In this document: positions 1-64,000 of the stretch, piece by piece
How the letters are laid out: the number at the start of each line of letters is the position of its first letter
How positions within the stretch are numbered: position 1 is the first letter of the stretch
Assembly: GCA_016191105.1 (NCBI GenBank)
Contig: JACPPH010000008.1
Location: forward strand, 2,667 to 66,666
DNA length: 64,000 nucleotides
Source: Candidatus Saccharimonadota bacterium
GTDB taxonomy: Bacteria > Patescibacteriota > Saccharimonadia > CAILAD01 > BJGX01
Direction: 5' to 3'
Notes under the pieces: generated by a model
Seen by the model: only the letters and a program-made list of their open reading frames with translations
Told to the model about the DNA's origin: nothing
Database searches by the model: none
Position numbers and translations under genes: made by a program

Positions 1-1
1 C

Positions 2-1573
2 AAGCTAGCCGACACTGTTCGAGCCACTCTGGGTCCGAAAGGACGCAACGTAGTGCTCGACAAGAAGTATGGCAGCCCACTGATTACCAACGATGGCGTA
101 ACCATTGCCAAAGAGATCGAGCTCGAAGATGCATTCGAGAACATGGGCGCTCAGATTGTAAAAGAAGTGGCCAGCAAAACCAATGATCAAGCTGGTGACG
201 GCACCACCACTGCCACCGTGTTAGCTCAAGCCATGATTGAAGACGGCATTAAAAACATTGCTGCTGGCGCTAACCCCATGGCTGTCCGCCGCGGCATCGA
301 AAAAGCTGCCGCGGCTGTAGCCGGCGAGCTCAATAAAATTGCTAAGCCAGTAAGAGCGGGCGAGGAAATTGCCAATGTGGCCAGCATTTCGGCCGCCGAC
401 CCAGAAGTTGGCGCTCTGATTGCCGAAGTTATGGAAAAGATTGGCGCCGATGGCATTGTAACCGTTGAAGAAGGCCAAACTATGGGCCTGGACAAAGAAA
501 TTGTGGAAGGCATGCAGTTCGACAAAGGCTATGTTAGCCCATACATGGTAACCGATACCGCTCGTATGGAAGCCGTGGTCGAAAATGCTCCTATTCTAAT
601 TACCGACAAAAAAATTAGCTCGGTTCAGGAGCTGTTGCCACTGCTTGAAAAGCTGGCCGCCGAAGGCAAGAAAGACTTGGTGATTATTGCCGAAGATCTC
701 GAGGGTGAGGCTCTTACTACCTTGGTTCTCAACAAGCTGCGCGGCACCTTCAATGCTGTGGCTATTAAGGCTCCAGCCTTTGGCGATCGGCGCAAAGAAA
801 TGCTAGCCGATATTGCCATTTTGACTGGCGGACAGGTTATCACCGAAGAGGTGGGTCTAAAGCTCGAAGATGCTAGTGTTGAAATGCTGGGTGAAGCCCG
901 CAAAGTAATTGCCGACAAAGACAACACCACAATTGTAGACGGCAAGGGTAGCCAGGGTGCTGTAAAATCTCGCGTGGCCCAGATGAAGACACAGGCCGAG
1001 AATATGACTAGTGAATATGAGCTCGAGAAGTTGCAAGAACGCATTGCCAAACTCGAGAGTGGCGTGGCTGTTATTAAGGTCGGCGCCGCCACCGAGGTTG
1101 AACTCAAAGAAAAGAAGGCTCGCATAGAAGATGCCATTAACTCTACCAAGGCTGCAGTGGCCGAGGGCATTGTGCCTGGTGGTGGCTCGGCGTTAATTAA
1201 GGCCGCCCGAGCGCTCGATAAGCTTCAGCTCGAAGAAGAAGAGCAAGTTGGTGTAAACATTGTACGCGACAGCTTAGAATCGCCCCTTCGCCAAATTGCC
1301 AGCAACGCCGGTGTAACCGACGTAGCGGTGATTTTGGCCACTATTAATGCTGGCGACAAAGCCATTGGCTGGGATTTTGCTCGTAACCGCAAGGCCGACA
1401 TGCTAAAAGCCGGCATTATAGACCCAGTTAAGGTTACTAAGAGCGCGCTTTTGAATGCTGCCAGCGCCGCTGCTATGCTGCTCACCACCGAAGCCGCGGT
1501 GGTTGATCTGCCCGAAAAAGAAGCTCCAGCTATGCCCGGCGGTGGCATGCCCGACATGGGCGGCATGATGTAA
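2..1573 (+). CDS. groL: Chaperonin GroEL (60 kDa), 5' end outside window
   Basis: Translation from frame 2 gives [23 protein letters not shown]...[10 protein letters not shown], and it ends in the GGM-repeat tail [13 protein letters not shown] typical of GroEL. Confidence 0.97.
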
Positions 1574-1595
1574 ATTCAGCCCAGCACGGACAATA

Positions 1596-1628
1596 AAAAG
1601 ACCCTCCAAGTTGCGGGGGTCTTTTTAT
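1596..1628 (+). terminator. Rho-independent terminator after groEL
   Basis: AAAAAGACCC-TCCAAGTTGC-GGGGGTC hairpin followed by a TTTTTAT run. Confidence 0.75.
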
Positions 1629-1742
1629 GTTGACAAAGTTATTGGCATATTGTAATATCTGCTTAAGTTTCTTGGGCTTTTGAGCCCGGGTTGCAAGAAC
1701 CACGACAAAGCAAGCACAGCGACAACAACGAGAGGAAGACCG

Positions 1743-2117
1743 ATGACGATGACTGCAGATCGGCCCACCACCGCTACACCGATTCCGGCGTCAGTCCGAA
1801 GCGAAAAGGATCGTTTCCTGAAGCTTCCTGAGCTACCAGACTCGATCCGGAGCCTCTTGGAGAACAACCACCAGGCAGGCCTGACAGCTGCCCGGGAGTG
1901 GCTGAAGAGCAAGGAAGACGCCAGAAAGCTCGATGCCATCAAGATCATCTGTTGGCTCCTCAAGATCGGCGCAGACCTCAACGACGACGAAGTCGACGAG
2001 GCTGCTGAGCTCGCAGACCTCATGTTGCACGAACCGGTGCCACGAGATCTCGAAAACGTGATTCGTCGCGGAAAGATAGTGCTGGCTGACGTCTTTATCC
2101 GGACTGAGCTCGACTAA
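1743..2117 (+). CDS. Hypothetical protein in a high-GC insert (alternative start 1680)
   Basis: ORF with a GAGGAAG RBS before the ATG at 1743. GC content and codon usage (gac/ctc/gag-rich) are clearly higher than in the flanking genes. Confidence 0.5.
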   Translation: MTMTADRPTTATPIPASVRSEKDRFLKLPELPDSIRSLLENNHQAGLTAAREWLKSKEDARKLDAIKIICWLLKIGADLNDDEVDEAAELADLMLHEPVPRDLENVIRRGKIVLADVFIRTELD

Positions 2118-2140
2118 CACATCATCCGGGGGGACTGGTA

Positions 2141-2170
2141 GCAGGGAGGGGTCTCGGAGCCCCTCCCTGC
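2141..2170 (+). terminator. Perfect GC-rich hairpin (possible terminator)
   Basis: GCAGGGAGGGGTCTCGGAGCCCCTCCCTGC immediately after the ORF stop. Confidence 0.55.
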
Positions 2171-2368
2171 CCCGGCTTGCTTTGTCGAAACAACTTAATA
2201 TATAGTCGTTTATAAATTCTTACTGAATAGTTATTAACCTATCGATGGCTATTCTGTGGGAATCAACCTAGATTCCCCGTACCGCCACTTGGAGGAGCGG
2301 CATGCAACAAGTAGTTATACGGAAGTGCTAAGTCCGATATTCGTCTACTACAAACGGGAGGTGTTTGG

Positions 2369-2842
2369 GTGATCGTAGCCCAGACAACCAAGCTCGAGAA
2401 ACTACTGGCGGAAAGGAGGGACCTCGAGCAGCACAGCGGTTACCGATGGTCGTGCATGCAGCTTCGGCGCTACGGAAGGGCCGAGCTGGGCATGCTCGTG
2501 ATGCACGACGACGACGTTCGTGATCAGATCGTCGGAGAAGAGCATCTCGAGGCCGCGCTCAGGGCGCTGCGCAGGCTCTTGCGCGAACACGACTGGCGAC
2601 AACGGGTGTGTGAGCGCAGAGAGCGTCTGGCGGCCCTGTACAAGCTGAGCAAGAAGGGACAGCAGATCAGGATCTTTCGAGCCAGTCGCTCAGCAGTGAA
2701 TCGCCTCGACGAGGAGCTCAAGAAACTCGAGGCGAGAGAGCAGGCGCGTTTCGAGCACGAGCTGCAAGAAGAGTCCGAGCTGCACAGCAGGCGTCGACGT
2801 CGAGAGCATCGGCGCTACGTCTACCGCCAGTACCGGCGCTAG
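2369..2842 (+). CDS. Hypothetical Arg/Glu-rich protein in a high-GC insert
   Basis: GGAGG RBS, then a GTG start. About 62% GC. The C-terminus is highly basic (RRRREHRRYVYRQYRR). No family recognised. Confidence 0.5.
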   Translation: MIVAQTTKLEKLLAERRDLEQHSGYRWSCMQLRRYGRAELGMLVMHDDDVRDQIVGEEHLEAALRALRRLLREHDWRQRVCERRERLAALYKLSKKGQQIRIFRASRSAVNRLDEELKKLEAREQARFEHELQEESELHSRRRRREHRRYVYRQYRR

Positions 2843-2914
2843 AAGTTCTCCAGCCCTGGCAGCCGACCGTGGCATCGGCAGCCAGTTGTCCCATCCCAAC
2901 AACTGCCACACACT

Positions 2915-2944
2915 GGGGCGGGGTCTCGCAAGAGACCCCGCCCC
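2915..2944 (+). terminator. GC-rich hairpin terminator
   Basis: GGGGCGGGGTCTC-gcaaga-GACCCCGCCCC followed by a T-rich stretch. It lies just upstream of the next gene's promoter. Confidence 0.6.
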
Positions 2945-2973
2945 GTTGCCGTTTCTGCTATAATTCTAAGCAA

Positions 2974-3990
2974 ATGAATAATAACATTTTCAACGCTATT
3001 GATGCCCAGCCGCAGCAGCTGCGTGAAAGCTACAATGAGGGCTTGGAGCCGGCCTTAACACCACAGCTAGGTTCAGGCATTCGTAACATTGTGTTGGCCG
3101 GCATGGGCGGTAGTGCGTTGGCTGGCGGAGTTATAAAAAACTGGCTCGATGAGCGCCTGAGTGTGCCGTTCGAGACAGTGCGCGACTACAAACTGCCAAG
3201 CTACATCGATACTGACAGTCTGGTGATAGTTAGTAGCTACTCTGGCAACACCGAAGAAACACTTAGTGCTTGTGAATTTGCCGATAAAATGAGTGCTCAG
3301 ATTGTAATCATGACCCATGGGGGTACACTGCTGGAACAGGCTCAAAAAGAGGGTAATTGGCTGCTTGAGCTGCCCCAGGCCGAGCAACCGCGATTTGCTG
3401 TTTTGGCTGACTTAAAGGCCATGGCCTGCCTACTGCAAGACCTCGGCCTGGCCGGCAGCATAGATCTGCGCCGCGAACTAATAGAGGTTGCGAACTTTCT
3501 AGACCGGCAAAAAAGCACCTTGAACCTAGATAGCGACAGCAATAACTTGGCGGCCAAGATCGCTGCGCAACTGACCGGCAAACCAGCCCTTATATATGCC
3601 AGCCCGCTAATCAGTAGTACCGCCTACAAATGGAAGATAAACATTAACGAAGACGCCAAACAAATGGCTTTTTGTAACGTGTTTCCAGAACTCGACCATA
3701 ATGAGCTCGAGGGCTGGCTACTGCCCAAAGAAAAGCAGCTCAACTCTGTGCTGTTGCGCTCAAGTTTAGAAACAGCTCAAATGCAAAAACGCATCGATGC
3801 TACCAAAGAGGTGCTAAAGGGTCATGGCTTTGAGCCAATCGAAGTTAAAGCAGTGGGCGAAACCCGGCTGCAGCAATTGCTGTACGTTAATTTGCTAGGG
3901 GACTATGTGAGTGCCTACTTGGCCCAAGCTAATCATGTCGACCCGCTGCCCGTTAAGTTGGTTGAGGAGCTTAAGGCCAAGCTTAAATAG
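2974..3990 (+). CDS. Bifunctional phosphoglucose/phosphomannose isomerase (PGI/PMI family, SIS domain)
   Basis: GMGGSALAG motif, an SIS-domain layout and the overall length fit the archaeal-type PGI/PMI family. Start chosen at MNNNIF after the hairpin, with a TATAAT about 12 nt upstream. Confidence 0.7.
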   Translation: MNNNIFNAIDAQPQQLRESYNEGLEPALTPQLGSGIRNIVLAGMGGSALAGGVIKNWLDERLSVPFETVRDYKLPSYIDTDSLVIVSSYSGNTEETLSACEFADKMSAQIVIMTHGGTLLEQAQKEGNWLLELPQAEQPRFAVLADLKAMACLLQDLGLAGSIDLRRELIEVANFLDRQKSTLNLDSDSNNLAAKIAAQLTGKPALIYASPLISSTAYKWKININEDAKQMAFCNVFPELDHNELEGWLLPKEKQLNSVLLRSSLETAQMQKRIDATKEVLKGHGFEPIEVKAVGETRLQQLLYVNLLGDYVSAYLAQANHVDPLPVKLVEELKAKLK

Positions 3991-4143
3991 TTCGAATTTT
4001 GAACTGTTTTCAGATATAATATGGCTCGTTCTCTAAACTACGATTCAAATTGTCGAAGAAATTTGGATTGAGAGGAGAAACAATGCGAGAATGTAAATTA
4101 CAATTTTGAAATTGTAATAATTATCAAAGCATTGTTACGACGA

Positions 4144-4233
4144 GGAGAGGTCGCATAGTGGCCTAGTGCGCCGCCTTGGAAAGGCGGTATATCCGCAAGG
4201 GTATCGAGGGTTCGAATCCCTCCCTCTCCGCCA
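4144..4233 (+). tRNA. tRNA-Ser (anticodon GGA)
   Basis: 7-bp acceptor stem GGAGAGG/CCTCTCC. Anticodon stem CCGCC/GGCGG with loop TTGGAAA. Long variable arm. T-arm GAGGGTTCGAATCCCTC. CCA is encoded. Confidence 0.85.
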
Positions 4234-4257
4234 TGAGCCTAGATGCTCATTTTTTGT
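4234..4257 (+). terminator. Terminator after tRNA-Ser
   Basis: ATGAGC-ctagat-GCTCAT hairpin followed by TTTTTT. Confidence 0.6.
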
Positions 4258-4269
4258 TACAATGTGCTT

Positions 4270-4767
4270 ATGGCTAAAAAATTGGCTCTAAAACGCTACC
4301 GACCACTAATTGTAATTTTTTTGGTTGTTTTAGCTTTTACGGGCTACAAGATGTTTGCTCGAGCCAGCCTAGAGGTAGCCCCGGCGGTCTTGGATTTTAT
4401 GGGTGCGTTCTTTATTGTGGTGGGAGCTATTAAGGTCTACGAGATCGACTCTTTTGCCAAAACTTTTGCTAAATACGACGAGATTGCCAAACACGCCAAG
4501 CTCTATGCCTACATGTACCCGTTTATAGAAATAAGTATCGGCCTAGCCATGTTATTTAACTTCGAGGTTCTGGTTGTTACTTGGGTGGCGCTGTGCTTAA
4601 TGCTAATTGACAGCGTTGGTTCTTACCAGGGCATTAAGAATCCGGCCGTGCGAACCAGCGCTACACTGGGCACCGTCTTTCGCATTCCACTTACCTGGGT
4701 AACGCTAGGCGAAGATGTATTAATTGCTGGGCTGGCGGTTATTACCTTGTTTTACTACTACCGCTAA
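4270..4767 (+). CDS. Small polytopic membrane protein (DoxX/MauE-like)
   Basis: Four predicted hydrophobic helices. Start taken at MAKKLALKRY, downstream of the terminator. Confidence 0.55.
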   Translation: MAKKLALKRYRPLIVIFLVVLAFTGYKMFARASLEVAPAVLDFMGAFFIVVGAIKVYEIDSFAKTFAKYDEIAKHAKLYAYMYPFIEISIGLAMLFNFEVLVVTWVALCLMLIDSVGSYQGIKNPAVRTSATLGTVFRIPLTWVTLGEDVLIAGLAVITLFYYYR

Positions 4768-5423
4768 CGCTTGGCGACAGCCAAGCCCCATACACTTTTG
4801 GCGCCAGCCTGCTTAAGTACTCGAGCACACTCATTTAGGGTGGCGCCGGTGGTTACAACATCGTCGACAATTACAACTCGGGCACCCGCTACCTGCGGCG
4901 TAATAACCATAAAGTTACCCCTAACAGACTGCAAGCGAGCTTGCCGGCCCAAACCAATCTGGCCGGTATGGGCTACACGAATCATGGTTTTTGTGACCGG
5001 CACAGATGTATTTCGGCCAACCTGCTTGGCCAGCAACAGCGACTGATTGTAGCCACGGCGCCTTTGTGATCGGCCGTCGCTAGGGACAAAGCTCAGCATA
5101 TCAAACCTGCTACCCTCCAAAAGGCTAGCCATACTCGGCGCAAATAGCTCAGCCGCCGAGCGGTCGCCATAGTATTTGAGCCGGTATACAAGCTCGTCGA
5201 CTGGGTTTTGCAGGCGATATGACACTAGAACACCATTTAAGCTAGTTTTAGCCCGACAGCGTTTGCAGGTACGGCCGTCATCATTCAGCTCGTTACAATA
5301 AAAGCAGGCGGGTTTTTTAACGATTAGCTGGGTTTGCGAGCACTCAGAACACAAAAGACTACCCTCAACGTTGCATTTTATACAACAGCTTGGACTTAAT
5401 AATTCGGTGATTTTTTGTAGCAT
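4764..5423 (-). CDS. comFC: ComF family protein (phosphoribosyltransferase-type competence protein)
   Basis: N-terminal Cys-rich zinc-finger region (CCIKCN...CSECS) and a C-terminal PRTase motif VVIVDDVVTTGATL. Start taken at MLQKITELL to avoid a divergent overlap with hsp20. Confidence 0.75.
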   Translation of the reverse strand: MLQKITELLSPSCCIKCNVEGSLLCSECSQTQLIVKKPACFYCNELNDDGRTCKRCRAKTSLNGVLVSYRLQNPVDELVYRLKYYGDRSAAELFAPSMASLLEGSRFDMLSFVPSDGRSQRRRGYNQSLLLAKQVGRNTSVPVTKTMIRVAHTGQIGLGRQARLQSVRGNFMVITPQVAGARVVIVDDVVTTGATLNECARVLKQAGAKSVWGLAVAKR

Positions 5424-5497
5424 GTGGCTTGCATTCAGGTATATTATCTGATTATAATAGGTGGTAATAACCTTGGTGGCAAGGATAAGGAGGATAT

Positions 5498-5941
5498 ATG
5501 GCAAGAAAAAACCAGGTAGACGAAGAAATCCTAGAAGATGAGTTTTTAGACGACGAACAGGCCAAAGAGGCTGGTAACGAAGAATGGATGAACGAAGAAG
5601 AGTTCGAAGGTCAGCTAGCAGTTGACGTTTATCAGACCAAAGACACTATTGTGATTAAGGCTCCAATTGCTGGTGTTAAGCCCGAGGATATCGATGTGGC
5701 TATTTCGGAGGACGTTGTGACTATTCGTGGCGACCGCAAAGAAGAAGTTACGGTCGAAAAAGACAATTATTATGTTCAGGAATGCTTTTGGGGCAGCTTT
5801 AGCCGGTCGGTTATTCTACCTACCAGCACTGTCGCCGAAAAGGCCAATGCCAGCCTCAAAGATGGCGTGCTAACAATCGAGATTCCAAAAGTGGTGCCAG
5901 AAGACAAGGTTAAGAAGATTAAGGTTAAACCAGCCGCTTAA
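5498..5941 (+). CDS. Hsp20/alpha-crystallin family small heat-shock protein
   Basis: Alpha-crystallin domain with the C-terminal LTIEIPK motif. AAGGAGGATAT precedes the ATG. Confidence 0.9.
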   Translation: MARKNQVDEEILEDEFLDDEQAKEAGNEEWMNEEEFEGQLAVDVYQTKDTIVIKAPIAGVKPEDIDVAISEDVVTIRGDRKEEVTVEKDNYYVQECFWGSFSRSVILPTSTVAEKANASLKDGVLTIEIPKVVPEDKVKKIKVKPAA

Positions 5942-5966
5942 ACAGTAATTTGTGTGTGCATTCTCT

Positions 5967-5996
5967 AAAAAAGCCCTTGAGTAAGGGCTTTTTTGA
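5967..5996 (+). terminator. Rho-independent terminator after hsp20
   Basis: AAAAAGCCCTTgagtAAGGGCTTTTTTG. Confidence 0.8.
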
Positions 5997-6031
5997 TTCC
6001 CCAATTCTAAAAATTGTCCCGCCCGTCTATC

Positions 6032-6161
6032 GGCCTATGCTGCGATCAGCAAGTGCAGTAGCAAAATGCACTCTTGTTGCGAGAATCTTGTTACTACATG
6101 ACCGCGCAGCAACAGGAAGGTATTTTGCTGTCTGCACGCTGCTAGAATCGCAGCATAGGCC
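6032..6161. other. Long imperfect ~130-nt hairpin in the intergenic region
   Basis: GGCCTATGCTGCGAT pairs with ATCGCAGCATAGGCC, and the inner arms (CAGCAAGTGCAGTAGCAAAAT / ATTTTGCTGTCTGCACGCTG) are also largely complementary. Confidence 0.5.
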
Positions 6162-6209
6162 AAAGTTTTATCCAACTTTTTCTGATTCTCGAGTGTCGGG
6201 GAGAATTAG

Positions 6210-7541
6210 CTATTTCTTTTGAACCTGCTCGGTCACTTTGGGCTCTACCAGGCGCAATGCAATAGCCGGGTCGTAGCCCAGCTGAACTGTGGCCATGGCT
6301 TCGCGCAAGGCTTCGTCTGAGGCCGCTGCATTGTAACCCTGGTACCAGTCGGTAGCGCTTACTACTTGCCTGGCAAACGGCCCCAGAATAGGGTCGTTGT
6401 ATTGACTCTTAGCTAAATCTGGGCGGCTCGAAACTCGGCCGCTGGCGTTCAAATATTTAGCTAGCTCATTGTAGGAGCTGGCAAAACCCAAAAAGTCCCA
6501 GGCAATATCGGGATTTTTGCTATTGCTCGAAACCAGCTCGGCCACGTATTGACTATAGTTGAGTTGATTTGAGCTATTAAGCTGGGGTAATGGGGCGGTT
6601 TTAAACTTTAAATCTGGGTTGGTGGCCGAAATCATGTTGGCCTGAAACGGGTAATCAATAATCATAGCAGTTTTACCGTTTGCAAAAGCCTGAACACTGC
6701 CGCCCAGAGCATCGCTCCACGAATAGCTGGTTTTGTTTGGATTAGAAAAGCTCGAGTAAAAGGCCAGGGCCTTGGCGCCAGCGTTGTAGTTATTGGAGTC
6801 GACTGAGCCAAATGTTGCTTGGGTAGGCGGCTGGTTGGTCATTTGAGCGCCATTTTGCATCATTAGTACTGAAAGCACATCGGCACTGTTATTAATGGCT
6901 GGGGTACCCAGCGCTACGCCCGATTTGTATAGAGCCGGCCCCTGTTTTTGACTTAATTTGGTGTTGGCATCGAGCAGTTCTTGCCAGCTACTCGGCGGGT
7001 CTTTTAAGCCAGCTTGTTCAAACAGGCTAGGGTTATAAAACAATCCCAAGGTTGGTAGGCTATAGGCTACGCCCCAAACCTTATTGCCCTGCACCAGTTC
7101 GCCGCTAATCAGCGAGGCAAAGTCAGACTTAAACTGTTTAGCTGTAAATACACTTTCTGGCGCCGGGCTAGCATTGGCCTGATAACGCACCAACCAATCA
7201 TTGCGAATTGCAAAAATGTCGGGCAAAGTTCCGGCTTTGGCAGCGGCTGTAAGTTTGGCATCATAGATAGCTGCATCCACCTCTTGAATCTGCACCGTAA
7301 CATTGGGGTGAAGTTTTTGATAGTCGGCCACCACGGCGTCGAAGGCATTCTGGCTATCATAAACTCGCCAGTAAGTAAGAGTAATTGGCGTAGTGGGGTA
7401 CTGAACCGAACCTTTGTAGTCACGATTGTTGGCCACCGGCGGCGGGGGCGACAAAAAAAAGTAATAGACCCACATAAAAACAATCAGACCAATAAATAGT
7501 AGGTAGTAACGCAGTCGTGGACGATGTAGGCGCTTCTTCAT
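6210..7541 (-). CDS. Extracellular solute-binding protein (SBP family 1-like), N-terminal membrane anchor
   Basis: About 440 aa with an N-terminal TM segment. Composition and length are typical of sugar-binding SBPs. No permease or ATPase gene adjacent. Confidence 0.55.
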   Translation of the reverse strand: MKKRLHRPRLRYYLLFIGLIVFMWVYYFFLSPPPPVANNRDYKGSVQYPTTPITLTYWRVYDSQNAFDAVVADYQKLHPNVTVQIQEVDAAIYDAKLTAAAKAGTLPDIFAIRNDWLVRYQANASPAPESVFTAKQFKSDFASLISGELVQGNKVWGVAYSLPTLGLFYNPSLFEQAGLKDPPSSWQELLDANTKLSQKQGPALYKSGVALGTPAINNSADVLSVLMMQNGAQMTNQPPTQATFGSVDSNNYNAGAKALAFYSSFSNPNKTSYSWSDALGGSVQAFANGKTAMIIDYPFQANMISATNPDLKFKTAPLPQLNSSNQLNYSQYVAELVSSNSKNPDIAWDFLGFASSYNELAKYLNASGRVSSRPDLAKSQYNDPILGPFARQVVSATDWYQGYNAAASDEALREAMATVQLGYDPAIALRLVEPKVTEQVQKK

Positions 7542-7775
7542 AAGTTAAGAGCTTGTCTCATAGTTTCATTTTAGCTTAAACCTATGCTTTTTGTCCTTTT
7601 TTGGCTGCAAATCAATTCTGTTTTGTTGGCTTAGAGGTGTCTAGGTTCTCCTTATAAAAACGATTTTCGTACAAAGATTTGCTTGTTTTACTCAAAATAA
7701 CAGATTATAAAGCCGGCTCTTGTTGGGTAGTAAATACTCAGCACTGCCCCCAATTACTCTTTTTTGGCCTTTGGT

Positions 7776-8153
7776 TTAAAAGAAGCTCAGCACAAAGTTG
7801 ACAATTACAAATGCCAAAAGCGCTACGACCAAGCCCACAACTGCGTAGATGATGGTATCTTTGGCACTGCGCAAGCCATTTTCGTCGCCCTGGCTCAATA
7901 CATACTTAAGCCCGCCAATTACAATCATAATCACGGCCGCCGCCCCAATAATTATAAGTAGAGTGTTGGTAACTGCAGCAATTCGGCCCGGCAGAGTGCC
8001 GCCGGGGGCACTCCCCTGAGCACAACTCGCCCCAGCAGATACGCCGCCAGCTATATCGCAGCTGGCTCCTGCATAGGTGATAGCGGGAAAAGCCAAAAGT
8101 GTCGCAAAGGCCATGAGGCCTGCGGCAATGCGGTTTGAGTTAATAAATTTCAC
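7776..8153 (-). CDS. VirB2/TrbC-like pilin-type small membrane protein, paralog 1 (alternative starts 8237 or 8114)
   Basis: Signal-peptide-like N-terminus. Two C-terminal hydrophobic helices separated by the GD(E)...AK loop motif shared with the four neighbouring paralogs (…NTLLIIIGAAAVIMIVIGGLKYVLSQGDENGLRSAKDTIIYAVVGLVVALLAFVIVNFV). Confidence 0.6.
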   Translation of the reverse strand: MKFINSNRIAAGLMAFATLLAFPAITYAGASCDIAGGVSAGASCAQGSAPGGTLPGRIAAVTNTLLIIIGAAAVIMIVIGGLKYVLSQGDENGLRSAKDTIIYAVVGLVVALLAFVIVNFVLSFF

Positions 8154-8172
8154 TTGAGTTGAGAGCTCCTTA

Positions 8173-8538
8173 TTACGAGAACTGCCCAAGCACGAAGTTA
8201 ACAATGGCATAGGCCAGCAAGGCCACCACAATACCAATTATCGAGAAGAGGATGGTATCTTTGGCGCCTTTGACTTGCTTTTCGTCGCCTTGACTAAAAA
8301 TGTAGCGAAAGCCACCCACAATAAGCATAATAACTGCCACCACACCAATTACTATCAAGAGGGTATTGGTAATCTGTGCAACCTGGGTGGTTAGCGGGAC
8401 GCTAGAAAGCGAACCTTGAGCCGAGTTAGCGCCCTGTGAGACATCGGGGTTGGCAGCATGCGCGGCTCCGGCAATTGCTACGCCCAAGCCCGCGCCTACG
8501 GTTGCAGTAGTGATTTTAATTCGCGATGAAAGTGACAT
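8173..8538 (-). CDS. VirB2/TrbC-like pilin-type small membrane protein, paralog 2
   Basis: Same architecture and motif. AAGGAG lies 10 nt before the chosen ATG. Confidence 0.65.
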   Translation of the reverse strand: MSLSSRIKITTATVGAGLGVAIAGAAHAANPDVSQGANSAQGSLSSVPLTTQVAQITNTLLIVIGVVAVIMLIVGGFRYIFSQGDEKQVKGAKDTILFSIIGIVVALLAYAIVNFVLGQFS

Positions 8539-8628
8539 ATGAGTGCTTCTCCTTATTAACATAACAATTATACATTGGTTATTGGTAATTATATCGCCGG
8601 CCGTAAAATAAGTAAAGACCGGGGGTGG

Positions 8629-8934
8629 CTACCTAAAAACACCAATTACAAAATTAACTATCAAGAACGATAGCAGGGCAATTACTAGCCCTACAACTGA
8701 ATAAATTATGGCCTCTTTGGCCTGGCGCAAGCGGTTTTCGTCGCCACCGCTGGTTACATAGGTAAAGCCACCATAAATTATGCCAATCACGGCAGCAGCA
8801 CCAACCAAGAAGAGCAGAGTGTTGGTAACGGTTGAGATTATGTCGCCAAAGCCTTTTTGCGGCAAAGCATTTGGCAATGATGGAGCTGCCGCTAGTATTT
8901 TTGTTGCTAGCTTAAACATATCTGTATTATACAT
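8629..8934 (-). CDS. VirB2/TrbC-like pilin-type small membrane protein, paralog 3
   Basis: 101 aa. Contains TLLFLVGAAAVIGIIYGGFTYVTSGGDENRLRQAKEAIIYSVVGLVIALLSFLIVNFV. Confidence 0.65.
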   Translation of the reverse strand: MYNTDMFKLATKILAAAPSLPNALPQKGFGDIISTVTNTLLFLVGAAAVIGIIYGGFTYVTSGGDENRLRQAKEAIIYSVVGLVIALLSFLIVNFVIGVFR

Positions 8935-8959
8935 TAAATATAGTTAGGCCAAAGCAGTC

Positions 8960-9247
8960 TTAAAAAAATTTACTAAAGATAAAGTTAAGAATACTACCAA
9001 CTGCCATAGCAGCAACAAGCCCGCCCACAGATGCCGCCAAAGCTCTTTTGGCAAAAAGCAAACGCCTTTCGTCGCCACCAGATGTTACATACATAAAGCC
9101 GGCGATTATTATAAAGATAACCGACACCACCCCAACAATAAAAAGCAATATAACTACCGCATTATTTAATAGGCCGGCCACAGCACCCTGCCAATTGCCA
9201 GCGTTGATTTGGTCTTGAATGGGTTGGGTGAAAAGAGTAAAGTTCAT
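8960..9247 (-). CDS. VirB2/TrbC-like pilin-type small membrane protein, paralog 4
   Basis: 95 aa with the same two-helix topology. Its ATG overlaps the upstream stop in an ATGA arrangement. Confidence 0.6.
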   Translation of the reverse strand: MNFTLFTQPIQDQINAGNWQGAVAGLLNNAVVILLFIVGVVSVIFIIIAGFMYVTSGGDERRLLFAKRALAASVGGLVAAMAVGSILNFIFSKFF

Positions 9248-9795
9248 GGGAATAGCCCTGTCAATTTAACAATTGCATAGGCGCTTATTAATAGCCCCAG
9301 ACTAATAGCTACCTGTATGAGGTGTTTTTTGGCATTTGCTATTTGATCGGGACTACCACCCGTAGCAATAATAGTGATTATATACCAAAGTATTAGCACA
9401 ACAGCTACGGCTCCAAAAATACCAACTAAATAGTCTGATATCTGATTAATCACATCGTAAAGACTGCCTTGGTTGCACAGCCAGCCCCTTGTAACTACAC
9501 TACAATCTTGGTTGGCATCGAGCTTACTACGGCCAAAAGTCTTCGAGTTAAGAGGCTCAATTTGCTGGCCTGCAAGACAAGTGACATTGCCAGTCTTTTG
9601 ATCAGTAATTGGTGCTCCTGCATCAGAACCATCGGCATTTACACACTTAAAAAGTTGTTGATTTTGATTAGTTGGCTCGGCACCTTGACCGGTCTGTGGC
9701 TCTGCCGCTAGTGCAACAGTCGTACTTGCTAGACTAAGGGCTAGGGCAATAAGCCCAAGTGCAATAAAAGGTATAGAATTTGTATATCTGCGCAT
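9244..9795 (-). CDS. Secreted Cys-containing protein with a pilin-like C-terminal two-helix module, paralog 5
   Basis: Signal peptide, a ~110-aa extracellular region with 4 Cys, then the shared TM-GGSPD-TM module. ATG taken at 9795; the ORF track starts at a TTG at 9804. Confidence 0.6.
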   Translation of the reverse strand: MRRYTNSIPFIALGLIALALSLASTTVALAAEPQTGQGAEPTNQNQQLFKCVNADGSDAGAPITDQKTGNVTCLAGQQIEPLNSKTFGRSKLDANQDCSVVTRGWLCNQGSLYDVINQISDYLVGIFGAVAVVLILWYIITIIATGGSPDQIANAKKHLIQVAISLGLLISAYAIVKLTGLFP

Positions 9796-9842
9796 TGTAA
9801 ACAAGCTTTATTTTACCCCTGTAATCATATATCATAAGGGCA

Positions 9843-12089
9843 ATGTTAGCAAAAACAAAGTTGTTAGCTCTTTGCTGCTTTGCTCTTGTGTTTGGGGCGG
9901 TACTTTTTTTTGTTACCAACGGCCAGAATGCGAGAGCTGAGCTTCCAAAAACTGGATCTTGCGGGCCCACCACTTTAAGCACTATTGGTGCCTGGAAAAC
10001 CCCTTTTAGTATAGACTGCGAAAATTCAAACCCATCACTTGGCGGTGGCGATGCCAAAGAAGACTGGTTCTACAATCCAGACTTAAGTAATGTTCTGGGT
10101 AACTACATAGTGTTTAGTCGCAAAGACACAGCCGCCGTAATGGTTATACAGGCCACAGGACCAAATGCCTACACTCGTTTTTGTTTTAAGTCTCCGGGTG
10201 ATGTTAAGGATGGTATGGCGTTTAACTACGACAACGGCGGTGGATTTTGTGGCGCTATAGAGAGTTTTGACCCCGCGGGTAGCGACAGCACCAATGCCGG
10301 TACGGGTTTTTGTTCAGTAGTAAACAACAAGGATGGTTGTGATTATTATAGCGGCAATGATGGGCCATGGTCTTCAAGTCCCCCCAGAAAATACAGTGGT
10401 AAGGTTGTGGATCGCTCAGCTGACATCTCCAAAGCCCAACAGAGCGAATCTGGAGATGAATGTAACAACCGAGATCAAGCCGGGGCTTTGAGTTTTGTAT
10501 TGTGTCCATTGCTCAAAAGTATCACTGAGTCGGTCGACAAAATAGTAGGGCCTGGTGGGCAACTGCAAAACTTGCTCAAAGTCGAACCACTAGCGTTTCC
10601 TGGCAGTAGTGGTGGCATTAATTTGCAAGCATCTACGCAGAATATAGTTTACCTGGCCGATGGTTTGTATGTGCTTTTGTTTATTGTACTGCTATTTGCC
10701 AATGCTTTTGCTATTGGCATAGACAACTACACCGTTAAAAAGACTTTGCCACGGCTGATTGCGGCAGTGGTATTAACTCAGTTTGCATATATAATTAGTG
10801 CACTTATGATTGACGCTGGCAACATACTTGGTTCTTTGTTGCCCAACTTAATATCGTCGGTTGGAGGAATTGATTTTACCACAGCTATTAATAATCTACT
10901 AGGCACCGGTAGCCAACCCAATCTAAACGGCTTACTGAGTTCGCTTGGAGCATTCTTCTTGGTGTTAGTAGCAGCAATTGCCATTTTGGTGGTACTGATA
11001 ATTGCCATGGTCTATATGATATTCCGAAATCTGTTTATTTATATACTAGTTATTGCCGCGCCCATAGCCTTTGCTGCCATGGTGCTGCCAGGCACTCAAA
11101 AGTACTTTAAGCTGTGGGGAGCCAACTTTATTAAGCTCATATTAATGTTTCCTATAATAACCTCTATACTGGCGGTGGCTTCGGTGCTTTCGGCTGCATT
11201 GGCGCCAATTAATTCCTTACTGGCCGCCCTAATTCCAGTGGTAGCCATAGCATTGATACCCAAAACCTTTAAGTGGAGTGGCGATATTATGGAATTCACA
11301 GCCGGTGCTGTGGCAGGCTATCTTGGAGGGAAGGCCAGCGCCGGCAGGAAGCAAGTGGGTGAGCAGTCCGATAGGCTAGCCGAATCTAGGCGTAACAAAA
11401 TTGCTACATCCAAATTTGGCGATACTCGGCTCGGGAGGTTTGCTTCTGGATCTGGATTTGGTAGTTTAGCAGGAACTCGCAAAAGCAAAGTAAAGCATGC
11501 TTCGAGAGTCGCTGCTGCCCAGTCTGAGGCCGATAAATATGCCAGCCTTTTGTATAGTCGGGAAAAAGCTAAACACCCAGTAGTCAAGGGCTCCAAAAAC
11601 TACGACAAACAAAAGGAGGCTCGGGAAAAAGCTTTGCTAGATCTTTATGATAATTCTAACAGGGCTACACAGTCTAGTTTATTGAGATTGGCCGGTAAAA
11701 GTGGCGACGACAAAGTGGTGTCTTACGCCAAAGGGAAAGATCCAAAATTTGTAGAAGGTGTAATGAACCAAAGCTGGTCGGACTTCGATGCTGTGCCGCA
11801 ACTCAGACCTGGTTTTGATGCCAAGGATCTTAACCCAGAAAAAATTGCAAACTCATCTGGTGGTTCCCAAAAATCAATTATTGAAAAGCATGGCAGCGAT
11901 CTATCAGCAGCAACATTGACAGGTTTGGTTTCGAACGACAGCATCCGAACCAAGCTTGATCCCGCTGTTATTGATTTGCTTAAAGATATTGCCGCTAACA
12001 CCAATACTACCGGAAAGGCGCCCACGAATATTGACCCTGCCGTTAGAACCAAAGTAAATGCTGCCTTAATGGATAAAAACTTACTGTAG
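9843..12089 (+). CDS. T4SS VirB6/TrbL-like polytopic membrane protein (PrgH/ConG-like), 748 aa
   Basis: Signal peptide, a Cys-rich extracellular N-domain, a central block of about 6 TM helices and a hydrophilic C-terminal domain. First gene of a plus-strand operon with translational coupling. Confidence 0.6.
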   Translation: MLAKTKLLALCCFALVFGAVLFFVTNGQNARAELPKTGSCGPTTLSTIGAWKTPFSIDCENSNPSLGGGDAKEDWFYNPDLSNVLGNYIVFSRKDTAAVMVIQATGPNAYTRFCFKSPGDVKDGMAFNYDNGGGFCGAIESFDPAGSDSTNAGTGFCSVVNNKDGCDYYSGNDGPWSSSPPRKYSGKVVDRSADISKAQQSESGDECNNRDQAGALSFVLCPLLKSITESVDKIVGPGGQLQNLLKVEPLAFPGSSGGINLQASTQNIVYLADGLYVLLFIVLLFANAFAIGIDNYTVKKTLPRLIAAVVLTQFAYIISALMIDAGNILGSLLPNLISSVGGIDFTTAINNLLGTGSQPNLNGLLSSLGAFFLVLVAAIAILVVLIIAMVYMIFRNLFIYILVIAAPIAFAAMVLPGTQKYFKLWGANFIKLILMFPIITSILAVASVLSAALAPINSLLAALIPVVAIALIPKTFKWSGDIMEFTAGAVAGYLGGKASAGRKQVGEQSDRLAESRRNKIATSKFGDTRLGRFASGSGFGSLAGTRKSKVKHASRVAAAQSEADKYASLLYSREKAKHPVVKGSKNYDKQKEAREKALLDLYDNSNRATQSSLLRLAGKSGDDKVVSYAKGKDPKFVEGVMNQSWSDFDAVPQLRPGFDAKDLNPEKIANSSGGSQKSIIEKHGSDLSAATLTGLVSNDSIRTKLDPAVIDLLKDIAANTNTTGKAPTNIDPAVRTKVNAALMDKNLL

Positions 12090-12095
12090 GTAAAA

Positions 12096-13103
12096 ATGGG
12101 ACAATACAAAGTACCACAAAACGTAGAGGCCGAAGATAAAATTCTTGGCCCGCTAACTATAAAGCAATTTATATATGTAATAATTGCGCTTATGTGGGGC
12201 TTTATTGCCATCCGTTTGTTGGCTCCATTCAACCTAATAGTAGGAATTATTTTGGCGCTACCAGTCTCTGGCACACTTTTGGCGCTTGGCCTCATTCAAC
12301 GCGAAGGTGTGAGCTTCGAAAACTACTTTTTGGCCTTTATTCGCTTTAATCTTTACCCGCGCAAACGCCAATGGCAAAAAGACGCCAACCCCGACGTGAT
12401 TAAGAACGAACCCAAAAAAGCCGTTGTGCCAGAACTACACAAAAGTCTTAACCAGGGCCAGCTAAAGCAATTGGCGTTTATTGTGGATACGCGTGGTAAC
12501 TACAAAGACCCCAACTTGCAGCTGCCCGACAGCAGCAATATAGCCACTCAAATGAGCTCGAGAGTGGTTGGCCCACAGGCCGCTCAGGGCGAAATTCCAA
12601 ATGTTCAGCCGCTTATGCCAAGCGCGCCCCAAGCAGCTGCTCAAGTATCGGCTCCGCAGGCTACACCAGCCCAAACGGCCCAAGCACAACCAGGCGTGGC
12701 ACCAATTGCGACTCAGCCTGCACCGCAGCCGCCGGCTGCCACCGCCCAAGACGATGTGCTAGACGAAACTAGCACTCAATCGACCGATGTTGGTACTTTG
12801 TTGCAAAACGTAGAGGTTAATTTGCGCAATCGCACGGTCGCTAAAATGAAACAATCGCTAACTGCGGCACCAAAAACCGCCAAGACTGCGCCCACCCTCA
12901 CTAGTGATAGAGCCAATGCTCAAGTTGCCGCCGCCACAGCAAGCCAAGCTACTGCTGGCGGCACCCTGTCTGGCAATCAAGTTGCCACCGCTTTGGCCAG
13001 ATTGAGCCAGCAAAGTGACCACCTATCGGTGCAGCGCTTGGCGGCTCAGGCCGACAAGGCCATTCCGCTTAGCGAAGGCCAAGTGGTACAAGTTAGAGGT
13101 TAG
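12096..13103 (+). CDS. PrgI/VirB3-like T4SS membrane protein with an Ala/Gln/Pro-rich C-terminal extension
   Basis: N-terminus YKVPQNVEAEDKILGPLTIKQFIYV followed by a TM hairpin and ...ENYFLAFIRFNLYPRKRQW, matching the PrgI family pattern. C-terminal low-complexity tail. Confidence 0.65.
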   Translation: MGQYKVPQNVEAEDKILGPLTIKQFIYVIIALMWGFIAIRLLAPFNLIVGIILALPVSGTLLALGLIQREGVSFENYFLAFIRFNLYPRKRQWQKDANPDVIKNEPKKAVVPELHKSLNQGQLKQLAFIVDTRGNYKDPNLQLPDSSNIATQMSSRVVGPQAAQGEIPNVQPLMPSAPQAAAQVSAPQATPAQTAQAQPGVAPIATQPAPQPPAATAQDDVLDETSTQSTDVGTLLQNVEVNLRNRTVAKMKQSLTAAPKTAKTAPTLTSDRANAQVAAATASQATAGGTLSGNQVATALARLSQQSDHLSVQRLAAQADKAIPLSEGQVVQVRG

Positions 13104-13189
13104 AGCAAATTTTGGCTCGGTTTAAACAAAAACACAAGCTTTATCTCAACTCGAGATTTTGATATCATAATAGATTAGCATTTAAGACT

Positions 13190-14074
13190 ATGGCAAAGAA
13201 TAATCAGCCCCAATTAACCCCCGCCCAAACCGAATACTTTGGTTCGATTACCCCACCCAAAAAAACCAAAAACCAGCGTCAGAGCACCCAGTCGCATTTG
13301 CAGTTTTCGGAGATCAAAGACGGCATAGTAGTAATGCGCGACGGTAGTTTACGCATGGTGGTTATGTGTAGCCCCACTAACTTCGACCTCAAAAGTCCGG
13401 CCGAACGCGATGCCATTGAGTATGCTTATCAGGGCTTTCTAAATGGTTTGCACTTTCCAATTCAAATTGTTATTCAGTCGCGCAAAGTTGATCTCGACAA
13501 CTATCTCGAGAACCTCGAGAACTTGCAGTCTAACCAGCCAAACGGGCTGCTGGCTGGACTTATGGACGACTACATATTCAATATTCGGGCTCTGCTCGAA
13601 GAGGTAAATATTATGGACAAAAAGTTCTATGTGGTTGTGCCATACTATACCCAGGTAGTAAGCAAAGAAAACGTCTTTACTGGCATTAAAAAACTGATTG
13701 CTGGTGAGCAACAGGTTACCCAAACCAGCAAACAATATGATCAGCGCCGGCGCGACCTTATACAGCGTACCAACCTGGTGGCCGGTGGCCTAGCCCAAAT
13801 CGGGATTCGTTCAGTCGTTTTGAACACCCAAGAAATTATTGAGCTGTATTACAACTCCTACAACATCGACGAAGCTCAAAACCAAGCCTTGGGCAGTGTG
13901 GATCAGGTAAATACCCCGGTCGTAATGCGCGAAGGCGGCTTAGCTGAGCCACACGGCAACGAACAACCAGAACCCGAGCCCGAAGACTTGTTTGCCGCCG
14001 AGCAACGGCGAGCCCAGTCTGGTTCGTACGGCAGCCAATCGGCTCACCAAGCCAAGAGCGGAGAGCGCAGGTGA
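13190..14074 (+). CDS. T4SS-associated protein with a VirB4 N-terminal-like region
   Basis: EIKDGIVVMRDGSLRMVVMCSPTNFDLKSPAERDAIEYAYQGFLNGLHFPIQIVIQSRKVDL resembles the extreme N-terminal region of VirB4/TrbE/PrgJ ATPases. Its stop overlaps the VirB4 start codon (ATGA). Confidence 0.5.
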   Translation: MAKNNQPQLTPAQTEYFGSITPPKKTKNQRQSTQSHLQFSEIKDGIVVMRDGSLRMVVMCSPTNFDLKSPAERDAIEYAYQGFLNGLHFPIQIVIQSRKVDLDNYLENLENLQSNQPNGLLAGLMDDYIFNIRALLEEVNIMDKKFYVVVPYYTQVVSKENVFTGIKKLIAGEQQVTQTSKQYDQRRRDLIQRTNLVAGGLAQIGIRSVVLNTQEIIELYYNSYNIDEAQNQALGSVDQVNTPVVMREGGLAEPHGNEQPEPEPEDLFAAEQRRAQSGSYGSQSAHQAKSGERR

Positions 14075-15963
14075 TGGCCAGAAAACCCAAGGTTGACCCG
14101 GCGGTTCAGGCTCAAATTGATCGCCAAACGGCCATGCAGTCTGAAGCTCAAAAAATCTATCGCGAGGGTGTCGTTACTCTGCGCGATATGATTGCGCCAA
14201 GTTCTTTTGAGGTCGAGAGCAGCTACATAAAAATTGGCAAGCGCTATGCCCGCACTCTGTTTATATACGCTTACCCACGTTCGTTATTCACGGGCTGGCT
14301 AAGCCCAATTATTAATCTCGATGAAGTAATTGACATATCAATGTCAATCGAGCCGGTAGAATCAAGGGTGGTACTAGATAATTTGCGCAAGAAAGTTACC
14401 CAAATGGAGGCCACCTATAGCATAAACCAGGAGAAGGGTAAGGTGCGCGACCCCGGGCTAGAGGCTGCCCTACAAGATGCCGAAGAATTGCGCGACAAGC
14501 TGCAGGTGGGCGAAGACCGGTTCTTTCGCCTAGGCTTATATATAACTATTTACGGCAAAGACCTAAAAGAGCTTAATGAAGTTGGCCGGCGCATTGAAAG
14601 CGTGTTTGGTACAGCACTAATTTACACCAAACCCACCACCATTCAGATGGAACAAGGCTTTACCACTACTTTGCCGATGGGCCAAGATCAAATTCAGGTA
14701 CGCCGCAACATGGATACGGGTGCTATTAGCACCAGTTTTCCATTTACCACCGCCAACCTAAGTAACGACGAGGGTATATTGTATGGCATTAACCGCCACA
14801 ACAATGGCTTGGTGTTGTTTGATCGCTTCTCTCTAGAAAATGCCAATATGGTGGTGTTTGCCAAGTCGGGTGCTGGTAAGAGTTTTGCGGTTAAGCTGGA
14901 GTGCTTGCGTTCACTCATGCTGGGGTCCGAAGTAATTGTGATCGACCCCGAAAATGAATACAGGACCTTGTGTGATGCCGTGGGCGGTAGCTTCTTGCAC
15001 CTAAGCCTGGCCAGCTCTACGCGCATTAATCCATTTGATATCCCCACCACAATTGATAGTGAAGAGGCCGATAATGCCCTGCGAGCCAATATAATTATGT
15101 TGCATGGGCTGTTGCGACTAATGACCGGCGAGATGAGCCCAGCCGAAGAAGCCGATCTCGACGTGGCACTGATCAATACCTATGCTCAAAAGGGCATAAC
15201 TAACGACCCCCTAACCCATAAGGCTGAGCCGCCAATTATGCAAGATCTGTATAACACCCTTAATCAGATGGGCGGTAACGGACCTGCCCTGGCGGCTCGC
15301 CTGCGGCGTTACACCGAGGGTACTTTCTCGGGTATTTTTAGTCAGCAGAGCAATGTTGACCTAAGCTCTAACTTCGTGGTGTTTAATATTCGCGATCTCG
15401 AGGACGAGCTCCGACCAATCGGCATGTATATTACATTGAACTATATTTGGAACCGCGTAAAAACCGAGAGGAAGAAGCGCATTTTGGTAGTCGACGAAGC
15501 CTGGCAGCTCATGCAATATCAAGACTCGGCTATGTTTCTATTTAGCATTGCCAAGCGAGCGCGCAAGTATTACTTGGGCTTAACCACCATCTCGCAAGAT
15601 GTTGAAGACTTCTTGAGCACTCGGCTTGGTCGGGCAATTGTGAATAACTCAAGCTTACAGTTACTGCTTAAGCAAAACCCGGCTGCGGTTGATATTGTTA
15701 GCCAGACCTTTAAGCTAACCAGCGAAGAAGCCAAGCTGTTGAGCCAATTTCCGGTTGGCGAGGGCTTATTCTTTGCTGGCTTGAGCCACATTATTTTGCG
15801 AATTCTGGCCTTCCCGGGCGAGGAGCAGCTGATTACCACCAACCCAAAGGATATTTTGGATAGCTTGGAGCAAGCCAAGGCTCAGGTTCAGGGCGCATCG
15901 GCGGGCGCCCAAGCTGCAGAGGCTCAAAATCTGGCACAGCAAAATGCAACTGGAGCAGAATAA
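14071..15963 (+). CDS. virB4: Type IV secretion ATPase VirB4 (TrbE/CagE/PrgJ family)
   Basis: Conserved IAPSSFEVESSYIKIGKRYARTLFIYAYPRSLFTGWLSPIINLD region. Walker A is FAKSGAGKSF and Walker B is ILVVDEAWQL. Confidence 0.9.
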   Translation: MMARKPKVDPAVQAQIDRQTAMQSEAQKIYREGVVTLRDMIAPSSFEVESSYIKIGKRYARTLFIYAYPRSLFTGWLSPIINLDEVIDISMSIEPVESRVVLDNLRKKVTQMEATYSINQEKGKVRDPGLEAALQDAEELRDKLQVGEDRFFRLGLYITIYGKDLKELNEVGRRIESVFGTALIYTKPTTIQMEQGFTTTLPMGQDQIQVRRNMDTGAISTSFPFTTANLSNDEGILYGINRHNNGLVLFDRFSLENANMVVFAKSGAGKSFAVKLECLRSLMLGSEVIVIDPENEYRTLCDAVGGSFLHLSLASSTRINPFDIPTTIDSEEADNALRANIIMLHGLLRLMTGEMSPAEEADLDVALINTYAQKGITNDPLTHKAEPPIMQDLYNTLNQMGGNGPALAARLRRYTEGTFSGIFSQQSNVDLSSNFVVFNIRDLEDELRPIGMYITLNYIWNRVKTERKKRILVVDEAWQLMQYQDSAMFLFSIAKRARKYYLGLTTISQDVEDFLSTRLGRAIVNNSSLQLLLKQNPAAVDIVSQTFKLTSEEAKLLSQFPVGEGLFFAGLSHIILRILAFPGEEQLITTNPKDILDSLEQAKAQVQGASAGAQAAEAQNLAQQNATGAE

Positions 15964-15990
15964 GCAATGAGCTCAAGGGGACTTTAACAG

Positions 15991-18900
15991 ATGGCTCAGG
16001 GTACAATTACGCCACCAGACGACAATATTGATGACAACTTAATACACGACAAGAATCTCAGCAATTCTGAGTGGTCAGATTTTGTTGACAACCACTCCAC
16101 TTCCGATGGCTCTATCCGTGCTACTGGTCGGGAGGATGCTGCCGACCTACCAACTAGCAATCGTAGCCGGGGACCAGCAGTAGATGAATCAGGGCATATT
16201 ACCGCCGCTGATAATGTCGGCCAAAACAGACAGCAAGGTGGTGGTAGCAGTATGGACATGGCAAAAAAAGTCGCCAAACAAGCCGCCGGTGCAGGTGGTG
16301 GTGGCAGCTCTGCCGCAACCAAAGCCCTGGGCGCCGCAAGCAGCGGTAAGGATGGTGATAAGCCCGAGACTGCAAAAGACAAGGCTGCCGATAAAGCAGC
16401 CGACGCTGCCCAGATAGCCGAAGCAGCAGCCACCATTGAGAGCCCAACTGCCTGGCTAACTCTGGCTAAGCAGGCTAAAAAGCACTGGAGAGCCCTGGCG
16501 CTGGTAAGCATAATTGCACTCTTGCCAGTGTTTATATTGATATTCATTGTATTCTATGCCGCCGCTAACCCGTTTGAGTTCATGAAGGCGGCTATTACCA
16601 ATAAGGCCTTAGGGCGATTTGTAGTCCAGTCAGCCGATGCAATAGGCCTGCCAGGCGCAGCTCAAGTAAGAACCGTACTGGAAAGAGCCGGCTTAGTTAT
16701 AAAGATAGAGCACAGTAATACCGCAATAGCAGCACCCAGCCCCACAACCAAGCCAGACCCCGGCAGCATAGATGACATTCTGGCCCGCATAGACTGGAAA
16801 AAAGCACAATGGCAGTATGGAAACGATATTACCTGTAAATACCGTTTTACATTTGCGCCATTTGTAAATTACGATGGTCAAACTATTAACGAAATCGACA
16901 AGGCTTACGACAAAACGACCGGCAAAGAAGTGCCGCCAGACCAGGCTACAGAAGCTGTAAACACTTGTTTTATGAACAGCTACCCAATGTTTAATATGTC
17001 AACCCGTAACCCCGCAGCAAGAAGTGTTAATAAGTTTTCAGATGCCTTTCTGGCCTACTCAACCGACAAAAGTGAGCTCTATAACAAACCACAATCTGAG
17101 GTAAATAAGGCTCTGCTCGAAAAAACCGTTAAACGGATCGAGGAAAAGCAAGACTCGGCTCCCAAGAGTACCGAACAAAAAGTAACAGACTTCTCCAACA
17201 GAGTATATTCTGAGATTCAGCAGGGCAAAGACCCCGAGGCGCTAGATTATGACGCAATTGCGGCCAGTGTTGGATTGACGTTCCCAAACAACGATCAAGA
17301 CCCCCAGCAAGTTACTGATTCTATGTGTACTTATTATCAAGTATTCACTGCCGAGAATAATGTAGTGAAAGGTATATATAGCCGCCGCGATGCGGCAGTT
17401 CGTAACGCCTTAAAGTTTTTGTCGCTAGCTGGTTCTGGTGCCATGTACCAAAACAGCAACAAAGAGATCAATTATACTGCTGCATCTATAGCCAATTGGG
17501 CAGACGGCGCGGGCTATAGCTTATCGGTAGGCAACGGCAACCAGGGCATTCAAGCCAATGCTGAGTCTATCCACAATAGAGCCTACATTATCAAGCCAGA
17601 AGAAGCTATCCGAATCGGATTGGCGCTAAGACCAGCCTGTGCCTATGCCAACTTTGGCTTTCCGGTACCGATTATACAACAAGTTATAAAAAACGTGGGT
17701 CAAACAGCCGTGTTTAATTTGTACAAAACTTTTAGGGCTACTGTTGTGGCTGAGTCTAGCGGGATCTTTGAGATAGGTAACCCAAACAACTTTGGTTTAA
17801 AAGACATACTGATTGGCAGTTTTAGGCTGGCCGGCGCAGCCTCGGTTACAGGTACAGAGGCAGGTCCACAAAATCTTAACCGACAAGCCATGGGCGTGCA
17901 ACAACTTACCTCAGATTACCTGCGTACGGTTGGTGGTCGGTTCTTGACCGAACAAGAACAGGCCGAGCTCGCTGTTAGAGTAGAAGACAATGCACGACAA
18001 AACGAACAAAATAAAAGCTTTTTGGCCAGAATATTCGACACTGCTAGCCCGCGTTCAATTGCAAGCCAGCTGGCCAGCCGAAACACCAGCTGGCGTGATA
18101 CTGCTACTTACATGGCCTCAACAACTGCATCGCTGGTAAATATACCTAAACTTTTTACAGACACATCTAGCCTGGTGGCTTATGTGGCCACAGGCCAAAA
18201 AAATACAGCTTTTGCAGCCAGCGATGATATTGCCAATTACTTCAAGGTAGACCTAGCTGGATTCAGCAGTAATGAACTAAAAAGTACCAATCTTCTAGAC
18301 AATGCCCGCGCAATTGAAAAGCTAAAAAAAGATATTAGCGACCCTAATGACATTCGCACTAAACAAATGCAATATTATGACGCATGCTTTAAGAAAGATA
18401 TTCCAAACCCTATTCTCTTTACCCGTATTCCTGAAGACCCCAAGGATATTAGCAACACCGATCCTGCCATTCAAAAGAAATATCTTTACATAAAAGACGG
18501 TTTTAAAATAGGCGGGGACGGCAATCAGCTTACTTACAATCAAGATGTGGATTCGGACTTTTTTAAGGCCTATACTTGTGAGACTACGATGACCAACAGC
18601 AACCCGCTAAACATGCCAAATATAAATCTAGATTTTGCGAGAAAATATCGTTTGTATGTTTACTACAAATCACAAGTGGAGTTGCTACAAAATTTATCCA
18701 GCGATACAGCCCCGAAAGGGTTTTATGCAGGCTCTAGCAAGGGCGGTGCGGGCAGCGGGCAGCGTAATCCCGGCGGCTTTATTTGGCCTATAGGAGGAAA
18801 GACAGTATTTAGCAGATGTGGCAATGGTCATGGTTACCAAGCTGTAGATATTGCTTATGTTGGCAATCTCAAGCCAGACATATACGCGGTAGCCGATGGC

Positions 18901-19203
18901 GAAGTGGTGCTGGCCGATAACAGCAACAGCAGCTCTGGCTATGGTAACTACCTGATCATTAAGCAGAATGACGGCCTATACACCCTCTACGCCCACAATA
19001 GCGAGGTTACGGTAGCCAAAGGAGACCGTGTGAGCCAAGGTGACGTGGTGGCTATTGGTGGCTCGAGTGGCGATTCGAGCGGCCCCCACCTACACTTCGA
19101 AGTCCGTACCGAAGACATAAATGGCCCCAAGCAAAACCCGGGTGACTACTTGCCAGATACACCAGACGGGCAAAATACTCAAACTTACTGCGAGAGTAAT
19201 TAA
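15991..19203 (+). CDS. Large membrane-anchored cell-wall hydrolase with a C-terminal M23 (LytM) peptidase domain (VirB1/PrgK-like role)
   Basis: One TM segment near residue 175. The C-terminus carries M23 motifs (HGYQAVDIAY...YGNYLIIKQNDGLYTLYAHN...GPHLHFEV). Confidence 0.75.
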   Translation: MAQGTITPPDDNIDDNLIHDKNLSNSEWSDFVDNHSTSDGSIRATGREDAADLPTSNRSRGPAVDESGHITAADNVGQNRQQGGGSSMDMAKKVAKQAAGAGGGGSSAATKALGAASSGKDGDKPETAKDKAADKAADAAQIAEAAATIESPTAWLTLAKQAKKHWRALALVSIIALLPVFILIFIVFYAAANPFEFMKAAITNKALGRFVVQSADAIGLPGAAQVRTVLERAGLVIKIEHSNTAIAAPSPTTKPDPGSIDDILARIDWKKAQWQYGNDITCKYRFTFAPFVNYDGQTINEIDKAYDKTTGKEVPPDQATEAVNTCFMNSYPMFNMSTRNPAARSVNKFSDAFLAYSTDKSELYNKPQSEVNKALLEKTVKRIEEKQDSAPKSTEQKVTDFSNRVYSEIQQGKDPEALDYDAIAASVGLTFPNNDQDPQQVTDSMCTYYQVFTAENNVVKGIYSRRDAAVRNALKFLSLAGSGAMYQNSNKEINYTAASIANWADGAGYSLSVGNGNQGIQANAESIHNRAYIIKPEEAIRIGLALRPACAYANFGFPVPIIQQVIKNVGQTAVFNLYKTFRATVVAESSGIFEIGNPNNFGLKDILIGSFRLAGAASVTGTEAGPQNLNRQAMGVQQLTSDYLRTVGGRFLTEQEQAELAVRVEDNARQNEQNKSFLARIFDTASPRSIASQLASRNTSWRDTATYMASTTASLVNIPKLFTDTSSLVAYVATGQKNTAFAASDDIANYFKVDLAGFSSNELKSTNLLDNARAIEKLKKDISDPNDIRTKQMQYYDACFKKDIPNPILFTRIPEDPKDISNTDPAIQKKYLYIKDGFKIGGDGNQLTYNQDVDSDFFKAYTCETTMTNSNPLNMPNINLDFARKYRLYVYYKSQVELLQNLSSDTAPKGFYAGSSKGGAGSGQRNPGGFIWPIGGKTVFSRCGNGHGYQAVDIAYVGNLKPDIYAVADGEVVLADNSNSSSGYGNYLIIKQNDGLYTLYAHNSEVTVAKGDRVSQGDVVAIGGSSGDSSGPHLHFEVRTEDINGPKQNPGDYLPDTPDGQNTQTYCESN

Positions 19204-20198
19204 TGAACAGGCGGATTACCATTACTATCATAAGCATTGTTGCGGTGCTAGCTCTAGCTGTCATAATAGTTATGCTTATATTAGTAACCCGGCAGCCTAG
19301 CACATTCAGCCTCAATGCTCAGATTGCCGACAGTGGTCGCATCCGCTTCGCTCAAGCTACCGCAAAAGGGCTGGTTTATACTAAATCCAACAACCTGTAT
19401 CTTATTAAAGACGGCACGCCTAGCTTGCTTGGCGCCCTGCCGGAATTTGATAGCTTTCAGGTTAATCAAGATGCAACTTTTGGAGCTGTCAAAAACAATT
19501 CCACTGTTCTAATTTACAACCTGTCCTCCTGGAAAGTTGTAGCTCAGTTTGAAGCTAAGTTCTTCAGCTGGATTGACAGCAATACATACCTGTATGGCAC
19601 TTTTGTTACGCCACCAAAAATTGCTGGTGGTGCCGAAAATTTATCTCAAAATCTTACTGTTAAAGATACCTCGGGTAGGCTTATAAATACCTATACTACA
19701 CCATTCTCGCCGATTGGCTTGCTACTAAGTAGCCCCACCAGCCTATATATATCAGCCAGCGGAAGTAAAGGCCTGCTTGAACTACAAATTTACAGGCTCG
19801 ACAGAACAAACGGCAGCCTGCAGACGATTCAACAGTTGCCAAATTTTAGTTTTAACCAATATAATCAATATGAGGCGGCACTATTACAAACTGGATCCAA
19901 TAGCGGTCCTGTGCAGCCATTCTCAACTAACGGCCTAAAAATCACCTCGCTGTTTCAGCCCTTATCTAACGTAGTTATGGTTAGCAAAGCCAGGCTTCTG
20001 TATGTAACTAGTAGAAATAACGTTGAGCTCCATAGTTTTGACCTAACCAACAATAAAGATCAGCTAATAGGCTATATTTCGATACCTGCTAGCACTGTAG
20101 TAAGTGGGGTGTATGTGATAAATAGTAGAATGTACATTACAGCTCAAAATCAAATCTTCTTCATCGGTTTAGACCCAATAAAGGGCTTGACACAATGA
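19203..20198 (+). CDS. Bitopic membrane protein (N-terminal TM plus a beta-rich periplasmic domain), T4SS operon member
   Basis: MNRRITITIISIVAVLALAVIIVMLILV is the N-terminal TM anchor. Confidence 0.5.
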   Translation: MNRRITITIISIVAVLALAVIIVMLILVTRQPSTFSLNAQIADSGRIRFAQATAKGLVYTKSNNLYLIKDGTPSLLGALPEFDSFQVNQDATFGAVKNNSTVLIYNLSSWKVVAQFEAKFFSWIDSNTYLYGTFVTPPKIAGGAENLSQNLTVKDTSGRLINTYTTPFSPIGLLLSSPTSLYISASGSKGLLELQIYRLDRTNGSLQTIQQLPNFSFNQYNQYEAALLQTGSNSGPVQPFSTNGLKITSLFQPLSNVVMVSKARLLYVTSRNNVELHSFDLTNNKDQLIGYISIPASTVVSGVYVINSRMYITAQNQIFFIGLDPIKGLTQ

Positions 20199-20310
20199 AC
20201 TATAGAGCGGCTGCCGTAGTAGATGATGCTCCGAGGGTAATTGAGGTGGGTTGCGCAAAGCCTGTTGCGCTTTGCGCAGCTACTCTTTTATCCATCCAGA
20301 GGCTCTTGCA

Positions 20311-22725
20311 ATGAGTCTGTTGCAAGCTGTTAGCCCTAAATTCATTAGGCCTATAGTTATGTTGGTTACTATATTATTTGTTTTAGTTTCTCCACTCCAG
20401 GCCGTTGCCGCCGCATCGCCCTCCTGGCGATACGAAGCCGAAAGAGCTAACTGGTGGGACAAAACCGACCTGCCGTGCGGCAAAACCTCAATTAATACGT
20501 CGGGCAGTTCTACGCTACCGGCAGACTTCCCTGAGCCAGCCCGAACAATCCTAACTAATGCCGCCAATACCGCCGGCACCAATGCTAACGTATTAGCCGC
20601 TATCTACATGAACGAACATGGTATAAACGAGTATCGCACCATACCCACCGACCGCAACGCCCTAAACGGCGGCGCGGTAAGCAGTGCGGGGGCGACCGGA
20701 CCGTTCCAAGTTCTCCCCGAACTGTGGAAGAGGGAATGGGGTGATATTAACAATTTCGAGGATGCTGCCAAAGCCGCCGCCCAAAATTGGCTCAAAAACG
20801 CCGCTAAAATAGGCCCTACGCCAGAGATCGGCGACCCCAACAACCCTAAAGAAGGTACGGTTGTCTTTGCATTTAAGACCTATAATCCTGGAAGTCAAAG
20901 TTATATAGAGGCCGGCCTTAAACGCTACCAGTCTTTGGGTGGCAGCACAAACAACGGGCAAACTTCTGGCCCCGCTGCTTTTTTAAACACCAAAGACCAG
21001 TTTAAGCCAGTTGCCCGAGCCGCTAGTGATGCTGGCAAGGTATTCTTTGTAGGCGACTCTATAGGTAGCGCCATTAAAGACAAGCTAAAAGAACAATACC
21101 CCAACATTGAATTTGACACCCTGCCCGGCCGTGGCTTAACTGGTGGGCCTGCTCAGTTTCAGCCCAATGGCATAGATGTGCTTAAGGCTAGTACCGACAA
21201 AATTAAGAACGCCGACACCGTGGTATTAGAGCTTGGCACAAACGCTTACGACGCCGCAAACTTTTCGGCCGATGTCGACAATGCTATTAACATAATCAAA
21301 CAGGCTAAAGACAGCGTGAAAATATACTGGATCGATTTGGCCGCCAATAGTCCGCAGTTTCAAAAGATAAACACCGAGGTCTATGGGCCTATGAATAAGA
21401 CCCTAATTGATAAGTCTAATTCTGGGAATTTTAAGCTAATATCGTGGTTTAAAACTGTGTACCCCGAAGGAGACCCAAGCCAGCCAGCACCTACTCTGGC
21501 CGATTCTAATAAACTGTTCAAAGCCGGCGACAATGTTCACCCGTCCAATCCAGATGGGGTCAATGCCTACGCTAGCCTGGTGGCCAATAACCTCAAAAGT
21601 GGTGGTGGCACCAACAATACCGTCAGCGCGTCGAACAATTGCCCGGCAGCTAATAGTGGTGGCTCGGGTAACTGCATAGACGATGGGGCAATTATGAAGG
21701 TGAATGATGCCACCAAGCTGGGTGAGGCAATTAATAAATACATAGAGCAAAACGGAGGAAAAGATGCACCCTTAAAAACCCTGGGCGCAAAGTTTGTAAG
21801 TGGTGCTATACGGCAAGGCGTGAATCCGTTTCTGATTGTTTCGATCGCGCAAAGAGAATCAAGCTTCGGTAAGGCAGTGCCAGGCAACAATAGTGAGTCG
21901 TACAACTCATTTGGGCTAACCGCCGCAAGCGGACAACCCTCAGTGTCAACCAACGGTAGAAACTGGTATAAATGGCCTAGCTGGGAACTTAGCCTAGATG
22001 GCGGTGGTAGCGAGTTTGATGAGCCCACTTATCTGAAAAAAAATTACCTAGATAAGGGCTTAACAAAGGTTGACCAAATTATGATGAAATATGCACCCCC
22101 AAGTGATGGCAATGATACGGCTGGTTACATCCAGGGCATTAAAGATGGCAACAAGAAAATGGTTGACTTGGCCGGCGATGCCATTAGTTGTGATGGCGGC
22201 GGCCAAGCCGTGCGATCGCTCAAAAATGCTACTGTGGTTAAATCTTTTGACGGCCCGCCTATTAATGTAAGCTCGATCGTAGTTCACTATACCGCTGGCC
22301 AATCTGCAGATGGTGCTAGTTTTGTTAATGCGATTAAGTCCAATAAAAGCTGCGGGCCTCAAGGCTGCTCGGTTCAGGTGTGGATTTCAGACCAAGGCCA
22401 GGTTTATCAGTTGGTAGACCCACTCAACACCTTTACTGAAAATGTTAATGACTTTAACAAGCACTCCATAGGCATAGAGATCGACGGCGCAGATGAAAAC
22501 GAGGTTATGAATAATAGTGTTCAGTTTGGAGCCGTAATCACGACAATCAAAGACTTGATGGAGATATTTAACATTAAGAATGAAATGGTTTGTGCCGAGC
22601 CCAACAGTAAGGGTATATTTGGTCATATGGAAGCCAACGATTGCATGAATCCGGTTCCGGGGCAAGGCCATCGCGACCCAGGAGCAAATTATATGGCAAA
22701 AATTAGACAGGCCTTAGGACAATGA
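20311..22725 (+). CDS. Multidomain peptidoglycan hydrolase (lysozyme-like + SGNH/GDSL hydrolase + SLT-like + Amidase_2/PGRP domains); ORF begins at 20251
   Basis: GDSIGS block of SGNH hydrolases. IAQRESSFG lytic-transglycosylase-like motif. C-terminal IVVHYTAG...SIGIEI Amidase_2 signature. Signal or TM N-terminus. AGAGG RBS before the ATG at 20311. Confidence 0.7.
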   Translation: MSLLQAVSPKFIRPIVMLVTILFVLVSPLQAVAAASPSWRYEAERANWWDKTDLPCGKTSINTSGSSTLPADFPEPARTILTNAANTAGTNANVLAAIYMNEHGINEYRTIPTDRNALNGGAVSSAGATGPFQVLPELWKREWGDINNFEDAAKAAAQNWLKNAAKIGPTPEIGDPNNPKEGTVVFAFKTYNPGSQSYIEAGLKRYQSLGGSTNNGQTSGPAAFLNTKDQFKPVARAASDAGKVFFVGDSIGSAIKDKLKEQYPNIEFDTLPGRGLTGGPAQFQPNGIDVLKASTDKIKNADTVVLELGTNAYDAANFSADVDNAINIIKQAKDSVKIYWIDLAANSPQFQKINTEVYGPMNKTLIDKSNSGNFKLISWFKTVYPEGDPSQPAPTLADSNKLFKAGDNVHPSNPDGVNAYASLVANNLKSGGGTNNTVSASNNCPAANSGGSGNCIDDGAIMKVNDATKLGEAINKYIEQNGGKDAPLKTLGAKFVSGAIRQGVNPFLIVSIAQRESSFGKAVPGNNSESYNSFGLTAASGQPSVSTNGRNWYKWPSWELSLDGGGSEFDEPTYLKKNYLDKGLTKVDQIMMKYAPPSDGNDTAGYIQGIKDGNKKMVDLAGDAISCDGGGQAVRSLKNATVVKSFDGPPINVSSIVVHYTAGQSADGASFVNAIKSNKSCGPQGCSVQVWISDQGQVYQLVDPLNTFTENVNDFNKHSIGIEIDGADENEVMNNSVQFGAVITTIKDLMEIFNIKNEMVCAEPNSKGIFGHMEANDCMNPVPGQGHRDPGANYMAKIRQALGQ

Positions 22726-23744
22726 GATCCAGACGCTTATTATTGCTAGTATTGGCGGCTCTAGTTATATTTATTGCTTTGGTAGCGTTAATCATAACGA
22801 TGCTAAGTAGGCCGTCAGTCAAAACAACCCAGCTGTTTGATACTGGTTCTTACTACCACATGGTAACCAACAACGGTGTGGTTACTTTTATCGACAACAA
22901 CAGTAATATCCAACGCTACAATGAAAGCTTGGCCAAAAAAGAGTTTATTGGCAGCGTAGCTATTGAGTACAAGCCGAAGCTGGCTGAAACAGGAGAATAC
23001 ATAGCCACCACAAAACCCAGCGGCCAAGCCTCCACTACCATAAGTAGACTGGATGTCTACAACGGCAATAGCTTGGATGGAAAAACAATCGTACCTTACA
23101 ACTATGTTAAGTGGGGGTTTGGCAACCAGCTACTTGGACTTTTGCCGCCCAACCGAGCTAGCCAGGGAGAAGGAGGGCCTTTCGAATCAACCATATATAG
23201 CGGCCAGCTCAACATAATAAATGCGGCTCAGCCAGGCCAAGCCTTAACTGCTTCGGATAGCAATATCCGGTTCGAAACAATTGCCTATGCCAACCAAGAC
23301 AAGCTAATAACTACCTCTACACAGACAGATGGCAGCATTACCCTAACCACCCTTGACGCCCGTAGCTGGCAACCTCTCGGGCAACAACGCCTGCCAAGTT
23401 TGGTTGAATATTACCAGGCAAAGCAGTTTTTCTTGTACCGCGAAAACAATAACTCCAACTTAGTGGTTTCTATGAACGCCGGCCAGCAGTTTACCACCAA
23501 GCTTCAAACTTCACCGTTTCTGGCTTACCCATTAGGAGGTAAGAGGCTAGCCGCTATAATAAAAAACAACGACCAAGCAAAATTAGTAGTATATAATTAC
23601 GAAGCCAACAAAACCACCAAGGAGATGGTATTGCCAGATTATGTATTCAAACCCAACCAGCTTGTTACTACAGATAAAAATGTATATATTTCTACAAAAG
23701 GTGGAATTTATATGGTAGAAAACTTTTTGGACGGCTTAAAATGA
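22722..23744 (+). CDS. Bitopic membrane protein (beta-propeller-like extracytoplasmic domain), T4SS operon member
   Basis: N-terminal TM MRSRRLLLLVLAALVIFIALVALIITML. Start overlaps the upstream stop (ATGA). Confidence 0.5.
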   Translation: MRSRRLLLLVLAALVIFIALVALIITMLSRPSVKTTQLFDTGSYYHMVTNNGVVTFIDNNSNIQRYNESLAKKEFIGSVAIEYKPKLAETGEYIATTKPSGQASTTISRLDVYNGNSLDGKTIVPYNYVKWGFGNQLLGLLPPNRASQGEGGPFESTIYSGQLNIINAAQPGQALTASDSNIRFETIAYANQDKLITTSTQTDGSITLTTLDARSWQPLGQQRLPSLVEYYQAKQFFLYRENNNSNLVVSMNAGQQFTTKLQTSPFLAYPLGGKRLAAIIKNNDQAKLVVYNYEANKTTKEMVLPDYVFKPNQLVTTDKNVYISTKGGIYMVENFLDGLK

Positions 23745-24355
23745 GAAGGTGGCTGATTGTGCTGGGCATACTGCTAACTATAGCTGTGGCGGGCGGGGCT
23801 TTGGCAGTTTATAGCTTTAACCGATCTGGCAAGTTTCGGGTGGTTGGCGGCTCTCCAAGCAACAAAAGCACCAATGTGCCGCCAGAGAACACGATTACAC
23901 TTGTGTTCTCTCAAGACCTCGACACCAACCAAGCCCAAACCTTTTTACAAACATCGCCCAGCCAGCTATTTGTAATGGAGTTGCAAAAAAATAAGTTAGT
24001 GCTAACACCGGCCAAGCCTTTGCAAGAAAAATCTCAATATTTGATTTCAATAAACAATATACGATCGACTCAGGGCCAGCAGACCAGCACTAGTATTTTA
24101 TTTACAACTGGAGTTAATAATTCGCCAAGAGCACAATTTATTAGGCTTTTACCATTCAGTGGCAGTGACTTTAATATATTCTATAACGAAAATTTAGACG
24201 GGTTCACGGTTCAAATATCGACCAAGTCGATGGACCAAGCCAAAGCCCAGGCTCTGCAGTACTTTCGAGACAACAATGTAGACCCTAACAAGCAAAGAAT
24301 TGATTTTCAGCAGCTGAGATACCTGCAGGGCAAAGGTGCTCCACCGCCCAACTAA
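23741..24355 (+). CDS. Bitopic membrane protein with an Ig-like (SbsA/Big-type) domain
   Basis: N-terminal TM, then VVGGSPSNKSTNVPPENTITLVFSQDLD, typical of the start of a bacterial Ig-like domain. ATGA coupling with the upstream gene. Confidence 0.45.
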   Translation: MRRWLIVLGILLTIAVAGGALAVYSFNRSGKFRVVGGSPSNKSTNVPPENTITLVFSQDLDTNQAQTFLQTSPSQLFVMELQKNKLVLTPAKPLQEKSQYLISINNIRSTQGQQTSTSILFTTGVNNSPRAQFIRLLPFSGSDFNIFYNENLDGFTVQISTKSMDQAKAQALQYFRDNNVDPNKQRIDFQQLRYLQGKGAPPPN

Positions 24356-24368
24356 TCACAAACTAAAC

Positions 24369-24641
24369 TTATCTAATTAATACTCTTATACTTTTTAGCT
24401 GCTGGTCGGAGCACAATATTTGACCCGTTTTAAGCACTATCTCGGCAGTATGTAGCCTGATTTCGCTGGCAGCCACCGAGCTTTCTACGGCCAGGGTCGC
24501 TGTTTGGTGCTGCAAACGAACAACCCTAGCGCTAACCCCTGTAATATCTAGGGTAGCTTTTTTTATGGCCTCCATAGCGGTTAGTTGGTTGGAGCCGATT
24601 GAGCTAGAGCGCCTTTGCAAGATATCTTTAATACCTTCCAT
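24369..24641 (-). CDS. DUF721/DciA-like small protein
   Basis: 90-aa protein immediately downstream of recF, the usual position of the DUF721 gene (yaaB / dciA-like). Assignment rests on position and size only. Confidence 0.45.
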   Translation of the reverse strand: MEGIKDILQRRSSSIGSNQLTAMEAIKKATLDITGVSARVVRLQHQTATLAVESSVAASEIRLHTAEIVLKTGQILCSDQQLKSIRVLIR

Positions 24642-24643
24642 TA

Positions 24644-25717
24644 TTAGGTTTTTGCGCCGCTTAGATCAATTAGCTGATAGTCTTTGAGCTCAGTTTGAGG
24701 GGCTTCGGTGGTGGTTATGAAGGTTTGATGGGAATTAATAGCTTTTATTAAATGCTTACGCCGACTGGCGTCGAGTTCGCTAAATACATCGTCTAGCAAT
24801 AATATCGGCTCCTTTTGTAGCTGCTCCTCCATGTATTCCAGCTCCGCCAGCTTAAGTGCGAGTAGTAGTGAGCGCATCTCGCCTCTGGAGGCGGCTACTT
24901 GTCGCTTTTTTTCGATTAACTTTAGTTCAAAGTCGTCACGGTGTGGCCCCACCAAGGTATGGGCTGCAGCTTGATCACGTATGTGACTGTTGGCGTATTG
25001 GCTCAGGGTATTTGCTGCTGGGTCCAGGTTTGGCAGATAGAATGTTTTTGGCCGCCGGGATTCTTTGTCGGCTAAAATAATGTATTTAGATTGCACTGTT
25101 TTAACTATGCTAGTTAAGAATTTTAGGCGGGTCTGGGTTATATACTCGGCGGGCTCGACCAACTGAACGTCGTACACAAACAGGTGGTCGGCTATGCTTT
25201 GCTTAGCTTGGTGTCTAGCCTGCATAAGCAGGCTGTTGCGTTGGGTTATTAGTTTTTTGTAATTACGCAGCTGCTCCAGATAAATATTATCCGTCTGCGA
25301 CAGCACTACGTCGAGATACTTACGCCGTTGGCTTGGTGGGCCGGTCAATAGATTCATGTCGTTAGGCTCAAATAGTACGGCCGGGCTCAAACCTACCACC
25401 GAGCTTAGCGGCCTACGCTTGCCATTTAGCTTGGCTAGCTTATGAACTGTTGGTTTGTCACTTAAGAGAGTGGTGTAGTGCATATCAATCCGATCCTTGT
25501 CGTATTGAGCCTGTAAGCTATAATACGGTTTTGTATACTGTATTAGCTCGGCATCTGAACCACGAAATGACTTAGTGGTAGCTAGCACAAAAATAGATTC
25601 TATCAAGTTGGTTTTACCAACCGCATTGGGCCCAGCAATAACAATTAGATTACTATCAAATTCTATAGTCAGGCTAGTGTAAGAACGAAAATATTGAAGA
25701 CTTAAGGCTTTGAGCAT
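24644..25717 (-). CDS. recF: DNA replication and repair protein RecF
   Basis: N-terminal Walker A GPNAVGKTNLIESI, an SMC-like layout and its position after dnaN. Confidence 0.92.
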   Translation of the reverse strand: MLKALSLQYFRSYTSLTIEFDSNLIVIAGPNAVGKTNLIESIFVLATTKSFRGSDAELIQYTKPYYSLQAQYDKDRIDMHYTTLLSDKPTVHKLAKLNGKRRPLSSVVGLSPAVLFEPNDMNLLTGPPSQRRKYLDVVLSQTDNIYLEQLRNYKKLITQRNSLLMQARHQAKQSIADHLFVYDVQLVEPAEYITQTRLKFLTSIVKTVQSKYIILADKESRRPKTFYLPNLDPAANTLSQYANSHIRDQAAAHTLVGPHRDDFELKLIEKKRQVAASRGEMRSLLLALKLAELEYMEEQLQKEPILLLDDVFSELDASRRKHLIKAINSHQTFITTTEAPQTELKDYQLIDLSGAKT

Positions 25718-25719
25718 AC

Positions 25720-26820
25720 TTAGCTGCGTAAGGGCATAATTATATGCAAGAGTTGGTTGGATTTTTGAGTTGGTCTTACTAGAACAGGGTCGAGCTTGGT
25801 ATTAAATTCTAGACTTACCTGGTCACTGTTTAGGGTTTGAATCACATCTAGTAAGTATTTGGCATTGAGTGATATTTCTAAATTGTTGCCCGTGGTCTTA
25901 CAATCTACTGTAGCATCGTTGGTGCCAACATGGGCTGCCGTAGTGTGTAGTTTAAGCTTGTCTCGGGACACATTAAGCTGAATGGTATGTGCAGCACCTT
26001 GAGCAAATATGGAGGCTAGCTTAACATTACTTAACAGCTGTTGCCGGTTCACTTGGACTTTGGTTTTACTACTGGTTGGAATAATCTTGGTGTAGTCTGG
26101 ATATTTGCCCTCAATAAGTTGGCTGGTAATTACAGTATCATCAAAGCTAAAGGCCAGCTCTGTCTCGCCAATCTGGAGTTCTACCTCGCCCTCCTGGTCG
26201 TCTGCCCCAGCAGACCGCTGTACCTCTTGAGCAGTGCGTAAGGGGACTATCAGGCCTTGCTCATAACGATTATCTAATCCAATTTTATTTTCTGCTAATC
26301 TATAGCTGTCAGTGGCCGCTAACGTCAGGGCTCCCTTAGTAAACAACATATAAACTCCTGCTAGTACAGGCCTTGATTCGTCTAGACTAGCCGCTACCGT
26401 TACAGTGCTTAAAGCACCTGTGAGCTGTTTAGCTGGTATTTTTAATGTGGTTTTAGGAGCTATCTTGGGTATCTGTGGAAACTCACTAGCTGCTATGCCA
26501 TTCAAACTAGAGTTTATGCTGTCTGTTTGTATAACCAAATTGTCTTTGTTGCTGCTAAGTTGTATTTTACCAGGGGGTAGCTGGCTAACCAGTTCACCAA
26601 AAAGGCGAGCGGGTACACTGAGCTTACCTTCTTTTTCTACCTTGGCACCAATTGTTTGGCTAATAGCTATTTCTAGATTGGTTGCTTGCAGTTCCACACC
26701 CTGCTTAGTAGCATTTATTAAGATATTAGATAGAACAGGTAAACTAGTCCGCGTTGCTATTGCCCGGCTAAGTATAGTTAAAGCATTTTGCATATTTTCT
26801 TGTAAGACCGAAAACTTCAT
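25720..26820 (-). CDS. dnaN: DNA polymerase III beta sliding clamp
   Basis: 366 aa with MKFSVLQENMQNALTILSRAI..., directly downstream of dnaA. Confidence 0.93.
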   Translation of the reverse strand: MKFSVLQENMQNALTILSRAIATRTSLPVLSNILINATKQGVELQATNLEIAISQTIGAKVEKEGKLSVPARLFGELVSQLPPGKIQLSSNKDNLVIQTDSINSSLNGIAASEFPQIPKIAPKTTLKIPAKQLTGALSTVTVAASLDESRPVLAGVYMLFTKGALTLAATDSYRLAENKIGLDNRYEQGLIVPLRTAQEVQRSAGADDQEGEVELQIGETELAFSFDDTVITSQLIEGKYPDYTKIIPTSSKTKVQVNRQQLLSNVKLASIFAQGAAHTIQLNVSRDKLKLHTTAAHVGTNDATVDCKTTGNNLEISLNAKYLLDVIQTLNSDQVSLEFNTKLDPVLVRPTQKSNQLLHIIMPLRS

Positions 26821-27117
26821 TATTCAAACCTCCTCTTACTAATTACTGTTGTATTAGATATATATAGGTAGCAGCAGTATAGGGTGGTGTGGATAGTATG
26901 TATAACACTAGTTTTGGCTTTTATATAAGTATTTATTAAATACTTATATAATGTAAAACTTGCGCATTTAGGGTGTATAAAAAAAACAAAAGCACTTAGT
27001 TCTACACAATTACCAAAAATCTTAAATGTCAATATGTGTTTAAATTGTGTAGAAAGCTTAATCATGTAAACAGACTGTACACAACTTATCAACATAGTTA
27101 TCCACAAATCTAACATG
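26821..27117. other. Predicted oriC segment (dnaA-dnaN intergenic): DnaA boxes plus an AT-rich unwinding element
   Basis: Perfect TTATCCACA at 27098-27106. CTATCCACA (rc) at 26888-26896. Further 2-mismatch boxes at 27000-27008 and 27044-27052. AT-rich tract at 26920-26960. Confidence 0.7.
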
Positions 27118-28482
27118 CTATTTTTTGGCCATCTCTTCGGCCAACTTATTAATGTCGCCCCCTAATTGAGTGTCTTGGGTTAGAGCGGCTTGTATTTTTT
27201 TAACCCCGTGCATAATAGTAGTGTGATCTTTCTTACCGAGAGAACTAGCAATCTTAGGAAAGCTCATACCAAGCTTACTGCGCATAATGTACATAGCTAC
27301 TTGTCTTGGTACGACAACATCTTTGTCTCGTTTGGTGCTAACTATGTCTTTAAAACTAATATCAAAGTAATCCGCACACAGCTCCAGTACTACCTTGGGC
27401 TTGATTTTCTTGGGCTGATTGTTGGTGTGTTCACCCAGCAACTGCTTAGCTAACTCTAAATCTACCGGCCTGTTATGAGCCAGACTGTAAGCACCCAACT
27501 TTATAAGTGCACCCTCAAGCTCGCGAATATTACGTTCTACAATTTGAGCAATAAACTCGGCAACATCGGGTGAGAGATTAATTTTTTGCGCCTGGGCCTT
27601 ATTAAGCAGAATGGCCACCCTGGTTTCGTAGTCGGGCGGTTGAATATCGGCCACCATGCCCCATTCAAACCGACTGCGCAGACGATCCTCAAGAGTCGGG
27701 ATCTCCTTGGGCGGACGATCGCTGCACAAGACAATTTGCTTGCCGCGCTGGTGCAGGGCGTTGAAAGTGTGAAAAAATTCCTCTTTGGTTTTTTCGGCAC
27801 TGGCTATAAACTGCATATCATCGACCAATAAAACATCAACCGAGCGATACTTGTTGGTAAACTTCTCGCCTTTTCGAATAGCTCCCACGAAGCTATTTAT
27901 GAACTCCTCGCTAGTGACATATAGAGTTTGAGTGCTGGGATCACGCTTAATTATCTCGGTCGATATAGCCGACATTAGATGGGTTTTACCAACACCAGCC
28001 GGCCCATATATAAAAAGCGGATTGTAGGCATCGCCAGGCCGCTCAACCACCAGCTGGGCGGCCGAAAAAGCCAGCCGATTGCTAGCACCTACAATGAAAT
28101 TATCAAAACTATAGCGCTGCAACGGCCTTTGAAACGAGGATCTCTTTATAGACCTGAGCTCAGAAGCAATAGGCGAGCTAGACGATTTAGGTTCAATGGT
28201 TTGTGTAGACCCTGGCTTTTGTGAGCCCTGCTTTGAGCGAGTGGTATAAGTCAGTTCTTTGACAGAGCTGTCGGCATTTTGCAAAGCTGCTAGTATTTGT
28301 TCATGATACTTACGAGCTATCCAGTCGCGGTTAAATATATTGGGCACAAATACCACAGCCACACCATTTTTAATAGAATCTAGGCGGGTGCCCTTGAGCC
28401 ATGTACCATAATTAGCCTGAGACAAAACCACCTCAAGCTCTCCTAGCACCGACTTCCAAACCGTAGCATAGGTGTTATCCAC
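27118..28482 (-). CDS. dnaA: Chromosomal replication initiator DnaA
   Basis: AAA+ Walker A GPAGVGKTHL, Walker B LLVDDMQF and the C-terminal DnaA-box-binding helix-turn-helix. Confidence 0.96.
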   Translation of the reverse strand: MDNTYATVWKSVLGELEVVLSQANYGTWLKGTRLDSIKNGVAVVFVPNIFNRDWIARKYHEQILAALQNADSSVKELTYTTRSKQGSQKPGSTQTIEPKSSSSPIASELRSIKRSSFQRPLQRYSFDNFIVGASNRLAFSAAQLVVERPGDAYNPLFIYGPAGVGKTHLMSAISTEIIKRDPSTQTLYVTSEEFINSFVGAIRKGEKFTNKYRSVDVLLVDDMQFIASAEKTKEEFFHTFNALHQRGKQIVLCSDRPPKEIPTLEDRLRSRFEWGMVADIQPPDYETRVAILLNKAQAQKINLSPDVAEFIAQIVERNIRELEGALIKLGAYSLAHNRPVDLELAKQLLGEHTNNQPKKIKPKVVLELCADYFDISFKDIVSTKRDKDVVVPRQVAMYIMRSKLGMSFPKIASSLGKKDHTTIMHGVKKIQAALTQDTQLGGDINKLAEEMAKK

Positions 28483-28644
28483 AACTCACCCCCTAAACAC
28501 GCATTATTACTTAACTATATATAACAATCATATGGTTTTCCACAGTTTTTTGCAAAAAAAGCTCTGAGTACCCTAAAAGGGGTGGATAACTTAGGACTTA
28601 TACCGATTGATTTACTAGGTAATATCAGGTACAATATTGAGATT
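28483..28644. promoter_or_regulatory. dnaA upstream region carrying additional DnaA boxes (second oriC segment / dnaA autoregulation)
   Basis: TTTTCCACA at 28535-28543 and TTATCCACC (rc) at 28582-28590, both one mismatch from the consensus. Confidence 0.55.
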
Positions 28645-28779
28645 ATGAAACAGACATACCAACCTAAAAAACGCTATCGCAGTCGCGTACACGGCTTCAT
28701 GAAGCGCATGAGCACACGAGCTGGCCAAGCCGTTATTAAGCGGCGCCGAGCTAAAGGTCGAAAACGAGTTACGGCCTAA
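28645..28779 (+). CDS. rpmH: 50S ribosomal protein L34
   Basis: [44 protein letters not shown]. The longer ORF starting at GTG 28582 was rejected. Confidence 0.92.
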
Positions 28780-29126
28780 TGCTAAAACGAGCCTTTCGAT
28801 TGCGCCGAGCAAACGATCTAAACAAGGTTTACAAGTTTGGCAAAAAAAGCTCTGCCCCGAATCTCTACATAAAAGCCCGTCACACCAACCTGCCCGTTAG
28901 TCGACTAGCCGTAGTGGTAACAAAAAAAGTAAGCAAAAAGGCCACATTGCGCAACCGTATGAAACGACAAATGAGCGAGGTAGTGCGCACCAATTGGCAA
29001 CAGATTAAGCCTGGTTTTGATATCATAGTTATGATCACAGCCGACACAACCAAACAAAAGCCCAGTCAAACCAAGGCCGAAGCCTTAGAAGCTCTAAAAA
29101 AACTGGCTATAATAGACAAGTCATGA
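28779..29126 (+). CDS. rnpA: Ribonuclease P protein component
   Basis: Basic ~115-aa protein immediately after rpmH. Its ATG overlaps the rpmH stop. Confidence 0.85.
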   Translation: MLKRAFRLRRANDLNKVYKFGKKSSAPNLYIKARHTNLPVSRLAVVVTKKVSKKATLRNRMKRQMSEVVRTNWQQIKPGFDIIVMITADTTKQKPSQTKAEALEALKKLAIIDKS

Positions 29127-29377
29127 AGAAAACTATAGTTTATATCATAAATATTTACCAAAAAACTCTCTCACCCGATCATAGCTGGCGAGCCAGCCGT
29201 TACCCACACGGCTTTTGTCGCCATTATCCAAGCTGCAGTGAGTATACCAAACGGGCCGTAGAAAACCACGGGGTGTTAAAAGGCTTGTGCTTAGCTGTTG
29301 TTAGAGTTGTAAGCTGTAATCCATTTGCCCAACCCAAGATTGATTTGAGCTGCGAAAAGGTTCTTAAGAATGGGTAA
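29123..29377 (+). CDS. yidD: Membrane protein insertion efficiency factor YidD
   Basis: 84 aa. Conserved YQKTLSP...CRHYPSCSEY motif. Confidence 0.85.
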   Translation: MKKTIVYIINIYQKTLSPDHSWRASRYPHGFCRHYPSCSEYTKRAVENHGVLKGLCLAVVRVVSCNPFAQPKIDLSCEKVLKNG

Positions 29378-30206
29378 TATCTTAAACGCCATATTAATAC
29401 AGCCGCTGCTAAACCTGCTGATATTCATTTATGCCGTTCTGCCGGGTCACGACTTCGGCATTGCCGTAATAATTATGACGGTTTTGATCCGTTTGGCACT
29501 ATGGCCGCTGGCTAGTAAGCAGCTACATAGCCAAAAGAAGCTTCAGGCTCTGCAGCCCGAGATAGCAGCATTGCGCAAGAAGGCGGGCGGCGATAAGCAG
29601 AAAGAAAACCAAATGCTCATGGAGCTCTACAAGGAAAAAGAAATCAACCCTTTTAGCGCCTGTTTGCCAGTATTGTTACAGTTCCCGTTTCTTATTGCTC
29701 TATATTTTGTGTTTAACCAGGCTACGAACGACATAGCCAAGACCATATCTAACCTATATGGTCCGGTTCAGAACATGCCCTGGATTAAGGATATCGCCGC
29801 TAGCCCCAACCTCTTTAAACCGAGCTTGCTGGGCATTGTTTCAATGGCCGCACCTAGCATTGCTTTGGCGATCTTTGCCGGAGTAACTCAATTTATTCAG
29901 GTTAAGATGATCTCGCCCAAAGCTGCCGACACCAAGGGCGACCCCCAGGCTCAAGCTACGGCTATGATGAACTATCTGTTTCCGGCAATTACAGTATTTA
30001 TAGCCTGGCGGCTGCCCGCAGCCCTACCGCTTTACTGGTCGGTTACCAATATTGTTACTATTATTCAGCAGAAAATGATTATGAGCCAAGAAGTTGAAAA
30101 AATGGAAGAAGTTAAGGTGGTTAAAAAAACTGGCATTTCAAATGTTATCAAACAGCTTCCAGCCCGGACTAAACCTGCCAAAGCTAAAAAGAGTCAGAAA
30201 AAATGA
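29370..30206 (+). CDS. yidC: Membrane protein insertase YidC/Oxa1 (short form)
   Basis: 278 aa and 5 TM. Conserved positions in the rnpA-yidD-yidC-jag order. Confidence 0.88.
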   Translation: MGNILNAILIQPLLNLLIFIYAVLPGHDFGIAVIIMTVLIRLALWPLASKQLHSQKKLQALQPEIAALRKKAGGDKQKENQMLMELYKEKEINPFSACLPVLLQFPFLIALYFVFNQATNDIAKTISNLYGPVQNMPWIKDIAASPNLFKPSLLGIVSMAAPSIALAIFAGVTQFIQVKMISPKAADTKGDPQAQATAMMNYLFPAITVFIAWRLPAALPLYWSVTNIVTIIQQKMIMSQEVEKMEEVKVVKKTGISNVIKQLPARTKPAKAKKSQKK

Positions 30207-30655
30207 GCCAGCTGAGTGTAGCCCAAGCCAAACTCCAAGAACTGCTAAGGCTACTAAATATTGAGGCCACGGTTGAAGTTGACGACGATGAGGAGCACCC
30301 CACATTAATGATTGATAGTGCCGATCAAGCGCTTTTAATAGGCCGCAACGGCGATAACCTGCGAGCGCTGCAGCATGTTCTGAATGTATTATTGCGGCGC
30401 GAGGGCACTCCAGAGGGCTTTGTGGCTATCGATGTGGCTGGTTACAAAAAAGAACGCACCGAAAAGCTCAAAGCCATGGCTCAAGCCGCCCTCGAAGAAG
30501 CCGTTAAGGGCAACAAAACAGTTCGTCTTAAGCCTATGAATGCTTATGAACGCCGGCAAGTACACATGTACCTGGCCGACAGCGCCGAAGTAGTTACCGA
30601 GAGTGAGGGCCAAGAGCCACACCGCATTGTGGTTGTCAAAAAAAGACTCTACTAA
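30203..30655 (+). CDS. jag: Jag/KhpB RNA-binding protein (KH + R3H domains)
   Basis: R3H motif region (ERRQVHMYLAD) and its position after yidC. Confidence 0.8.
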   Translation: MSQLSVAQAKLQELLRLLNIEATVEVDDDEEHPTLMIDSADQALLIGRNGDNLRALQHVLNVLLRREGTPEGFVAIDVAGYKKERTEKLKAMAQAALEEAVKGNKTVRLKPMNAYERRQVHMYLADSAEVVTESEGQEPHRIVVVKKRLY

Positions 30656-30675
30656 ACGGTCTAAAAGCCTGAACA

Positions 30676-32046
30676 ATGGCCAACGAAATCACAGATGCCA
30701 CAATCGTAGCAATTGCCACGCCCCCAGGCCGGGCGGCAATTGGCATAGTTAGAATTTCGGGCCCAAAGACCGCGATGGTTCTTAAGAGAATTTGGGTTAC
30801 AAAAGGCCAAAAGCTCGAGCCCAACAAACTAACAGTCGGCTGGGTTGTGGACGGTAGCACCAAAATAGACCAGGCCATGACGGCTTATATGCTCGCACCC
30901 AATTCTTATACCGGCGAGGACATGGCCGAAATTCATTGTCATGGCTCGCAGATAATTTTAAACACCATACTTCAATTGTTAATAAAAAACGGGGCCAAGC
31001 CAGCCGAAGCCGGGGAGTTTACCAGGCGAGCTTTTTTAAACGGCAAGCTCGACTTAGTACAGGCCGAGGCCGTGGCCGATCTAATAGAGGGCGAGAGTAG
31101 CCAGCTAGCTAAATTGGCCGCTTTTCAGTTGGCTGGCGGATTGTCGGGGGAAGTTAACGGTATAAAAGAGGTTTTATTGGGTCTGGCTGCAGTCACTGCT
31201 GCCAATCTCGACTTTAGCGAAGAGGATTTAGAGGCTTCGACTTATTCAGACCAGCTCGAGCAGATAAGTGGCCTGCTTAAAACAACTCATCACTTGCTTG
31301 ATTCGGCACGATCGCTATCGCTAATTCGCAATGGCTTTCGCGTGGCCTTAATAGGGCTACCAAATGCCGGTAAGTCCACGCTTTTAAATGTTCTAGTAGG
31401 TTATGAACGGGCGATTGTAACCGACGTAGCTGGTACCACCCGTGATACCATAACCGAAACCATTGCTTACAAGAATCTAAGCTTTCACTTTACCGATACT
31501 GCAGGGCTAGCCGAAACCGACGACGTGGTCGAAAAGCTTGGGGTGCAGCGCAGCCAAGAGGCGATCAAAAGCTCGGATCTGATTCTTGTTTTGGTTGCGC
31601 CTGGTAAAGAAGAAGCGACAAAAAAGTATCTTGAGCGAGAGGATCTTCTCGACAAACTTGATACAGATAACAGTCTCATTCTCCATACCAAGTGGGATTC
31701 GAACTCTCATCCAAACAATGTAAGCCTAGGTAAGATTCCTTCGATAAATATCTCGGCTAAGACCAAAAAAGGGCTCAAAGAGCTGTTAGATGCTATCTAC
31801 AAAAAAGCCGCTGCTGGGCATGACCCAAATGCCGTTTTGCTGCTTACCAATCGGCAGGTATCGGTTGTAGCCGATCTGTACCAGAAGCTCAAGGAGATTC
31901 AAACAGTATTAAAACAAGGCTTACCGGGTGACATTTTGCAAGTTGAGTATCAGCGAGCACTGCGGATCATTGGCACGCTCACCGGCGACCATGTAACCGA
32001 GGAGGTTATAAGCGGCATCTTCAGCCGCTTTTGCATAGGCAAATAG
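30676..32046 (+). CDS. mnmE: tRNA modification GTPase MnmE (TrmE)
   Basis: G-domain motifs GLPNAGKSTLLN and DTAG. C-terminal CIGK motif. Confidence 0.93.
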   Translation: MANEITDATIVAIATPPGRAAIGIVRISGPKTAMVLKRIWVTKGQKLEPNKLTVGWVVDGSTKIDQAMTAYMLAPNSYTGEDMAEIHCHGSQIILNTILQLLIKNGAKPAEAGEFTRRAFLNGKLDLVQAEAVADLIEGESSQLAKLAAFQLAGGLSGEVNGIKEVLLGLAAVTAANLDFSEEDLEASTYSDQLEQISGLLKTTHHLLDSARSLSLIRNGFRVALIGLPNAGKSTLLNVLVGYERAIVTDVAGTTRDTITETIAYKNLSFHFTDTAGLAETDDVVEKLGVQRSQEAIKSSDLILVLVAPGKEEATKKYLEREDLLDKLDTDNSLILHTKWDSNSHPNNVSLGKIPSINISAKTKKGLKELLDAIYKKAAAGHDPNAVLLLTNRQVSVVADLYQKLKEIQTVLKQGLPGDILQVEYQRALRIIGTLTGDHVTEEVISGIFSRFCIGK

Positions 32047-32067
32047 TAGTTCTGGTATTATAGAGAC

Positions 32068-32670
32068 ATGATCACACTCGAAGAAGCTAATAAAAAAGCT
32101 GAGGCTTTGCAAAAAGATGGCCGGGCTTTACTGGATCAGTATGACACTCTAAGCCTTCTGGCAAGACTTGGCGACATTCATGTTGATGGAAGCTTTGCTT
32201 ATGGGCTTATGGTAAAACCAGACATCGATTTTCATATTTATTCTAGCTTTCCAGACATTCGGAAGGTTTCAGAAGTTTCTCAAAAACTCCTTGAAACCCC
32301 AGAGCTAGTTAGAATATTGGTGTCCAACAAACAAGATTATTTAGAGCCCGAAACAGGGCACCCAAAAGGCATTTACTTAGGATTTCGGATATTCTACAAA
32401 GGCCAGGCCTGGAATTTTGATGTGTGGGTTGTGAAGCCGGAGAACAAAGTTGATTCCGAAATGTTTGAGTTCGGCTGGCACAAAAAACTTACTAAAGAAC
32501 AGCGCGACTCAATCTTACTTTTAAAATACAACCTTAAGGATCAAGGTCGATACCCTGGGCTGGACGAAGGTATGTATGCCTCCGCCGACATCTACCGAGC
32601 CGTGATGAAGGATGGTGTGCGGACGATCGAAGAGCTAGATGAGTGGCGCAAGACCCACCCTTATTGTTAG
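32068..32670 (+). CDS. Nucleotidyltransferase-fold protein (minimal Pol-beta-type NTase)
   Basis: GS...D.D signature in DGSFAYGLMVKPDIDFHIY. Confidence 0.5.
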   Translation: MITLEEANKKAEALQKDGRALLDQYDTLSLLARLGDIHVDGSFAYGLMVKPDIDFHIYSSFPDIRKVSEVSQKLLETPELVRILVSNKQDYLEPETGHPKGIYLGFRIFYKGQAWNFDVWVVKPENKVDSEMFEFGWHKKLTKEQRDSILLLKYNLKDQGRYPGLDEGMYASADIYRAVMKDGVRTIEELDEWRKTHPYC

Positions 32671-32677
32671 TAGATAT

Positions 32678-33082
32678 ATGACAAAACAAGAGATTGTAGC
32701 TAGCGTTCAAAAACTGACCCCCCCCGGCTCATATGTGCTTTTTGGGAGCTGCTCGCTGGCGGCACTTAATCTACGTGAGGCCAACGACATTGATATGCTT
32801 GTTAGCGAGGACTTGTTCGAAGAGCTCAAGTCAAGCGGCTGGAAGCAAATCTACAAAGGCCCAAAAGACGAACCGGTTACATATGATGCATTTGAAGCTC
32901 ATTCAAGCTGGGGCTTTAGTCCATATAGCCCAACCTTAGGGCACCTGTTGTCTTCGGCAGTAGTGATTGAGGCTGTTCCGTTCGCGGCCCTAGAAGAGGT
33001 GCGCAAATGGAAGCAGGGCAGGCTAAGCACAAAAGACATTCGCGATATCAAGCTAATCGACAATTACTTAGCTAGTCAGTAA
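32678..33082 (+). CDS. Nucleotidyltransferase-fold protein, second copy (ORF begins at 32639)
   Basis: LFGSCSLAALNLREANDIDMLV again fits GS...D.D. Start taken at MTKQEIV. Confidence 0.45.
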   Translation: MTKQEIVASVQKLTPPGSYVLFGSCSLAALNLREANDIDMLVSEDLFEELKSSGWKQIYKGPKDEPVTYDAFEAHSSWGFSPYSPTLGHLLSSAVVIEAVPFAALEEVRKWKQGRLSTKDIRDIKLIDNYLASQ

Positions 33083-33215
33083 TTGGAAAGTCGAGCGAGG
33101 ATTTATAGTAAGTATTTATGGTGTCAGTCTTAATTACTTTGCCGCTTAGGTCTTGGATGTCGCGATAAAAGACTGTTTGGCTAGGTTTGGTGGTGTCGGA
33201 GCTGCCACTTACACA
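33069..33215 (-). pseudogene. Truncated paralogous 3' fragment of the VanW-like gene
   Basis: Minus-strand translation gives VSGSSDTTKPSQTVFYRDIQDLSGKVIKTDTINTYYKSSLDFPITD*, about 80% identical to the C-terminus of the 33363-35087 gene. The reading frame breaks with stops immediately upstream. Confidence 0.7.
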
Positions 33216-33362
33216 GCTCCTGGCTTTGGGCGTCTACTTTCGTCGGCCATCTCAATAGATGGGGCGCCTATCTTCCTAAACGAGATACGCAAATGGAGAG
33301 CTAGGTGCGGAGCTACCAAGTGCTACAGGCGTTAAAATTAATCGACCACTATCTTGCCAGAA

Positions 33363-35087
33363 CTAGTTTGCTACTGGAAAATCGAGCGACGACTTATAGC
33401 TGGTATTTACTGTGTCGGTCTTAATAACCTTGCCAGCCAGATCCAAAACATCACGATAAAAGACCGTTTGGCTAGGTTTGGTGGTGTCGGAGTTGCCACT
33501 TACGAAGAACGGACCACGGATAGCCCCTGTCTTAGTCTTGGTGCCATAAAAACTAAACTTTAGAGTGGTGCCGGTCATAGTGGTTTGAATTAGTATATAG
33601 CTGCCGGTATCATTGCGAAACTTCATGTCGACTTGCGGGTAATAAACGGTTGCGTCTACACCTGGCACACCATAAGGCTCGGTGTAGTAGCTAATTGCAA
33701 AGGCGTGGCTAACGCGCTGCACAATAGGCAAACCGGCCAGTAGCGCCGCGCGGTAAGCCGTGCTCGACACTTGGCATAAACCGCCGCCATACTGGAACTC
33801 TTCGCGGTTGCCTAAAATAACTAAACTGGGCAAGTAACCAGTTTCGGGGCCGACTTCGCCTAGGTATTCTCCAAACGAAAAGACCTGGCCAGGCTTGAGC
33901 AATATACCGTTAAAACGAGCCGCGCCCACCCGAATATTTTGCATACGGTTGGCTGATGAACCAGGAAAATAACTTACCCCCTCGCTAATCAACTCCTTTA
34001 TGCCCAACTGATCAATGGTATCGCTGCTAACAGCGGCTTTTTGTACCGATACTGCTAGCTGCACCGGTTGGCTTTGGCCAGTTTTGAGAGCCTCTAAAAC
34101 GGCATCAGTCGAAGCGGCCACATCGAGTTTGCGCCCATCACGACTTTGTACAAACACGCTGGCTTTGCCCCCCTCGATTGTGAGCTGGGCATCTTGGGGC
34201 TCCTGGTTAACTTGAGCGGCTATACTGCCCACAAAGCCTGCGATCTGGTTTTTGTCGAAACCAACACCCGCCTGTCCCAATTGGCGATTGTAAAAGTTAT
34301 TTAACAAACTGGAAGAATAAGGTTTAATAGGCGAGCTAACATTGAGCCAACCGATTAAGGTATTGGCATCTATTGAAAAACTCTTACCAGCTGCACTGAG
34401 CACTAACGGCTTTTGCAGGTATGGCTCAACCAGCTTTGATTCATCTCCGAGCTGACTAGAGCTAAGTTGCGGTTGAAGCGTAGTAGTGTCTAGAACAATA
34501 TCCTTTTTGAGCTGACCAAGTTGACTCTGCAGTTGTAGTGCAGCTAGTCCTAAACCCAACCGCTTACCTGGTTGAGCTGGGTTTACCGCCAGCTCACCAC
34601 CATTGAGCATAAAGCTGGCATTGCTTACTGGCTGGGCGGTCTCATTGGCCAAACTGCTAAGCGCGGTGGCGGCTTGTGGGCTCAAACTTACAGAGCTCAC
34701 CGTTTTATCTGAGCCAAATACAAGCAAGCCAAGCTGATCAAATATTTGGGTAAATGGGTTGCCAATCCGCCCCAAGCTATAAAGATCATCAACCAGTTTA
34801 GCGGAATCATTGCGGCCAATCAGGTCGTTGGCATAATAATTACGGCTGTTGGAGCCTACGGCAACAGTTACCGCCGTACTCTGGTAGGCAGCTACCTGAC
34901 CATCTAGCAACTTAATAGCTTCTTTTTTGGTTAAACCGCCTAAGTAAATGCCGTCGCCATAAACGCCTGGGAATACTCGATTGGCATAGGCCAAGCGCAG
35001 GGCATATAGCAGCGTTAAAGCACCGGCTGCAGCAATTACTGCTCCGATTCCCAATTTAAACCAGATAGATGTTTTTTCTTTGGCCAT
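33363..35087 (-). CDS. VanW-family protein (ORF extends to 35156)
   Basis: GGGLCQVSSTAYRAALLAG matches the VanW-domain signature. N-terminal TM anchor. Start taken at MAKEKTSIWFKLG. Confidence 0.7.
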   Translation of the reverse strand: MAKEKTSIWFKLGIGAVIAAAGALTLLYALRLAYANRVFPGVYGDGIYLGGLTKKEAIKLLDGQVAAYQSTAVTVAVGSNSRNYYANDLIGRNDSAKLVDDLYSLGRIGNPFTQIFDQLGLLVFGSDKTVSSVSLSPQAATALSSLANETAQPVSNASFMLNGGELAVNPAQPGKRLGLGLAALQLQSQLGQLKKDIVLDTTTLQPQLSSSQLGDESKLVEPYLQKPLVLSAAGKSFSIDANTLIGWLNVSSPIKPYSSSLLNNFYNRQLGQAGVGFDKNQIAGFVGSIAAQVNQEPQDAQLTIEGGKASVFVQSRDGRKLDVAASTDAVLEALKTGQSQPVQLAVSVQKAAVSSDTIDQLGIKELISEGVSYFPGSSANRMQNIRVGAARFNGILLKPGQVFSFGEYLGEVGPETGYLPSLVILGNREEFQYGGGLCQVSSTAYRAALLAGLPIVQRVSHAFAISYYTEPYGVPGVDATVYYPQVDMKFRNDTGSYILIQTTMTGTTLKFSFYGTKTKTGAIRGPFFVSGNSDTTKPSQTVFYRDVLDLAGKVIKTDTVNTSYKSSLDFPVAN

Positions 35088-35167
35088 GGCCCCGTCTTGC
35101 CTCGATAAGCTTGCACAAGTTCCTAACATATTATGTACCTTTTTGCTATCTGGCACAAGCTAAGAAA

Positions 35168-36205
35168 TTACTTAAGATCATTGAGCAGCTCCACACCCTC
35201 TTTAACGAGTTGGCTTTTCGATTTAGGACACACCAAAACGCCATGTGGGCTATCTATAACCACCATTTCATCTAGGCCAAGCGCCATAATTGGCTTATCG
35301 CCGGCAATCACCAAGCTGTCGCTGCAGTCTTTTTGGCAAACTTGGCCGCGAACGACGTTAGAGCCACCATTTTTAAGCAGTTCGTGTAAATCGTTAAAAC
35401 TACCAATATCTGTCCAGTCAAAAGTTCCCGGCACTACCAATGGCTTGTCGAGCTTTTCGATTAGAGCAGTGTCAATGGCCTCGTTGGCCAATCCTAAATA
35501 CAGCTTGTGCAGGGTAGCTTTGCTCTTCTGGCCAGCCAAGCTGCCATAGATTCTATATAGATTTGGCGCAAAGTATTTAAAACTACTTAAGAAAACCTCA
35601 ATCGGTGCCGCAAATAAGCCCAGATTCCACAGGTATTGTTTGGACTTAACATACTTTTTAGCTGTTGGTAAATCTGGTTTTTCAACAAATTTCTCAACAA
35701 AGTAAGCTGGCCGACCGTGCTCAGACACTGCCTCCTTGCCAAGCTTAATGTATCCAAAGCCGGTCGATGGGTAATCGGGCTGAAGGCCGATGAGGGCTAT
35801 TTTTTGGAGTTCTTGTGAGGCCAAAACCGCAGCCTTCACCGACTCTTTAAATGATTTATTGTCGGTTATGTGGTGATCGGCATGTAAAAAAATAATTACT
35901 TCGTTTGGATTGTGCTTTTTAGACAACTGCGATAAAGCCAGCAAAATACATGATGCCGTGCCGCGCCGGCCAGGCTCAATTAGTATGTGTGAGGCCGGGA
36001 GTGTGGGTAGCTGCTTCTTGATTTCGTTGGCATGAGACTTTTCGGTAACTATGTAGATATCTTTGGTAAGGGTCGAGGCGCGTTTGTAAGTATTTTGTAT
36101 TAGTGAGTTATTATCTACTAGGTTTAGTAGGTGTTTGGGGTAGTTTGGTTGAGATAGGGGCCAAAGTCGTGTACCCTGGCCACCAGCAAAAATTACAATT
36201 ATCAT
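35168..36205 (-). CDS. manC: Mannose-1-phosphate guanylyltransferase (ORF extends to 36226 from a TTG)
   Basis: N-terminal IFAGGQGTRLWPLS nucleotidyltransferase motif and overall ManC/CpsB similarity. A TATAAT 8 nt before the ATG suggests a leaderless transcript. Confidence 0.85.
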   Translation of the reverse strand: MIIVIFAGGQGTRLWPLSQPNYPKHLLNLVDNNSLIQNTYKRASTLTKDIYIVTEKSHANEIKKQLPTLPASHILIEPGRRGTASCILLALSQLSKKHNPNEVIIFLHADHHITDNKSFKESVKAAVLASQELQKIALIGLQPDYPSTGFGYIKLGKEAVSEHGRPAYFVEKFVEKPDLPTAKKYVKSKQYLWNLGLFAAPIEVFLSSFKYFAPNLYRIYGSLAGQKSKATLHKLYLGLANEAIDTALIEKLDKPLVVPGTFDWTDIGSFNDLHELLKNGGSNVVRGQVCQKDCSDSLVIAGDKPIMALGLDEMVVIDSPHGVLVCPKSKSQLVKEGVELLNDLK

Positions 36206-36299
36206 TGGCTTATTATAGCAAATCAATCTCCAGGTTTAGGTCACTTTATATTATCTAGACGGTTATGTTAAAATATAACCCTAAGGGGGACTATTCGCT

Positions 36300-36824
36300 A
36301 TGAAGAGAAACAAAAAGAAAAAAGTTTGGCTAATCGTATTTTGCTTGGGAGCGTTATTGTTGATTTTGCTGGGTCTTGGCTATTGGCAACGCCAACAGGT
36401 TAAAAACCTTGCAAGCAAAATAATTCCTGGTCTTAAACGAAGCGATGCCCCTGTTCAGGTCGACGGTAAACCACAAACCGAAGCCAAAGATCTTGCTGGC
36501 AGCCAAAAGGCTGCCGAAAAAGCCTCTAAGCCAGGAGTGATTAACCCGCAGATAACCACTATCGATCAAAATGCTACAACTGTTATGGTAAGGGCAATGG
36601 TTAACAACGCCACAACTGGCACCTGCACACTCAAACTACAAAAAACTGGCCAAGCAGACATAACCCAAACTGCACCCATAGCTCGGGTAACTAGCTATTA
36701 TGCCTGCCAAGGCTTTAATGTGCCAAAGAGCCAGATTCCTATAAACGGGGAATGGACGGTGACCGTATTATTTGCTAACGACCAAGGTAATGGTCAATCG
36801 GGGGACATTATAAATGTCAACTAA
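36300..36824 (+). CDS. Hypothetical secreted/anchored protein
   Basis: N-terminal TM or signal segment (KKKKVWLIVFCLGALLLILLGLGYW). No family recognised. Confidence 0.45.
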   Translation: MKRNKKKKVWLIVFCLGALLLILLGLGYWQRQQVKNLASKIIPGLKRSDAPVQVDGKPQTEAKDLAGSQKAAEKASKPGVINPQITTIDQNATTVMVRAMVNNATTGTCTLKLQKTGQADITQTAPIARVTSYYACQGFNVPKSQIPINGEWTVTVLFANDQGNGQSGDIINVN

Positions 36825-38955
36825 GAAGAAATTATTCAACATCTTAGCGGCTGGTTGGCTGGTGGTTTCTGTACTAATTAGCTACACCTCTTTTTCGGCA
36901 GCCATCCCTAAGCCGGCCAAGGCGGCCGAGGCATCAGCGTGGGATGCCGGCCGGATTATTGATGACGGCAAGTTTACCGACAAAAACAGCATGTCGGCAC
37001 AAGATATTCAAAACTTTCTAAACTCCAAGGTGCCAACTTGTGACACCTGGCATGCTAGTGGAATATCGGGTGAATCACCACCCTGGACATGCCTTAAGGA
37101 CTATAGCGAGAACGGTAAGTCTGCGGCGCAAATTATATGGGAGGCGGCGCAAAGCTATACAATTAACCCCCAGGTATTACTTGCAACACTGCAAAAAGAG
37201 ACCGGGCTAGTTACTGACACTTGGCCGTATAGGTGGCAATACCGCACCGCTATGGGCTTTGCCTGCCCTGACAATGGTAGTTGCGATCCAGCTTTTTACG
37301 GCTTTACCAATCAGGTTACACAAGCCGCCCGGCACTTTAGAAACTTTTTCGACAACAATCCAAACTGGTATGTGCCCTTTACTCCTGGTGTGCGCTTCAT
37401 TCAGTACAATCCCAATAGTGGCTGTGGCGGTAGTAACGTAAACATTCAAAACCGAGCTACGGCCGCCCTTTACTCATATACGCCGTATCAACCAAATGCT
37501 GCTGCAATGGCAAATTTATATGGTACTGGTGATGGCTGTAGCGCCTATGGCAATCGCAATTTTTGGCGGACCTTTGTAGACTGGTTTGGTTCAACGCGCG
37601 ACGATCCATATAGAGCAGCTTTTGCCGGCCAGTCCGGGTATCCCATTTTAAGTCCAGGCCAGTCTGCCCCTGCTTGGATGCAGTTTAAAAATGTTGGTAC
37701 GCTACCTTGGTACGGAGACAATTCAGTTGGTACTGCCGGGCCGGGTGTTAGCCCTGTCCATCTGGCTACCTCCAAACCGATTAATAGAGGTAGTCAGTTC
37801 AGCTCGACCTGGGCTGGTGGCAACCGCGATCGTCCAGCACTCAACTTCGCAGCCGTTTATGAGGCAGATGGGGTTACGCTGGCTCCAGATCAGAATATTG
37901 CTCAAGTAGGTCAGATAGCCAAATTTAGTTTTACATTCACTGCCAGCCCTACCCAGGGATCTGGTACATTTGCCGAGAACTTTAATCCGGTGGCTGAGGG
38001 GAGTCCTTATGTTTTTAATGATGTTGGTGCCTTCTTGAATGTGTCTGTTAGGGAGGGCTATAAACTTAGTTTTGCTGGTCAATCTGGTTACCCTACTATG
38101 TTGCCAGGTCAAAGCCAAACCGAGTTCATAAAGTACAAGAACGAAGGTGCTGCAAGTTGGTACGATGATACCGCTTTGGGTTCTGCCCCAGCTGGCACCA
38201 AGCCTGTCCACTTGTCTACCGCAAACCCTATCAACCGTTCGAGTCAGTTCGGTTATGCCTGGGCTGGCGGTAATCGCGACCGTCCAGCACTCAACTTCAC
38301 AGCTGTTTATGAGGCAGATGGGGTTACGCTGGCCGATAATCAACACGTTGTTCAGACTGGCCAAGTCGCTAAGTTTAATATCACATTTACTACACCGCTA
38401 GGAACAACCCCAGGGGTATATGGCGAAAGGTTTTTACCGGTGCTAGAGGGGGCAGGACCATTTAACGATATTGGCACATTCTTAAATGTGACTGTTCAAA
38501 CGCCAACCTACTCCCAGTCTTTTGCAGGCCAATCCATCTACCCAACTATTAAGCGCGGTAATTCTTTTACTGGCTTTGTAAATTACAAAAACACTGGCAA
38601 CATGCCCTGGTACGACGATGCTTCGGTTGGCAGTGGCCCGGCTGGTAGCAAACCAGTGCACCTGGCCACAGCTAGCCCCATAAACCGATCGAGCATATTT
38701 GGCAACACCTGGGCTGGCGGCAACCGCGACCGTCCGGCTACCACCTTTGCTGCGGTTTACGAAGCCGATGGCTCCACTCTGGCTGCCGATCAGCATGTGG
38801 TACAGCCTGGCCAGATAGCTAAGTTTAACATTCCGTTTACAACCTCGGGCTCAACACCACTGGGCACCTTCCGTGAAAAGTTCCAAGCTATAGTTGAGGG
38901 CGGGGCAACCATGAATGACATTGGTGCATTCTTGGATGTTACTGTAACCCCTTAG
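36814..38955 (+). CDS. Secreted protein: lysozyme-like N-terminal domain plus three ~150-aa tandem repeats
   Basis: Signal peptide. The INPQVLLATLQKETGL motif suggests a lysozyme-like/SLT fold. Three repeats begin FAGQSGYP... and end ...FLNV(S/T)V, with near-identical DNA stretches at about 37815 and 38265. Confidence 0.55.
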   Translation: MSTKKKLFNILAAGWLVVSVLISYTSFSAAIPKPAKAAEASAWDAGRIIDDGKFTDKNSMSAQDIQNFLNSKVPTCDTWHASGISGESPPWTCLKDYSENGKSAAQIIWEAAQSYTINPQVLLATLQKETGLVTDTWPYRWQYRTAMGFACPDNGSCDPAFYGFTNQVTQAARHFRNFFDNNPNWYVPFTPGVRFIQYNPNSGCGGSNVNIQNRATAALYSYTPYQPNAAAMANLYGTGDGCSAYGNRNFWRTFVDWFGSTRDDPYRAAFAGQSGYPILSPGQSAPAWMQFKNVGTLPWYGDNSVGTAGPGVSPVHLATSKPINRGSQFSSTWAGGNRDRPALNFAAVYEADGVTLAPDQNIAQVGQIAKFSFTFTASPTQGSGTFAENFNPVAEGSPYVFNDVGAFLNVSVREGYKLSFAGQSGYPTMLPGQSQTEFIKYKNEGAASWYDDTALGSAPAGTKPVHLSTANPINRSSQFGYAWAGGNRDRPALNFTAVYEADGVTLADNQHVVQTGQVAKFNITFTTPLGTTPGVYGERFLPVLEGAGPFNDIGTFLNVTVQTPTYSQSFAGQSIYPTIKRGNSFTGFVNYKNTGNMPWYDDASVGSGPAGSKPVHLATASPINRSSIFGNTWAGGNRDRPATTFAAVYEADGSTLAADQHVVQPGQIAKFNIPFTTSGSTPLGTFREKFQAIVEGGATMNDIGAFLDVTVTP
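37621..38952 (+). repeat. Three tandem ~450-bp intragenic coding repeats
   Basis: Repeat units start near 37621, 38071 and 38521. A conserved WAGGNRDRPALNF...AVYEADGVTLA block is nearly identical at the DNA level between units 1 and 2. Confidence 0.7.
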
Positions 38956-38979
38956 ATCGCAGCTTCTGCTAAAATATAA

Positions 38980-39930
<951 letters not shown>

Positions 39931-39933
39931 GCT

Positions 39934-40758
39934 ATGAACGAGATAGCAATAAAGCCCCGAAAACGACTGGCAATTAACATTAAAGAGCTGTTTGCCTATC
40001 ACGAGCTATTTTTTTACTTTGCCTGGCGCGATGTAAAAGTTCGTTATAAGCAAACTGCCATTGGCATTAGTTGGGCAGTTTTGCAACCATTTGTGCAAAT
40101 GGTGGTTTTTACACTGTTTTTTAACAAGGCTGCCGGTATAACCTCGGGCAACTCGGCTGTGCCATACGCCATTTTTAGTTTTACGGGGTTACTTTTCTGG
40201 AACTTCTTCTCGTCGGCACTGACCCGCGCTAGCAACAGCCTGGTAGATAACCAGGCAGTGGTAACCAAGGTGTATTTCCCAAGGTTAATCTTGCCGCTTT
40301 CCTCTACACTTATTGGTCTAATTGATTTTTGTTTCGCCTTTGTTATTTTTGTTGGATTACTGGTGTATTTTAAATTCCCGCCAACTTGGCAGGCCGTGGC
40401 ATTATTAATACCAGCTCTGCTGATAACGTTCATAGCGGCATCGGGTGTTGGTATGTATTTGGCAGCCGTGAATGTAAAATACCGTGATGTTAAACAGGCT
40501 GTTCCATTTCTGGTTCAAGTGGGGCTGTTTGTAACACCAGTTATTTATCCGGTGACTGCAATTCCACAAAAATATCAGTGGATTCTATATCTAAACCCCA
40601 TGACGGGAGTTATTAACATGATGCGCTCGAGTTTTTTACACACAACACCTATTAATTGGCCGCTAACATGGCTTTCTATTGGTGTGGCCGGACTGTCCTT
40701 TGTAGTTGGTTTAATTTACTTTAAATTTAAAGAAAAAGAATTTGCGGACATAATATGA
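39934..40758 (+). CDS. wzm: ABC-2 type polysaccharide export permease (Wzm/TagG/KpsM family)
   Basis: About 6 TM in an ABC-2 arrangement. Immediately upstream of the Wzt-type ATPase and overlapping it. Confidence 0.8.
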   Translation: MNEIAIKPRKRLAINIKELFAYHELFFYFAWRDVKVRYKQTAIGISWAVLQPFVQMVVFTLFFNKAAGITSGNSAVPYAIFSFTGLLFWNFFSSALTRASNSLVDNQAVVTKVYFPRLILPLSSTLIGLIDFCFAFVIFVGLLVYFKFPPTWQAVALLIPALLITFIAASGVGMYLAAVNVKYRDVKQAVPFLVQVGLFVTPVIYPVTAIPQKYQWILYLNPMTGVINMMRSSFLHTTPINWPLTWLSIGVAGLSFVVGLIYFKFKEKEFADII

Positions 40759-42008
40759 GCAAGGCCGTAATTGAAATCAAAAATCTATCAAAGGCTTATC
40801 TTATAAGCCATGAGGCCAAGGCAGCGCCAGGAACAGTTACTTTTCGCGATGCTTTAGCAGGCGTGGTAAAAAAACCGATCGAACTTATTACTGGTCACAA
40901 GCTCAAAAAAGAAAAGTTTTGGGCTTTAAAAGAAATTGACTTAAATATTGAACAAGGCGACGTTATTGGCTTGATTGGCAAGAATGGTTCGGGGAAATCC
41001 ACTTTGCTCAAGGTGCTTTCTAGAATAGTTGAGCCTACTGACGGAGAGATTATTATGCGCGGTAAATCGGCCAGTCTTTTAGAGGTTGGTACTGGGTTTC
41101 ACCCCGAGCTCACAGGACGCGAGAATATCTACTTTAACGGCTCTATCTTGGGTATGAAAAAGAAAGAAATCGATGCCAAGTTCGATGAGATTGTGGCTTT
41201 TTCTGGTGTTGAAAAGTTTTTAGATACCCCGGTTAAGTTTTACAGTTCGGGCATGTATGTGCGTTTAGCCTTTGCGGTTGCTGCCCACTTGGAGCCAGAC
41301 ATTTTAATAGTTGACGAGGTTCTGGCGGTAGGCGACGCTGAATTTCAACGTAAAAGCTTGGGGAAAATGCGTGACGTAACTAGAAACAAACAACGCACGG
41401 TTATATTTGTTAGTCATAACATGGACTCCATAAGGAGCATTTGCAGTAAATGTATTTGGCTTAGCGGCGGCAAGATTATGGAGGTGGGGGAAACCTCAAA
41501 GGTTGTTGAAAGCTACTCCCAGTCTTCTAGCTCTTTGGCTTCTATCCCCGTAAAAGAGCGTAAGGACAGAAGCGGAAATGGGCACGCTAGATTTACCGAC
41601 ATAATAACTGAAAGCACTGTTGAAAAAGACCGCAGCATAAGGTGCTTTTTAAAGATTAATAATAAAACCAAAAATATGTATGACAATTTCAAGTTATCCA
41701 TAGATATAAATGACCACGAGGGTAATCAAGTAAGCAATCTAACTAACTATAGCGTGGGCGAAAAATTAGTCCTTAAACCTGGCAAAAACGAGTTTACATT
41801 AAATATTGAAGATGTTAACTTGTCACCGGGGGGCTATAGTTTAACAGCATTTATTGCTTCCGATCAATTCAACTCGGAAATATTTGACTGGGTAGAATCT
41901 GCATCTAGATTTGAGATAGCTGAATATGACTTTTACAACACAGGGGTTCCCCCCGTTGTCAAATCAAGGGAAGTCCTTCTGAACTTTAAATATAATGACA
42001 AGAAATAA
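40755..42008 (+). CDS. wzt: ABC polysaccharide export ATP-binding protein (Wzt/TagH family) with a C-terminal carbohydrate-binding domain
   Basis: Walker A GKNGSGKSTLLK, signature YSSGMYVRLAFA and Walker B ILIVDEVLAVGD, plus an extra ~160-aa C-terminal beta domain. Confidence 0.88.
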   Translation: MSKAVIEIKNLSKAYLISHEAKAAPGTVTFRDALAGVVKKPIELITGHKLKKEKFWALKEIDLNIEQGDVIGLIGKNGSGKSTLLKVLSRIVEPTDGEIIMRGKSASLLEVGTGFHPELTGRENIYFNGSILGMKKKEIDAKFDEIVAFSGVEKFLDTPVKFYSSGMYVRLAFAVAAHLEPDILIVDEVLAVGDAEFQRKSLGKMRDVTRNKQRTVIFVSHNMDSIRSICSKCIWLSGGKIMEVGETSKVVESYSQSSSSLASIPVKERKDRSGNGHARFTDIITESTVEKDRSIRCFLKINNKTKNMYDNFKLSIDINDHEGNQVSNLTNYSVGEKLVLKPGKNEFTLNIEDVNLSPGGYSLTAFIASDQFNSEIFDWVESASRFEIAEYDFYNTGVPPVVKSREVLLNFKYNDKK

Positions 42009-42882
42009 CTACTACAACATCAAAAAGGTCATTCCTAGTCGAGTAAAACGCTCCTTAAAAAAAATTCACAGCAAGGGAATTGATTTTAATAAAGAAAGAA
42101 AGAGAATTAAATATGATAATCCAACAGTTCTAACAGACCACTTTGGCATTAGGTTTATTCAGTATCCTTGGGATCTAACAAGTACTGATGATGCTATATC
42201 TCATGATTTTTACAAACCGGAGTTTATGGCCTATGATAAACTACTAAAAAAAAATGACGTTGTTATTGATTTAGGGGCAAATGTTGGTCTGCACAGTGTT
42301 TATATTGCTAAATTGCTAAAAGGAACTGGGCACATATATTCATTTGAGCCGGTTCCAGATACATATCGATTGATGCTTGAGACTCTCAGTTTAAATAGGG
42401 TCGATAATGTAAGTCCCTATATGGTTGCGATGGGTAATAAGCCGGGTAAAACCAAAATGAATATTTTTGATCAAAAATATTCGGCTTGGAATACATTTGG
42501 TAAACCGCAGTTTGGTGATCACAAGCCTACAAAATCGATCTTTGTTGAAACCCAAAAGTTAGACGGTTTTGCTAAACAAACCAAGATCAATAAAATTGAC
42601 TTCTTAAAAATTGATGTTGAAGGTTTTGAAAAACAAGTTCTGCAGGGCGCAGCTTTATTATTAAAAAACAATAAGATAAGTATTTTATCCTTTGAGGTTT
42701 CAGAAATACCCTTGAAGGGGGCAAATTCCAGTGCACGAGAGATCTTTAAGATACTTGAAGATTTTGGGTACAATAGTTATCGTTATAATCCTGAAAAAAA
42801 TAAGTTCACAGGTCCTTATAGTGACTCGAGTGAATTTTATGAAAATTACTACGCTTCTAAAAAGAACCTAACCTTAATATGA
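41995..42882 (+). CDS. FkbM-family methyltransferase
   Basis: VIDLGANVGLHSVYIA SAM-binding motif typical of the FkbM family. Confidence 0.7.
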   Translation: MTRNNYYNIKKVIPSRVKRSLKKIHSKGIDFNKERKRIKYDNPTVLTDHFGIRFIQYPWDLTSTDDAISHDFYKPEFMAYDKLLKKNDVVIDLGANVGLHSVYIAKLLKGTGHIYSFEPVPDTYRLMLETLSLNRVDNVSPYMVAMGNKPGKTKMNIFDQKYSAWNTFGKPQFGDHKPTKSIFVETQKLDGFAKQTKINKIDFLKIDVEGFEKQVLQGAALLLKNNKISILSFEVSEIPLKGANSSAREIFKILEDFGYNSYRYNPEKNKFTGPYSDSSEFYENYYASKKNLTLI

Positions 42883-44459
42883 GAAAGAACCACAGTGAAG
42901 TTCCGGTAGTTTTATTTGTATTTAGTCGCGAGAAGCAGCTGGCAGAAGCACTAGAATGTCTAAAAGCCAACAATATCCCCATGCTCTACGTGTTTGCTGA
43001 CGGGCCAAGAAACACGGCCGATCAGCCAGGTGTAGAAAAGGTTAGAAAGCTGATAAATGACATTAATTGGACAACCGTAAAAAAAGTTTATGCTAAAAAC
43101 AACATGGGCCTGAGTGAGTCAATACAAAGAGGCTTAAACACGGTCTTTAAGAAATACGATAAAGCTATAATTCTCGAAGACGATGTTTGTGTGGCCCCCG
43201 GCTTTTTTGAATATATGAAACAGGCACTTAATAGATATGCCCAAGATAAGAGAATAGCGGGCGTTACAGGTCTAAGATATCCGTTTGACAGAAGAAATAT
43301 GGATAGCCTAAATAAAGATGTGTTTTTGGCGCCGCGTTTTTCGTCTTGGGGGTGGGCAACATGGAAGGACCGCTGGGAAAACTTGGATTTTAACCGCGAG
43401 TCATTACTCCAAAAAACAGAAAACAAGAACCCAGAGGTGCTATTACGCGGTGGTAGTGATTTGCTTGTGTCGTACCGGGCTGTGCAAGACGGTTCATTAA
43501 GCGGTTGTTGGGACTTTTACTACTATTTAAACATGGTTATAAACAATCAGTATTTTGTATGGCCAAAATATAACATGGTGGTTAACACCGACATTGCAGG
43601 CGGCAGCCACCCTTCGCAGGAAAAACCTAGCTGGACCTTAACGTGGGAAAAATCAGATAAAAAATCGTTTATTATGCCAAAGAGCCTAACAATAAATGAT
43701 AATATAATAGATGATTTTCTAGTGTTTTTTGATGAATTTCCAACTAATCAGAGGGTTAATATGAAGTCGCAACTAAAAAAAGTATTTAACAAACTTGGCT
43801 ACAAAATTGAACGGGTGCCTAAAGAATCCGGTAGTAGCAAGGATCCATCTGAATACACAACCACAGACGGCCCTATAGAGGTGCCTTGCCAAAAAGAATC
43901 TTACTTTTATGCCTTAAACCGCTTTGTAAAAGAGGGCGATAAAGTGCTCGATGTCGGCATGGGAATTGGATATGGCATGAATCTTCTTTCAATTAGCGCT
44001 AAAGAGGTTTATGCTGTTGACGTAGATGAGAAAGCTGTGGATTATTGCACCAAGCATGTGCTAGGTAAGAATCCTAAAGTTAAAGAACTAAAAAAGTACG
44101 ATGGCTACCACCTACCGTATAAAGATAATTTTTTCGATGTTGTTACATGCGTAGATGTTGTTGAGCATGTGGAAGATTACGACAAATTTATTGATGAGTT
44201 ATTGCGGGTATCTAAAAGAGTCGTATTCTTTGCCACACCAAATCGACGCCCCGAATACACCAACCCAGACGGCACCCCAAAAAATTATTGGCATTTGCGC
44301 GAATGGTCGTTCGAGGAGCTGGATAAGATCGTAAGAAGCCACACCAAAAAAATAACCTGGGCATTTTTGGACGGACCCTGGGAGGGGCCATTTAAAACAG
44401 TAAAGACGGTTGGCGAAGACACTCTAGTATTAATGCCCGCATTAGTTAAGAAGGACTGA
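42879..44459 (+). CDS. Bifunctional glycosyltransferase (GT-A fold) / class I SAM-dependent methyltransferase
   Basis: N-terminal GT-like domain with an EDD motif (AIILEDDVCV). C-terminal VLDVGMGIGYGMNLL...DVVTCVDVVEHVEDY methyltransferase motifs. Confidence 0.65.
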   Translation: MRKNHSEVPVVLFVFSREKQLAEALECLKANNIPMLYVFADGPRNTADQPGVEKVRKLINDINWTTVKKVYAKNNMGLSESIQRGLNTVFKKYDKAIILEDDVCVAPGFFEYMKQALNRYAQDKRIAGVTGLRYPFDRRNMDSLNKDVFLAPRFSSWGWATWKDRWENLDFNRESLLQKTENKNPEVLLRGGSDLLVSYRAVQDGSLSGCWDFYYYLNMVINNQYFVWPKYNMVVNTDIAGGSHPSQEKPSWTLTWEKSDKKSFIMPKSLTINDNIIDDFLVFFDEFPTNQRVNMKSQLKKVFNKLGYKIERVPKESGSSKDPSEYTTTDGPIEVPCQKESYFYALNRFVKEGDKVLDVGMGIGYGMNLLSISAKEVYAVDVDEKAVDYCTKHVLGKNPKVKELKKYDGYHLPYKDNFFDVVTCVDVVEHVEDYDKFIDELLRVSKRVVFFATPNRRPEYTNPDGTPKNYWHLREWSFEELDKIVRSHTKKITWAFLDGPWEGPFKTVKTVGEDTLVLMPALVKKD

Positions 44460-44465
44460 TTTTGT

Positions 44466-45284
44466 ATGAGGGGGGTGATAAAAAATGTTGCTAATAAATA
44501 TGGCTATGAGATACGCCGACTAGACAGGGAAGAGACAAAAGGCTCGTCTCACTTGGGGGAAGATTTAAAAATAAAGAGATATCTAAAGACATTTCCCTCC
44601 ATTAATCAGTATTTTGTCGATATCGGTGCAAGTAATGGACTGGAGATGTCAAATTCATATAGCTTTTATAAATCTGGCTGGTCAGGATTGGCGGTTGAGT
44701 GTGATCCTGCAAAGTTTCACATACTAGCTCAGTCTTTAAAGGACTACGATGTTAGTTTAGCCAAGACGTTTGTTACCCCTTTGAATGTTTTACCACTTTT
44801 GAAGAGTTTTAAAGTGCCAAAAAAGTTTGGTGTTTTAAGTCTAGATATAGATGGCTATGACTATTTTGTGTTGTCAAAGACTCTTGAAGAATTTAGACCC
44901 CAACTAATAATAGCCGAAATTAATGAAAAGATTCCTCCGACCCTGGACTTCTCTGTTAAGTATTCAGAAGATTATTTTTGGGCCGGCGATCATTTTTATG
45001 GCCAAAGCATTTCTATGCTACATAAGCTAGCAAAGAATAATAGGTACAAGCTAGCAGAGGTCTATTACAACAATGCCATATATGTAACTTCGGAATCGCA
45101 GGCAAAGGGTTTGGATCCCCGAGAAGCCTATATGAAGGGCTATCTTAAAAAAGCTGATCGAAAAGAGAAGTTTCCGTGGAATAATGAGTTTGACCCTGTA
45201 TACGATCTACCCCCTAAAGAGCAACATAAGTTTTTTAAGGACCTATATTCTGATAAAACTAACTTTATACTGAACAAAGCCTAA
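44466..45284 (+). CDS. FkbM-family methyltransferase
   Basis: FVDIGASNGLE SAM-binding motif. Confidence 0.6.
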   Translation: MRGVIKNVANKYGYEIRRLDREETKGSSHLGEDLKIKRYLKTFPSINQYFVDIGASNGLEMSNSYSFYKSGWSGLAVECDPAKFHILAQSLKDYDVSLAKTFVTPLNVLPLLKSFKVPKKFGVLSLDIDGYDYFVLSKTLEEFRPQLIIAEINEKIPPTLDFSVKYSEDYFWAGDHFYGQSISMLHKLAKNNRYKLAEVYYNNAIYVTSESQAKGLDPREAYMKGYLKKADRKEKFPWNNEFDPVYDLPPKEQHKFFKDLYSDKTNFILNKA

Positions 45285-45285
45285 A

Positions 45286-46140
45286 ATGCTGGGTCAACTC
45301 AAGCACCACATAAAAAAACGCCTTTTCACCGATGTAGACGAGAGTATACAAAAAAATATCCAAAAGTTTGTAAGAAGTATCGATAGGGAAAAGATACGTC
45401 AAGCTAAACGACCGGCCGACTTTGAAGGCTCTATAGAGATAGTGATACCATGTTACAATCATGGCCACTTTCTACCGCGAGCACTCAAAAGTATTCGGAA
45501 CCAAACATACAAAAAAGCACTAACTGTAACAGTTGTTAATGACAACTCTCAAGACAGCTCATTTGAAGTGATGGAGCGACTACAGTTAGAAAACAAAACC
45601 AAAAATATCGATCTCAATCTGATTAATAACGATTCAGGTAGTAATCTAAAGCAATTCGGCGCCCTCAACTTGGCAATTCAGGGCTCCAAAAATAAACTAT
45701 TTATTACTCTAAATGCCGACGATATATTAACGACAGATTGTTTAGAGCTGATTGTAGAAACCTACAAAAACAACCCCAGCATATATATGTTGGGCGGCAG
45801 CAGTTTGTGGTTTAAAGAGGGCGAGAAACTACCTGCGCACCATGCGATCCGGTCTCAGAATCTTGCTTTAACTAAATACGGCCCCAAAGATGCTCTACAG
45901 TTTAATCATCTTAACAGTATCAACATGAGCCAGTCGTCTTGTTCATTCTTTCGCGTGGCTTGGGAATTAGTGGGTGGTTATTTCCCCCCAGAAAAGCGCG
46001 TTTGTTCTTTCGATGATCGAGATTTTCAAATGCGGGTTAGCTCGGTACTGCCAGTAGGGGTATACCAAGATTATCCAATGGTATATTACAGCTCTGACAC
46101 CTCAGTAAGCCGTACAGTTGAAGGGCACTATGATACTTAA
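45286..46140 (+). CDS. Family 2 glycosyltransferase
   Basis: IVIPCYNHGHFLPRALKSIRNQTY...VVNDNSQD GT2 N-terminal signature. Confidence 0.78.
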   Translation: MLGQLKHHIKKRLFTDVDESIQKNIQKFVRSIDREKIRQAKRPADFEGSIEIVIPCYNHGHFLPRALKSIRNQTYKKALTVTVVNDNSQDSSFEVMERLQLENKTKNIDLNLINNDSGSNLKQFGALNLAIQGSKNKLFITLNADDILTTDCLELIVETYKNNPSIYMLGGSSLWFKEGEKLPAHHAIRSQNLALTKYGPKDALQFNHLNSINMSQSSCSFFRVAWELVGGYFPPEKRVCSFDDRDFQMRVSSVLPVGVYQDYPMVYYSSDTSVSRTVEGHYDT

Positions 46141-47278
46141 GCGACTACTTAGGCTAAAAAATCGCCCAAGAAATCCTCAAAAAAGGATAATTGGCTACAA
46201 TCAATATCTAAAAAGTAACTATGACAAGCGAGTGTTAGTAAGCTACTTAGTGCCGCCGGTTTTGGACGAGCTAGAGAGCAGGCCCACGCCGCTTTTTTCG
46301 AACAACGGGGCGGGGCGCACAATTCCCAAGGTTCTAAACCAACTTGGCTATGTGGTTGATGTGATTAATTGGGACGACACCGGTCCGATTGAGGGCGAAT
46401 ATGACATAGTAATTTATCATGGCGGCAAAAACTTTGCCAACATAGAAAAATTAAAATCTGCCGACAACAAACTGGTATATTATTCCACTGGGAGCTACTG
46501 GAAGTATCACAATAGCCAAGAGGAAAGACGAGCCGAGTACTTTAAGCAACGACACAACATGGAATATAAGTTGGATCGCAAAATAGCCGATTCCGAAGAG
46601 CTGGCCAACAAAAATGCCGATGCTATCATAGTGCTCGGTAACCGCGATGCCGCTAAGACATACTCGGGCTTTAAAGATGTTTACAATCTAGAGGGCGCCT
46701 CCATGTCAATAAAAAATCCGCGTAAAATACTAGAGACAAAAAGTGGAAAACTTGGCTTTTTGTTTATGGCGGGACCAGGCAACCTACACAAAGGGCTAGA
46801 TATTATACTCGATGCCTGGCAAAAGCTGCCGAATAATTTTGAGTTACACATTATTACATATCTTGATGGCGAGTTTACGAGTATCTACAAAGACGTATTG
46901 TATAATACGCCAAACATACATACCCATGGCTATGTTCTACAAAGGAGCAGCGAGTATTACGAGGCAATAAAAGATTGTCAGTTCAGCATACTTATGTCGT
47001 GTAGTGAGGGTAGCCCAGGGTCAGCTATAGAATCCTTGCACCAAGGGCTCATACCGGTCCTTAGTAAAGAGAGCCACGTTGATGTGGACGGCCACGGCTA
47101 CACACTAAAAGACGATAGAGTAGAAACACTAGTCGACCTGCTTAACACGATTAACAAGCTAACGTCTCGAGAAATTAAGAGTAAACAGGAAAAAACTAGG
47201 CTCTGGGCAGAAAAAAAGTTTACTATTAAGCATTACGAAGACCGCCTTAAAGAAATAATCGAGGAAGTAACCAAATGA
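46118..47278 (+). CDS. Glycosyltransferase (GT-B fold, group 1-like)
   Basis: A C-terminal Rossmann half with an E-rich motif region. Weaker conservation than the neighbouring GT4 genes. Confidence 0.55.
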   Translation: MKGTMILKRLLRLKNRPRNPQKRIIGYNQYLKSNYDKRVLVSYLVPPVLDELESRPTPLFSNNGAGRTIPKVLNQLGYVVDVINWDDTGPIEGEYDIVIYHGGKNFANIEKLKSADNKLVYYSTGSYWKYHNSQEERRAEYFKQRHNMEYKLDRKIADSEELANKNADAIIVLGNRDAAKTYSGFKDVYNLEGASMSIKNPRKILETKSGKLGFLFMAGPGNLHKGLDIILDAWQKLPNNFELHIITYLDGEFTSIYKDVLYNTPNIHTHGYVLQRSSEYYEAIKDCQFSILMSCSEGSPGSAIESLHQGLIPVLSKESHVDVDGHGYTLKDDRVETLVDLLNTINKLTSREIKSKQEKTRLWAEKKFTIKHYEDRLKEIIEEVTK

Positions 47279-48405
47279 GAATCGGCATCTCCTTGCTGGA
47301 TTTTCAGCCAAATAAATCGGGCGGCATTGAAACCTATTGTCGAGACCTTATCTCGGGGCTCGAAACGATTGATCAAAAAAACGAATACTATGTATTGTTA
47401 AACCTCCACAACGCCAAGACAATCAAGGTGGGGGCAAAAAACTTTTACATTGTTTATGCCGACAAAAGATCGTTTGCTCGAAAAGTTTTGGGCAAGTTGG
47501 GTAAACGCGTCTCAAACGAAGAACTTATGAGTCGTTTTGTAGAAAACCTAGGTCTTGATTTGCTTCACTTTCCACTGCAAACTGTTCAGCCATACTTATT
47601 AGGTACTTCTGTGAAAAAAATAGTCAGCATTATGGATATTCAGCAAGAATACTTTCCTGAGTTTTTTGATAAAAAGGATCTAGCTTTTCGAAGAAAAGCC
47701 TATAAGCAGTCTTGTGATTCAGCCGTCGCAGTAATTAGTATTTCTGAATTCACCAAGCAATGCTTGGTACAAAAACTCTCGATTGCTCAAAGAAAGATTA
47801 TTACCGTTCATCTAAACTACAACGCCAGTCTGCTCGATAAAAAATCTATAAAAAGGTCAACCGACAAACCTTATTTTTACTACCCGGCCGCCACATGGCC
47901 GCACAAGAATCACCTACGCTTACTCCAGGCCTTCTCGGAATTTTCAAAAGAATATCCCAACTACCAGCTGGTCTTAACCGGAATAAAAAAGCAAAAAGGA
48001 GATGAGGTTCAGAAATATATAAACAAAAATAACCTTGGCAAAGTTATTAAGTCTTTAGGCTACGTAGACAATGATGAGCTACCGGGTCTTTACCAAAATG
48101 CCTTCGGCCTTATTTTCCCCTCACTCTTCGAGGGGTTTGGTATACCGGTAGTAGATGCTATGGTGTGTGGCTGCCCAGTGATCTGCTCAAACACCACCTC
48201 GCTACCCGAGGTGGGTGGAAATGCAGTTCTGTACTGTAATCCGCAATCTATAAAAGACATTGCATTAAAAATGACCAAACTAGCCGAAAACGAAAAACTA
48301 AGAGCTAACTTGATAAAAAGGGGTAGGGTTCAGGCTAAAAAATTTACCAAAGAAAAAATGGTTAAGAATACCTTGAAAGTCTATGAGAAGGTTGCGAGAA
48401 TGTAA
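47275..48405 (+). CDS. Family 4 glycosyltransferase (group 1)
   Basis: EGFGIPVVDAMVCGCPVICSNTTSLPEVGG (EX7E motif region). Confidence 0.8.
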   Translation: MRIGISLLDFQPNKSGGIETYCRDLISGLETIDQKNEYYVLLNLHNAKTIKVGAKNFYIVYADKRSFARKVLGKLGKRVSNEELMSRFVENLGLDLLHFPLQTVQPYLLGTSVKKIVSIMDIQQEYFPEFFDKKDLAFRRKAYKQSCDSAVAVISISEFTKQCLVQKLSIAQRKIITVHLNYNASLLDKKSIKRSTDKPYFYYPAATWPHKNHLRLLQAFSEFSKEYPNYQLVLTGIKKQKGDEVQKYINKNNLGKVIKSLGYVDNDELPGLYQNAFGLIFPSLFEGFGIPVVDAMVCGCPVICSNTTSLPEVGGNAVLYCNPQSIKDIALKMTKLAENEKLRANLIKRGRVQAKKFTKEKMVKNTLKVYEKVARM

Positions 48406-48407
48406 CG

Positions 48408-49322
48408 ATGGCAAAATCCAAACACCCAAGCGTATTCGTAGTTACACCAATCTTCAATCGCAAAGAACACACCCTGGCGTTTCTAAAAACACTTTTTGAA
48501 AACGACTACCCCAACTTTACAATGGTTATTGTAGACGATGGTTCGACCGACGGCAGTTCTGAGGCCATTAAGGCTAAATTCCCTAAAACTACCATACTAA
48601 AAGGCACGGGCAGTCTGTATTGGACAGGCTGTACAAATCTTGGTGTTGACTATGCTTTAAAACACGGCGCGGACTACATAATAACCGTGAATAACGATGT
48701 TGAGTTAAGATCAAGCTGGATATCAGAGCTGGTTGAGTGTGCCCAAAAGAACCCCAAGGCCTTAGTTGGCTCACTAATTTACTTTATGAACGACCGAAAA
48801 AGGGTTTGGTACTTTGGTGCTGATTTTAACTATGAAACTGGTGAGCTTTATCATAAAGAGGATGAGCCAAAGAGCAAGCGGCCAATAGAGTCTAAGTGGC
48901 TCACCGGCATGGGCGTGTTAATACCGGCCGGTGCTTTTAAAGATGTAGGCCATTACGATATCGAAAAGTTCCCGCAGTATTTTGCCGATGCCGACTTCTC
49001 ACTTCGAGCCGCCAAAAAAGGTTATAAACTTTTGGTAACACCCAAGGCTGTTCTATACAATGACAGTAAGTCTGACAGTGGCGGAAAACTTATGGCTCAG
49101 TATAAGCTCAGAGCTGTGCCAAAATTACTCTTTACCCCATATTTTAGTGATAGCATAAAAGTTCGCAAAGAGTTCTATAGGCGATATTTTGGTGAAGATT
49201 ACAAAAAAATATATAGACACTACTATAGACATCGTTGGGCACAATTTTATGGCCCCTATGTAAGGCACTGCGTTAGACTTAAGTTGGTTAGAATAGCGAA
49301 ATGGCTGGGAGTAAAAAAATGA
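48408..49322 (+). CDS. Family 2 glycosyltransferase
   Basis: VVTPIFNRKEHTLAFL...MVIVDDGSTDGS GT2 signature. Confidence 0.8.
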   Translation: MAKSKHPSVFVVTPIFNRKEHTLAFLKTLFENDYPNFTMVIVDDGSTDGSSEAIKAKFPKTTILKGTGSLYWTGCTNLGVDYALKHGADYIITVNNDVELRSSWISELVECAQKNPKALVGSLIYFMNDRKRVWYFGADFNYETGELYHKEDEPKSKRPIESKWLTGMGVLIPAGAFKDVGHYDIEKFPQYFADADFSLRAAKKGYKLLVTPKAVLYNDSKSDSGGKLMAQYKLRAVPKLLFTPYFSDSIKVRKEFYRRYFGEDYKKIYRHYYRHRWAQFYGPYVRHCVRLKLVRIAKWLGVKK

Positions 49323-50521
49323 AAATAGGCATAGATTTAAGACCGCTTAGTCTAGGCAACAAATATCGTGGCATTGGAATGTATATTAGTCGTTTGGTAC
49401 ATCAATTGTCGGCTATTGATCATACTAACGACTATGTTTTATTTGTGAATGATAAAGATATTATCGAACCGCTTGGTCTCGACCCGAAGTTTAAATTTAC
49501 GACAGTTATCGCCCCCAACAACTACATGCAAAACATTAAATATTTAAGGGCTTTTGTGGTTAAGACGCCGAAACTTAACATATCAAAAAGCAATATCGAT
49601 GTGTTCTTCCAAACCGATGTTTCATTTAGAATCCAGGCCGGCTCAATACCAGTAGTGGCTGTGCTATACGACTTAATCCCATTGCTCTACAAAGACAAAT
49701 ACTTAAAGCCTGAACTGTCAGGATTTAGGCCGGGTAGCTTGTTGGAATATTATAGAAGACTAAGACTTAGAAAGCTGTATTTCAAGAACTTAGAATACTA
49801 TTACAAAGCCACTAAGATAGTAAGTATTTCTAATGCATCTAAAAGGGACTTAATAAAGTTTGACGGTCGTATTAAGCCCACCAAGGTGTCAACCATATAT
49901 CTAGCTGCTGACTCGCTGCCTAAACAAGATCCTGCCACAAAGACGCTTCTAAAAAAAGCCAACGTTGCCAAAAAGTTTTTGCTATATGTCGGCGGGGCCG
50001 ACTACAGAAAGGGTGTCAACACAGTTATACCCGAGCTTAATAAACTCTTAACAGAAAATGACCTTAATTTACTTCTTGTGGGCAACGAGTTTGTGCATAC
50101 GGAGCTTAAAGAAACAAGAGCAGTTCTCGGTAATATCAAAAAACTAACAAATCCAAATAGCGTTAAACGCATTGGGTTTGTTAGTGATGCACAGCTAAAC
50201 TGGCTTTACCACCACGCCGAAGCCTTTCTGTTTCCAAGCCAGTACGAGGGTTTTGGCCTGCCAATATTAGAAGCTATGCAGGCTGGCTGTCCGGTAATTG
50301 CTTACAACAACTCCTCAATACCAGAGGTGGCGGGTAGCGCCACAATTCTGGCCGAAAACAATAAGGAGTTTGTGGATGGCGTAACGAGAGTATTGAAAGA
50401 CGCTGCGTTTCGCCGCCAGTTAATTGCCCAAGGCCACGAGCAAGTTAAAAAGTTTAGCTGGCAAAATACAGCCCGCCAGACCCTCCAAGTACTTGAATCT
50501 GTCGGTAGGCATCGGTCATAA
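49319..50521 (+). CDS. Family 4 glycosyltransferase (ORF begins at 49301)
   Basis: EGFGLPILEAMQAGCPVIAYNNSSIPEVAGSA. GGGAG RBS before the ATG at 49319. Confidence 0.8.
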   Translation: MKIGIDLRPLSLGNKYRGIGMYISRLVHQLSAIDHTNDYVLFVNDKDIIEPLGLDPKFKFTTVIAPNNYMQNIKYLRAFVVKTPKLNISKSNIDVFFQTDVSFRIQAGSIPVVAVLYDLIPLLYKDKYLKPELSGFRPGSLLEYYRRLRLRKLYFKNLEYYYKATKIVSISNASKRDLIKFDGRIKPTKVSTIYLAADSLPKQDPATKTLLKKANVAKKFLLYVGGADYRKGVNTVIPELNKLLTENDLNLLLVGNEFVHTELKETRAVLGNIKKLTNPNSVKRIGFVSDAQLNWLYHHAEAFLFPSQYEGFGLPILEAMQAGCPVIAYNNSSIPEVAGSATILAENNKEFVDGVTRVLKDAAFRRQLIAQGHEQVKKFSWQNTARQTLQVLESVGRHRS

Positions 50522-50531
50522 TGGGTGAGCT

Positions 50532-51683
50532 ATGAAAATATTTTTTGAGGCAACCCCAACTTTTAACAACAAGCGAGTGCCTGCAGCAGGCATAGCACAC
50601 TACATTTTTCATATTTACCAAGGCATGAAGCAGTATGACAAGGCTAACGACTATATTGTTTTTGGCCTCTACTTCTTAACTCGATCAACCGAGTTCAAAG
50701 AGCTCTACCCAAAAGACACACGCTTTAAGTTAATAAGGTACGTGCCAGCTAAGATTTTTAATCTCGCCAATCGTCGGGCTATTTTACCCCCTATAGAGCT
50801 TATGACTGCGGCTAAAGCCGATGTATACTTATTTACTCACTTTCGCCGCTTTCCAACGCTGTCAGGTGCTAAGACAGCAACAATTATTTACGATACAGGC
50901 TATCATTATTACCCCGAGACAATTAACAAAAAAAATCTTAAATATCTTGAGCGCCGCGTACCCCAAACAGTCAAAAAATCTGACCTTATAATCACTATTT
51001 CCGAAGCCGCCAAGCAAGACATTGTAAAGATATATGGTGCCAATCCAGAAAAGGTGGTAGTTGCGACATGCGGCATAGATACCAACAAGTTTAAGCCGGG
51101 TAAATTGAGTGAGTCGGTGCGCAAAAAATATGGGCTTCCTGCTAAGTACTTGTTATTCGTAGGAAGCATTGAGCCTCGTAAAAACATTGAACGCTTGGTG
51201 CAAGCCTATAATTCATTGCCGGCAAAACTGCAAAAAGAATATGCGCTTGTGTTGGCTGGCGGCAAGGGCTGGAACGACGAAGGCATTCATAATGCTATTA
51301 AGTCGGTTAAAGAGCCCGGCAGGGTAGTGGTGACTGGCTATGTCGATGAGGATGACATAGAGCAACTATACCGGGGCGCTACACTCTATACCTTTCCAAG
51401 TCTTTATGAGGGCTTTGGCATGTCTATACTTGAAGCCATGGCCTGTGACGTGCCGGTGTTAACAGCTAACAACTCGTCGCTGCCAGAAGTTGGTGGCGAT
51501 GCGGCGCTGTATGCCAATGAGAAAGATGTAAAAGACATTGCTAGCAAGATTGAGTTTGCTCTAACGCATCAAAAAGAAATGCAGGCTCTTGTGCAAAAGG
51601 GTAGAGAGCAGATTAAAAAATTCAGTTGGGACAAATCAGCACAAGTGATAGTTGATAGCTTGAACAAACTCTCCAAGCGGTAG
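50532..51683 (+). CDS. Family 4 glycosyltransferase
   Basis: EGFGMSILEAMACDVPVLTANNSSLPEVGGDA. Confidence 0.8.
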   Translation: MKIFFEATPTFNNKRVPAAGIAHYIFHIYQGMKQYDKANDYIVFGLYFLTRSTEFKELYPKDTRFKLIRYVPAKIFNLANRRAILPPIELMTAAKADVYLFTHFRRFPTLSGAKTATIIYDTGYHYYPETINKKNLKYLERRVPQTVKKSDLIITISEAAKQDIVKIYGANPEKVVVATCGIDTNKFKPGKLSESVRKKYGLPAKYLLFVGSIEPRKNIERLVQAYNSLPAKLQKEYALVLAGGKGWNDEGIHNAIKSVKEPGRVVVTGYVDEDDIEQLYRGATLYTFPSLYEGFGMSILEAMACDVPVLTANNSSLPEVGGDAALYANEKDVKDIASKIEFALTHQKEMQALVQKGREQIKKFSWDKSAQVIVDSLNKLSKR

Positions 51684-51695
51684 TTTCAACTAAAG

Positions 51696-52700
51696 CTATT
51701 TGACCGCCTTGCCAATAATTTTGCTTTCAGTTTGCTGTAAGTCTGAGTTAACCATCATCTTAACTAACTCTTCAAAACCGACTTTTGGTTTCCAGCCAAG
51801 CTTTTTCTTTGCTTTTTCAGGGCTGCCAATTAGCAGCTCAACTTCGGCCGGCCGCATAAAGCGCGGATCTTGCTTAACATATGGTTTCCAATTGTTAATA
51901 CCAACCTCTTTGAAGGCTACTGTGAGGAACTCTTTTATCGAATGGGTTTCTCCGGTTGCCAGGACGTAATCATCTGGCTTTTTCTGCTGCATCATGAGCC
52001 ACATACCTTCAACGTAATCTCCTGCAAAACCCCAATCTCGCTTTGAGTCTAAATTCCCAAGTGTTATTTCCTTTTGCAGGCCAAGCTTTATTCTTGCAAC
52101 CGAGTTAGTTATTTTGCGGGTTACAAACTCTAGCCCACGACGTGGCGACTCATGGTTAAAGAGTATGCCGCAGCTGGCATGTAGATTGTAGCTTTCTCTG
52201 TAATTTATAGTCATGTAGTGGGCATAAGCTTTCGCGACGCCATAAGGGCTGCGAGGGTGGAAGGGCGTCTCTTCGGTTTGGGGCACTTCGCGAACTTTGC
52301 CAAACAGCTCACTTGTTGATGCCTGATAATAACGAATTTTTCCTTTGCCACCATCCACTATTCTGATGGCCTCTAATAGACGAAGGGCTCCTAGTCCTGT
52401 AATATTTCCGGTCACCTCGGGCTGTTTAAAAGAAAATGCTACAAAACTAATTGCGCCCAGATTGTACACTTCGTCTGGTTGGCAGTATTCAACCGCCGAA
52501 ACTAAAGAGCTCATATCTCCCAGATCCCCCTCGAGTAGCTCAATCTCAGGCAATAGCTCCTCTATCATGGCTTGCTTGGGGTTATTCTGGCCCCGGATTA
52601 GACCGTATACCTTGTAGCCCTTTTTTACTAGCAACTCAGCCAAGTAGGTTCCATCCTGACCAGTAATGCCCGTGATTAGTGCTCGTTTTGCTTGTGCCAT
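51696..52700 (-). CDS. gmd: GDP-mannose 4,6-dehydratase
   Basis: ALITGITGQDGTYLAELLVKKGYKVYG and full-length Gmd similarity. Confidence 0.93.
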   Translation of the reverse strand: MAQAKRALITGITGQDGTYLAELLVKKGYKVYGLIRGQNNPKQAMIEELLPEIELLEGDLGDMSSLVSAVEYCQPDEVYNLGAISFVAFSFKQPEVTGNITGLGALRLLEAIRIVDGGKGKIRYYQASTSELFGKVREVPQTEETPFHPRSPYGVAKAYAHYMTINYRESYNLHASCGILFNHESPRRGLEFVTRKITNSVARIKLGLQKEITLGNLDSKRDWGFAGDYVEGMWLMMQQKKPDDYVLATGETHSIKEFLTVAFKEVGINNWKPYVKQDPRFMRPAEVELLIGSPEKAKKKLGWKPKVGFEELVKMMVNSDLQQTESKIIGKAVK

Positions 52701-52754
52701 TTTGAATCCTCCATTATTGAAAAACTGTAAGCTAAGATATAATTATACTATCAC

Positions 52755-53861
52755 ATGAACAGCAGCAAACCAGTTAAAGTTGAATTTATATGCGGCTCGT
52801 ATCCGCCAATTAAAGATGGGGTGGGCTATTATATGCAACGGCTTAGCCAGCATCTAAAAGTAGACCACAAGATAATAACCTCTGTAGGTGCAGAGAAAAC
52901 GGCTATTACCGAACCGTTTGTAGGTAATTGGCGACAGGGCGTGGCCAAGAAAATAGCTATGCAGGTAAAAAAGGACCAGGCAAACCTTATCCACATGCAG
53001 TATTCATCGGTTAAATTTGGCCGCACCTTGGGCTCAACTCTGATACCCAAAGAGGTGTCCAAGCAGCTTAAACTGCCAGTTGTTGTTACTTCACATGAGT
53101 ATCACGATGCCAGTTGGCTTGGCCGAAAGCGAGTTGAGGTTTTAATAAAACCAGTTGAGGATGTAATAGTTTCTAACCAAGCTGATTACAAGGTGCTTTC
53201 AAGACGATTTCCACGCAAGAATTTCTATGTAGTGCCAATTGGCAGCAATATTGAGGTGGCTAAGTTTAGCGATGGCCAGCTAAATGACTTAAAATCTAAG
53301 TATAATCCTGGCCACAAAAAGTTAATTCTTACCTGGGGCCTGCTCGATCAGAACAAAGGGGTAGATAAGTTAGTCGAGGCCGTGTCCAGGGTTGGCTCAA
53401 GCGCTAAGCTATTAATTTCGTCTGGCTACAATCCAAAAGACCAATATCATAAAGAACTAAACAAGCAAATTGCTCATACCAGTGCCGATATTGATTGGCT
53501 GGGGTACTTGAGCGATAGCGAGATCTCGGGGTTGCTTCAGATATGCGATATTGTGGCCCTGCCCTTTAACCAGCCAGTTAGTTTGCGACGGGGCAGTGTA
53601 CTGGCCGCTCTAGCTCATGGCAAGCCAGTGATTACAACCGGCCCTAGCCAAGACAAATTACTTCAAGACAGAAAAAACTGTTACTTATTGGCCAATAACA
53701 AGCCTTACACAATTGAGCTAGCTATTAACGATTTGTTGAATGACCCAAAATTGTCTAAACTATTAGCAAGCGGTGCCCATGAGCTGGCGGCGCATTTTGA
53801 CTGGAACAATATAGCCAAGCTACATGAATCAATTTATAAACAAATTTTATCTCGACGCTAG
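52755..53861 (+). CDS. Family 4 glycosyltransferase
   Basis: GT-B group 1 architecture with an N-terminal GSYPPIKDGVG motif. Confidence 0.7.
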   Translation: MNSSKPVKVEFICGSYPPIKDGVGYYMQRLSQHLKVDHKIITSVGAEKTAITEPFVGNWRQGVAKKIAMQVKKDQANLIHMQYSSVKFGRTLGSTLIPKEVSKQLKLPVVVTSHEYHDASWLGRKRVEVLIKPVEDVIVSNQADYKVLSRRFPRKNFYVVPIGSNIEVAKFSDGQLNDLKSKYNPGHKKLILTWGLLDQNKGVDKLVEAVSRVGSSAKLLISSGYNPKDQYHKELNKQIAHTSADIDWLGYLSDSEISGLLQICDIVALPFNQPVSLRRGSVLAALAHGKPVITTGPSQDKLLQDRKNCYLLANNKPYTIELAINDLLNDPKLSKLLASGAHELAAHFDWNNIAKLHESIYKQILSRR

Positions 53862-55137
53862 GAAACACCCCGATAAGTACTTGTTAGCGCTGTTAGCATT
53901 TCTTTTGCCATTTGAGCGCATACCATCATTTTCATTTGCTGGGGTTACTCTAAGACCTAGCTTGTTTATTGGCGGTTTAATCATTTTGCGGGCAATTTGG
54001 TTCGTTATGAAATTCAAAAAGTTTAAGCCAAATAGTCTGATGGTGCCACTAGCGCTGTTTGTGCTTTGGCTGTTTATTTTAATCCCAGGCTCTATCAACC
54101 ATATGCGGGCCACCCAAGTGTTTATATTTACTCTATACACCTCTGCGCTGGCAGTGTCGGTTGGCATTATCTACCAAAAACAGTACCTAGCTGCAATAAT
54201 AAAAGGCTTGTTTGCGGGTGCAGCCGCGACATCGCTGTTTGCTATCTTTCAATATTTTGGTGATCTCTATGGCCTGCCCCAAACGGTTACTGGGTTGGCT
54301 ACCCGCTACAAATGGAACCTGTTTGGCTATGCCAGACCTCAAGCAACGGCGTTAGAGCCGCTCTATTTTGCTTCTTATCTGTTGCTGCCCATAGCAGTAG
54401 TTGTTTCGATATTGCTGTTTGGCAGTTATAAAAAATCGCGATTACTTTGGGGTTTGCTGTTTTTGTTTTCCTTGCCATTATTTCTAACTGTGTCGCGCGG
54501 TGGGCTACTTGGGTATATCGGATTGGCACTAACCCTCGTGGTTATATATGCATGCATGCCAAAACACCGTTCTGGTAAGATCTGGCCAACCCTTGCTATT
54601 ATGTTGGGTGCCTATTTGTGCTCGATCTTAATAATTACTGTTTTTCACAAGCCCATAGAAGACACCCAGAGCAAAAATACTGGTTCTGGCTCATATGTAA
54701 GCCATGTTACTGATATCAACGAGAACTCCGACTCACGGGCCATGAGCCGCGCACTTGCGATAGATTTAATAAAGAAATACCCGATTATGGGAATTGGGCC
54801 AGGTCAATTTGGACCCGCTACAAATAATAACCAACAAGCCTACTTTGGTTGGCCAATTGTCAACAATGAGCCGCTAGAGCTTCTGGCCGAAACCGGAGTG
54901 GTGGGATTTGCACTGTTGCTGAGTTTTTTTGGAGCCCTGGTTTGGGCGGCAGTGCGAATATTGCAAACTAAAAAGTGGCAGCCCGAACACATAGTGGTGT
55001 TGGCTTTGTTGGGTTACCTGACAGCCCAAGCTATTCAATATCAGACATTCTCAACTCTCTACGTAATTCAGCTCTGGTTTGCGGTAGGGTTGCTGCTGGG
55101 TGTTGTTGGGTTTAAAGCCAAAACCAACGAAAAATAA
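53824..55137 (+). CDS. O-antigen ligase/polymerase-like polytopic membrane protein (Wzy/WaaL family)
   Basis: About 10-12 TM with a large loop before the last helices, typical of the O-antigen ligase domain family. Confidence 0.6.
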   Translation: MNQFINKFYLDARKHPDKYLLALLAFLLPFERIPSFSFAGVTLRPSLFIGGLIILRAIWFVMKFKKFKPNSLMVPLALFVLWLFILIPGSINHMRATQVFIFTLYTSALAVSVGIIYQKQYLAAIIKGLFAGAAATSLFAIFQYFGDLYGLPQTVTGLATRYKWNLFGYARPQATALEPLYFASYLLLPIAVVVSILLFGSYKKSRLLWGLLFLFSLPLFLTVSRGGLLGYIGLALTLVVIYACMPKHRSGKIWPTLAIMLGAYLCSILIITVFHKPIEDTQSKNTGSGSYVSHVTDINENSDSRAMSRALAIDLIKKYPIMGIGPGQFGPATNNNQQAYFGWPIVNNEPLELLAETGVVGFALLLSFFGALVWAAVRILQTKKWQPEHIVVLALLGYLTAQAIQYQTFSTLYVIQLWFAVGLLLGVVGFKAKTNEK

Positions 55138-55146
55138 TTGCGGGTT

Positions 55147-55179
55147 AGTGGCGATCCTAATGAGCTTAGGATCGCCACT
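55147..55179. terminator. Bidirectional terminator, perfect 14-bp stem
   Basis: AGTGGCGATCCTAA-tgagc-TTAGGATCGCCACT lies between two convergent genes. Confidence 0.7.
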
Positions 55180-55198
55180 TCACCCTCCTGTGAGCTAG

Positions 55199-56299
55199 CT
55201 AGCGGCCGAGCCAGTTGTCGGGGGCGTAGGCCCAACCGAGGTAGGGATTGCTCAGATACCCCACCACCGGGTGTTGCCGTACAGGCAGCCGATCTCCATC
55301 GAATCCTTGAGTAGAGATTGCCTGGCCATTGCCTAACGAAACACCATTGTGACCGTAGCCGCCTGCGCCGCTATAGAACACAATCGCGCCAGGTGGGGGA
55401 TTGGTGTCGGTGCGGATTCGACCAGCATTTAGCTGGGCGTAGTAGTTGGCCATGGCGCTGGCATACTGTCGACCCGCTCCTCGTCCGCCCAGCGCAACTT
55501 CTACGAACATCTCGCAGATTCCCGACCAAGGTCGGGCGAACTCATTGCTCCAGGTTGGGTCTGGCGAATTCTTCTCGGCCGTGGCCCAGTCAACGGCACG
55601 TTGTTCACGGCCGCCGATAGTTGGCGCGCAGCTGGTTGCAGCTCGAACTCCACCTGCCGAATCCCACATGATCGAGCCACCCTGGAAGTCTTGACGAGTG
55701 CCCGCGCAGTAGCCGTACTCATCGCTGATTGGCCACTGTAGGTAACCACCGGCATCACCATTGGCGTAGTACCAGCTCAAGAAGCCGCTGCGCACCCCCT
55801 GAACCCGCTTGACTGCATCGCCACGGGCGATTACTGCATAGCCCATGGAACCGCCATTGAAGTCCTGAGCCCAGCCGGTGTTGTTGCCCCAGCGGTGAGA
55901 TTCCATGACCGGATAGCCAATCTCAGCTGAGCCTTTGGTTCTGGCGTAGGCCCATAATTCACCCACAACGTTGTAGGCGGTGCCACTGCAGCTTGGCTGT
56001 ACGATGGCATTTTCGCCATAGCCTGGGCTTGAAAAGCGCTGCATGCAAGCTGAGCCCCAGCGCTCGACAGCTGCCACGGGCGAGCCCATGACCGAGCCGC
56101 CCTTTACGTTGTAGGCATCTACAAAGGCTTGGGGATTGCTGGCACCTGTTCCGGCCACCAAGGGTTGGATTGTGGTGCTGCTAGGTGTTGGAGTGGGCGA
56201 AATGCCCACCGGCGTTGGCACAGCGCAAGCGGCTGCAATCATACCGAATGTCAATGTAAAGAGTGGCCCAAATAGGGCCACCCTCCGTGCGATACTCAT
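55199..56299 (-). CDS. Secreted LGFP-repeat protein with a C-terminal CHAP/NlpC-P60-like cysteine peptidase domain (high-GC, actinobacterial-type)
   Basis: Signal peptide. About four LGFP-like repeats (IGYP..E..WG...G..QDF.GG...). C-terminal Cys...His module (WSGICEMF...GGYGHNGVSLG). Local GC is far above the window average. Confidence 0.7.
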   Translation of the reverse strand: MSIARRVALFGPLFTLTFGMIAAACAVPTPVGISPTPTPSSTTIQPLVAGTGASNPQAFVDAYNVKGGSVMGSPVAAVERWGSACMQRFSSPGYGENAIVQPSCSGTAYNVVGELWAYARTKGSAEIGYPVMESHRWGNNTGWAQDFNGGSMGYAVIARGDAVKRVQGVRSGFLSWYYANGDAGGYLQWPISDEYGYCAGTRQDFQGGSIMWDSAGGVRAATSCAPTIGGREQRAVDWATAEKNSPDPTWSNEFARPWSGICEMFVEVALGGRGAGRQYASAMANYYAQLNAGRIRTDTNPPPGAIVFYSGAGGYGHNGVSLGNGQAISTQGFDGDRLPVRQHPVVGYLSNPYLGWAYAPDNWLGR

Positions 56300-56523
56300 T
56301 ATTCACCCTCCTGTTGTAGTACTCCAACAAGTATCGGTATTTACAATATCGCAAGCCCAACGCTAGTTGCAAGCATGGAGCGGCATCATGCCACTACATG
56401 CTTGATCATAGGGTATAATAGTTGGCGTGTGATATTGTTGGAACTAGTAGTGATGTTTCTTACTAAAAGGGTCTGGATAAATATTTATGAAATACAAGCT
56501 AAGTAATAGCAACCTTTAACGCC

Positions 56524-57654
56524 ATGCGAATACTTATAGATGCCCGATGGATCAAGCAAACTGGTATTGGCCGCTATATTGAGCAAACCGTCGAGCAAAT
56601 TCTACAACTCGATAAGTCCAACCGCTATATTTTACTTGTTCGGCCACAAGACCGTGCAAAACTTAAACTACAAGCACCCAATCTAGAATACCTAGAATCC
56701 AACGAGCCGTGGTTTACCTTTCGAGAGCAGACGACTTTTTTACGTCGTATTAACTTGGCCAAGCCAGACTTAGTGCACTTTACTAACTTTGATTTCCCAA
56801 TTCTCTATCGCGGCCCTTTCGTAATAACTATTCACGACCTCACACTATTGGAATTCAAAAATGTTAATCGGAGCAAAATGCTGCCGGCCTACTACCATGT
56901 TAAAGACGCCGTTATGCGCACTGTTTTGCGCAAAGGCATAGAAAAATCTCAAAAAGTACTGGTACCAACCAACTATGTTAAACAAGGCCTACTTAAGCGC
57001 TACAAATCGTCGGCTCGCAAAATTGTAGTTACCCATGAAGCTGCCGATGCACCCTACCCAAACCCGCGCGTTAATCTAGCCAAGTTTGGTATCGATAAGC
57101 CCTTCTTGTTTTATGTAGGCAATGCTTATCCGCACAAAAACTTAGAGCGCTTGATAATTGCTTTTGGAAAACTAGTTAATAGCTATCGGCTCGACTATCA
57201 ACTTGTAATCGCCGGTCGTAAAGATGCTTTTCACAAGCGGCTAGAGGATGAGGTTGCGCAGGCTAATTTGCAACACCGGGTAATCTTTACCAACTATGTT
57301 GATGATGCTGAGCTGGCCGGCCTGTACAAGAAGGCGGCCCTATATGTGTTTCCGTCACTATCGGAGGGGTTTGGTCTGCCACCACTCGAGGCTTTGGGCT
57401 ATGGCTTGCCAGTAGCCAGCAGCAAGGCCACCTGCTTACCCGAGATATTGGGCAATGCGGCCGCCTACTTTAACCCTAAGAGCCCCAACGACATGGCCAA
57501 GGTTATTTCGAGCCTTTTAGCCGACACAAAGCAACAGCAAGAACTGGTAAAAAAAGGCAAGCAACAATTTAATAAATTTAGTTGGCGGCAAACTGCCCAA
57601 GAAACGCTGGCTGTTTACGAGAGCGTGGAGCGCAAACTCAAGAAGCAGACTTAG
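56524..57654 (+). CDS. Family 4 glycosyltransferase
   Basis: EGFGLPPLEALGYGLPVASSKATCLPEILGNAAAYFNP. Confidence 0.8.
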   Translation: MRILIDARWIKQTGIGRYIEQTVEQILQLDKSNRYILLVRPQDRAKLKLQAPNLEYLESNEPWFTFREQTTFLRRINLAKPDLVHFTNFDFPILYRGPFVITIHDLTLLEFKNVNRSKMLPAYYHVKDAVMRTVLRKGIEKSQKVLVPTNYVKQGLLKRYKSSARKIVVTHEAADAPYPNPRVNLAKFGIDKPFLFYVGNAYPHKNLERLIIAFGKLVNSYRLDYQLVIAGRKDAFHKRLEDEVAQANLQHRVIFTNYVDDAELAGLYKKAALYVFPSLSEGFGLPPLEALGYGLPVASSKATCLPEILGNAAAYFNPKSPNDMAKVISSLLADTKQQQELVKKGKQQFNKFSWRQTAQETLAVYESVERKLKKQT

Positions 57655-58681
57655 AATTAGCTACTAGGTCTTTTACGGACTGCCACATTTCGGGCCGGCC
57701 GTTCTCTTTTAGCCAATACCACCATTCTGCTCCCCATAAGTCAAAGTTTTTAATTTGGCTCTGTCGCCCATAGGCTATGTTTTCGCTAAACTGTCGCGGG
57801 CTCATGGTCTTACTGGCTTCGTTAAAGCTGAGATACTCGTTGCCAACGGGCCCCCAGGCCTCGGCCTGAAGTTCGTGTATTTTAATCTGTTGGCCGGTTA
57901 AAAACTGAATCCAGGCTGCTTTTAGCCAGTTGTAGTTGCCATCTTGCGGATAGCGATAGTAGCCATCGAATAGGCTGCTCCAAACATATCGATACAATGA
58001 AATGCCGAATACATCGGCAAACGGGCCTTTTAGGGGAAAGCCAAATTGGTCGCTCTGAGTAAGTACAATGGGCCGGGTCTTATCTAAGCCGCGAACCAGC
58101 TCCACCTCTCGCTTTAGCTGGCTATTGGTTAAGTTTGCGCCCGGGCAGTTGCCAAAGCTTTTTAGTAGGAACTCATTTTCGACCTGCCAAGCCTCGATAG
58201 TGGGATTGTCTTTGTAGCGGTTTACCACTGCGGCTAGGTAGGGGTCGATTTGCGTTTGAACTTGAGCCGGATCATTCTTGTTGAGCCAACTAGGGTAATA
58301 GCACTCGGGTGAGCGTATTAGCTTCTGGCCAATGTTGAGCGTGACTTTGGCGCCACGTTTTTTGGCCTGTTCGACCATCCAGTCGGTTTGTGAGAAATCA
58401 AACTGGCCCTGGGTAGGTTCAGTGCGATCCCAATAAGCCGCAATCCGCAAGTTTTTAAAATTTAAATCATCGAGTAGAGCCGAGTAGTTGGCTTGCCAGT
58501 CCACGCCGTAGCGTTCGGCCTGGGGTTGGCTAAAACTTACACCAATTACCTCGGGCTTGTTGAGGTTAACCGCCCAATACCAATACATTAGTACAATACT
58601 AATTATGGCCAGAGCATAAACAGCTCCAACCAGAATTATGAATAGGGTTTTGGCCCAATTTTTGAGCTTAGAGACTAACAT
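57638..58681 (-). CDS. Membrane-anchored glycoside hydrolase (TIM-barrel, GH5/GH113-like; candidate mannanase)
   Basis: N-terminal TM. YWDRTEPTQGQFDF...GAKVTL and IEAWQVENEF (NE catalytic-acid-like) motifs typical of clan GH-A enzymes. Confidence 0.55.
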   Translation of the reverse strand: MLVSKLKNWAKTLFIILVGAVYALAIISIVLMYWYWAVNLNKPEVIGVSFSQPQAERYGVDWQANYSALLDDLNFKNLRIAAYWDRTEPTQGQFDFSQTDWMVEQAKKRGAKVTLNIGQKLIRSPECYYPSWLNKNDPAQVQTQIDPYLAAVVNRYKDNPTIEAWQVENEFLLKSFGNCPGANLTNSQLKREVELVRGLDKTRPIVLTQSDQFGFPLKGPFADVFGISLYRYVWSSLFDGYYRYPQDGNYNWLKAAWIQFLTGQQIKIHELQAEAWGPVGNEYLSFNEASKTMSPRQFSENIAYGRQSQIKNFDLWGAEWWYWLKENGRPEMWQSVKDLVANSKSAS

Positions 58682-59124
58682 GCGCGCTATTATACTCTAA
58701 ACCTGTCTAGTGTCTCTAGTCTGTTAAGTGAAAGACAGGCTGTTGAGTGCCGGTCGTTAGTTTTTGTAAGGAAGCATATCTATCGATACGCAGACGAGCA
58801 AAACTGGCGAATGATGCCAACAGTATTTTATTGAGGCTGGAGTAGAAACGCTAGATAGGCTACATGATTGCAGGGTAAAAACATAAGCACTGTTCCCGCA
58901 CTTTTGAAATCGACTGCATTGTTACACCGAAGTGAGCGAGAATGATTTTGTTTGAACGAAGACTAGCCAAAAGCTAATTAGAGTGAGAAAAAATCATTCG
59001 CAGCCGCTTTCTGTGTGCAATGAAGTATTGATTAAAGTGTTGGAGCAGTACTAACATATAACGGCAAACGCCCCGATCCTTTTTGGAGATCGGAGCGTTG
59101 AAACCGTACTTCTGTTGAACAAGC

Positions 59125-60228
59125 TCAGGCGGCGACCTTCACCCGGCCACGAATGAGCTTCTTGATGGACTTGGCGGACTTGCGACGAGCCGCATCGTTG
59201 TGCACCACCACCTCCAGGGCATCGGTGAACGCCAGTAGCTGCAGCGAAAGATCGCTATAGCCTTCGTCGAAAGGTTCCCACGAGACAGCCTGGCGAAGTT
59301 CGTTGAACACCTGGGACGTTCTGAACTCCGGGAAGTCGCGGATCAGGGTAACCAACCCACTGGCCGCACACATCTGGCGCTCAGCCAGGTAGGCGCTAAT
59401 GACCAGGCCGATGTCTTCATCTGCCACAACTCCGTGCCTGCTGTGCTGCTTGGCAAACTGCCCGGCATTGCACAGTGGGTTGAAGATAGCGGCGCCTACA
59501 AGGCTGCGAACCGCCGCACTTGCATCTGACGTGCCCTCAGCTTCGAGCAGACGATCGAAGAGTTCGTCGACATGCACCTGAACAGCTCGTGCCAGCAGGA
59601 TCATGTCGGCGGCAGAACCGGCGGCCTTTTCGTTGAACTCCCATTGGGCGTCGAACCGCCGGATGGCCGCCGACCACCGCCATCGCATTGCGCTCGGGTT
59701 GTCGCGCGGTGGCTTGTGCCGATCGCGCAGGGCTGCGGAAGCACCGACCTTTGCCGATGCTTGCAGCAAGCGCTCACGAATAGCCGGCGCATAGCGTAGC
59801 GACATCCCGGCCAGTACGGCAAGCATGTCGGCGCGCTTGGCCACGTCGTCTTTGACGGCATACCAGTTAACGCCCAGGAGCTCGCTGTAACTACGCAAGA
59901 TCTCGGCGTCGCCGCTGAGCTCAGACGACCGCTTTCGAATACTTTCGTCGGCGTTTTCGGCACCACGCAGCCAGGCGTCGAAGGTGGTGGGGTGGAACCC
60001 GGCCTCTTTCCAGACCTCGTTGTGGCGCATATAGATGATCTGGCCGATCCGGTACTGATAATCCGGATTAGTGGCGGCCACGATCACATTCGCCTTGGTG
60101 TTGCGCCACCTGTCACGCGGTTCTTTCTGGTACTGCAGTGTGCGGTAGGTGAACTTGCCGTGTCCCAGCTTGCGCCAGGGGAGACTGTTGTCGGAGTGTT
60201 TACGCACACTCCACTTAAATAGAGCCAT
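59125..60228 (-). CDS. Hypothetical protein (high GC), adjacent to tRNA-Asn
   Basis: 367-aa ORF with no recognisable motifs. Clearly higher GC than its surroundings. Confidence 0.5.
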   Translation of the reverse strand: MALFKWSVRKHSDNSLPWRKLGHGKFTYRTLQYQKEPRDRWRNTKANVIVAATNPDYQYRIGQIIYMRHNEVWKEAGFHPTTFDAWLRGAENADESIRKRSSELSGDAEILRSYSELLGVNWYAVKDDVAKRADMLAVLAGMSLRYAPAIRERLLQASAKVGASAALRDRHKPPRDNPSAMRWRWSAAIRRFDAQWEFNEKAAGSAADMILLARAVQVHVDELFDRLLEAEGTSDASAAVRSLVGAAIFNPLCNAGQFAKQHSRHGVVADEDIGLVISAYLAERQMCAASGLVTLIRDFPEFRTSQVFNELRQAVSWEPFDEGYSDLSLQLLAFTDALEVVVHNDAARRKSAKSIKKLIRGRVKVAA

Positions 60229-60292
60229 GTCTCCTCCCGGAGCTAGTTGTGATTTGTACGGTTTAGCGCAAGTATTTTAACATAACTCCACC

Positions 60293-60322
60293 TTGACTTC
60301 AAGGGCCCCATATCTGTATAAT
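60293..60322 (+). promoter_or_regulatory. Sigma-70-like promoter upstream of the tRNA-Asn locus
   Basis: TTGACT, an 18-nt spacer, then TATAAT. Confidence 0.6.
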
Positions 60323-60340
60323 CGGTGGGTATTACGCCAT

Positions 60341-60381
60341 TCCGGAGTAGCTCTTCGCTGTACAGCGAAGGTAGAGCAATT
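60341..60381 (+). other. tRNA-Asn-derived 5' pseudo-fragment containing a palindromic hairpin
   Basis: TCCGGAGTAGCTC, then TTCGCTGTACAGCGAAGG, then TAGAGCAATT. This matches the tRNA-Asn 5' end with the D-loop replaced by a CGCTGTACAGCG palindrome. Confidence 0.55.
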
Positions 60382-60398
60382 TCAGAATAAGCAGTTTA

Positions 60399-60473
60399 TC
60401 CGGAGTAGCTCAATGGTAGAGCAATTCGCTGTTAACGAAAAGGTTGCCGGTTCGAATCCGGCCTCCGGAGCCA
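60399..60473 (+). tRNA. tRNA-Asn (anticodon GTT)
   Basis: Acceptor TCCGGAG/CTCCGGA. D-arm GCTCAATGGTAGAGC. Anticodon loop CTGTTAA. T-arm GCCGGTTCGAATCCGGC. CCA is encoded. Confidence 0.85.
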
Positions 60474-60480
60474 TGAAAAG

Positions 60481-60508
60481 CGCCCGAGTTTTGCCTCGGG
60501 CTTTTTTC
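60481..60508 (+). terminator. Terminator after tRNA-Asn
   Basis: GCCCGAG-ttttgc-CTCGGGC followed by TTTTTTC. Confidence 0.7.
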
Positions 60509-60598
60509 ATGATGTTCTGAAGTGTCAGAATCGAACCGTAGGTTCGGCGTAGCGATAAAGCGCACAGAAGCTTGCTTCGAGCACTTTTGAGCGGAGAA

Positions 60599-60676
60599 GT
60601 CCGCTGTACAGCGGACGCTATCCGGCCTCCGGAGCCAAAGTACTTATGCTTAAAGAAGCCGTCAGGGCTTCTTTTT
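60599..60676 (+). repeat. Cassette-boundary repeat R1: palindrome, tRNA-Asn 3'-end copy, conserved core and hairpin
   Basis: GTCCGCTGTACAGCGGAC hairpin, then ATCCGGCCTCCGGAGCCA (identical to the tRNA-Asn 3' terminus), then AAGTACTTATGCTTAAAGAAGCC..GGCTTCTTTTT. Confidence 0.65.
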
Positions 60677-60691
60677 GATATGATGTAGGAC

Positions 60692-61891
60692 ATGAGTAAT
60701 GAAGATGTAAGTAAACCTAAAGATTCTGATTCTAGTTTTAATTCAGAATTAACCGATAGCCTTGCTAAAATTCGCGCGACAAATAATGAGATAGAAAAGC
60801 AAGGTAATGGATTTGAATTACAATCTCCTCAGGAATTTCGTGATGACTTTTCGGCTTTGGCACAATATGCCACCGATTTTGTTGGTATAGAAACAATGCA
60901 GTTTGAAGTTACCCAAGCCACTATACCCATTTTTAATGCCCTAAAAGCGGCAAAAGTTAATGGTGCAAAAACTCGTTTTGTTTATGACCGTGTAGCTCGA
61001 GAACATGTTCGCAGTGGCAATGACCAAGCTTGGAGTAAATATGGGAAAACAGTATACAAAGGTAATAAATCAGAGCTACAACAAGCTATTAATTCTCGAG
61101 AACAACAAATAGCCGAGTTAGAAGAACTTGGAATAACACACTCCTCTTTTAGAGACCGTGGTGAAAATGAAAGAGGTAGCCATAACCATATCAAGCTAGC
61201 GATTGTTGATGATGTGGCTTGGTTTGGGACAATGAATTTGCGACAAGTAGATTTTGAGATGAGCAACTTTATGATAAAAGTTACTAACCCTAAATTAGTT
61301 GAGGTGTTAAAAGAAATTTTCTTAAAAACTGAGCCGTCATCGGCAATTGCAGATGAAGTTTTTGTAGGTGAAGAGCATGGATTGTATAAAGATACACAAC
61401 TACTAGTTGATGGTGGAGAAAAAGGTGAATCAGTAATTTATGACAAGGCTTTAGAAATGGCTAAAAGCCTGGGACCAGAAGATGAGTTTATAATGATAAA
61501 CCAGTGGCCGCCAGCTAAGACGATGTTTGGTGAGATTGCAGATGTCCTACAAGAAAAGATAGAGGCTGGTAGTACCGGTTTGTTTTTACTAAGCCCAAAA
61601 GAATATTATCACCCTCTTTCTAAAAAGCTTGGGACAGCTTTTCAAGTATGGCTAAATCAAGAGTCAAAAAAATCTCCAAACTTTAACTTTAAAAATTTAG
61701 TACGACCGACTCATGCTAAGGCTTTTGTTATTAAACGAGCAGATGGTGATATAGAAGTATTGTTTGGGTCTCATAACTTTGCCGAACGGACTGTAAACAA
61801 CGGTACAAAAGAATTGGCAATGTGGAGCAAAGACCCTGAAATAGTTGGACAGATTATGGCTTTTCTTGAAAAAGTGCAGGCTGAGAAATAG
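60692..61891 (+). CDS. Phospholipase D-family (two HKD-like motifs) protein, possible nuclease/phosphodiesterase
   Basis: HIKLAIVDD matches HxKxxxxD, with a second degenerate HAKAFVIK...GSHNF motif. Confidence 0.6.
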   Translation: MSNEDVSKPKDSDSSFNSELTDSLAKIRATNNEIEKQGNGFELQSPQEFRDDFSALAQYATDFVGIETMQFEVTQATIPIFNALKAAKVNGAKTRFVYDRVAREHVRSGNDQAWSKYGKTVYKGNKSELQQAINSREQQIAELEELGITHSSFRDRGENERGSHNHIKLAIVDDVAWFGTMNLRQVDFEMSNFMIKVTNPKLVEVLKEIFLKTEPSSAIADEVFVGEEHGLYKDTQLLVDGGEKGESVIYDKALEMAKSLGPEDEFIMINQWPPAKTMFGEIADVLQEKIEAGSTGLFLLSPKEYYHPLSKKLGTAFQVWLNQESKKSPNFNFKNLVRPTHAKAFVIKRADGDIEVLFGSHNFAERTVNNGTKELAMWSKDPEIVGQIMAFLEKVQAEK

Positions 61892-61893
61892 TG

Positions 61894-61964
61894 GTTCTAA
61901 CTTCCTTCACCACCCGGAGCCAAAGTACTTATGTTTAAGACCCGATTGGGTCTTTTGTTATAAT
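61894..61964 (+). repeat. Cassette-boundary repeat R2
   Basis: GTTCTAACTTC...CGGAGCCAAAGTACTTATGTTTAAGACCCGATTGGGTCTTTTG...TATAAT. The TATAAT lies 7 nt before the next ATG. Confidence 0.65.
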
Positions 61965-61971
61965 TGACTGA

Positions 61972-62424
61972 ATGTTGACTAACACACCAGGCACTGATTG
62001 TTTTTATCGGGTTTCTATTAAGGCCCTGATTTTGAATGAAAAAAATCAGGTACTGCTTATGAAAGAGAAAGATAAGGGATGGGATTTGCCGGGCGGAGGC
62101 TTAGAATGGGACGAAAGCCCTACAGTTGCTTTGGGGCGTGAAATAGAAGAAGAGATAGGTTGCAAGAGTAAGATAAGCAGTCATCCATGGGTGGTGGTGC
62201 CATGGACCAATGTAGATACAGATTATCATTTGTTGAGTATTATTTATTTTGCAAAAATTAACCCAAACGGGGTAAAACCAAACGGTAAAACAACCGATGT
62301 TAAATTTTTTGATATCGATGAGTATGTAGAAATTTTGAATCTTGAAGAAGAAGAGATGTGGCAGACGAATATTGACTACATTTCTGCAGTGAAATCATTA
62401 CCGTCCGTAAGACAGGTTGATTAA
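61972..62424 (+). CDS. NUDIX hydrolase
   Basis: Nudix box GGGLEWDESPTVALGREIEEEIG. Confidence 0.8.
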   Translation: MLTNTPGTDCFYRVSIKALILNEKNQVLLMKEKDKGWDLPGGGLEWDESPTVALGREIEEEIGCKSKISSHPWVVVPWTNVDTDYHLLSIIYFAKINPNGVKPNGKTTDVKFFDIDEYVEILNLEEEEMWQTNIDYISAVKSLPSVRQVD

Positions 62425-62467
62425 ATAGGTATTCAATATTAGAAGTAAGCTTTGTTATACTTGAATT

Positions 62468-63517
62468 ATGCCAGAAGAGCTAAAAAATAACACCGAAGCA
62501 TCTAAGGGCCAACCAAGTCAGCTTGGTAAGGAGTTGAGTGACATTGTGGATGGAAACAATAAAGTTAGAGAGGCTGAGACACAAATCATTATCTCTGGTA
62601 CTCAAGCATATCAAACTGCCGAGAAAGGTAGACCCGAGCTAGAAGACCCAGCAACAGGTATCGTTGAACTGCATTATACTAACAGTTCAGGTTCAGAGAT
62701 AACACTAATTGGCACACATCATGTTAGTGATATGGCTGACCCGGAAGTACAATATCTTGGTGACAAGCTACAGTCTATTTCAGACAAGTCTTCAAAAGTA
62801 CTTATACTCGAAAGTCAGTACGGAGAAGAAGGAGGCATTCCAGATAATCCGGAAGATGCTTTTGGAGAATTTGCATACATGGCGGCTGTTGGGAAGCAAG
62901 CAGGGATTGAAGTTATTCCGGGCGAGCCAGACCCTCATGATACCGCTAAAAAAATACTTGTTGAACGCCCAGGCATTACAAGAGATGAGGTAGCCTTACA
63001 TTATGGCCTGAAAACATTGGTAGGTGTTTTTCGGGATTCTCCTACAGCCTCGCTTGATGCGGTTGCTCCGTACTTACACCATAGCGTTGGCGTAGCAGGC
63101 GACAAGTCAGAGGGAGGTTGGGTTGAAAAAAGCACGACACGAGATGAAGTTGTTAGGATGTCTGAACAGGAAAAGGCGATAATTGTAAAAGAGATGCCTG
63201 CAATCGTAGATAAGCTTAACGCCGAATTTGAAAAAATTAAGCCAGGTGAAAGGCTATTGCAACTTGAGCCAGATGGGAAGCTAACTTTATTATATGACCT
63301 GAACAAACCCCCTGTACTATGGGACCCTTCCCCTGAACAATCTGGAGGCCAGCCTAATGTGATAACTGAGATTTCACGAATGGATATGCTAATGCGAGAT
63401 AGACATACATTCGAGCTGACGGTTCACGCAATCAAACGGGGAAAAGAGCCAATTGTTGCGGTAGGAAGTTCTCATGTCAGCACATTAAAGCCTGCTTTTG
63501 ACGCTGCTTATAGTTAA
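62468..63517 (+). CDS. TraB/GumN-family protein
   Basis: ITLIGTHHVSD (GTxHV) and C-terminal VAVGSSHVS motifs typical of the TraB/PrgY/GumN family. Confidence 0.55.
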   Translation: MPEELKNNTEASKGQPSQLGKELSDIVDGNNKVREAETQIIISGTQAYQTAEKGRPELEDPATGIVELHYTNSSGSEITLIGTHHVSDMADPEVQYLGDKLQSISDKSSKVLILESQYGEEGGIPDNPEDAFGEFAYMAAVGKQAGIEVIPGEPDPHDTAKKILVERPGITRDEVALHYGLKTLVGVFRDSPTASLDAVAPYLHHSVGVAGDKSEGGWVEKSTTRDEVVRMSEQEKAIIVKEMPAIVDKLNAEFEKIKPGERLLQLEPDGKLTLLYDLNKPPVLWDPSPEQSGGQPNVITEISRMDMLMRDRHTFELTVHAIKRGKEPIVAVGSSHVSTLKPAFDAAYS

Positions 63518-63537
63518 GTAAGCTCAGCGAAAAGCTA

Positions 63538-63600
63538 GTTCTAACTTCAGTTACTACACGGAGCCAAAGTACTTATGCTTAAGACCCGAGGGTTTATAAT
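63538..63600 (+). repeat. Cassette-boundary repeat R3
   Basis: GTTCTAACTTC...CGGAGCCAAAGTACTTATGCTTAAGACCCGAGGGTTTATAAT, homologous to R2 over about 60 nt. Confidence 0.65.
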
Positions 63601-63804
63601 GTGAACATGAAAGCTATCGAGCACAAAGTAAAACATCAATATTAGCCTACGGATAATAGTTGTAGTCCAACAGCCTTAAGTATTCCTTTGAGCTATTACG
63701 GCAAAACATTTTCAGTTTGCTTAGCCTTCTCAAAAGACTTATTGAATTGTTTTTTATCTCCCCCCGTAATATTTATCGTTATCTTATAATGATATACTAA
63801 ATTT

Positions 63805-63990
63805 ATGGATACTAAGACCAAAAACGAGATTTTGGAAAAGGCGAAAGCTTGGATGCGAGATGAGCTTGCTGAAGCTCATAAACAAAACACACTAAAACTA
63901 AAAAATGTAGATGAGTTTAATATCAATCCCTTTTTATGGTCATACCTAGCAAATTATTTAGAGGGCAATCAAAACTACAAAAGTTTAGCT
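63805..63990 (+). CDS. Hypothetical protein, 3' end outside window
   Basis: ATG preceded by TATAAT at 63786-63791. Translation MDTKTKNEILEKAKAWMRDELAEAHK... is open to the window end. Confidence 0.45.
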
Positions 63991-64000
63991 AAAGCGCTTA

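Follow-up and report, generated by a model that had tools for sequence, protein, structure and literature searches.

NlpC/P60 D,L-endopeptidases, such as LytE and CwlO of Bacillus subtilis, MepS (Spr) of Escherichia coli, and RipA of Mycobacterium tuberculosis, are papain-like cell wall enzymes with a catalytic Cys, a catalytic His and a third triad position, some 12 residues after this His, that is taken by His, Glu, Gln or Asn. They are exported and carry a separate wall-targeting module, e.g., LysM, SH3b or a coiled coil. Among the SH3b-type proteins of actinobacteria are the “NlpC/P60 family protein” of Kribbella antiqua and SH3-domain proteins of Gaiellaceae and Frankia; these are encoded in high-GC genomes and possess an N-terminal SH3b or other domain. 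A different type of cell surface module is built from LGFP repeats, five of which form the C-terminal domain of mycoloyltransferase A (MytA/PS1; 6swz, 6sx4) of Corynebacterium glutamicum, where they are fused to an esterase. A role as wall anchor has been proposed for the LGFP repeats of Corynebacterium PS1 and of the phage Barnyard lysin gp39 (PMC3314691), and binding of a cell wall polymer for those of PS1 and of phage lysins (PMC3314691; PMC12113857). Lysin A proteins combining a peptidoglycan hydrolase with a three-repeat LGFP module occur in Gordonia, Rhodococcus and Mycobacterium phages (including Gordonia phages Matteo, Trine and Gsput1, Rhodococcus phage Trina, and Barnyard gp39), with catalytic domains that are mostly amidases or other peptidases.

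The gene described here is contained in a stretch of 64,000 nucleotides (“the window”; contig JACPPH010000008.1, assembly GCA_016191105.1) from a Candidatus Saccharimonadota bacterium, and its product of 366 amino acids is, judged from the predicted structure, most likely a wall-tethered peptidoglycan endopeptidase. The protein is identical to NCBI MBI2798447.1 (locus tag HYX70_04105), annotated as “hypothetical protein”, and the gene is also present on Logan contig SRR12113392_3535. The original prediction, made by reading the window, had placed the gene at 55199–56320; the lower limit holds, and the upper one overshoots the ATG start codon at 56299 on the minus strand. The features of the gene and its surroundings are compiled in Table 1. 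An Rfam search near the gene found tRNA-Asn alone. As a separate observation, the Candidatus Saccharibacteria MAG to which the window belongs contains a T4SS-like cluster (T4SS pilins, TrbL, TraG).

Table 1. Features of the peptidase gene, its product and the adjacent genes (positions refer to the window).
Feature	Position	Strand	Basis
Wzy_C (O-antigen ligase/polymerase-like) membrane protein, convergent neighbour	53824..55137	+	Pfam Wzy_C, 56.6 bits
Hairpin, perfect 14-nt stem and 5-nt loop	55147..55179	.	Repeat search
CDS, 366-aa LGFP-triplet and NlpC/P60 protein	55199..56299	-	ORF list
Residues 229-366, predicted NlpC/P60-fold papain-like peptidase domain	55202..55615	-	Foldseek and profile matches
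His317 codon, predicted catalytic histidine, motif GH.G.S.G	55349..55351	-	Aligned to the “HVGIYIG” His of Spr
Cys262 codon, predicted catalytic nucleophile	55514..55516	-	Matches the catalytic Cys of E. coli Spr in the alignment
Residues 48-222, three LGFP-type repeats forming one putative wall-binding module	55634..56158	-	Pfam, profile and fold search
Residues 26-47, Pro/Thr/Ser-rich linker	56159..56224	-	Alignment; low model confidence
Residues 1-25, N-terminal signal sequence	56225..56299	-	Sequence and hydropathy; helix 3-22 in AlphaFold model; alignment
Shine-Dalgarno AGGAGGG, 6 nt 5' of ATG	56306..56312	-	Read from sequence
GT4 glycosyltransferase, divergently transcribed partner	56524..57654	+	Pfam Glycos_transf_1, Glyco_transf_4
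Membrane-anchored clan GH-A glycoside hydrolase, annotated “cellulase family”	57638..58681	-	Partial Pfam GH42 and GH10 matches

The predicted architecture of a signal sequence, LGFP repeats and a C-terminal Cys-His domain is borne out by fold search, alignment and hydropathy. The N-terminus has a positively charged start (RR), a hydrophobic helix and the motif A-A-A-C25, which, compared with the lipobox [LVI][ASTVI][GAS]C, is off consensus at position -3. A close relative (P0004) shows I-T-A-C at this site, and most orthologues lack the Cys and end in an AxA-type site; judged from these motifs, a lipoprotein signal peptide is possible in the window protein. The subsequent Pro/Thr/Ser-rich linker is found only in the subclade formed by the window protein, P0001 and P0004. 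The AlphaFold model of the protein has a pLDDT of 85, with values of 55–60 across residues 1–40.

The LGFP assignment exceeds the Pfam gathering cutoff (PF08310, 32.8 bits vs. 22, in two stretches). About four repeats had been predicted; the model contains three (residues 57–112, 113–170, and 171–222), of which only the third is canonical, and it is this repeat alone that canonical actinobacterial tandem LGFP repeats match. Repeats 1 and 2 are divergent and include a Cys pair (Cys85 and Cys104) that is invariant across the family. A family profile run against the PDB retrieved the PS1/MytA LGFP domain 6swz at E 1e-16, with all five PS1 repeats matched, and Foldseek aligned the same structure at E 1.1e-7 (target-normalised TM 0.61, rmsd 2.6 A, 172 columns). 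Thus, the repeat fold of residues 48–222 is that of the Corynebacterium domain, and the motif G-[YF]-P...Q.F.GG.I.W is common to both. The proteins differ in that the Saccharibacteria module consists of three N-terminal instead of five C-terminal repeats, lacks canonical features in its first two repeats, and is fused to a peptidase rather than to an esterase. By analogy with PS1 and the phage lysins, the LGFP triplet would bind a cell wall polymer.

For the C-terminal domain, Foldseek returned LytE (8i2d; TM 0.70), MepS, RipA, Acd24020 and SagA at probability 1.00; within the compared set of NlpC/P60 endopeptidases, the common papain-like fold gave TM values of 0.56–0.72 (target-normalised). 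In the family profile search of the PDB, Spr, CwlO and MepS were matched at E 0.005–0.009. The predicted catalytic residues Cys262 and His317, which align with those of Spr, are invariant in 24/24 family members; in the model, Cys262 opens a helix (262–269) and His317 opens a strand (317–323). The original wording “CHAP/NlpC-like hydrolase” can, thus, be narrowed: based on the fold search, which retrieved NlpC/P60 proteins and not a single CHAP lysin as structural neighbours, the domain is NlpC/P60 rather than CHAP. As a single sequence, the protein stays below the Pfam thresholds of both families (NLPC_P60, PF00877: 18.0 bits vs. cutoff 23, E 0.0028; CHAP, PF05257: 17.8 bits vs. cutoff 26); several orthologues have an NLPC_P60/CHAP Pfam match on record, PF00877 among them.

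The domain departs from the classical endopeptidases at the third catalytic position: where Spr has His131, the family has an invariant Ser329 and the actinobacterial SH3b clade a Gly, and the role could be filled by other polar residues that are invariant (Q326, T330, Q342). Furthermore, it has invariant motifs of its own, WSGxCE, ISTQG, VWQH and YLGWAYAP, which lie outside the classical NlpC/P60 signature; the last of these belongs to the C-terminal motif YLGWAYAPxxWxGR. These motifs and the tail YLGWAYAPxxWPGR are common to a subfamily occurring mostly in Actinomycetota. Together with the sub-threshold Pfam scores, the altered triad and the private motifs could be taken to indicate that the domain is non-catalytic or specific for another amide or ester bond, the protein being mainly a wall-bound adhesin or scaffold. 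This we consider improbable, given that the invariant Cys and His are placed as expected for a papain-like fold and that the fold matches active endopeptidases. Compared with these enzymes, the targeting module is LGFP and not LysM, SH3b or a coiled coil, and the combination of export with a separate wall-targeting module is shared, though predicted here.

Full-length homologues of the protein are 43–63% identical, and every one of known source is from Saccharibacteria. In a scan of species-representative genomes, full-length matches were confined to MAGs that either belong to Saccharimonadia/Saccharibacteria or are labelled as unclassified “bacterium” and share the gene context, and no full-length homologue was found in Actinomycetota. 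The top full-length matches of known source come from the lineage of the neighbouring genes and show the same relative GC offset and the same neighbours, which goes halfway towards refuting the original prediction on its own terms. A pattern-limited genome scan returned no member of the family from cultivated oral Saccharibacteria, and it may therefore be accessory.

At the level of the individual modules, the closest relatives outside Saccharibacteria reside in high-GC genomes, where the taxon labels derive from the genome scan, a few source names and contig GC, and where named Actinomycetota are available for the catalytic module. To this extent, the description “actinobacterial-type” was apt for the modules and misses the full-length protein. 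The C-domain is 58–70% identical to that of the orthologues and 51–58% identical to the Kribbella, Gaiellaceae and Frankia proteins and to a protein of an Actinomycetes MAG, with 42–64% for the whole actinobacterial SH3b-type clade, which is, thus, nearly as close as the orthologues. That clade ends in the tail motif LGWA.PIGS, which differs from YLGWAYAPxxWPGR, has SH3b or other N-terminal domains in place of LGFP, and is encoded in gene neighbourhoods unrelated to the Saccharibacteria locus. Intact N-modules occur on contigs of 65–70% GC. In word-index protein searches with each domain alone, the C-domain gave five matches and the N-module gave none.

Neighbour-joining trees were calculated for the N-module and, over 135 columns, for the C-domain. 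Bootstrapping recovered Saccharibacteria as a monophyletic clade in 0/60 replicates, so that a single ancient acquisition is not demonstrated and neither direction nor number of transfers can be taken from the trees; the actinobacterial SH3b clade was recovered in 50/60. On the sequence evidence, the shared modules point to an ancient inter-phylum exchange, which more probably ran into Saccharibacteria. With orthologues that have diverged to identities of only 43–50%, any transfer must be older than their separation.

The base composition of the gene had been noted as conspicuous, and the gene is indeed strikingly GC-rich relative to its neighbours, with a GC of 0.595 and a GC3 of 0.621 compared with 0.44–0.48 and 0.45–0.54, respectively, in the flanking genes; only two other genes of the window (59125..60228 and 2369..2842) are equally GC-rich. 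This had been read as marking a candidate for horizontal acquisition; such an event would be a recent transfer from an actinobacterial host, with the gene inserted into the polysaccharide locus and retaining the GC of its donor. In addition to the GC contrast, an identity of the C-domain of up to 64% to members of the actinobacterial SH3b-type clade (the named Kribbella protein being 58% identical) and an exact 13-nt direct repeat on both sides of the CDS would fit such an event. The direct repeat was rejected as an insertion mark, since it consists of the Shine-Dalgarno context of the gene itself and has no equivalent around the orthologues.

Decomposition of the GC content (observed 0.596; background about 0.455) gave an expectation of 0.552 from the amino acids with the window's codon usage, i.e., about 70% of the excess is explained by amino acid composition, the protein having much Gly, Ala, Pro, Arg and Trp and little Lys (1.1%). 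The remainder is a preference for C-ending codons of the kind also seen in GroEL of the same genome: an expectation of 0.497 for GC3 compares with an observed 0.619 (z = 4.9; background sd 2.4, maximum 4.8), and the third-position excess sits in C3 (0.40) and not in G3 (0.22), without the G3-rich pattern of high-GC genomes. In terms of codon fit, the gene scores -1.747 bits/codon with the window background and -1.690 with the GroEL/PGI set, as opposed to -1.931 with high-GC loci. The comparison with neighbouring genes, thus, reveals native-type instead of foreign usage; the better fit to its own genome than to high-GC genomes speaks therefore against a recent insertion.

The same offset accompanies the orthologues. 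A GC excess of +0.07 to +0.17 was found in 12/12 Saccharibacteria loci, and likewise in two additional loci (L029 and L036), with orthologue GC following that of the host genome (0.49 in genomes of 0.34–0.38; 0.55–0.61 in genomes of 0.44–0.48). A residual positive GC3 excess is present in all 12 loci (z 0.4–9.5) and is incompletely explained. The high GC is, hence, a property of the protein family and no scar of recent transfer. With orthologues in the same slot of more than 12 other Saccharibacteria genomes, a recent acquisition is very improbable and largely refuted. In methodological terms, a local GC peak of +0.14 can stay a stable protein-family property for very long and need not mark a recent transfer.

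The gene lies in an envelope-polysaccharide locus, although not as the insertion that had been assumed; its position is a conserved syntenic slot. The clan GH-A glycoside hydrolase, a TM-anchored protein with weak PDB matches to GH10 xylanases, GH5 and PslG, has counterparts of 54–61% identity beside the orthologue in 11/12 loci. The GT4 gene adjoins or nearly adjoins the orthologue in most loci and is several genes off in one (L012), and the Wzy_C gene is kept nearby in four (L002, L010, L011, L029). Altogether, the glycoside hydrolase, the GT4 gene and the peptidase gene occur together in nearly all 12 loci analysed, as well as in L029 and L036, and the peptidase gene occupies the same GH/GT4 slot in 11 of the 12 and again in these two. 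Within this conserved Saccharibacteria set, the peptidase gene is an old member passed on by vertical inheritance. Within the slot, domains have been swapped, as seen from a different N-terminus in L018 and a divergent C-domain (P0031) in L036.

The peptidase and Wzy_C genes converge on a hairpin (arms 55147–55160 and 55166–55179) located between their stop codons. A perfect 14-bp bidirectional terminator had been predicted; the perfect 14-nt repeat is there, lacks an adjacent T-run on both strands and was not called by a terminator scan. Its position argues for a transcript-end hairpin, which we regard as likely, and orthologue genes also have a hairpin 3' of the stop codon, mostly with a T-run.

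Taken together, we favour, as moderately probable, an exported, wall-tethered peptidoglycan endopeptidase that is an old resident of the Saccharibacteria polysaccharide locus and acts on the bacterium's own wall. The signal sequence, in this genome possibly with a lipoprotein anchor and the Pro/Thr-rich spacer, would export the protein; the three-repeat LGFP module would then bind a cell wall polymer, and the NlpC/P60-fold domain with Cys262 and His317 would cut the stem peptides of peptidoglycan, at the γ-D-Glu-diamino-acid bond if it acts like LytE, MepS and RipA. The gene neighbourhood suggests the bacterium's own wall as target, where cleavage may be coupled to the polysaccharide that the neighbouring genes produce. 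The conserved link to envelope-polysaccharide genes of the bacterium itself is at least as good an argument for own-wall action as for action on a host surface.

The hosts of Saccharibacteria epibionts are mostly actinobacterial, and the enzyme might instead be directed against them. In this scenario, the LGFP triplet would bind an actinobacterial, possibly mycolate-type, host wall polymer, and the peptidase would open host peptidoglycan for attachment, feeding or lysis, a design shared with the endolysins of Gordonia and Rhodococcus phages. The three-repeat LGFP modules of lysin A from such phages superpose on residues ~48–222 (E 1e-6 to 1e-9, rmsd 2.8–4.7), and tblastn against phage GenBank entries returned lysin A of Gordonia phage Trine as the sole match, 39.6% identical across residues 114–219 (two repeats); an IMG/VR scan returned no relatives of the protein. 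The location of the closest non-Saccharibacteria relatives of both modules in high-GC genomes and the wall-anchor role proposed for LGFP in PS1 and Barnyard gp39 agree with a host wall as target, as does the example of a cultivated Saccharibacteria parasite which lyses Gordonia, needs the mycolic acid layer of its host and encodes arabinogalactan-degrading enzymes (PMC11880426). The exchange of domains within the conserved slot would also suit a host-interaction protein and recalls the modular evolution of lysins.

Several features set the protein apart from phage lysin A, however: its domain order is reversed, its catalytic domain is of the NlpC/P60 fold, its LGFP part shares only about 20% identity with the phage domains, and its gene is chromosomal, with a predicted signal peptide and without holin context. 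Against a host-directed enzyme stand, moreover, the stable association of the gene with polysaccharide-synthesis genes of the organism itself, a cytoplasmic GT4 among them, and the probable membrane tether in this genome, which would limit its reach. LGFP triplets are also encoded on a 45%-GC contig (L035) whose gene content looks neither actinobacterial nor Saccharibacteria-like, and we found no literature tying LGFP to Saccharibacteria. On balance, host-directed action appears possible, yet rather unlikely. Still somewhat less probable is a version in which the slot holds a fast-shuffling, lysin-like enzyme with modules drawn from an Actinomycetota/actinophage pool, opening actinobacterial (possibly mycolate-type) host walls and, thereby, determining the host range of environmental Saccharibacteria. 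Giant low-GC LGFP proteins were considered separately as Saccharibacteria adhesins and dismissed, because the one contig examined, L035, looks non-CPR.

The family, annotated only as “hypothetical”, joins a wall-binding module of the Corynebacterium/phage-lysin type to a predicted peptidoglycan endopeptidase domain. To our knowledge, very few factors are known by which Saccharibacteria recognise and breach their hosts, and we know of few autolysins from this lineage. Directed at the host wall, the enzyme would be a concrete, testable candidate for a factor in attachment, feeding or host range; directed at the bacterium's own wall, as favoured here, it would tie wall remodelling to a conserved polysaccharide locus.

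The GC-rich gene beside the polysaccharide genes is best read as encoding an exported, wall-tethered NlpC/P60 endopeptidase, predicted as such from sequence and model, and as an old resident of the envelope-polysaccharide locus of Saccharibacteria. An AGGAGGG Shine-Dalgarno motif sits 6 nt upstream of its ATG; the end initially placed at 56320 lies 21 nt beyond this start codon. By exact look-up, the window belongs to a Candidatus Saccharibacteria MAG and the product is MBI2798447.1 (locus tag HYX70_04105), annotated as "hypothetical protein".

Positions of the LGFP gene, its modelled domains and other features of the window and of related loci
Feature	Position	Strand	Description
LGFP gene	55199..56299	-	single long ORF, 366 aa, ATG start
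N-terminal helix	residues 3-22		AlphaFold2 model
Pro/Thr-rich stretch	after N-terminal helix		AlphaFold2 model, low confidence
Three repeats of ~55 residues	residues 57-112, 113-170, 171-222		AlphaFold2 model
C-terminal alpha+beta domain	residues 229-366		AlphaFold2 model
Perfect inverted repeat	55147-55179		between convergent stop codons; 14-nt stem, 5-nt loop
13-nt direct repeat TTCACCCTCCTGT	55179-55191, 56302-56314		either side of LGFP CDS; just two copies in window
tRNA-adjacent ORF	59125..60228	-	367 aa; matches neither Pfam nor NCBIfam
tRNA-Asn	60399..60473		adjoins the preceding ORF
PLD-like gene	60692..61891		strongly AT3-rich, z = -8.5
ORF	62468..63517		strongly AT3-rich, z = -5.1
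GroEL	53..1573		C3-rich
PGI	2869..3990		C3-rich
Two unannotated ORFs	1680..2117, 2369..2842		C3-rich
T4SS-like cluster	~6200..22700		five T4SS_pilin genes, TrbL_3 (748 aa), PrgI-like, TraC-like, TraG P-loop ATPase
Glycosyltransferase-rich part	39934..51683		GC 0.34-0.44
Gene in this part	41995..42882		GC 0.336, GC3 z = -5.2
L018 slot protein	8766..9716		307-316 aa; same catalytic domain, different Cys-rich N-terminal part
L036 slot protein (P0031)	9001..10212		403 aa; LGFP triplet, insertion, divergent catalytic domain
L033 protein	7713..10877		contig GC 0.65; 1054 aa; two LGFP-triplet modules, Golvesin_C domains

Pfam LGFP passes its threshold in two stretches of the protein (32.8 bits vs 22), bearing out this part of the original prediction; as a single sequence, the protein stays below threshold for both NLPC_P60 (18 vs 23 bits) and CHAP (17.8 vs 26 bits). 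A family profile built from an alignment of 24 full-length homologues matches the LGFP domain of C. glutamicum PS1/mycoloyltransferase A (6swz, 6sx4; E 1e-16) as well as Spr, CwlO and MepS (E 0.005-0.009), aligning Cys262 and His317 with the catalytic Cys and His of Spr. The AlphaFold2 model made from the same alignment (mean pLDDT 85) contains three repeats, rather than about four as had been counted. In a Foldseek search of the PDB, the top match is 6swz (E 1e-7, rmsd 2.6 Å over 172 columns), followed by the NlpC/P60 endopeptidases LytE (TM 0.70), MepS, RipA, Acd24020 and SagA. The modelled catalytic domain has the NlpC/P60 fold; of the proposed CHAP/NlpC-like Cys-His module, the NlpC part is retained and the sub-threshold CHAP assignment dropped. 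Neither Cys262 nor His317 varies within the family. The usual third catalytic position is occupied by Ser329, likewise invariant, but is Gly in actinobacterial relatives; therefore, just a Cys-His dyad is established. At the N-terminus, two Arg, a hydrophobic helix and A-A-A-Cys25 may constitute a lipoprotein signal. Cys and Pro/Thr-rich spacer are confined to the subclade of the window protein and its relatives P0001 and P0004, while an AxA-type site ends the signal of the other orthologues.

Protein searches yielded ~24 full-length clusters (43-63% identity), all metagenomic, and an exhaustive profile search 5,960 proteins at E <= 1e-3 (182 at E <= 1e-30); 185,579 species-representative genomes were scanned. 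Across these genomes, full-length matches are confined to MAGs labelled Saccharimonadia/Saccharibacteria and to unclassified "bacterium" MAGs in which the gene context is the same. Among sequences with determinable source, the fusion of LGFP triplet and NlpC/P60 domain was seen only in Saccharibacteria. In the genome scan, the C-terminal domain by itself matches another Saccharibacteria genome, an Actinomycetes MAG (54% identity), Flexivirga, Solirubrobacteraceae, Mycobacteriales, Acidipropionibacterium, Mycobacterium and one Planctomycetota-labelled MAG of 64% GC.

The gene had been taken to be inserted between polysaccharide-locus genes; its orthologues, however, hold the same slot in other Saccharibacteria. 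Of 12 Saccharibacteria loci analysed, 11 have a membrane-anchored glycoside hydrolase (GH; 54-61% identical) adjoining the orthologue, as do L029 and L036; most of these also have a GT4 glycosyltransferase (47-61% identical) adjacent to the orthologue or close by, in the order GH-gene-GT4 or GH-GT4-gene. Further out, Wzy_C, more glycosyltransferases and a GDP-mannose dehydratase are often encoded. The slot hydrolase belongs to clan GH-A, with weak similarity to GH10, GH42, GH5 and PslG, the gene of which is part of the Pseudomonas psl exopolysaccharide operon. The slot is kept despite domain differences, as in L018 (other N-terminal part) and L036 (divergent catalytic domain). The glycosyltransferase-rich part of the window's locus is GC-poor; hence, the locus is compositionally heterogeneous in both directions.

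That the gene is strikingly GC-rich was confirmed by per-gene composition of 56 ORFs: its GC is 0.595 (GC1 0.594, GC2 0.569, GC3 0.621) vs 0.44-0.48 in the flanking genes (GC3 0.45-0.54), and only the tRNA-adjacent ORF and one C3-rich ORF (2369..2842) are equally GC-rich. If its amino acids were encoded with the codon preferences of the remaining window genes, a GC of 0.552 would be expected, compared with a background of ~0.455 and an observed 0.596, so that ~70% of the excess reflects amino-acid composition (Gly 14.5% vs 6.7% in the rest of the window, Ala 12.3% vs 8.6%, Trp 3.3% vs 1.1%, Lys 1.1% vs 7.3%). The remainder is synonymous (GC3 0.619 vs expected 0.497, z = 4.9, ~2 sd of the window genes' own spread with sd 2.4 and maximum 4.8) and resides in C-ending codons (C3 0.40 vs 0.25; G3 0.22 vs 0.21). 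This pattern is common to GroEL, PGI and two small genes of the window (z 3.4-6.8), whereas high-GC loci have G3 0.36. Conditional codon log-likelihoods for the LGFP gene are -1.747 bits/codon under the window background, -1.690 under the GroEL/PGI set and -1.931 under high-GC loci; native usage fits better than high-GC usage. Orthologues exceed the rest of their locus by 0.07-0.17 GC in 12/12 Saccharibacteria loci and in L029 and L036, following the genome (0.49 where genome GC is 0.34-0.38; 0.55-0.61 where it is 0.44-0.48), and homologous genes in high-GC contigs tend towards a lower GC than the surrounding sequence. The GC peak is therefore a property of the family rather than a sign of recent foreign origin. 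GC3 remains above expectation in 12/12 loci (z 0.4-9.5), a residue that is incompletely explained, with expression-linked codon bias as a candidate cause. Recent insertion, at odds with the conserved slot, the family-wide GC offset and the native codon usage, was rejected.

The tRNA-adjacent ORF, compositionally the most deviant in the window (GC 0.603, GC3 0.724, amino-acid-corrected z = 9.8; G3 0.33), is the stronger candidate for recent acquisition from a foreign source. Here the codon fit is reversed (-1.851 for the window background, -1.684 for the GroEL/PGI set, -1.628 for high-GC loci). Nevertheless, genes occupying the same position upstream of GH in L002, L009 and L010 are remotely and colinearly similar to it (21% identity, E 2e-5). 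Restriction-modification genes just outside the window adjoin the two AT3-rich genes. The T4SS-like region also encodes an M23 peptidase protein of 1070 aa together with a large Amidase_2 protein, hence more wall hydrolases in the window. The Logan contig SRR12113392_3535, which shares its genes with the window, ends near window position 6148, whereas the NCBI contig measures 203 kb; the window thus derives from the longer assembly.

Downstream of the LGFP gene, the claimed perfect 14-bp bidirectional terminator is indeed a perfect 14-nt repeat, but its bidirectional function had position as sole support: neither strand has an adjoining T-run and a terminator scan makes no call there. A transcript-end hairpin is nevertheless plausible, because orthologues also have a hairpin after the stop codon, in most with a T-run. 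Of the 13-nt direct repeat, one copy, reading ACAGGAGGGTGAA on the coding strand, is the Shine-Dalgarno context of the gene, and the second lies between stop codon and hairpin. L011 has a similar GGAGGGTGA after the stop codon; a flanking direct repeat around the orthologue was not seen in L029 or L011.

Older ties to Actinomycetota emerge when profile-search hits are sorted with separate HMMs of the two modules. The intact three-repeat module, fused to other domains, also occurs in contigs of 65-70% GC: in three copies in P0078 (cutinase, CW_binding_2), in two copies scoring like Saccharibacteria orthologues in P0079 (Golvesin_C, conjugative-element-like context), and with DUF2599 in P0063. 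Canonical tandem LGFP proteins, e.g., from Geodermatophilus, match repeat 3 only. The triplets of the L033 protein resemble the Saccharibacteria family as closely as the family's members resemble one another, and their conjugative-element-like surroundings (TraG/VirD4-like, Replic_Relax, methylases, Mrr) are a possible means of exchanging modules. The window's repeat module is 38-47% identical to orthologues, 70% to P0001 and 39-42% to modules in high-GC contigs; its catalytic domain is 58-70% identical to orthologues (median 64%), 42-64% to an SH3b-fused clade (median 58%; Kribbella 0.58, Gaiellaceae 0.55, Frankia 0.51) and 0.55 to the Actinomycetes MAG. Neighbour-joining trees place the Saccharibacteria fusion proteins beside the SH3b clade (bootstrap 50/60) within a radiation dominated by high-GC-type sequences; Saccharibacteria monophyly receives 0/60. 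We conclude that an old module exchange occurred between Saccharibacteria and Actinomycetota. Transfer from Actinomycetota to Saccharibacteria is more parsimonious, though not demonstrated, since in high-GC genomes both modules show greater diversity and combine more widely with other domains.

The three-repeat module also appears in Gordonia/Rhodococcus phage proteins of the lysin A or amidase type (Foldseek, viral models; E 1e-6 to 1e-9), with 39.6% identity to Gordonia phage Trine lysin A over residues 114-219 (tblastn); an IMG/VR scan found no relative. LGFP has been proposed as the wall anchor of Corynebacterium PS1 and is a binding module in the lysins Barnyard gp39 and of Tsukamurella phage TPA2 (PMC3314691). 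The saccharibacterial parasite Ca. Mycosynbacter amalyticus lyses Gordonia, requires the mycolic acid layer of its host and encodes arabinogalactan-degrading enzymes (PMC11880426). A literature search found no paper naming Saccharibacteria and LGFP together.

The LGFP triplet would dock the exported, predicted endopeptidase on a wall polymer. As an alternative, this could be the host wall, in keeping with the affinities of both modules to actinobacterial proteins and phage lysins, the domain shuffling in the slot and the apparently accessory distribution. Action on the bacterium's own wall is slightly favoured, because GT4, Wzy and GH genes of the bacterium itself are conserved neighbours of the gene, a membrane tether is probable, and codon usage is native and possibly that of high expression. 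The LGFP gene adds an uncharacterised protein of previously unreported, lineage-specific architecture to the modular cell-wall hydrolases.

Follow-up and report, generated by a model that had tools for sequence, protein, structure and literature searches.

A tRNA-Asn-anchored array of small gene units in a CPR genome, with sites linked to large serine recombinases in related loci

Within the window (the whole 64-kb stretch of DNA that was analysed), a tRNA-Asn that both ARAGORN and Rfam recognise as intact stands at the head of an array of small gene units separated by short repeats (Table 1). The tRNA gene is preceded by a promoter-like element and by a 5' pseudo-fragment of tRNA-Asn, both of which have counterparts in other loci: TTGACTTCAAG...TATAAT likewise lies 5' of tRNA-Asn in L014 and L104, and the pseudo-fragment layout recurs upstream of tRNA-Asn in L014/L057/L104 and in L050/L053. 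In L125, a GIY-YIG ORF sits between the 5' pseudo-fragment and tRNA-Asn. Downstream, a 164-nt ORF-less module separates the intact tRNA from the first repeat, R1. This spacer matched no Rfam family, and together with T', the copy of the tRNA end in R1, it recurs at 164–175 nt in L014/57, L034, L038/58, L050/53, L116, L122 and L033.

R1 opens with the last 18 nt of the tRNA reproduced exactly, 60620-60637 being identical to 60456-60473 of tRNA-Asn, while the additional upstream block common to R2 and R3 is GTTCTAACTTC (the G-arm), which at R2 abuts the stop codon of the PLD gene. The core shared by R1–R3, CGGAGCCAAAGTACTTATGYTTAAGA, occurs three times in the 64 kb (60630, 61915 and 63559), where shuffled sequence gives an expectation of zero; with 3 mismatches allowed there were no further core copies in the 64 kb, and the 9.5 kb past the window held none except R4. 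The shared core, the tRNA-end copy in R1 and the block common to R2 and R3 had been read correctly in the original prediction, as had the hairpin and T-run of each repeat and the TATAAT of R2 and R3; a -10 box was found at every repeat, with an ATG 6–7 nt after it (7 nt for the NUDIX gene behind R2). The fold of the R1 region (60596-60690) has a z-score of -4.8. A dispersed intergenic repeat of the REP or MITE kind was rejected as a candidate: within the 64 kb and the 9.5 kb past it the copies are confined to one locus, and in other genomes the site follows tRNA-Asn.

Three single-gene cassettes, each followed by a repeat, had been proposed, but R1 lies 5' of the PLD gene, and the NUDIX gene is followed not by a repeat but by an ordinary 43-nt spacer without a site; NUDIX and the gene for a 349-aa protein together make up the single unit that R2 and R3 bound. 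The PLD (two HKD motifs) and NUDIX assignments were borne out by Pfam. The label 'TraB/GumN-like' given to the 349-aa protein is unsupported, since its sole PF01963 match is sub-threshold (E 0.094; 13 bits vs a cut-off of 26.8) and NCBIfam and PDB were empty; searches of Pfam, NCBIfam and PDB gave this protein no assignment. The genes of L001 beyond the window were searched against Pfam and all sites were aligned together, and the array was found to run past the window end through a restriction enzyme, a C5 methylase, a 136-aa ORF, a decayed site without a core, and DapF. A fourth site, R4, lies 3 kb beyond the window and is followed by the terminator flank, as at the intact tRNA. Extension past the 64 kb, which the original prediction had advised, yielded this further repeat copy but no recombinase in the 9.5 kb beyond. 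The units of this array hold 1, 2 and at least 4 genes, and the G+C content of the array is 39.1% vs 45.8% for the window.

Table 1. Features of the tRNA-Asn array, in window numbering.
Feature	Position	Strand	Evidence or remark
Promoter-like TTGACT-18-TATAAT, candidate driver of tRNA-Asn transcript	60293..60322	+	11/12 matches
tRNA-Asn 5' pseudo-fragment: TCCGGAGTAGCTC, 16-nt palindrome TTCGCTGTACAGCGAA (60354-60369), GGTAGAGCAATT	60341..60380	+	Sequence reading
Intact tRNA-Asn(GTT)	60399..60473	+	ARAGORN; Rfam, 72.5 bits
Core CGGAGCCA in tRNA-Asn	60466-60473	+	3' end of attB-type left arm (T)
Flank A: terminator hairpin (60482-60501), then conserved ORF-less spacer with hairpins and palindrome TCCGCTGTACAGCGGA (60601-60616)	60474..60619	+	
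R1, junction T'|B: 18-nt tRNA 3' end copy (60620-60637, core 60630-60637), then flank B AAGTACTTATGCTTAAAG	60620..60655	+	
Hairpin GAAGCC..GGCTTC, T-run, -10 box TATGAT (60679-60684), ATG of PLD gene 7 nt on	60656..60691	+	
Cassette 1 gene: 399-aa PLD-family protein, two HKD motifs	60692..61891	+	PF13091, E 2.7e-12
R2, junction G|B: G-arm GTTCTAACTTC (61894-61904), 10 variable nt, core CGGAGCCA (61915-61922), flank B	61894..61940	+	
Promoter-like TTAAGA-18-TATAAT, TG-extended, hairpin AAGACCC..GGGTCTT in spacer	61935..61971	+	10/12 matches
Cassette 2: NUDIX hydrolase (61972-62424) and 349-aa protein (62468-63517)	61972..63517	+	NUDIX, PF00293, E 5.7e-16
R3, junction G|B: G-arm (63538-63548), 10 variable nt, core (63559-63566), flank B	63538..63584	+	
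Cassette 3 start: -10 box TATAAT (63595-63600), 12-codon ORF (63607-63645), EcoO109I-type restriction gene from 63805	63585..64000	+	
R4, junction G|A, GTTCTAACTTCCTCCACCATCCGGAGCCA, array end	about 67057-67085; L001 14590-14618		Alignment of all sites

Alignment of the repeats with the tRNA 3' end, as originally suggested, resolved two left arms, namely the T-loop-to-CCA segment of tRNA-Asn (T) and GTTCTAACTTC plus 10 nt (G), combined with two right flanks (A and B). Along the array the junctions run T|A (intact tRNA), T'|B (R1), G|B (R2), G|B (R3) and G|A (R4), and one arm type gives way to the other precisely at the 8-nt CGGAGCCA; the same exact-core reassortment is seen in L004, L014 and L033. 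At the sequence level, the pattern is that of attB/attL/attP/attR logic. Counted from the CCA end, GTTCGAA of the tRNA starts at 24 nt and GTTCTAA of the G-arm at 29 nt, and in serine integrases the zinc-ribbon-domain motif is shifted by 5 bp, from bp 11–19 in attB to bp 16–24 in attP (PMC3783163). Because the offset between G-arm and tRNA matches this published shift, the centre was placed on GA in the shared core, and strand exchange would probably occur at this GA, within CGG/AGCCA. The 5-bp offset is observed in the left half alone, flanks A and B having no 5-bp-shifted common motif; the dyad symmetry of the sites was not above that of shuffles, and at some sites in relatives a 16-nt palindrome between G-arm and core breaks the spacing. 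To our knowledge, attP × attB is the sole recombining pair of canonical serine integrases; the internal G|B sites, and a T'|B junction beside a fresh T|A, would need hybrid-site insertion, circles of several units or an enzyme that is less selective.

The 29-nt G-site is present in about 115 public loci (35 genome and 82 metagenome), the named ones nearly all from Patescibacteria/CPR, in a search that demanded exact GTTCTAACTTC, so that the conservation of GTTCTAACTTC is overstated. Four genome matches with other gap lengths were non-CPR and were discarded as chance matches. tRNA-Asn accounts for 23 of the 29 tRNAs found in G-site loci, all 23 lying upstream of the G-site on the same strand, and additional loci carry an intron-bearing or truncated tRNA-Asn. 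The intervals between sites (n = 44) have a median length of 825 nt, exactly one ORF occupies 29 of the 40 small ones, and the ORFs in intervals lie predominantly on the tRNA strand (51 vs 6 opposite). Cargo across the loci includes GNAT, NUDIX, kinases, an APH-like protein and R-M genes; Phage_integrase was not among their recurrent families. No published description of this layout was found in a literature search.

In other genomes the site is associated with large serine recombinases (LSRs) of the architecture Resolvase+Recombinase+Zn_ribbon_recom. LSR genes abut tRNA-Asn in L048, L061, L087 and L111, which are exactly the loci with the first G-site 8–12 kb away, and the G-arm forms the distal end of these 8–12-kb LSR elements; in L017, L107 and L100, LSR genes lie directly after G-sites. 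A homologue search with the L048 LSR returned 2,226 proteins at E<=1e-20, annotated in CPR lineages only. Five independently sampled homologues (L123–L127; 43–71% identity) all abut tRNA-Asn, and two of the five loci have a G-like site 8.6–11.6 kb off. The LSR ORF was observed to read through the att core into the tRNA. No integrase had been noticed in the window originally, and phmmer likewise found no LSR in the 64-kb window, in L001 or in the 9.5 kb beyond; nor was one found in the 20 loci with a Saccharibacteria-type flank B.

Comparison with related loci showed conserved flanks around differing cassettes. The flanking genes are kept (GH gene, 54–60% amino acid identity; OmdA, 71–74%), but the three genes singled out originally are not conserved, the sole cassette gene in common being a PLD homologue, 40.6% identical, which lies at a different position in the tRNA-Asn array of L050/L053. 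Identity between L014 and L104 is 88.7% as far as the final base of the tRNA and 97.8% from the final G-site on; the stretch in between differs. One cassette that L014, L104 and L050 share at 96–99% identity has a different neighbour upstream in each of the three. For the shared 172-aa cassette, one comparison between genomes has homology beginning at the G-arm and another has it beginning about 45 nt past the core; these boundaries do not fall exactly at the core and count against the insertion model.

We consider it probable that the locus is an accretion array, built up as site-specific recombination inserted small units serially at the tRNA-Asn 3' end. Serial insertion at a tRNA attB with regeneration of the att core, as first proposed, fits every test that could be run. 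Each unit would begin with a right-arm flank serving as terminator plus promoter, continue with one or a few co-oriented genes, and end with the 21-nt left arm (GTTCTAACTTC and 10 nt) and, after it, the 8-nt core CGGAGCCA; since the core equals the tRNA terminus, the tRNA end would be regenerated at each insertion. The sites probably belong to the attachment-site family of an LSR clade whose target in CPR bacteria is tRNA-Asn, the G-arm and core corresponding to the P half of attP and the T-loop-to-CCA segment to the B half of attB. An LSR is the presumptive maker of this particular array. As no recombinase was found in the window or within 9.5 kb past its end, cassette mobility here is an inference, and the units may still be mobile today; they could be mobilised in trans by an LSR encoded elsewhere, or else be fixed relics of old insertions. 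Their cargo (PLD protein, NUDIX, R-M system, DapF) would be accessory DNA, with its lower G+C.

Against this accretion model may be set a view in which the repeats are fossil scars that now act as homology anchors of about 50–90 bp, cassettes being swapped between strains by natural transformation and homologous recombination, in the manner of 'minimal mobile elements' lying between conserved genes, with no site-specific enzyme now at work on the units. The lack of any recombinase found near a B-type array, the homology boundaries of the 172-aa cassette, which fall inside conserved modules and not at the core, and the survival of the decayed, core-less site before DapF all speak for it; however, homologous recombination leaves unexplained the exact reassortment at the 8-nt core in many genomes, the units of one ORF in one orientation, and the identity of the left arm with the P half-site of LSR elements, and we regard it as unlikely.

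The single co-oriented ORFs, with a site straight after each stop codon, would also suit an integron or tyrosine-integrase system using the tRNA end as attI, in which the cryptic recombinase might be the 367-aa gene at 59125-60228, a fast-evolving type of gene that is syntenic and divergent beside tRNA-Asn in several Saccharibacteria. This is very unlikely: Pfam, NCBIfam and PADLOC gave no match for the 367-aa protein and its family is absent beyond one lineage, an XerD probe (E<=10) matched nothing in 483,460 ORF residues (window and L001–L122), single-strand DNA folds of R2 and R3 have no attC-type hairpin spanning the site (z -1.9 for R2, +1.5 for R3), and every unit has its own promoter. 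We judge it very improbable that the repeat acts at the RNA level, as a tRNA-like 3' tag with terminator and promoter that would punctuate transcripts or guide their processing, multiplied through duplication of the tRNA-Asn trailer, and does not mark mobile DNA. Although the copies do end in ...GGAGCCA followed by a terminator-like hairpin and promoter, they have no 5' acceptor strand, tRNA-like fold or Rfam match, the content between conserved flanks varies, and the same arm is the distal end of the 8–12-kb LSR elements.

Among known systems, SCC/SCCmec elements of staphylococci use the large serine recombinases CcrAB/CcrC and an attB in the 3' end of rlmH/orfX. Serial LSR insertion at the 3' end of this conserved gene re-creates the end as a direct repeat at each junction, and tandem arrays arise that include recombinase-less pseudo-elements with accessory genes. 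The array described here shares the tandem units, recombinase-less ones included, and the direct repeats re-creating the 3' end of the target, but differs in its target (tRNA-Asn, not rlmH), CPR hosts, units with a median of about 0.8 kb and usually one gene, a terminator-promoter module in each unit, and the lack of a recombinase in most arrays. By analogy it would be a new form of serine-recombinase island accretion of the SCC type. Systems of the phiC31, Bxb1 and A118 type place one element per site, and hybrid-site recombination is barred unless a directionality factor is present; the internal attP-like sites of the present array set it apart from them. As in phiC31, Bxb1 and A118/LI integrase elements, the related loci encode a Resolvase+Recombinase+zinc-ribbon LSR with its gene beside the att site, and four junction types occur in serine-integrase elements and in the array; of the 5-bp outward shift of the distal motif from attB to attP in serine integrases (PMC3783163), the array shows the left-half counterpart. 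Tyrosine-integrase tRNA islands (CIME/ICE type) resemble the array in using the 3' end of a tRNA as insertion site and duplicating it, in tandem accretion, and in having non-autonomous elements that rely on an integrase in trans, whereas the enzyme class, the 8-nt identity block, the single-gene-sized units and the conservation of the site across several candidate phyla are different.

The array is not an integron, and the earlier description of it as integron-like holds for layout only. Mobile and chromosomal integrons share with it mostly single co-oriented accessory ORFs, a recombination site right after the stop codon, and similar cargo; unlike integrons (IntI, attI, attC), it showed no IntI or tyrosine recombinase, no folded attC and no common Pc, it is anchored to the 3' end of a tRNA, and the enzyme associated with related loci is a serine recombinase. 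More tentatively, the array might be a CPR serine-recombinase counterpart of the integron, a capture platform at tRNA-Asn where a tRNA-Asn-specific LSR clade inserts, excises and shuffles single-gene cassettes in trans, each with its own promoter and attP-like site (GTTCTAACTTC-N10-CGGAGCCA plus flank).

The genomes of CPR/Patescibacteria are very small, and how genes are gained and lost in them is poorly understood. A conserved, sequence-defined tRNA-Asn insertion platform would mark the position of CPR accessory and defence genes, and its 29-nt site is directly searchable and may offer a simple marker of strain variation in metagenomes. It also points to a large serine-integrase clade with a known short natural target, of practical interest for genome-engineering tools. 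Should the recombinase-less cassettes be moved in trans, they would form the first integron-like system of cassettes to rest on a serine recombinase in place of a tyrosine one, and if the array is indeed a capture platform, accessory and defence genes would have a hot spot of their own in the tiny CPR genomes.

The core sequence CGGAGCCAAAGTACTTATGYTTAAGA was present three times in the window, in the repeat copies R1, R2 and R3 downstream of tRNA-Asn, with no further copy in the 64 kb when three mismatches were allowed (shuffled sequences gave zero). R1 reproduces the final 18 tRNA nucleotides exactly, and upstream of the R2 and R3 cores the place of the tRNA end is taken by GTTCTAACTTC followed by 10 variable nucleotides. 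The original prediction, that each of three genes is followed by a repeat, held for the PLD gene (R2) and the gene for a 349-aa protein (R3) but not for the NUDIX gene. Because R1 lies upstream of PLD, R2 after it, none after NUDIX and R3 after the 349-aa gene, the units in the window are PLD alone and NUDIX with the 349-aa gene. Pfam matches confirmed the PLD and NUDIX identities, while a TraB/GumN identity for the 349-aa protein was rejected, the sole match being sub-threshold and a single-sequence AlphaFold model being too poor for searching (pLDDT 40). The array had a G+C content of 39.1%, lower than that of the right flank (43.9%) and of the window as a whole (45.8%).

Coordinates of features in the window and in the loci fetched for comparison (L numbers; L001 is the window's own DNA extended beyond its end)
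Feature	Position	Remarks
LGFP/NlpC-P60-like protein gene	window 55199-56299	~60% G+C
367-aa orphan gene	window 59125-60228	~60% G+C
Near-consensus promoter	window 60293-60322	upstream of tRNA-Asn
Pseudo 5' part of tRNA-Asn	window 60341-60380; L125 around 12110-11790 (native)	in the window, between promoter and intact tRNA
tRNA-Asn(GTT)	window 60399-60473	
ORF-less module	window 60474-60637; L014 3287-3451; L034 3952-4124; L038 48-220; L050 492-663; L116 1708-1883; L122 2438-2609	oriented coordinates outside the window
Core copies	window 60630, 61915, 63559	R1, R2, R3
PLD gene	window 60692-61891	Pfam
NUDIX gene	window 61972-62424	Pfam
349-aa gene	window 62468-63517	
Restriction-modification pair	window 63805-64000 and L001 11338-13308	
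Decayed site	L001 13742-13812	window numbering about 66209-66279
Palindrome-bearing sites	L014 7499-7545; L050 5485-5535, 6020-6070; L104 9329-9375	oriented
tRNA-Asn with anticodon-loop insertion	L015 6262-6551	
YVDD-motif ORF	L087 6297-7620	oriented
More distant recombinase at tRNA-Gly	L103 5319-6934	oriented

The window's DNA was found on a 91-kb public contig, and L001 extends it by 9.5 kb. R3 is followed by a 12-codon ORF, an EcoO109I-type restriction gene, a C5 methylase, a 136-aa ORF, a decayed site, DapF and a fourth site, GTTCTAACTTCCTCCACCATCCGGAGCCA. Downstream of this fourth site (R4) stands the terminator flank also present after the intact tRNA (TGAAAAGCCCCGAG...TTTTTTCATGATGT), and then the conserved convergent gene OmdA. 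The endonuclease, of the EcoO109I family, and the C5 cytosine methylase, which bears a MerR-type HTH at its N-terminus, make up a type II restriction-modification pair that straddles the window end as part of the third unit. The decayed site retains a G-arm-like GTTTTAACTTTC but has lost the core, and continues with half a hairpin, a T-run and TGATATAAT. The last unit of the array is DapF, which is ordinarily a housekeeping gene.

Each junction joins a left arm (T, the tRNA end; T', its 18-nt copy; or G, GTTCTAACTTC plus 10 nt) to a right flank (A, the terminator flank; or B, AAGTACTTATGYTTAAGA), and the order along the array is T-A, T'-B, G-B, G-B, (decayed), G-A. The arm types switch exactly at CGGAGCCA, which is the product expected from short-core recombination between attB (T-A) and attP-type sites (G-B) and supports the original prediction of serial site-specific insertion at a tRNA attB. 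L004, L014 and L033 show equivalent reassortment, in which C appears as a third type of flank. The -35 element of the cassette promoter falls inside flank B, which may explain the conservation of this flank. Measured from the CCA end, GTTCGAA starts at 24 nt in the tRNA and GTTCTAA at 29 nt in the G-arm; in serine integrases the zinc-ribbon-domain motif occupies half-site bp 16-24 of attP and sits 5 bp nearer the centre in attB (Rutherford et al., PMC3783163). By that numbering, both left arms would place the crossover on the GA within CGG/AGCCA, a region inside the only block common to all junctions. The geometry fits the left half only, no matching motif pair having been found in the right flanks, and dyad symmetry of the site was dropped as support for a dimeric enzyme as it did not exceed that of shuffles.

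Other readings of the site were rejected: the G-arm is not a genuine tRNA T-arm (no T-stem when counted back from CCA), nor a covarying mini-helix (the stem that R2 and R3 form is lost in R4), and an origin by reverse transcription or template switching, with the 18-nt tRNA end as primer site, was discarded because the promoter lies within the unit, 3' of the junction. At some sites in relatives a 16-nt perfect palindrome, TTCGC(A/T)GGCCAGCGAA, separates the G-arm from a variant core (AAGAGCCA), and resembles the palindromes flanking the window tRNA.

When one genome per species was scanned for the exact pattern, 39 loci were returned, 35 of which had the 10-nt gap; nearly all of these were from Patescibacteria/CPR (Saccharibacteria, Peribacteria, WWE3, Curtissbacteria, Berkelbacteria, Paceibacteria and a few other candidate phyla), and the four matches with other gap lengths, from unrelated phyla, were set aside as chance matches. 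Metagenomes contributed 82 more loci. Viral contigs gave no matches to the G-site (the 29-nt site of G-arm, 10 nt and core), and there is thus no sign of a phage origin. With loci oriented on the G-site, tRNA-Asn accounted for 23 of the 29 tRNAs detected, always upstream on the same strand, and additional loci had intron-bearing or truncated tRNA-Asn genes undetected by ARAGORN. Both the site family and its link to tRNA-Asn have good support. Allowing two mismatches revealed several sites per locus, at a median interval of 825 nt (n=44); exactly one ORF was present in 29 of 40 small intervals, 51 ORFs lay on the tRNA strand versus 6 on the other, and the stop codon of the cassette ORF usually overlaps TAGTTCTAAC. 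The cargo comprised GNAT acetyltransferases, P-loop kinases, NUDIX, PLD, HAD, SDR and restriction-modification proteins and an APH-like protein. Full-text literature searches (the motif; tRNA-Asn with Saccharibacteria; cassettes or serine recombinases in Patescibacteria/CPR; Saccharibacteria genomic islands) found no description of the site or array.

An all-against-all comparison of locus ORFs yielded no recurrent recombinase; a Pfam census of the loci identified two large serine recombinases (LSRs), which were then used as probes. In L048, L061, L087 and L111, exactly those loci with the first G-site 8-12 kb from the tRNA, an LSR on the opposite strand immediately follows the 3' end of tRNA-Asn; in L017, L107 and L100 an LSR comes immediately after a G-site. 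Since the LSRs abut tRNA-Asn or G-sites in this way, G-arm and core together form the far end (the P half) of integrative elements that carry an LSR and sit at tRNA-Asn, and such elements are also found stacked in tandem. Homologues of the L048 LSR numbered 2,226 proteins (E<=1e-20), all with CPR source names; the five fetched (43-71% identity) all abutted tRNA-Asn, intron-bearing in two cases, and two had a G-like site, at a distance of 8.6 kb in one and 11.6 kb in the other. In L048, L061, L087, L111 and L107 the LSR ORF is open across the att core into the tRNA or G-arm on the opposite strand (C-termini ...WLRGWDSNPRP or ...WLRWMDEVRT), and the enzyme tail would therefore differ between integrated and excised states. 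The 9-kb L087 element also carries, beside an HTH gene, a YVDD-motif ORF, recognised by eye only, that may encode a retron- or Abi-type reverse transcriptase. Related recombinases may target tRNAs besides tRNA-Asn: the LSR of L103, a more distant one, lies against tRNA-Gly, and a G-site occurs 6.3 kb downstream.

The conserved flanks enclose variable content. The left-flank glycoside hydrolase was 54-60% identical in six other loci and the right-flank OmdA 71-74% in four, and only one of the seven array proteins, PLD, had a counterpart in relatives (L050/L053, 40.6% identity, at another array position). L014 and L104 are 88.7% identical across 2.85 kb, stopping at the last base of the tRNA, and 97.8% identical from the last G-site on, with different genes in between. 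L014, L104 and L050 share a cassette (172-aa ORF) at 96-99% identity, yet its upstream neighbour differs in each and the tRNA-side flanks are only 79-89% identical, which points to recent exchange of single units. Homology of this cassette breaks off inside the conserved site modules and not precisely at the core.

The surroundings of the tRNA showed further features. The pseudo 5' tRNA-Asn fragment (acceptor and D-stem, a 16-nt palindrome, then GGTAGAGCAATT) also occurs in L014, L104, L050 and L125; because a GIY-YIG endonuclease ORF lies between fragment and tRNA in L125, the window fragment may be the footprint of a homing-endonuclease cassette. An ORF-less module of 164-175 nt, usually directly after the intact tRNA, recurs in many Saccharibacteria and combines a terminator and an 18-nt tRNA 3' copy with two or three hairpins that show compensatory changes, and contains the conserved blocks GGTTCG, CGAGCA and GAGCGGAGAAG; it matched no Rfam family, and Rfam searches of the whole window and the 164-nt spacer returned only tRNAs. 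Several CPR genomes (L015, L020, L113, L123, L124) have a tRNA-Asn gene, missed by ARAGORN, whose anticodon loop is interrupted by ~240 nt; conserved blocks in this insertion are suggestive of a group I-like intron, and an HNH ORF extends up to the tRNA in L015. The high-GC 367-aa orphan beside the window tRNA (window, 45.8%) groups weakly with a syntenic Saccharibacteria family whose members elsewhere have 46-48% G+C, and was rejected as a recombinase (no domain match; family lineage-restricted and syntenic).

The array looks similar to an integron but departs from one in three of the four criteria tested, and an attC model was rejected by single-strand folding and the absence of a tyrosine recombinase; a XerD probe of all ORFs of the window and L001-L122 found none, although divergent integrases could escape this single-sequence probe. 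The main rival to serial insertion is that the units are relics, nowadays exchanged through homologous recombination. It draws its strength from the absence of an LSR from the window, L001 and all 20 loci with flank B, from the 16-nt palindrome interrupting sites in some relatives, and from the internal G-B sites, which are not expected from textbook serine integrases. As such enzymes do not recombine hybrid sites, serial insertion would require a special route here: insertion beside an existing element, multi-unit circles or relaxed specificity. The exact switch of arms at the shared block is what serial insertion predicts.

The array is closest in its working to SCC composite islands, in which LSR-mediated insertion targets the 3' end of a conserved gene, each junction restores that end, and units lacking a recombinase build up. 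The recombinase-less cassettes of the array may still be mobile at the present day.
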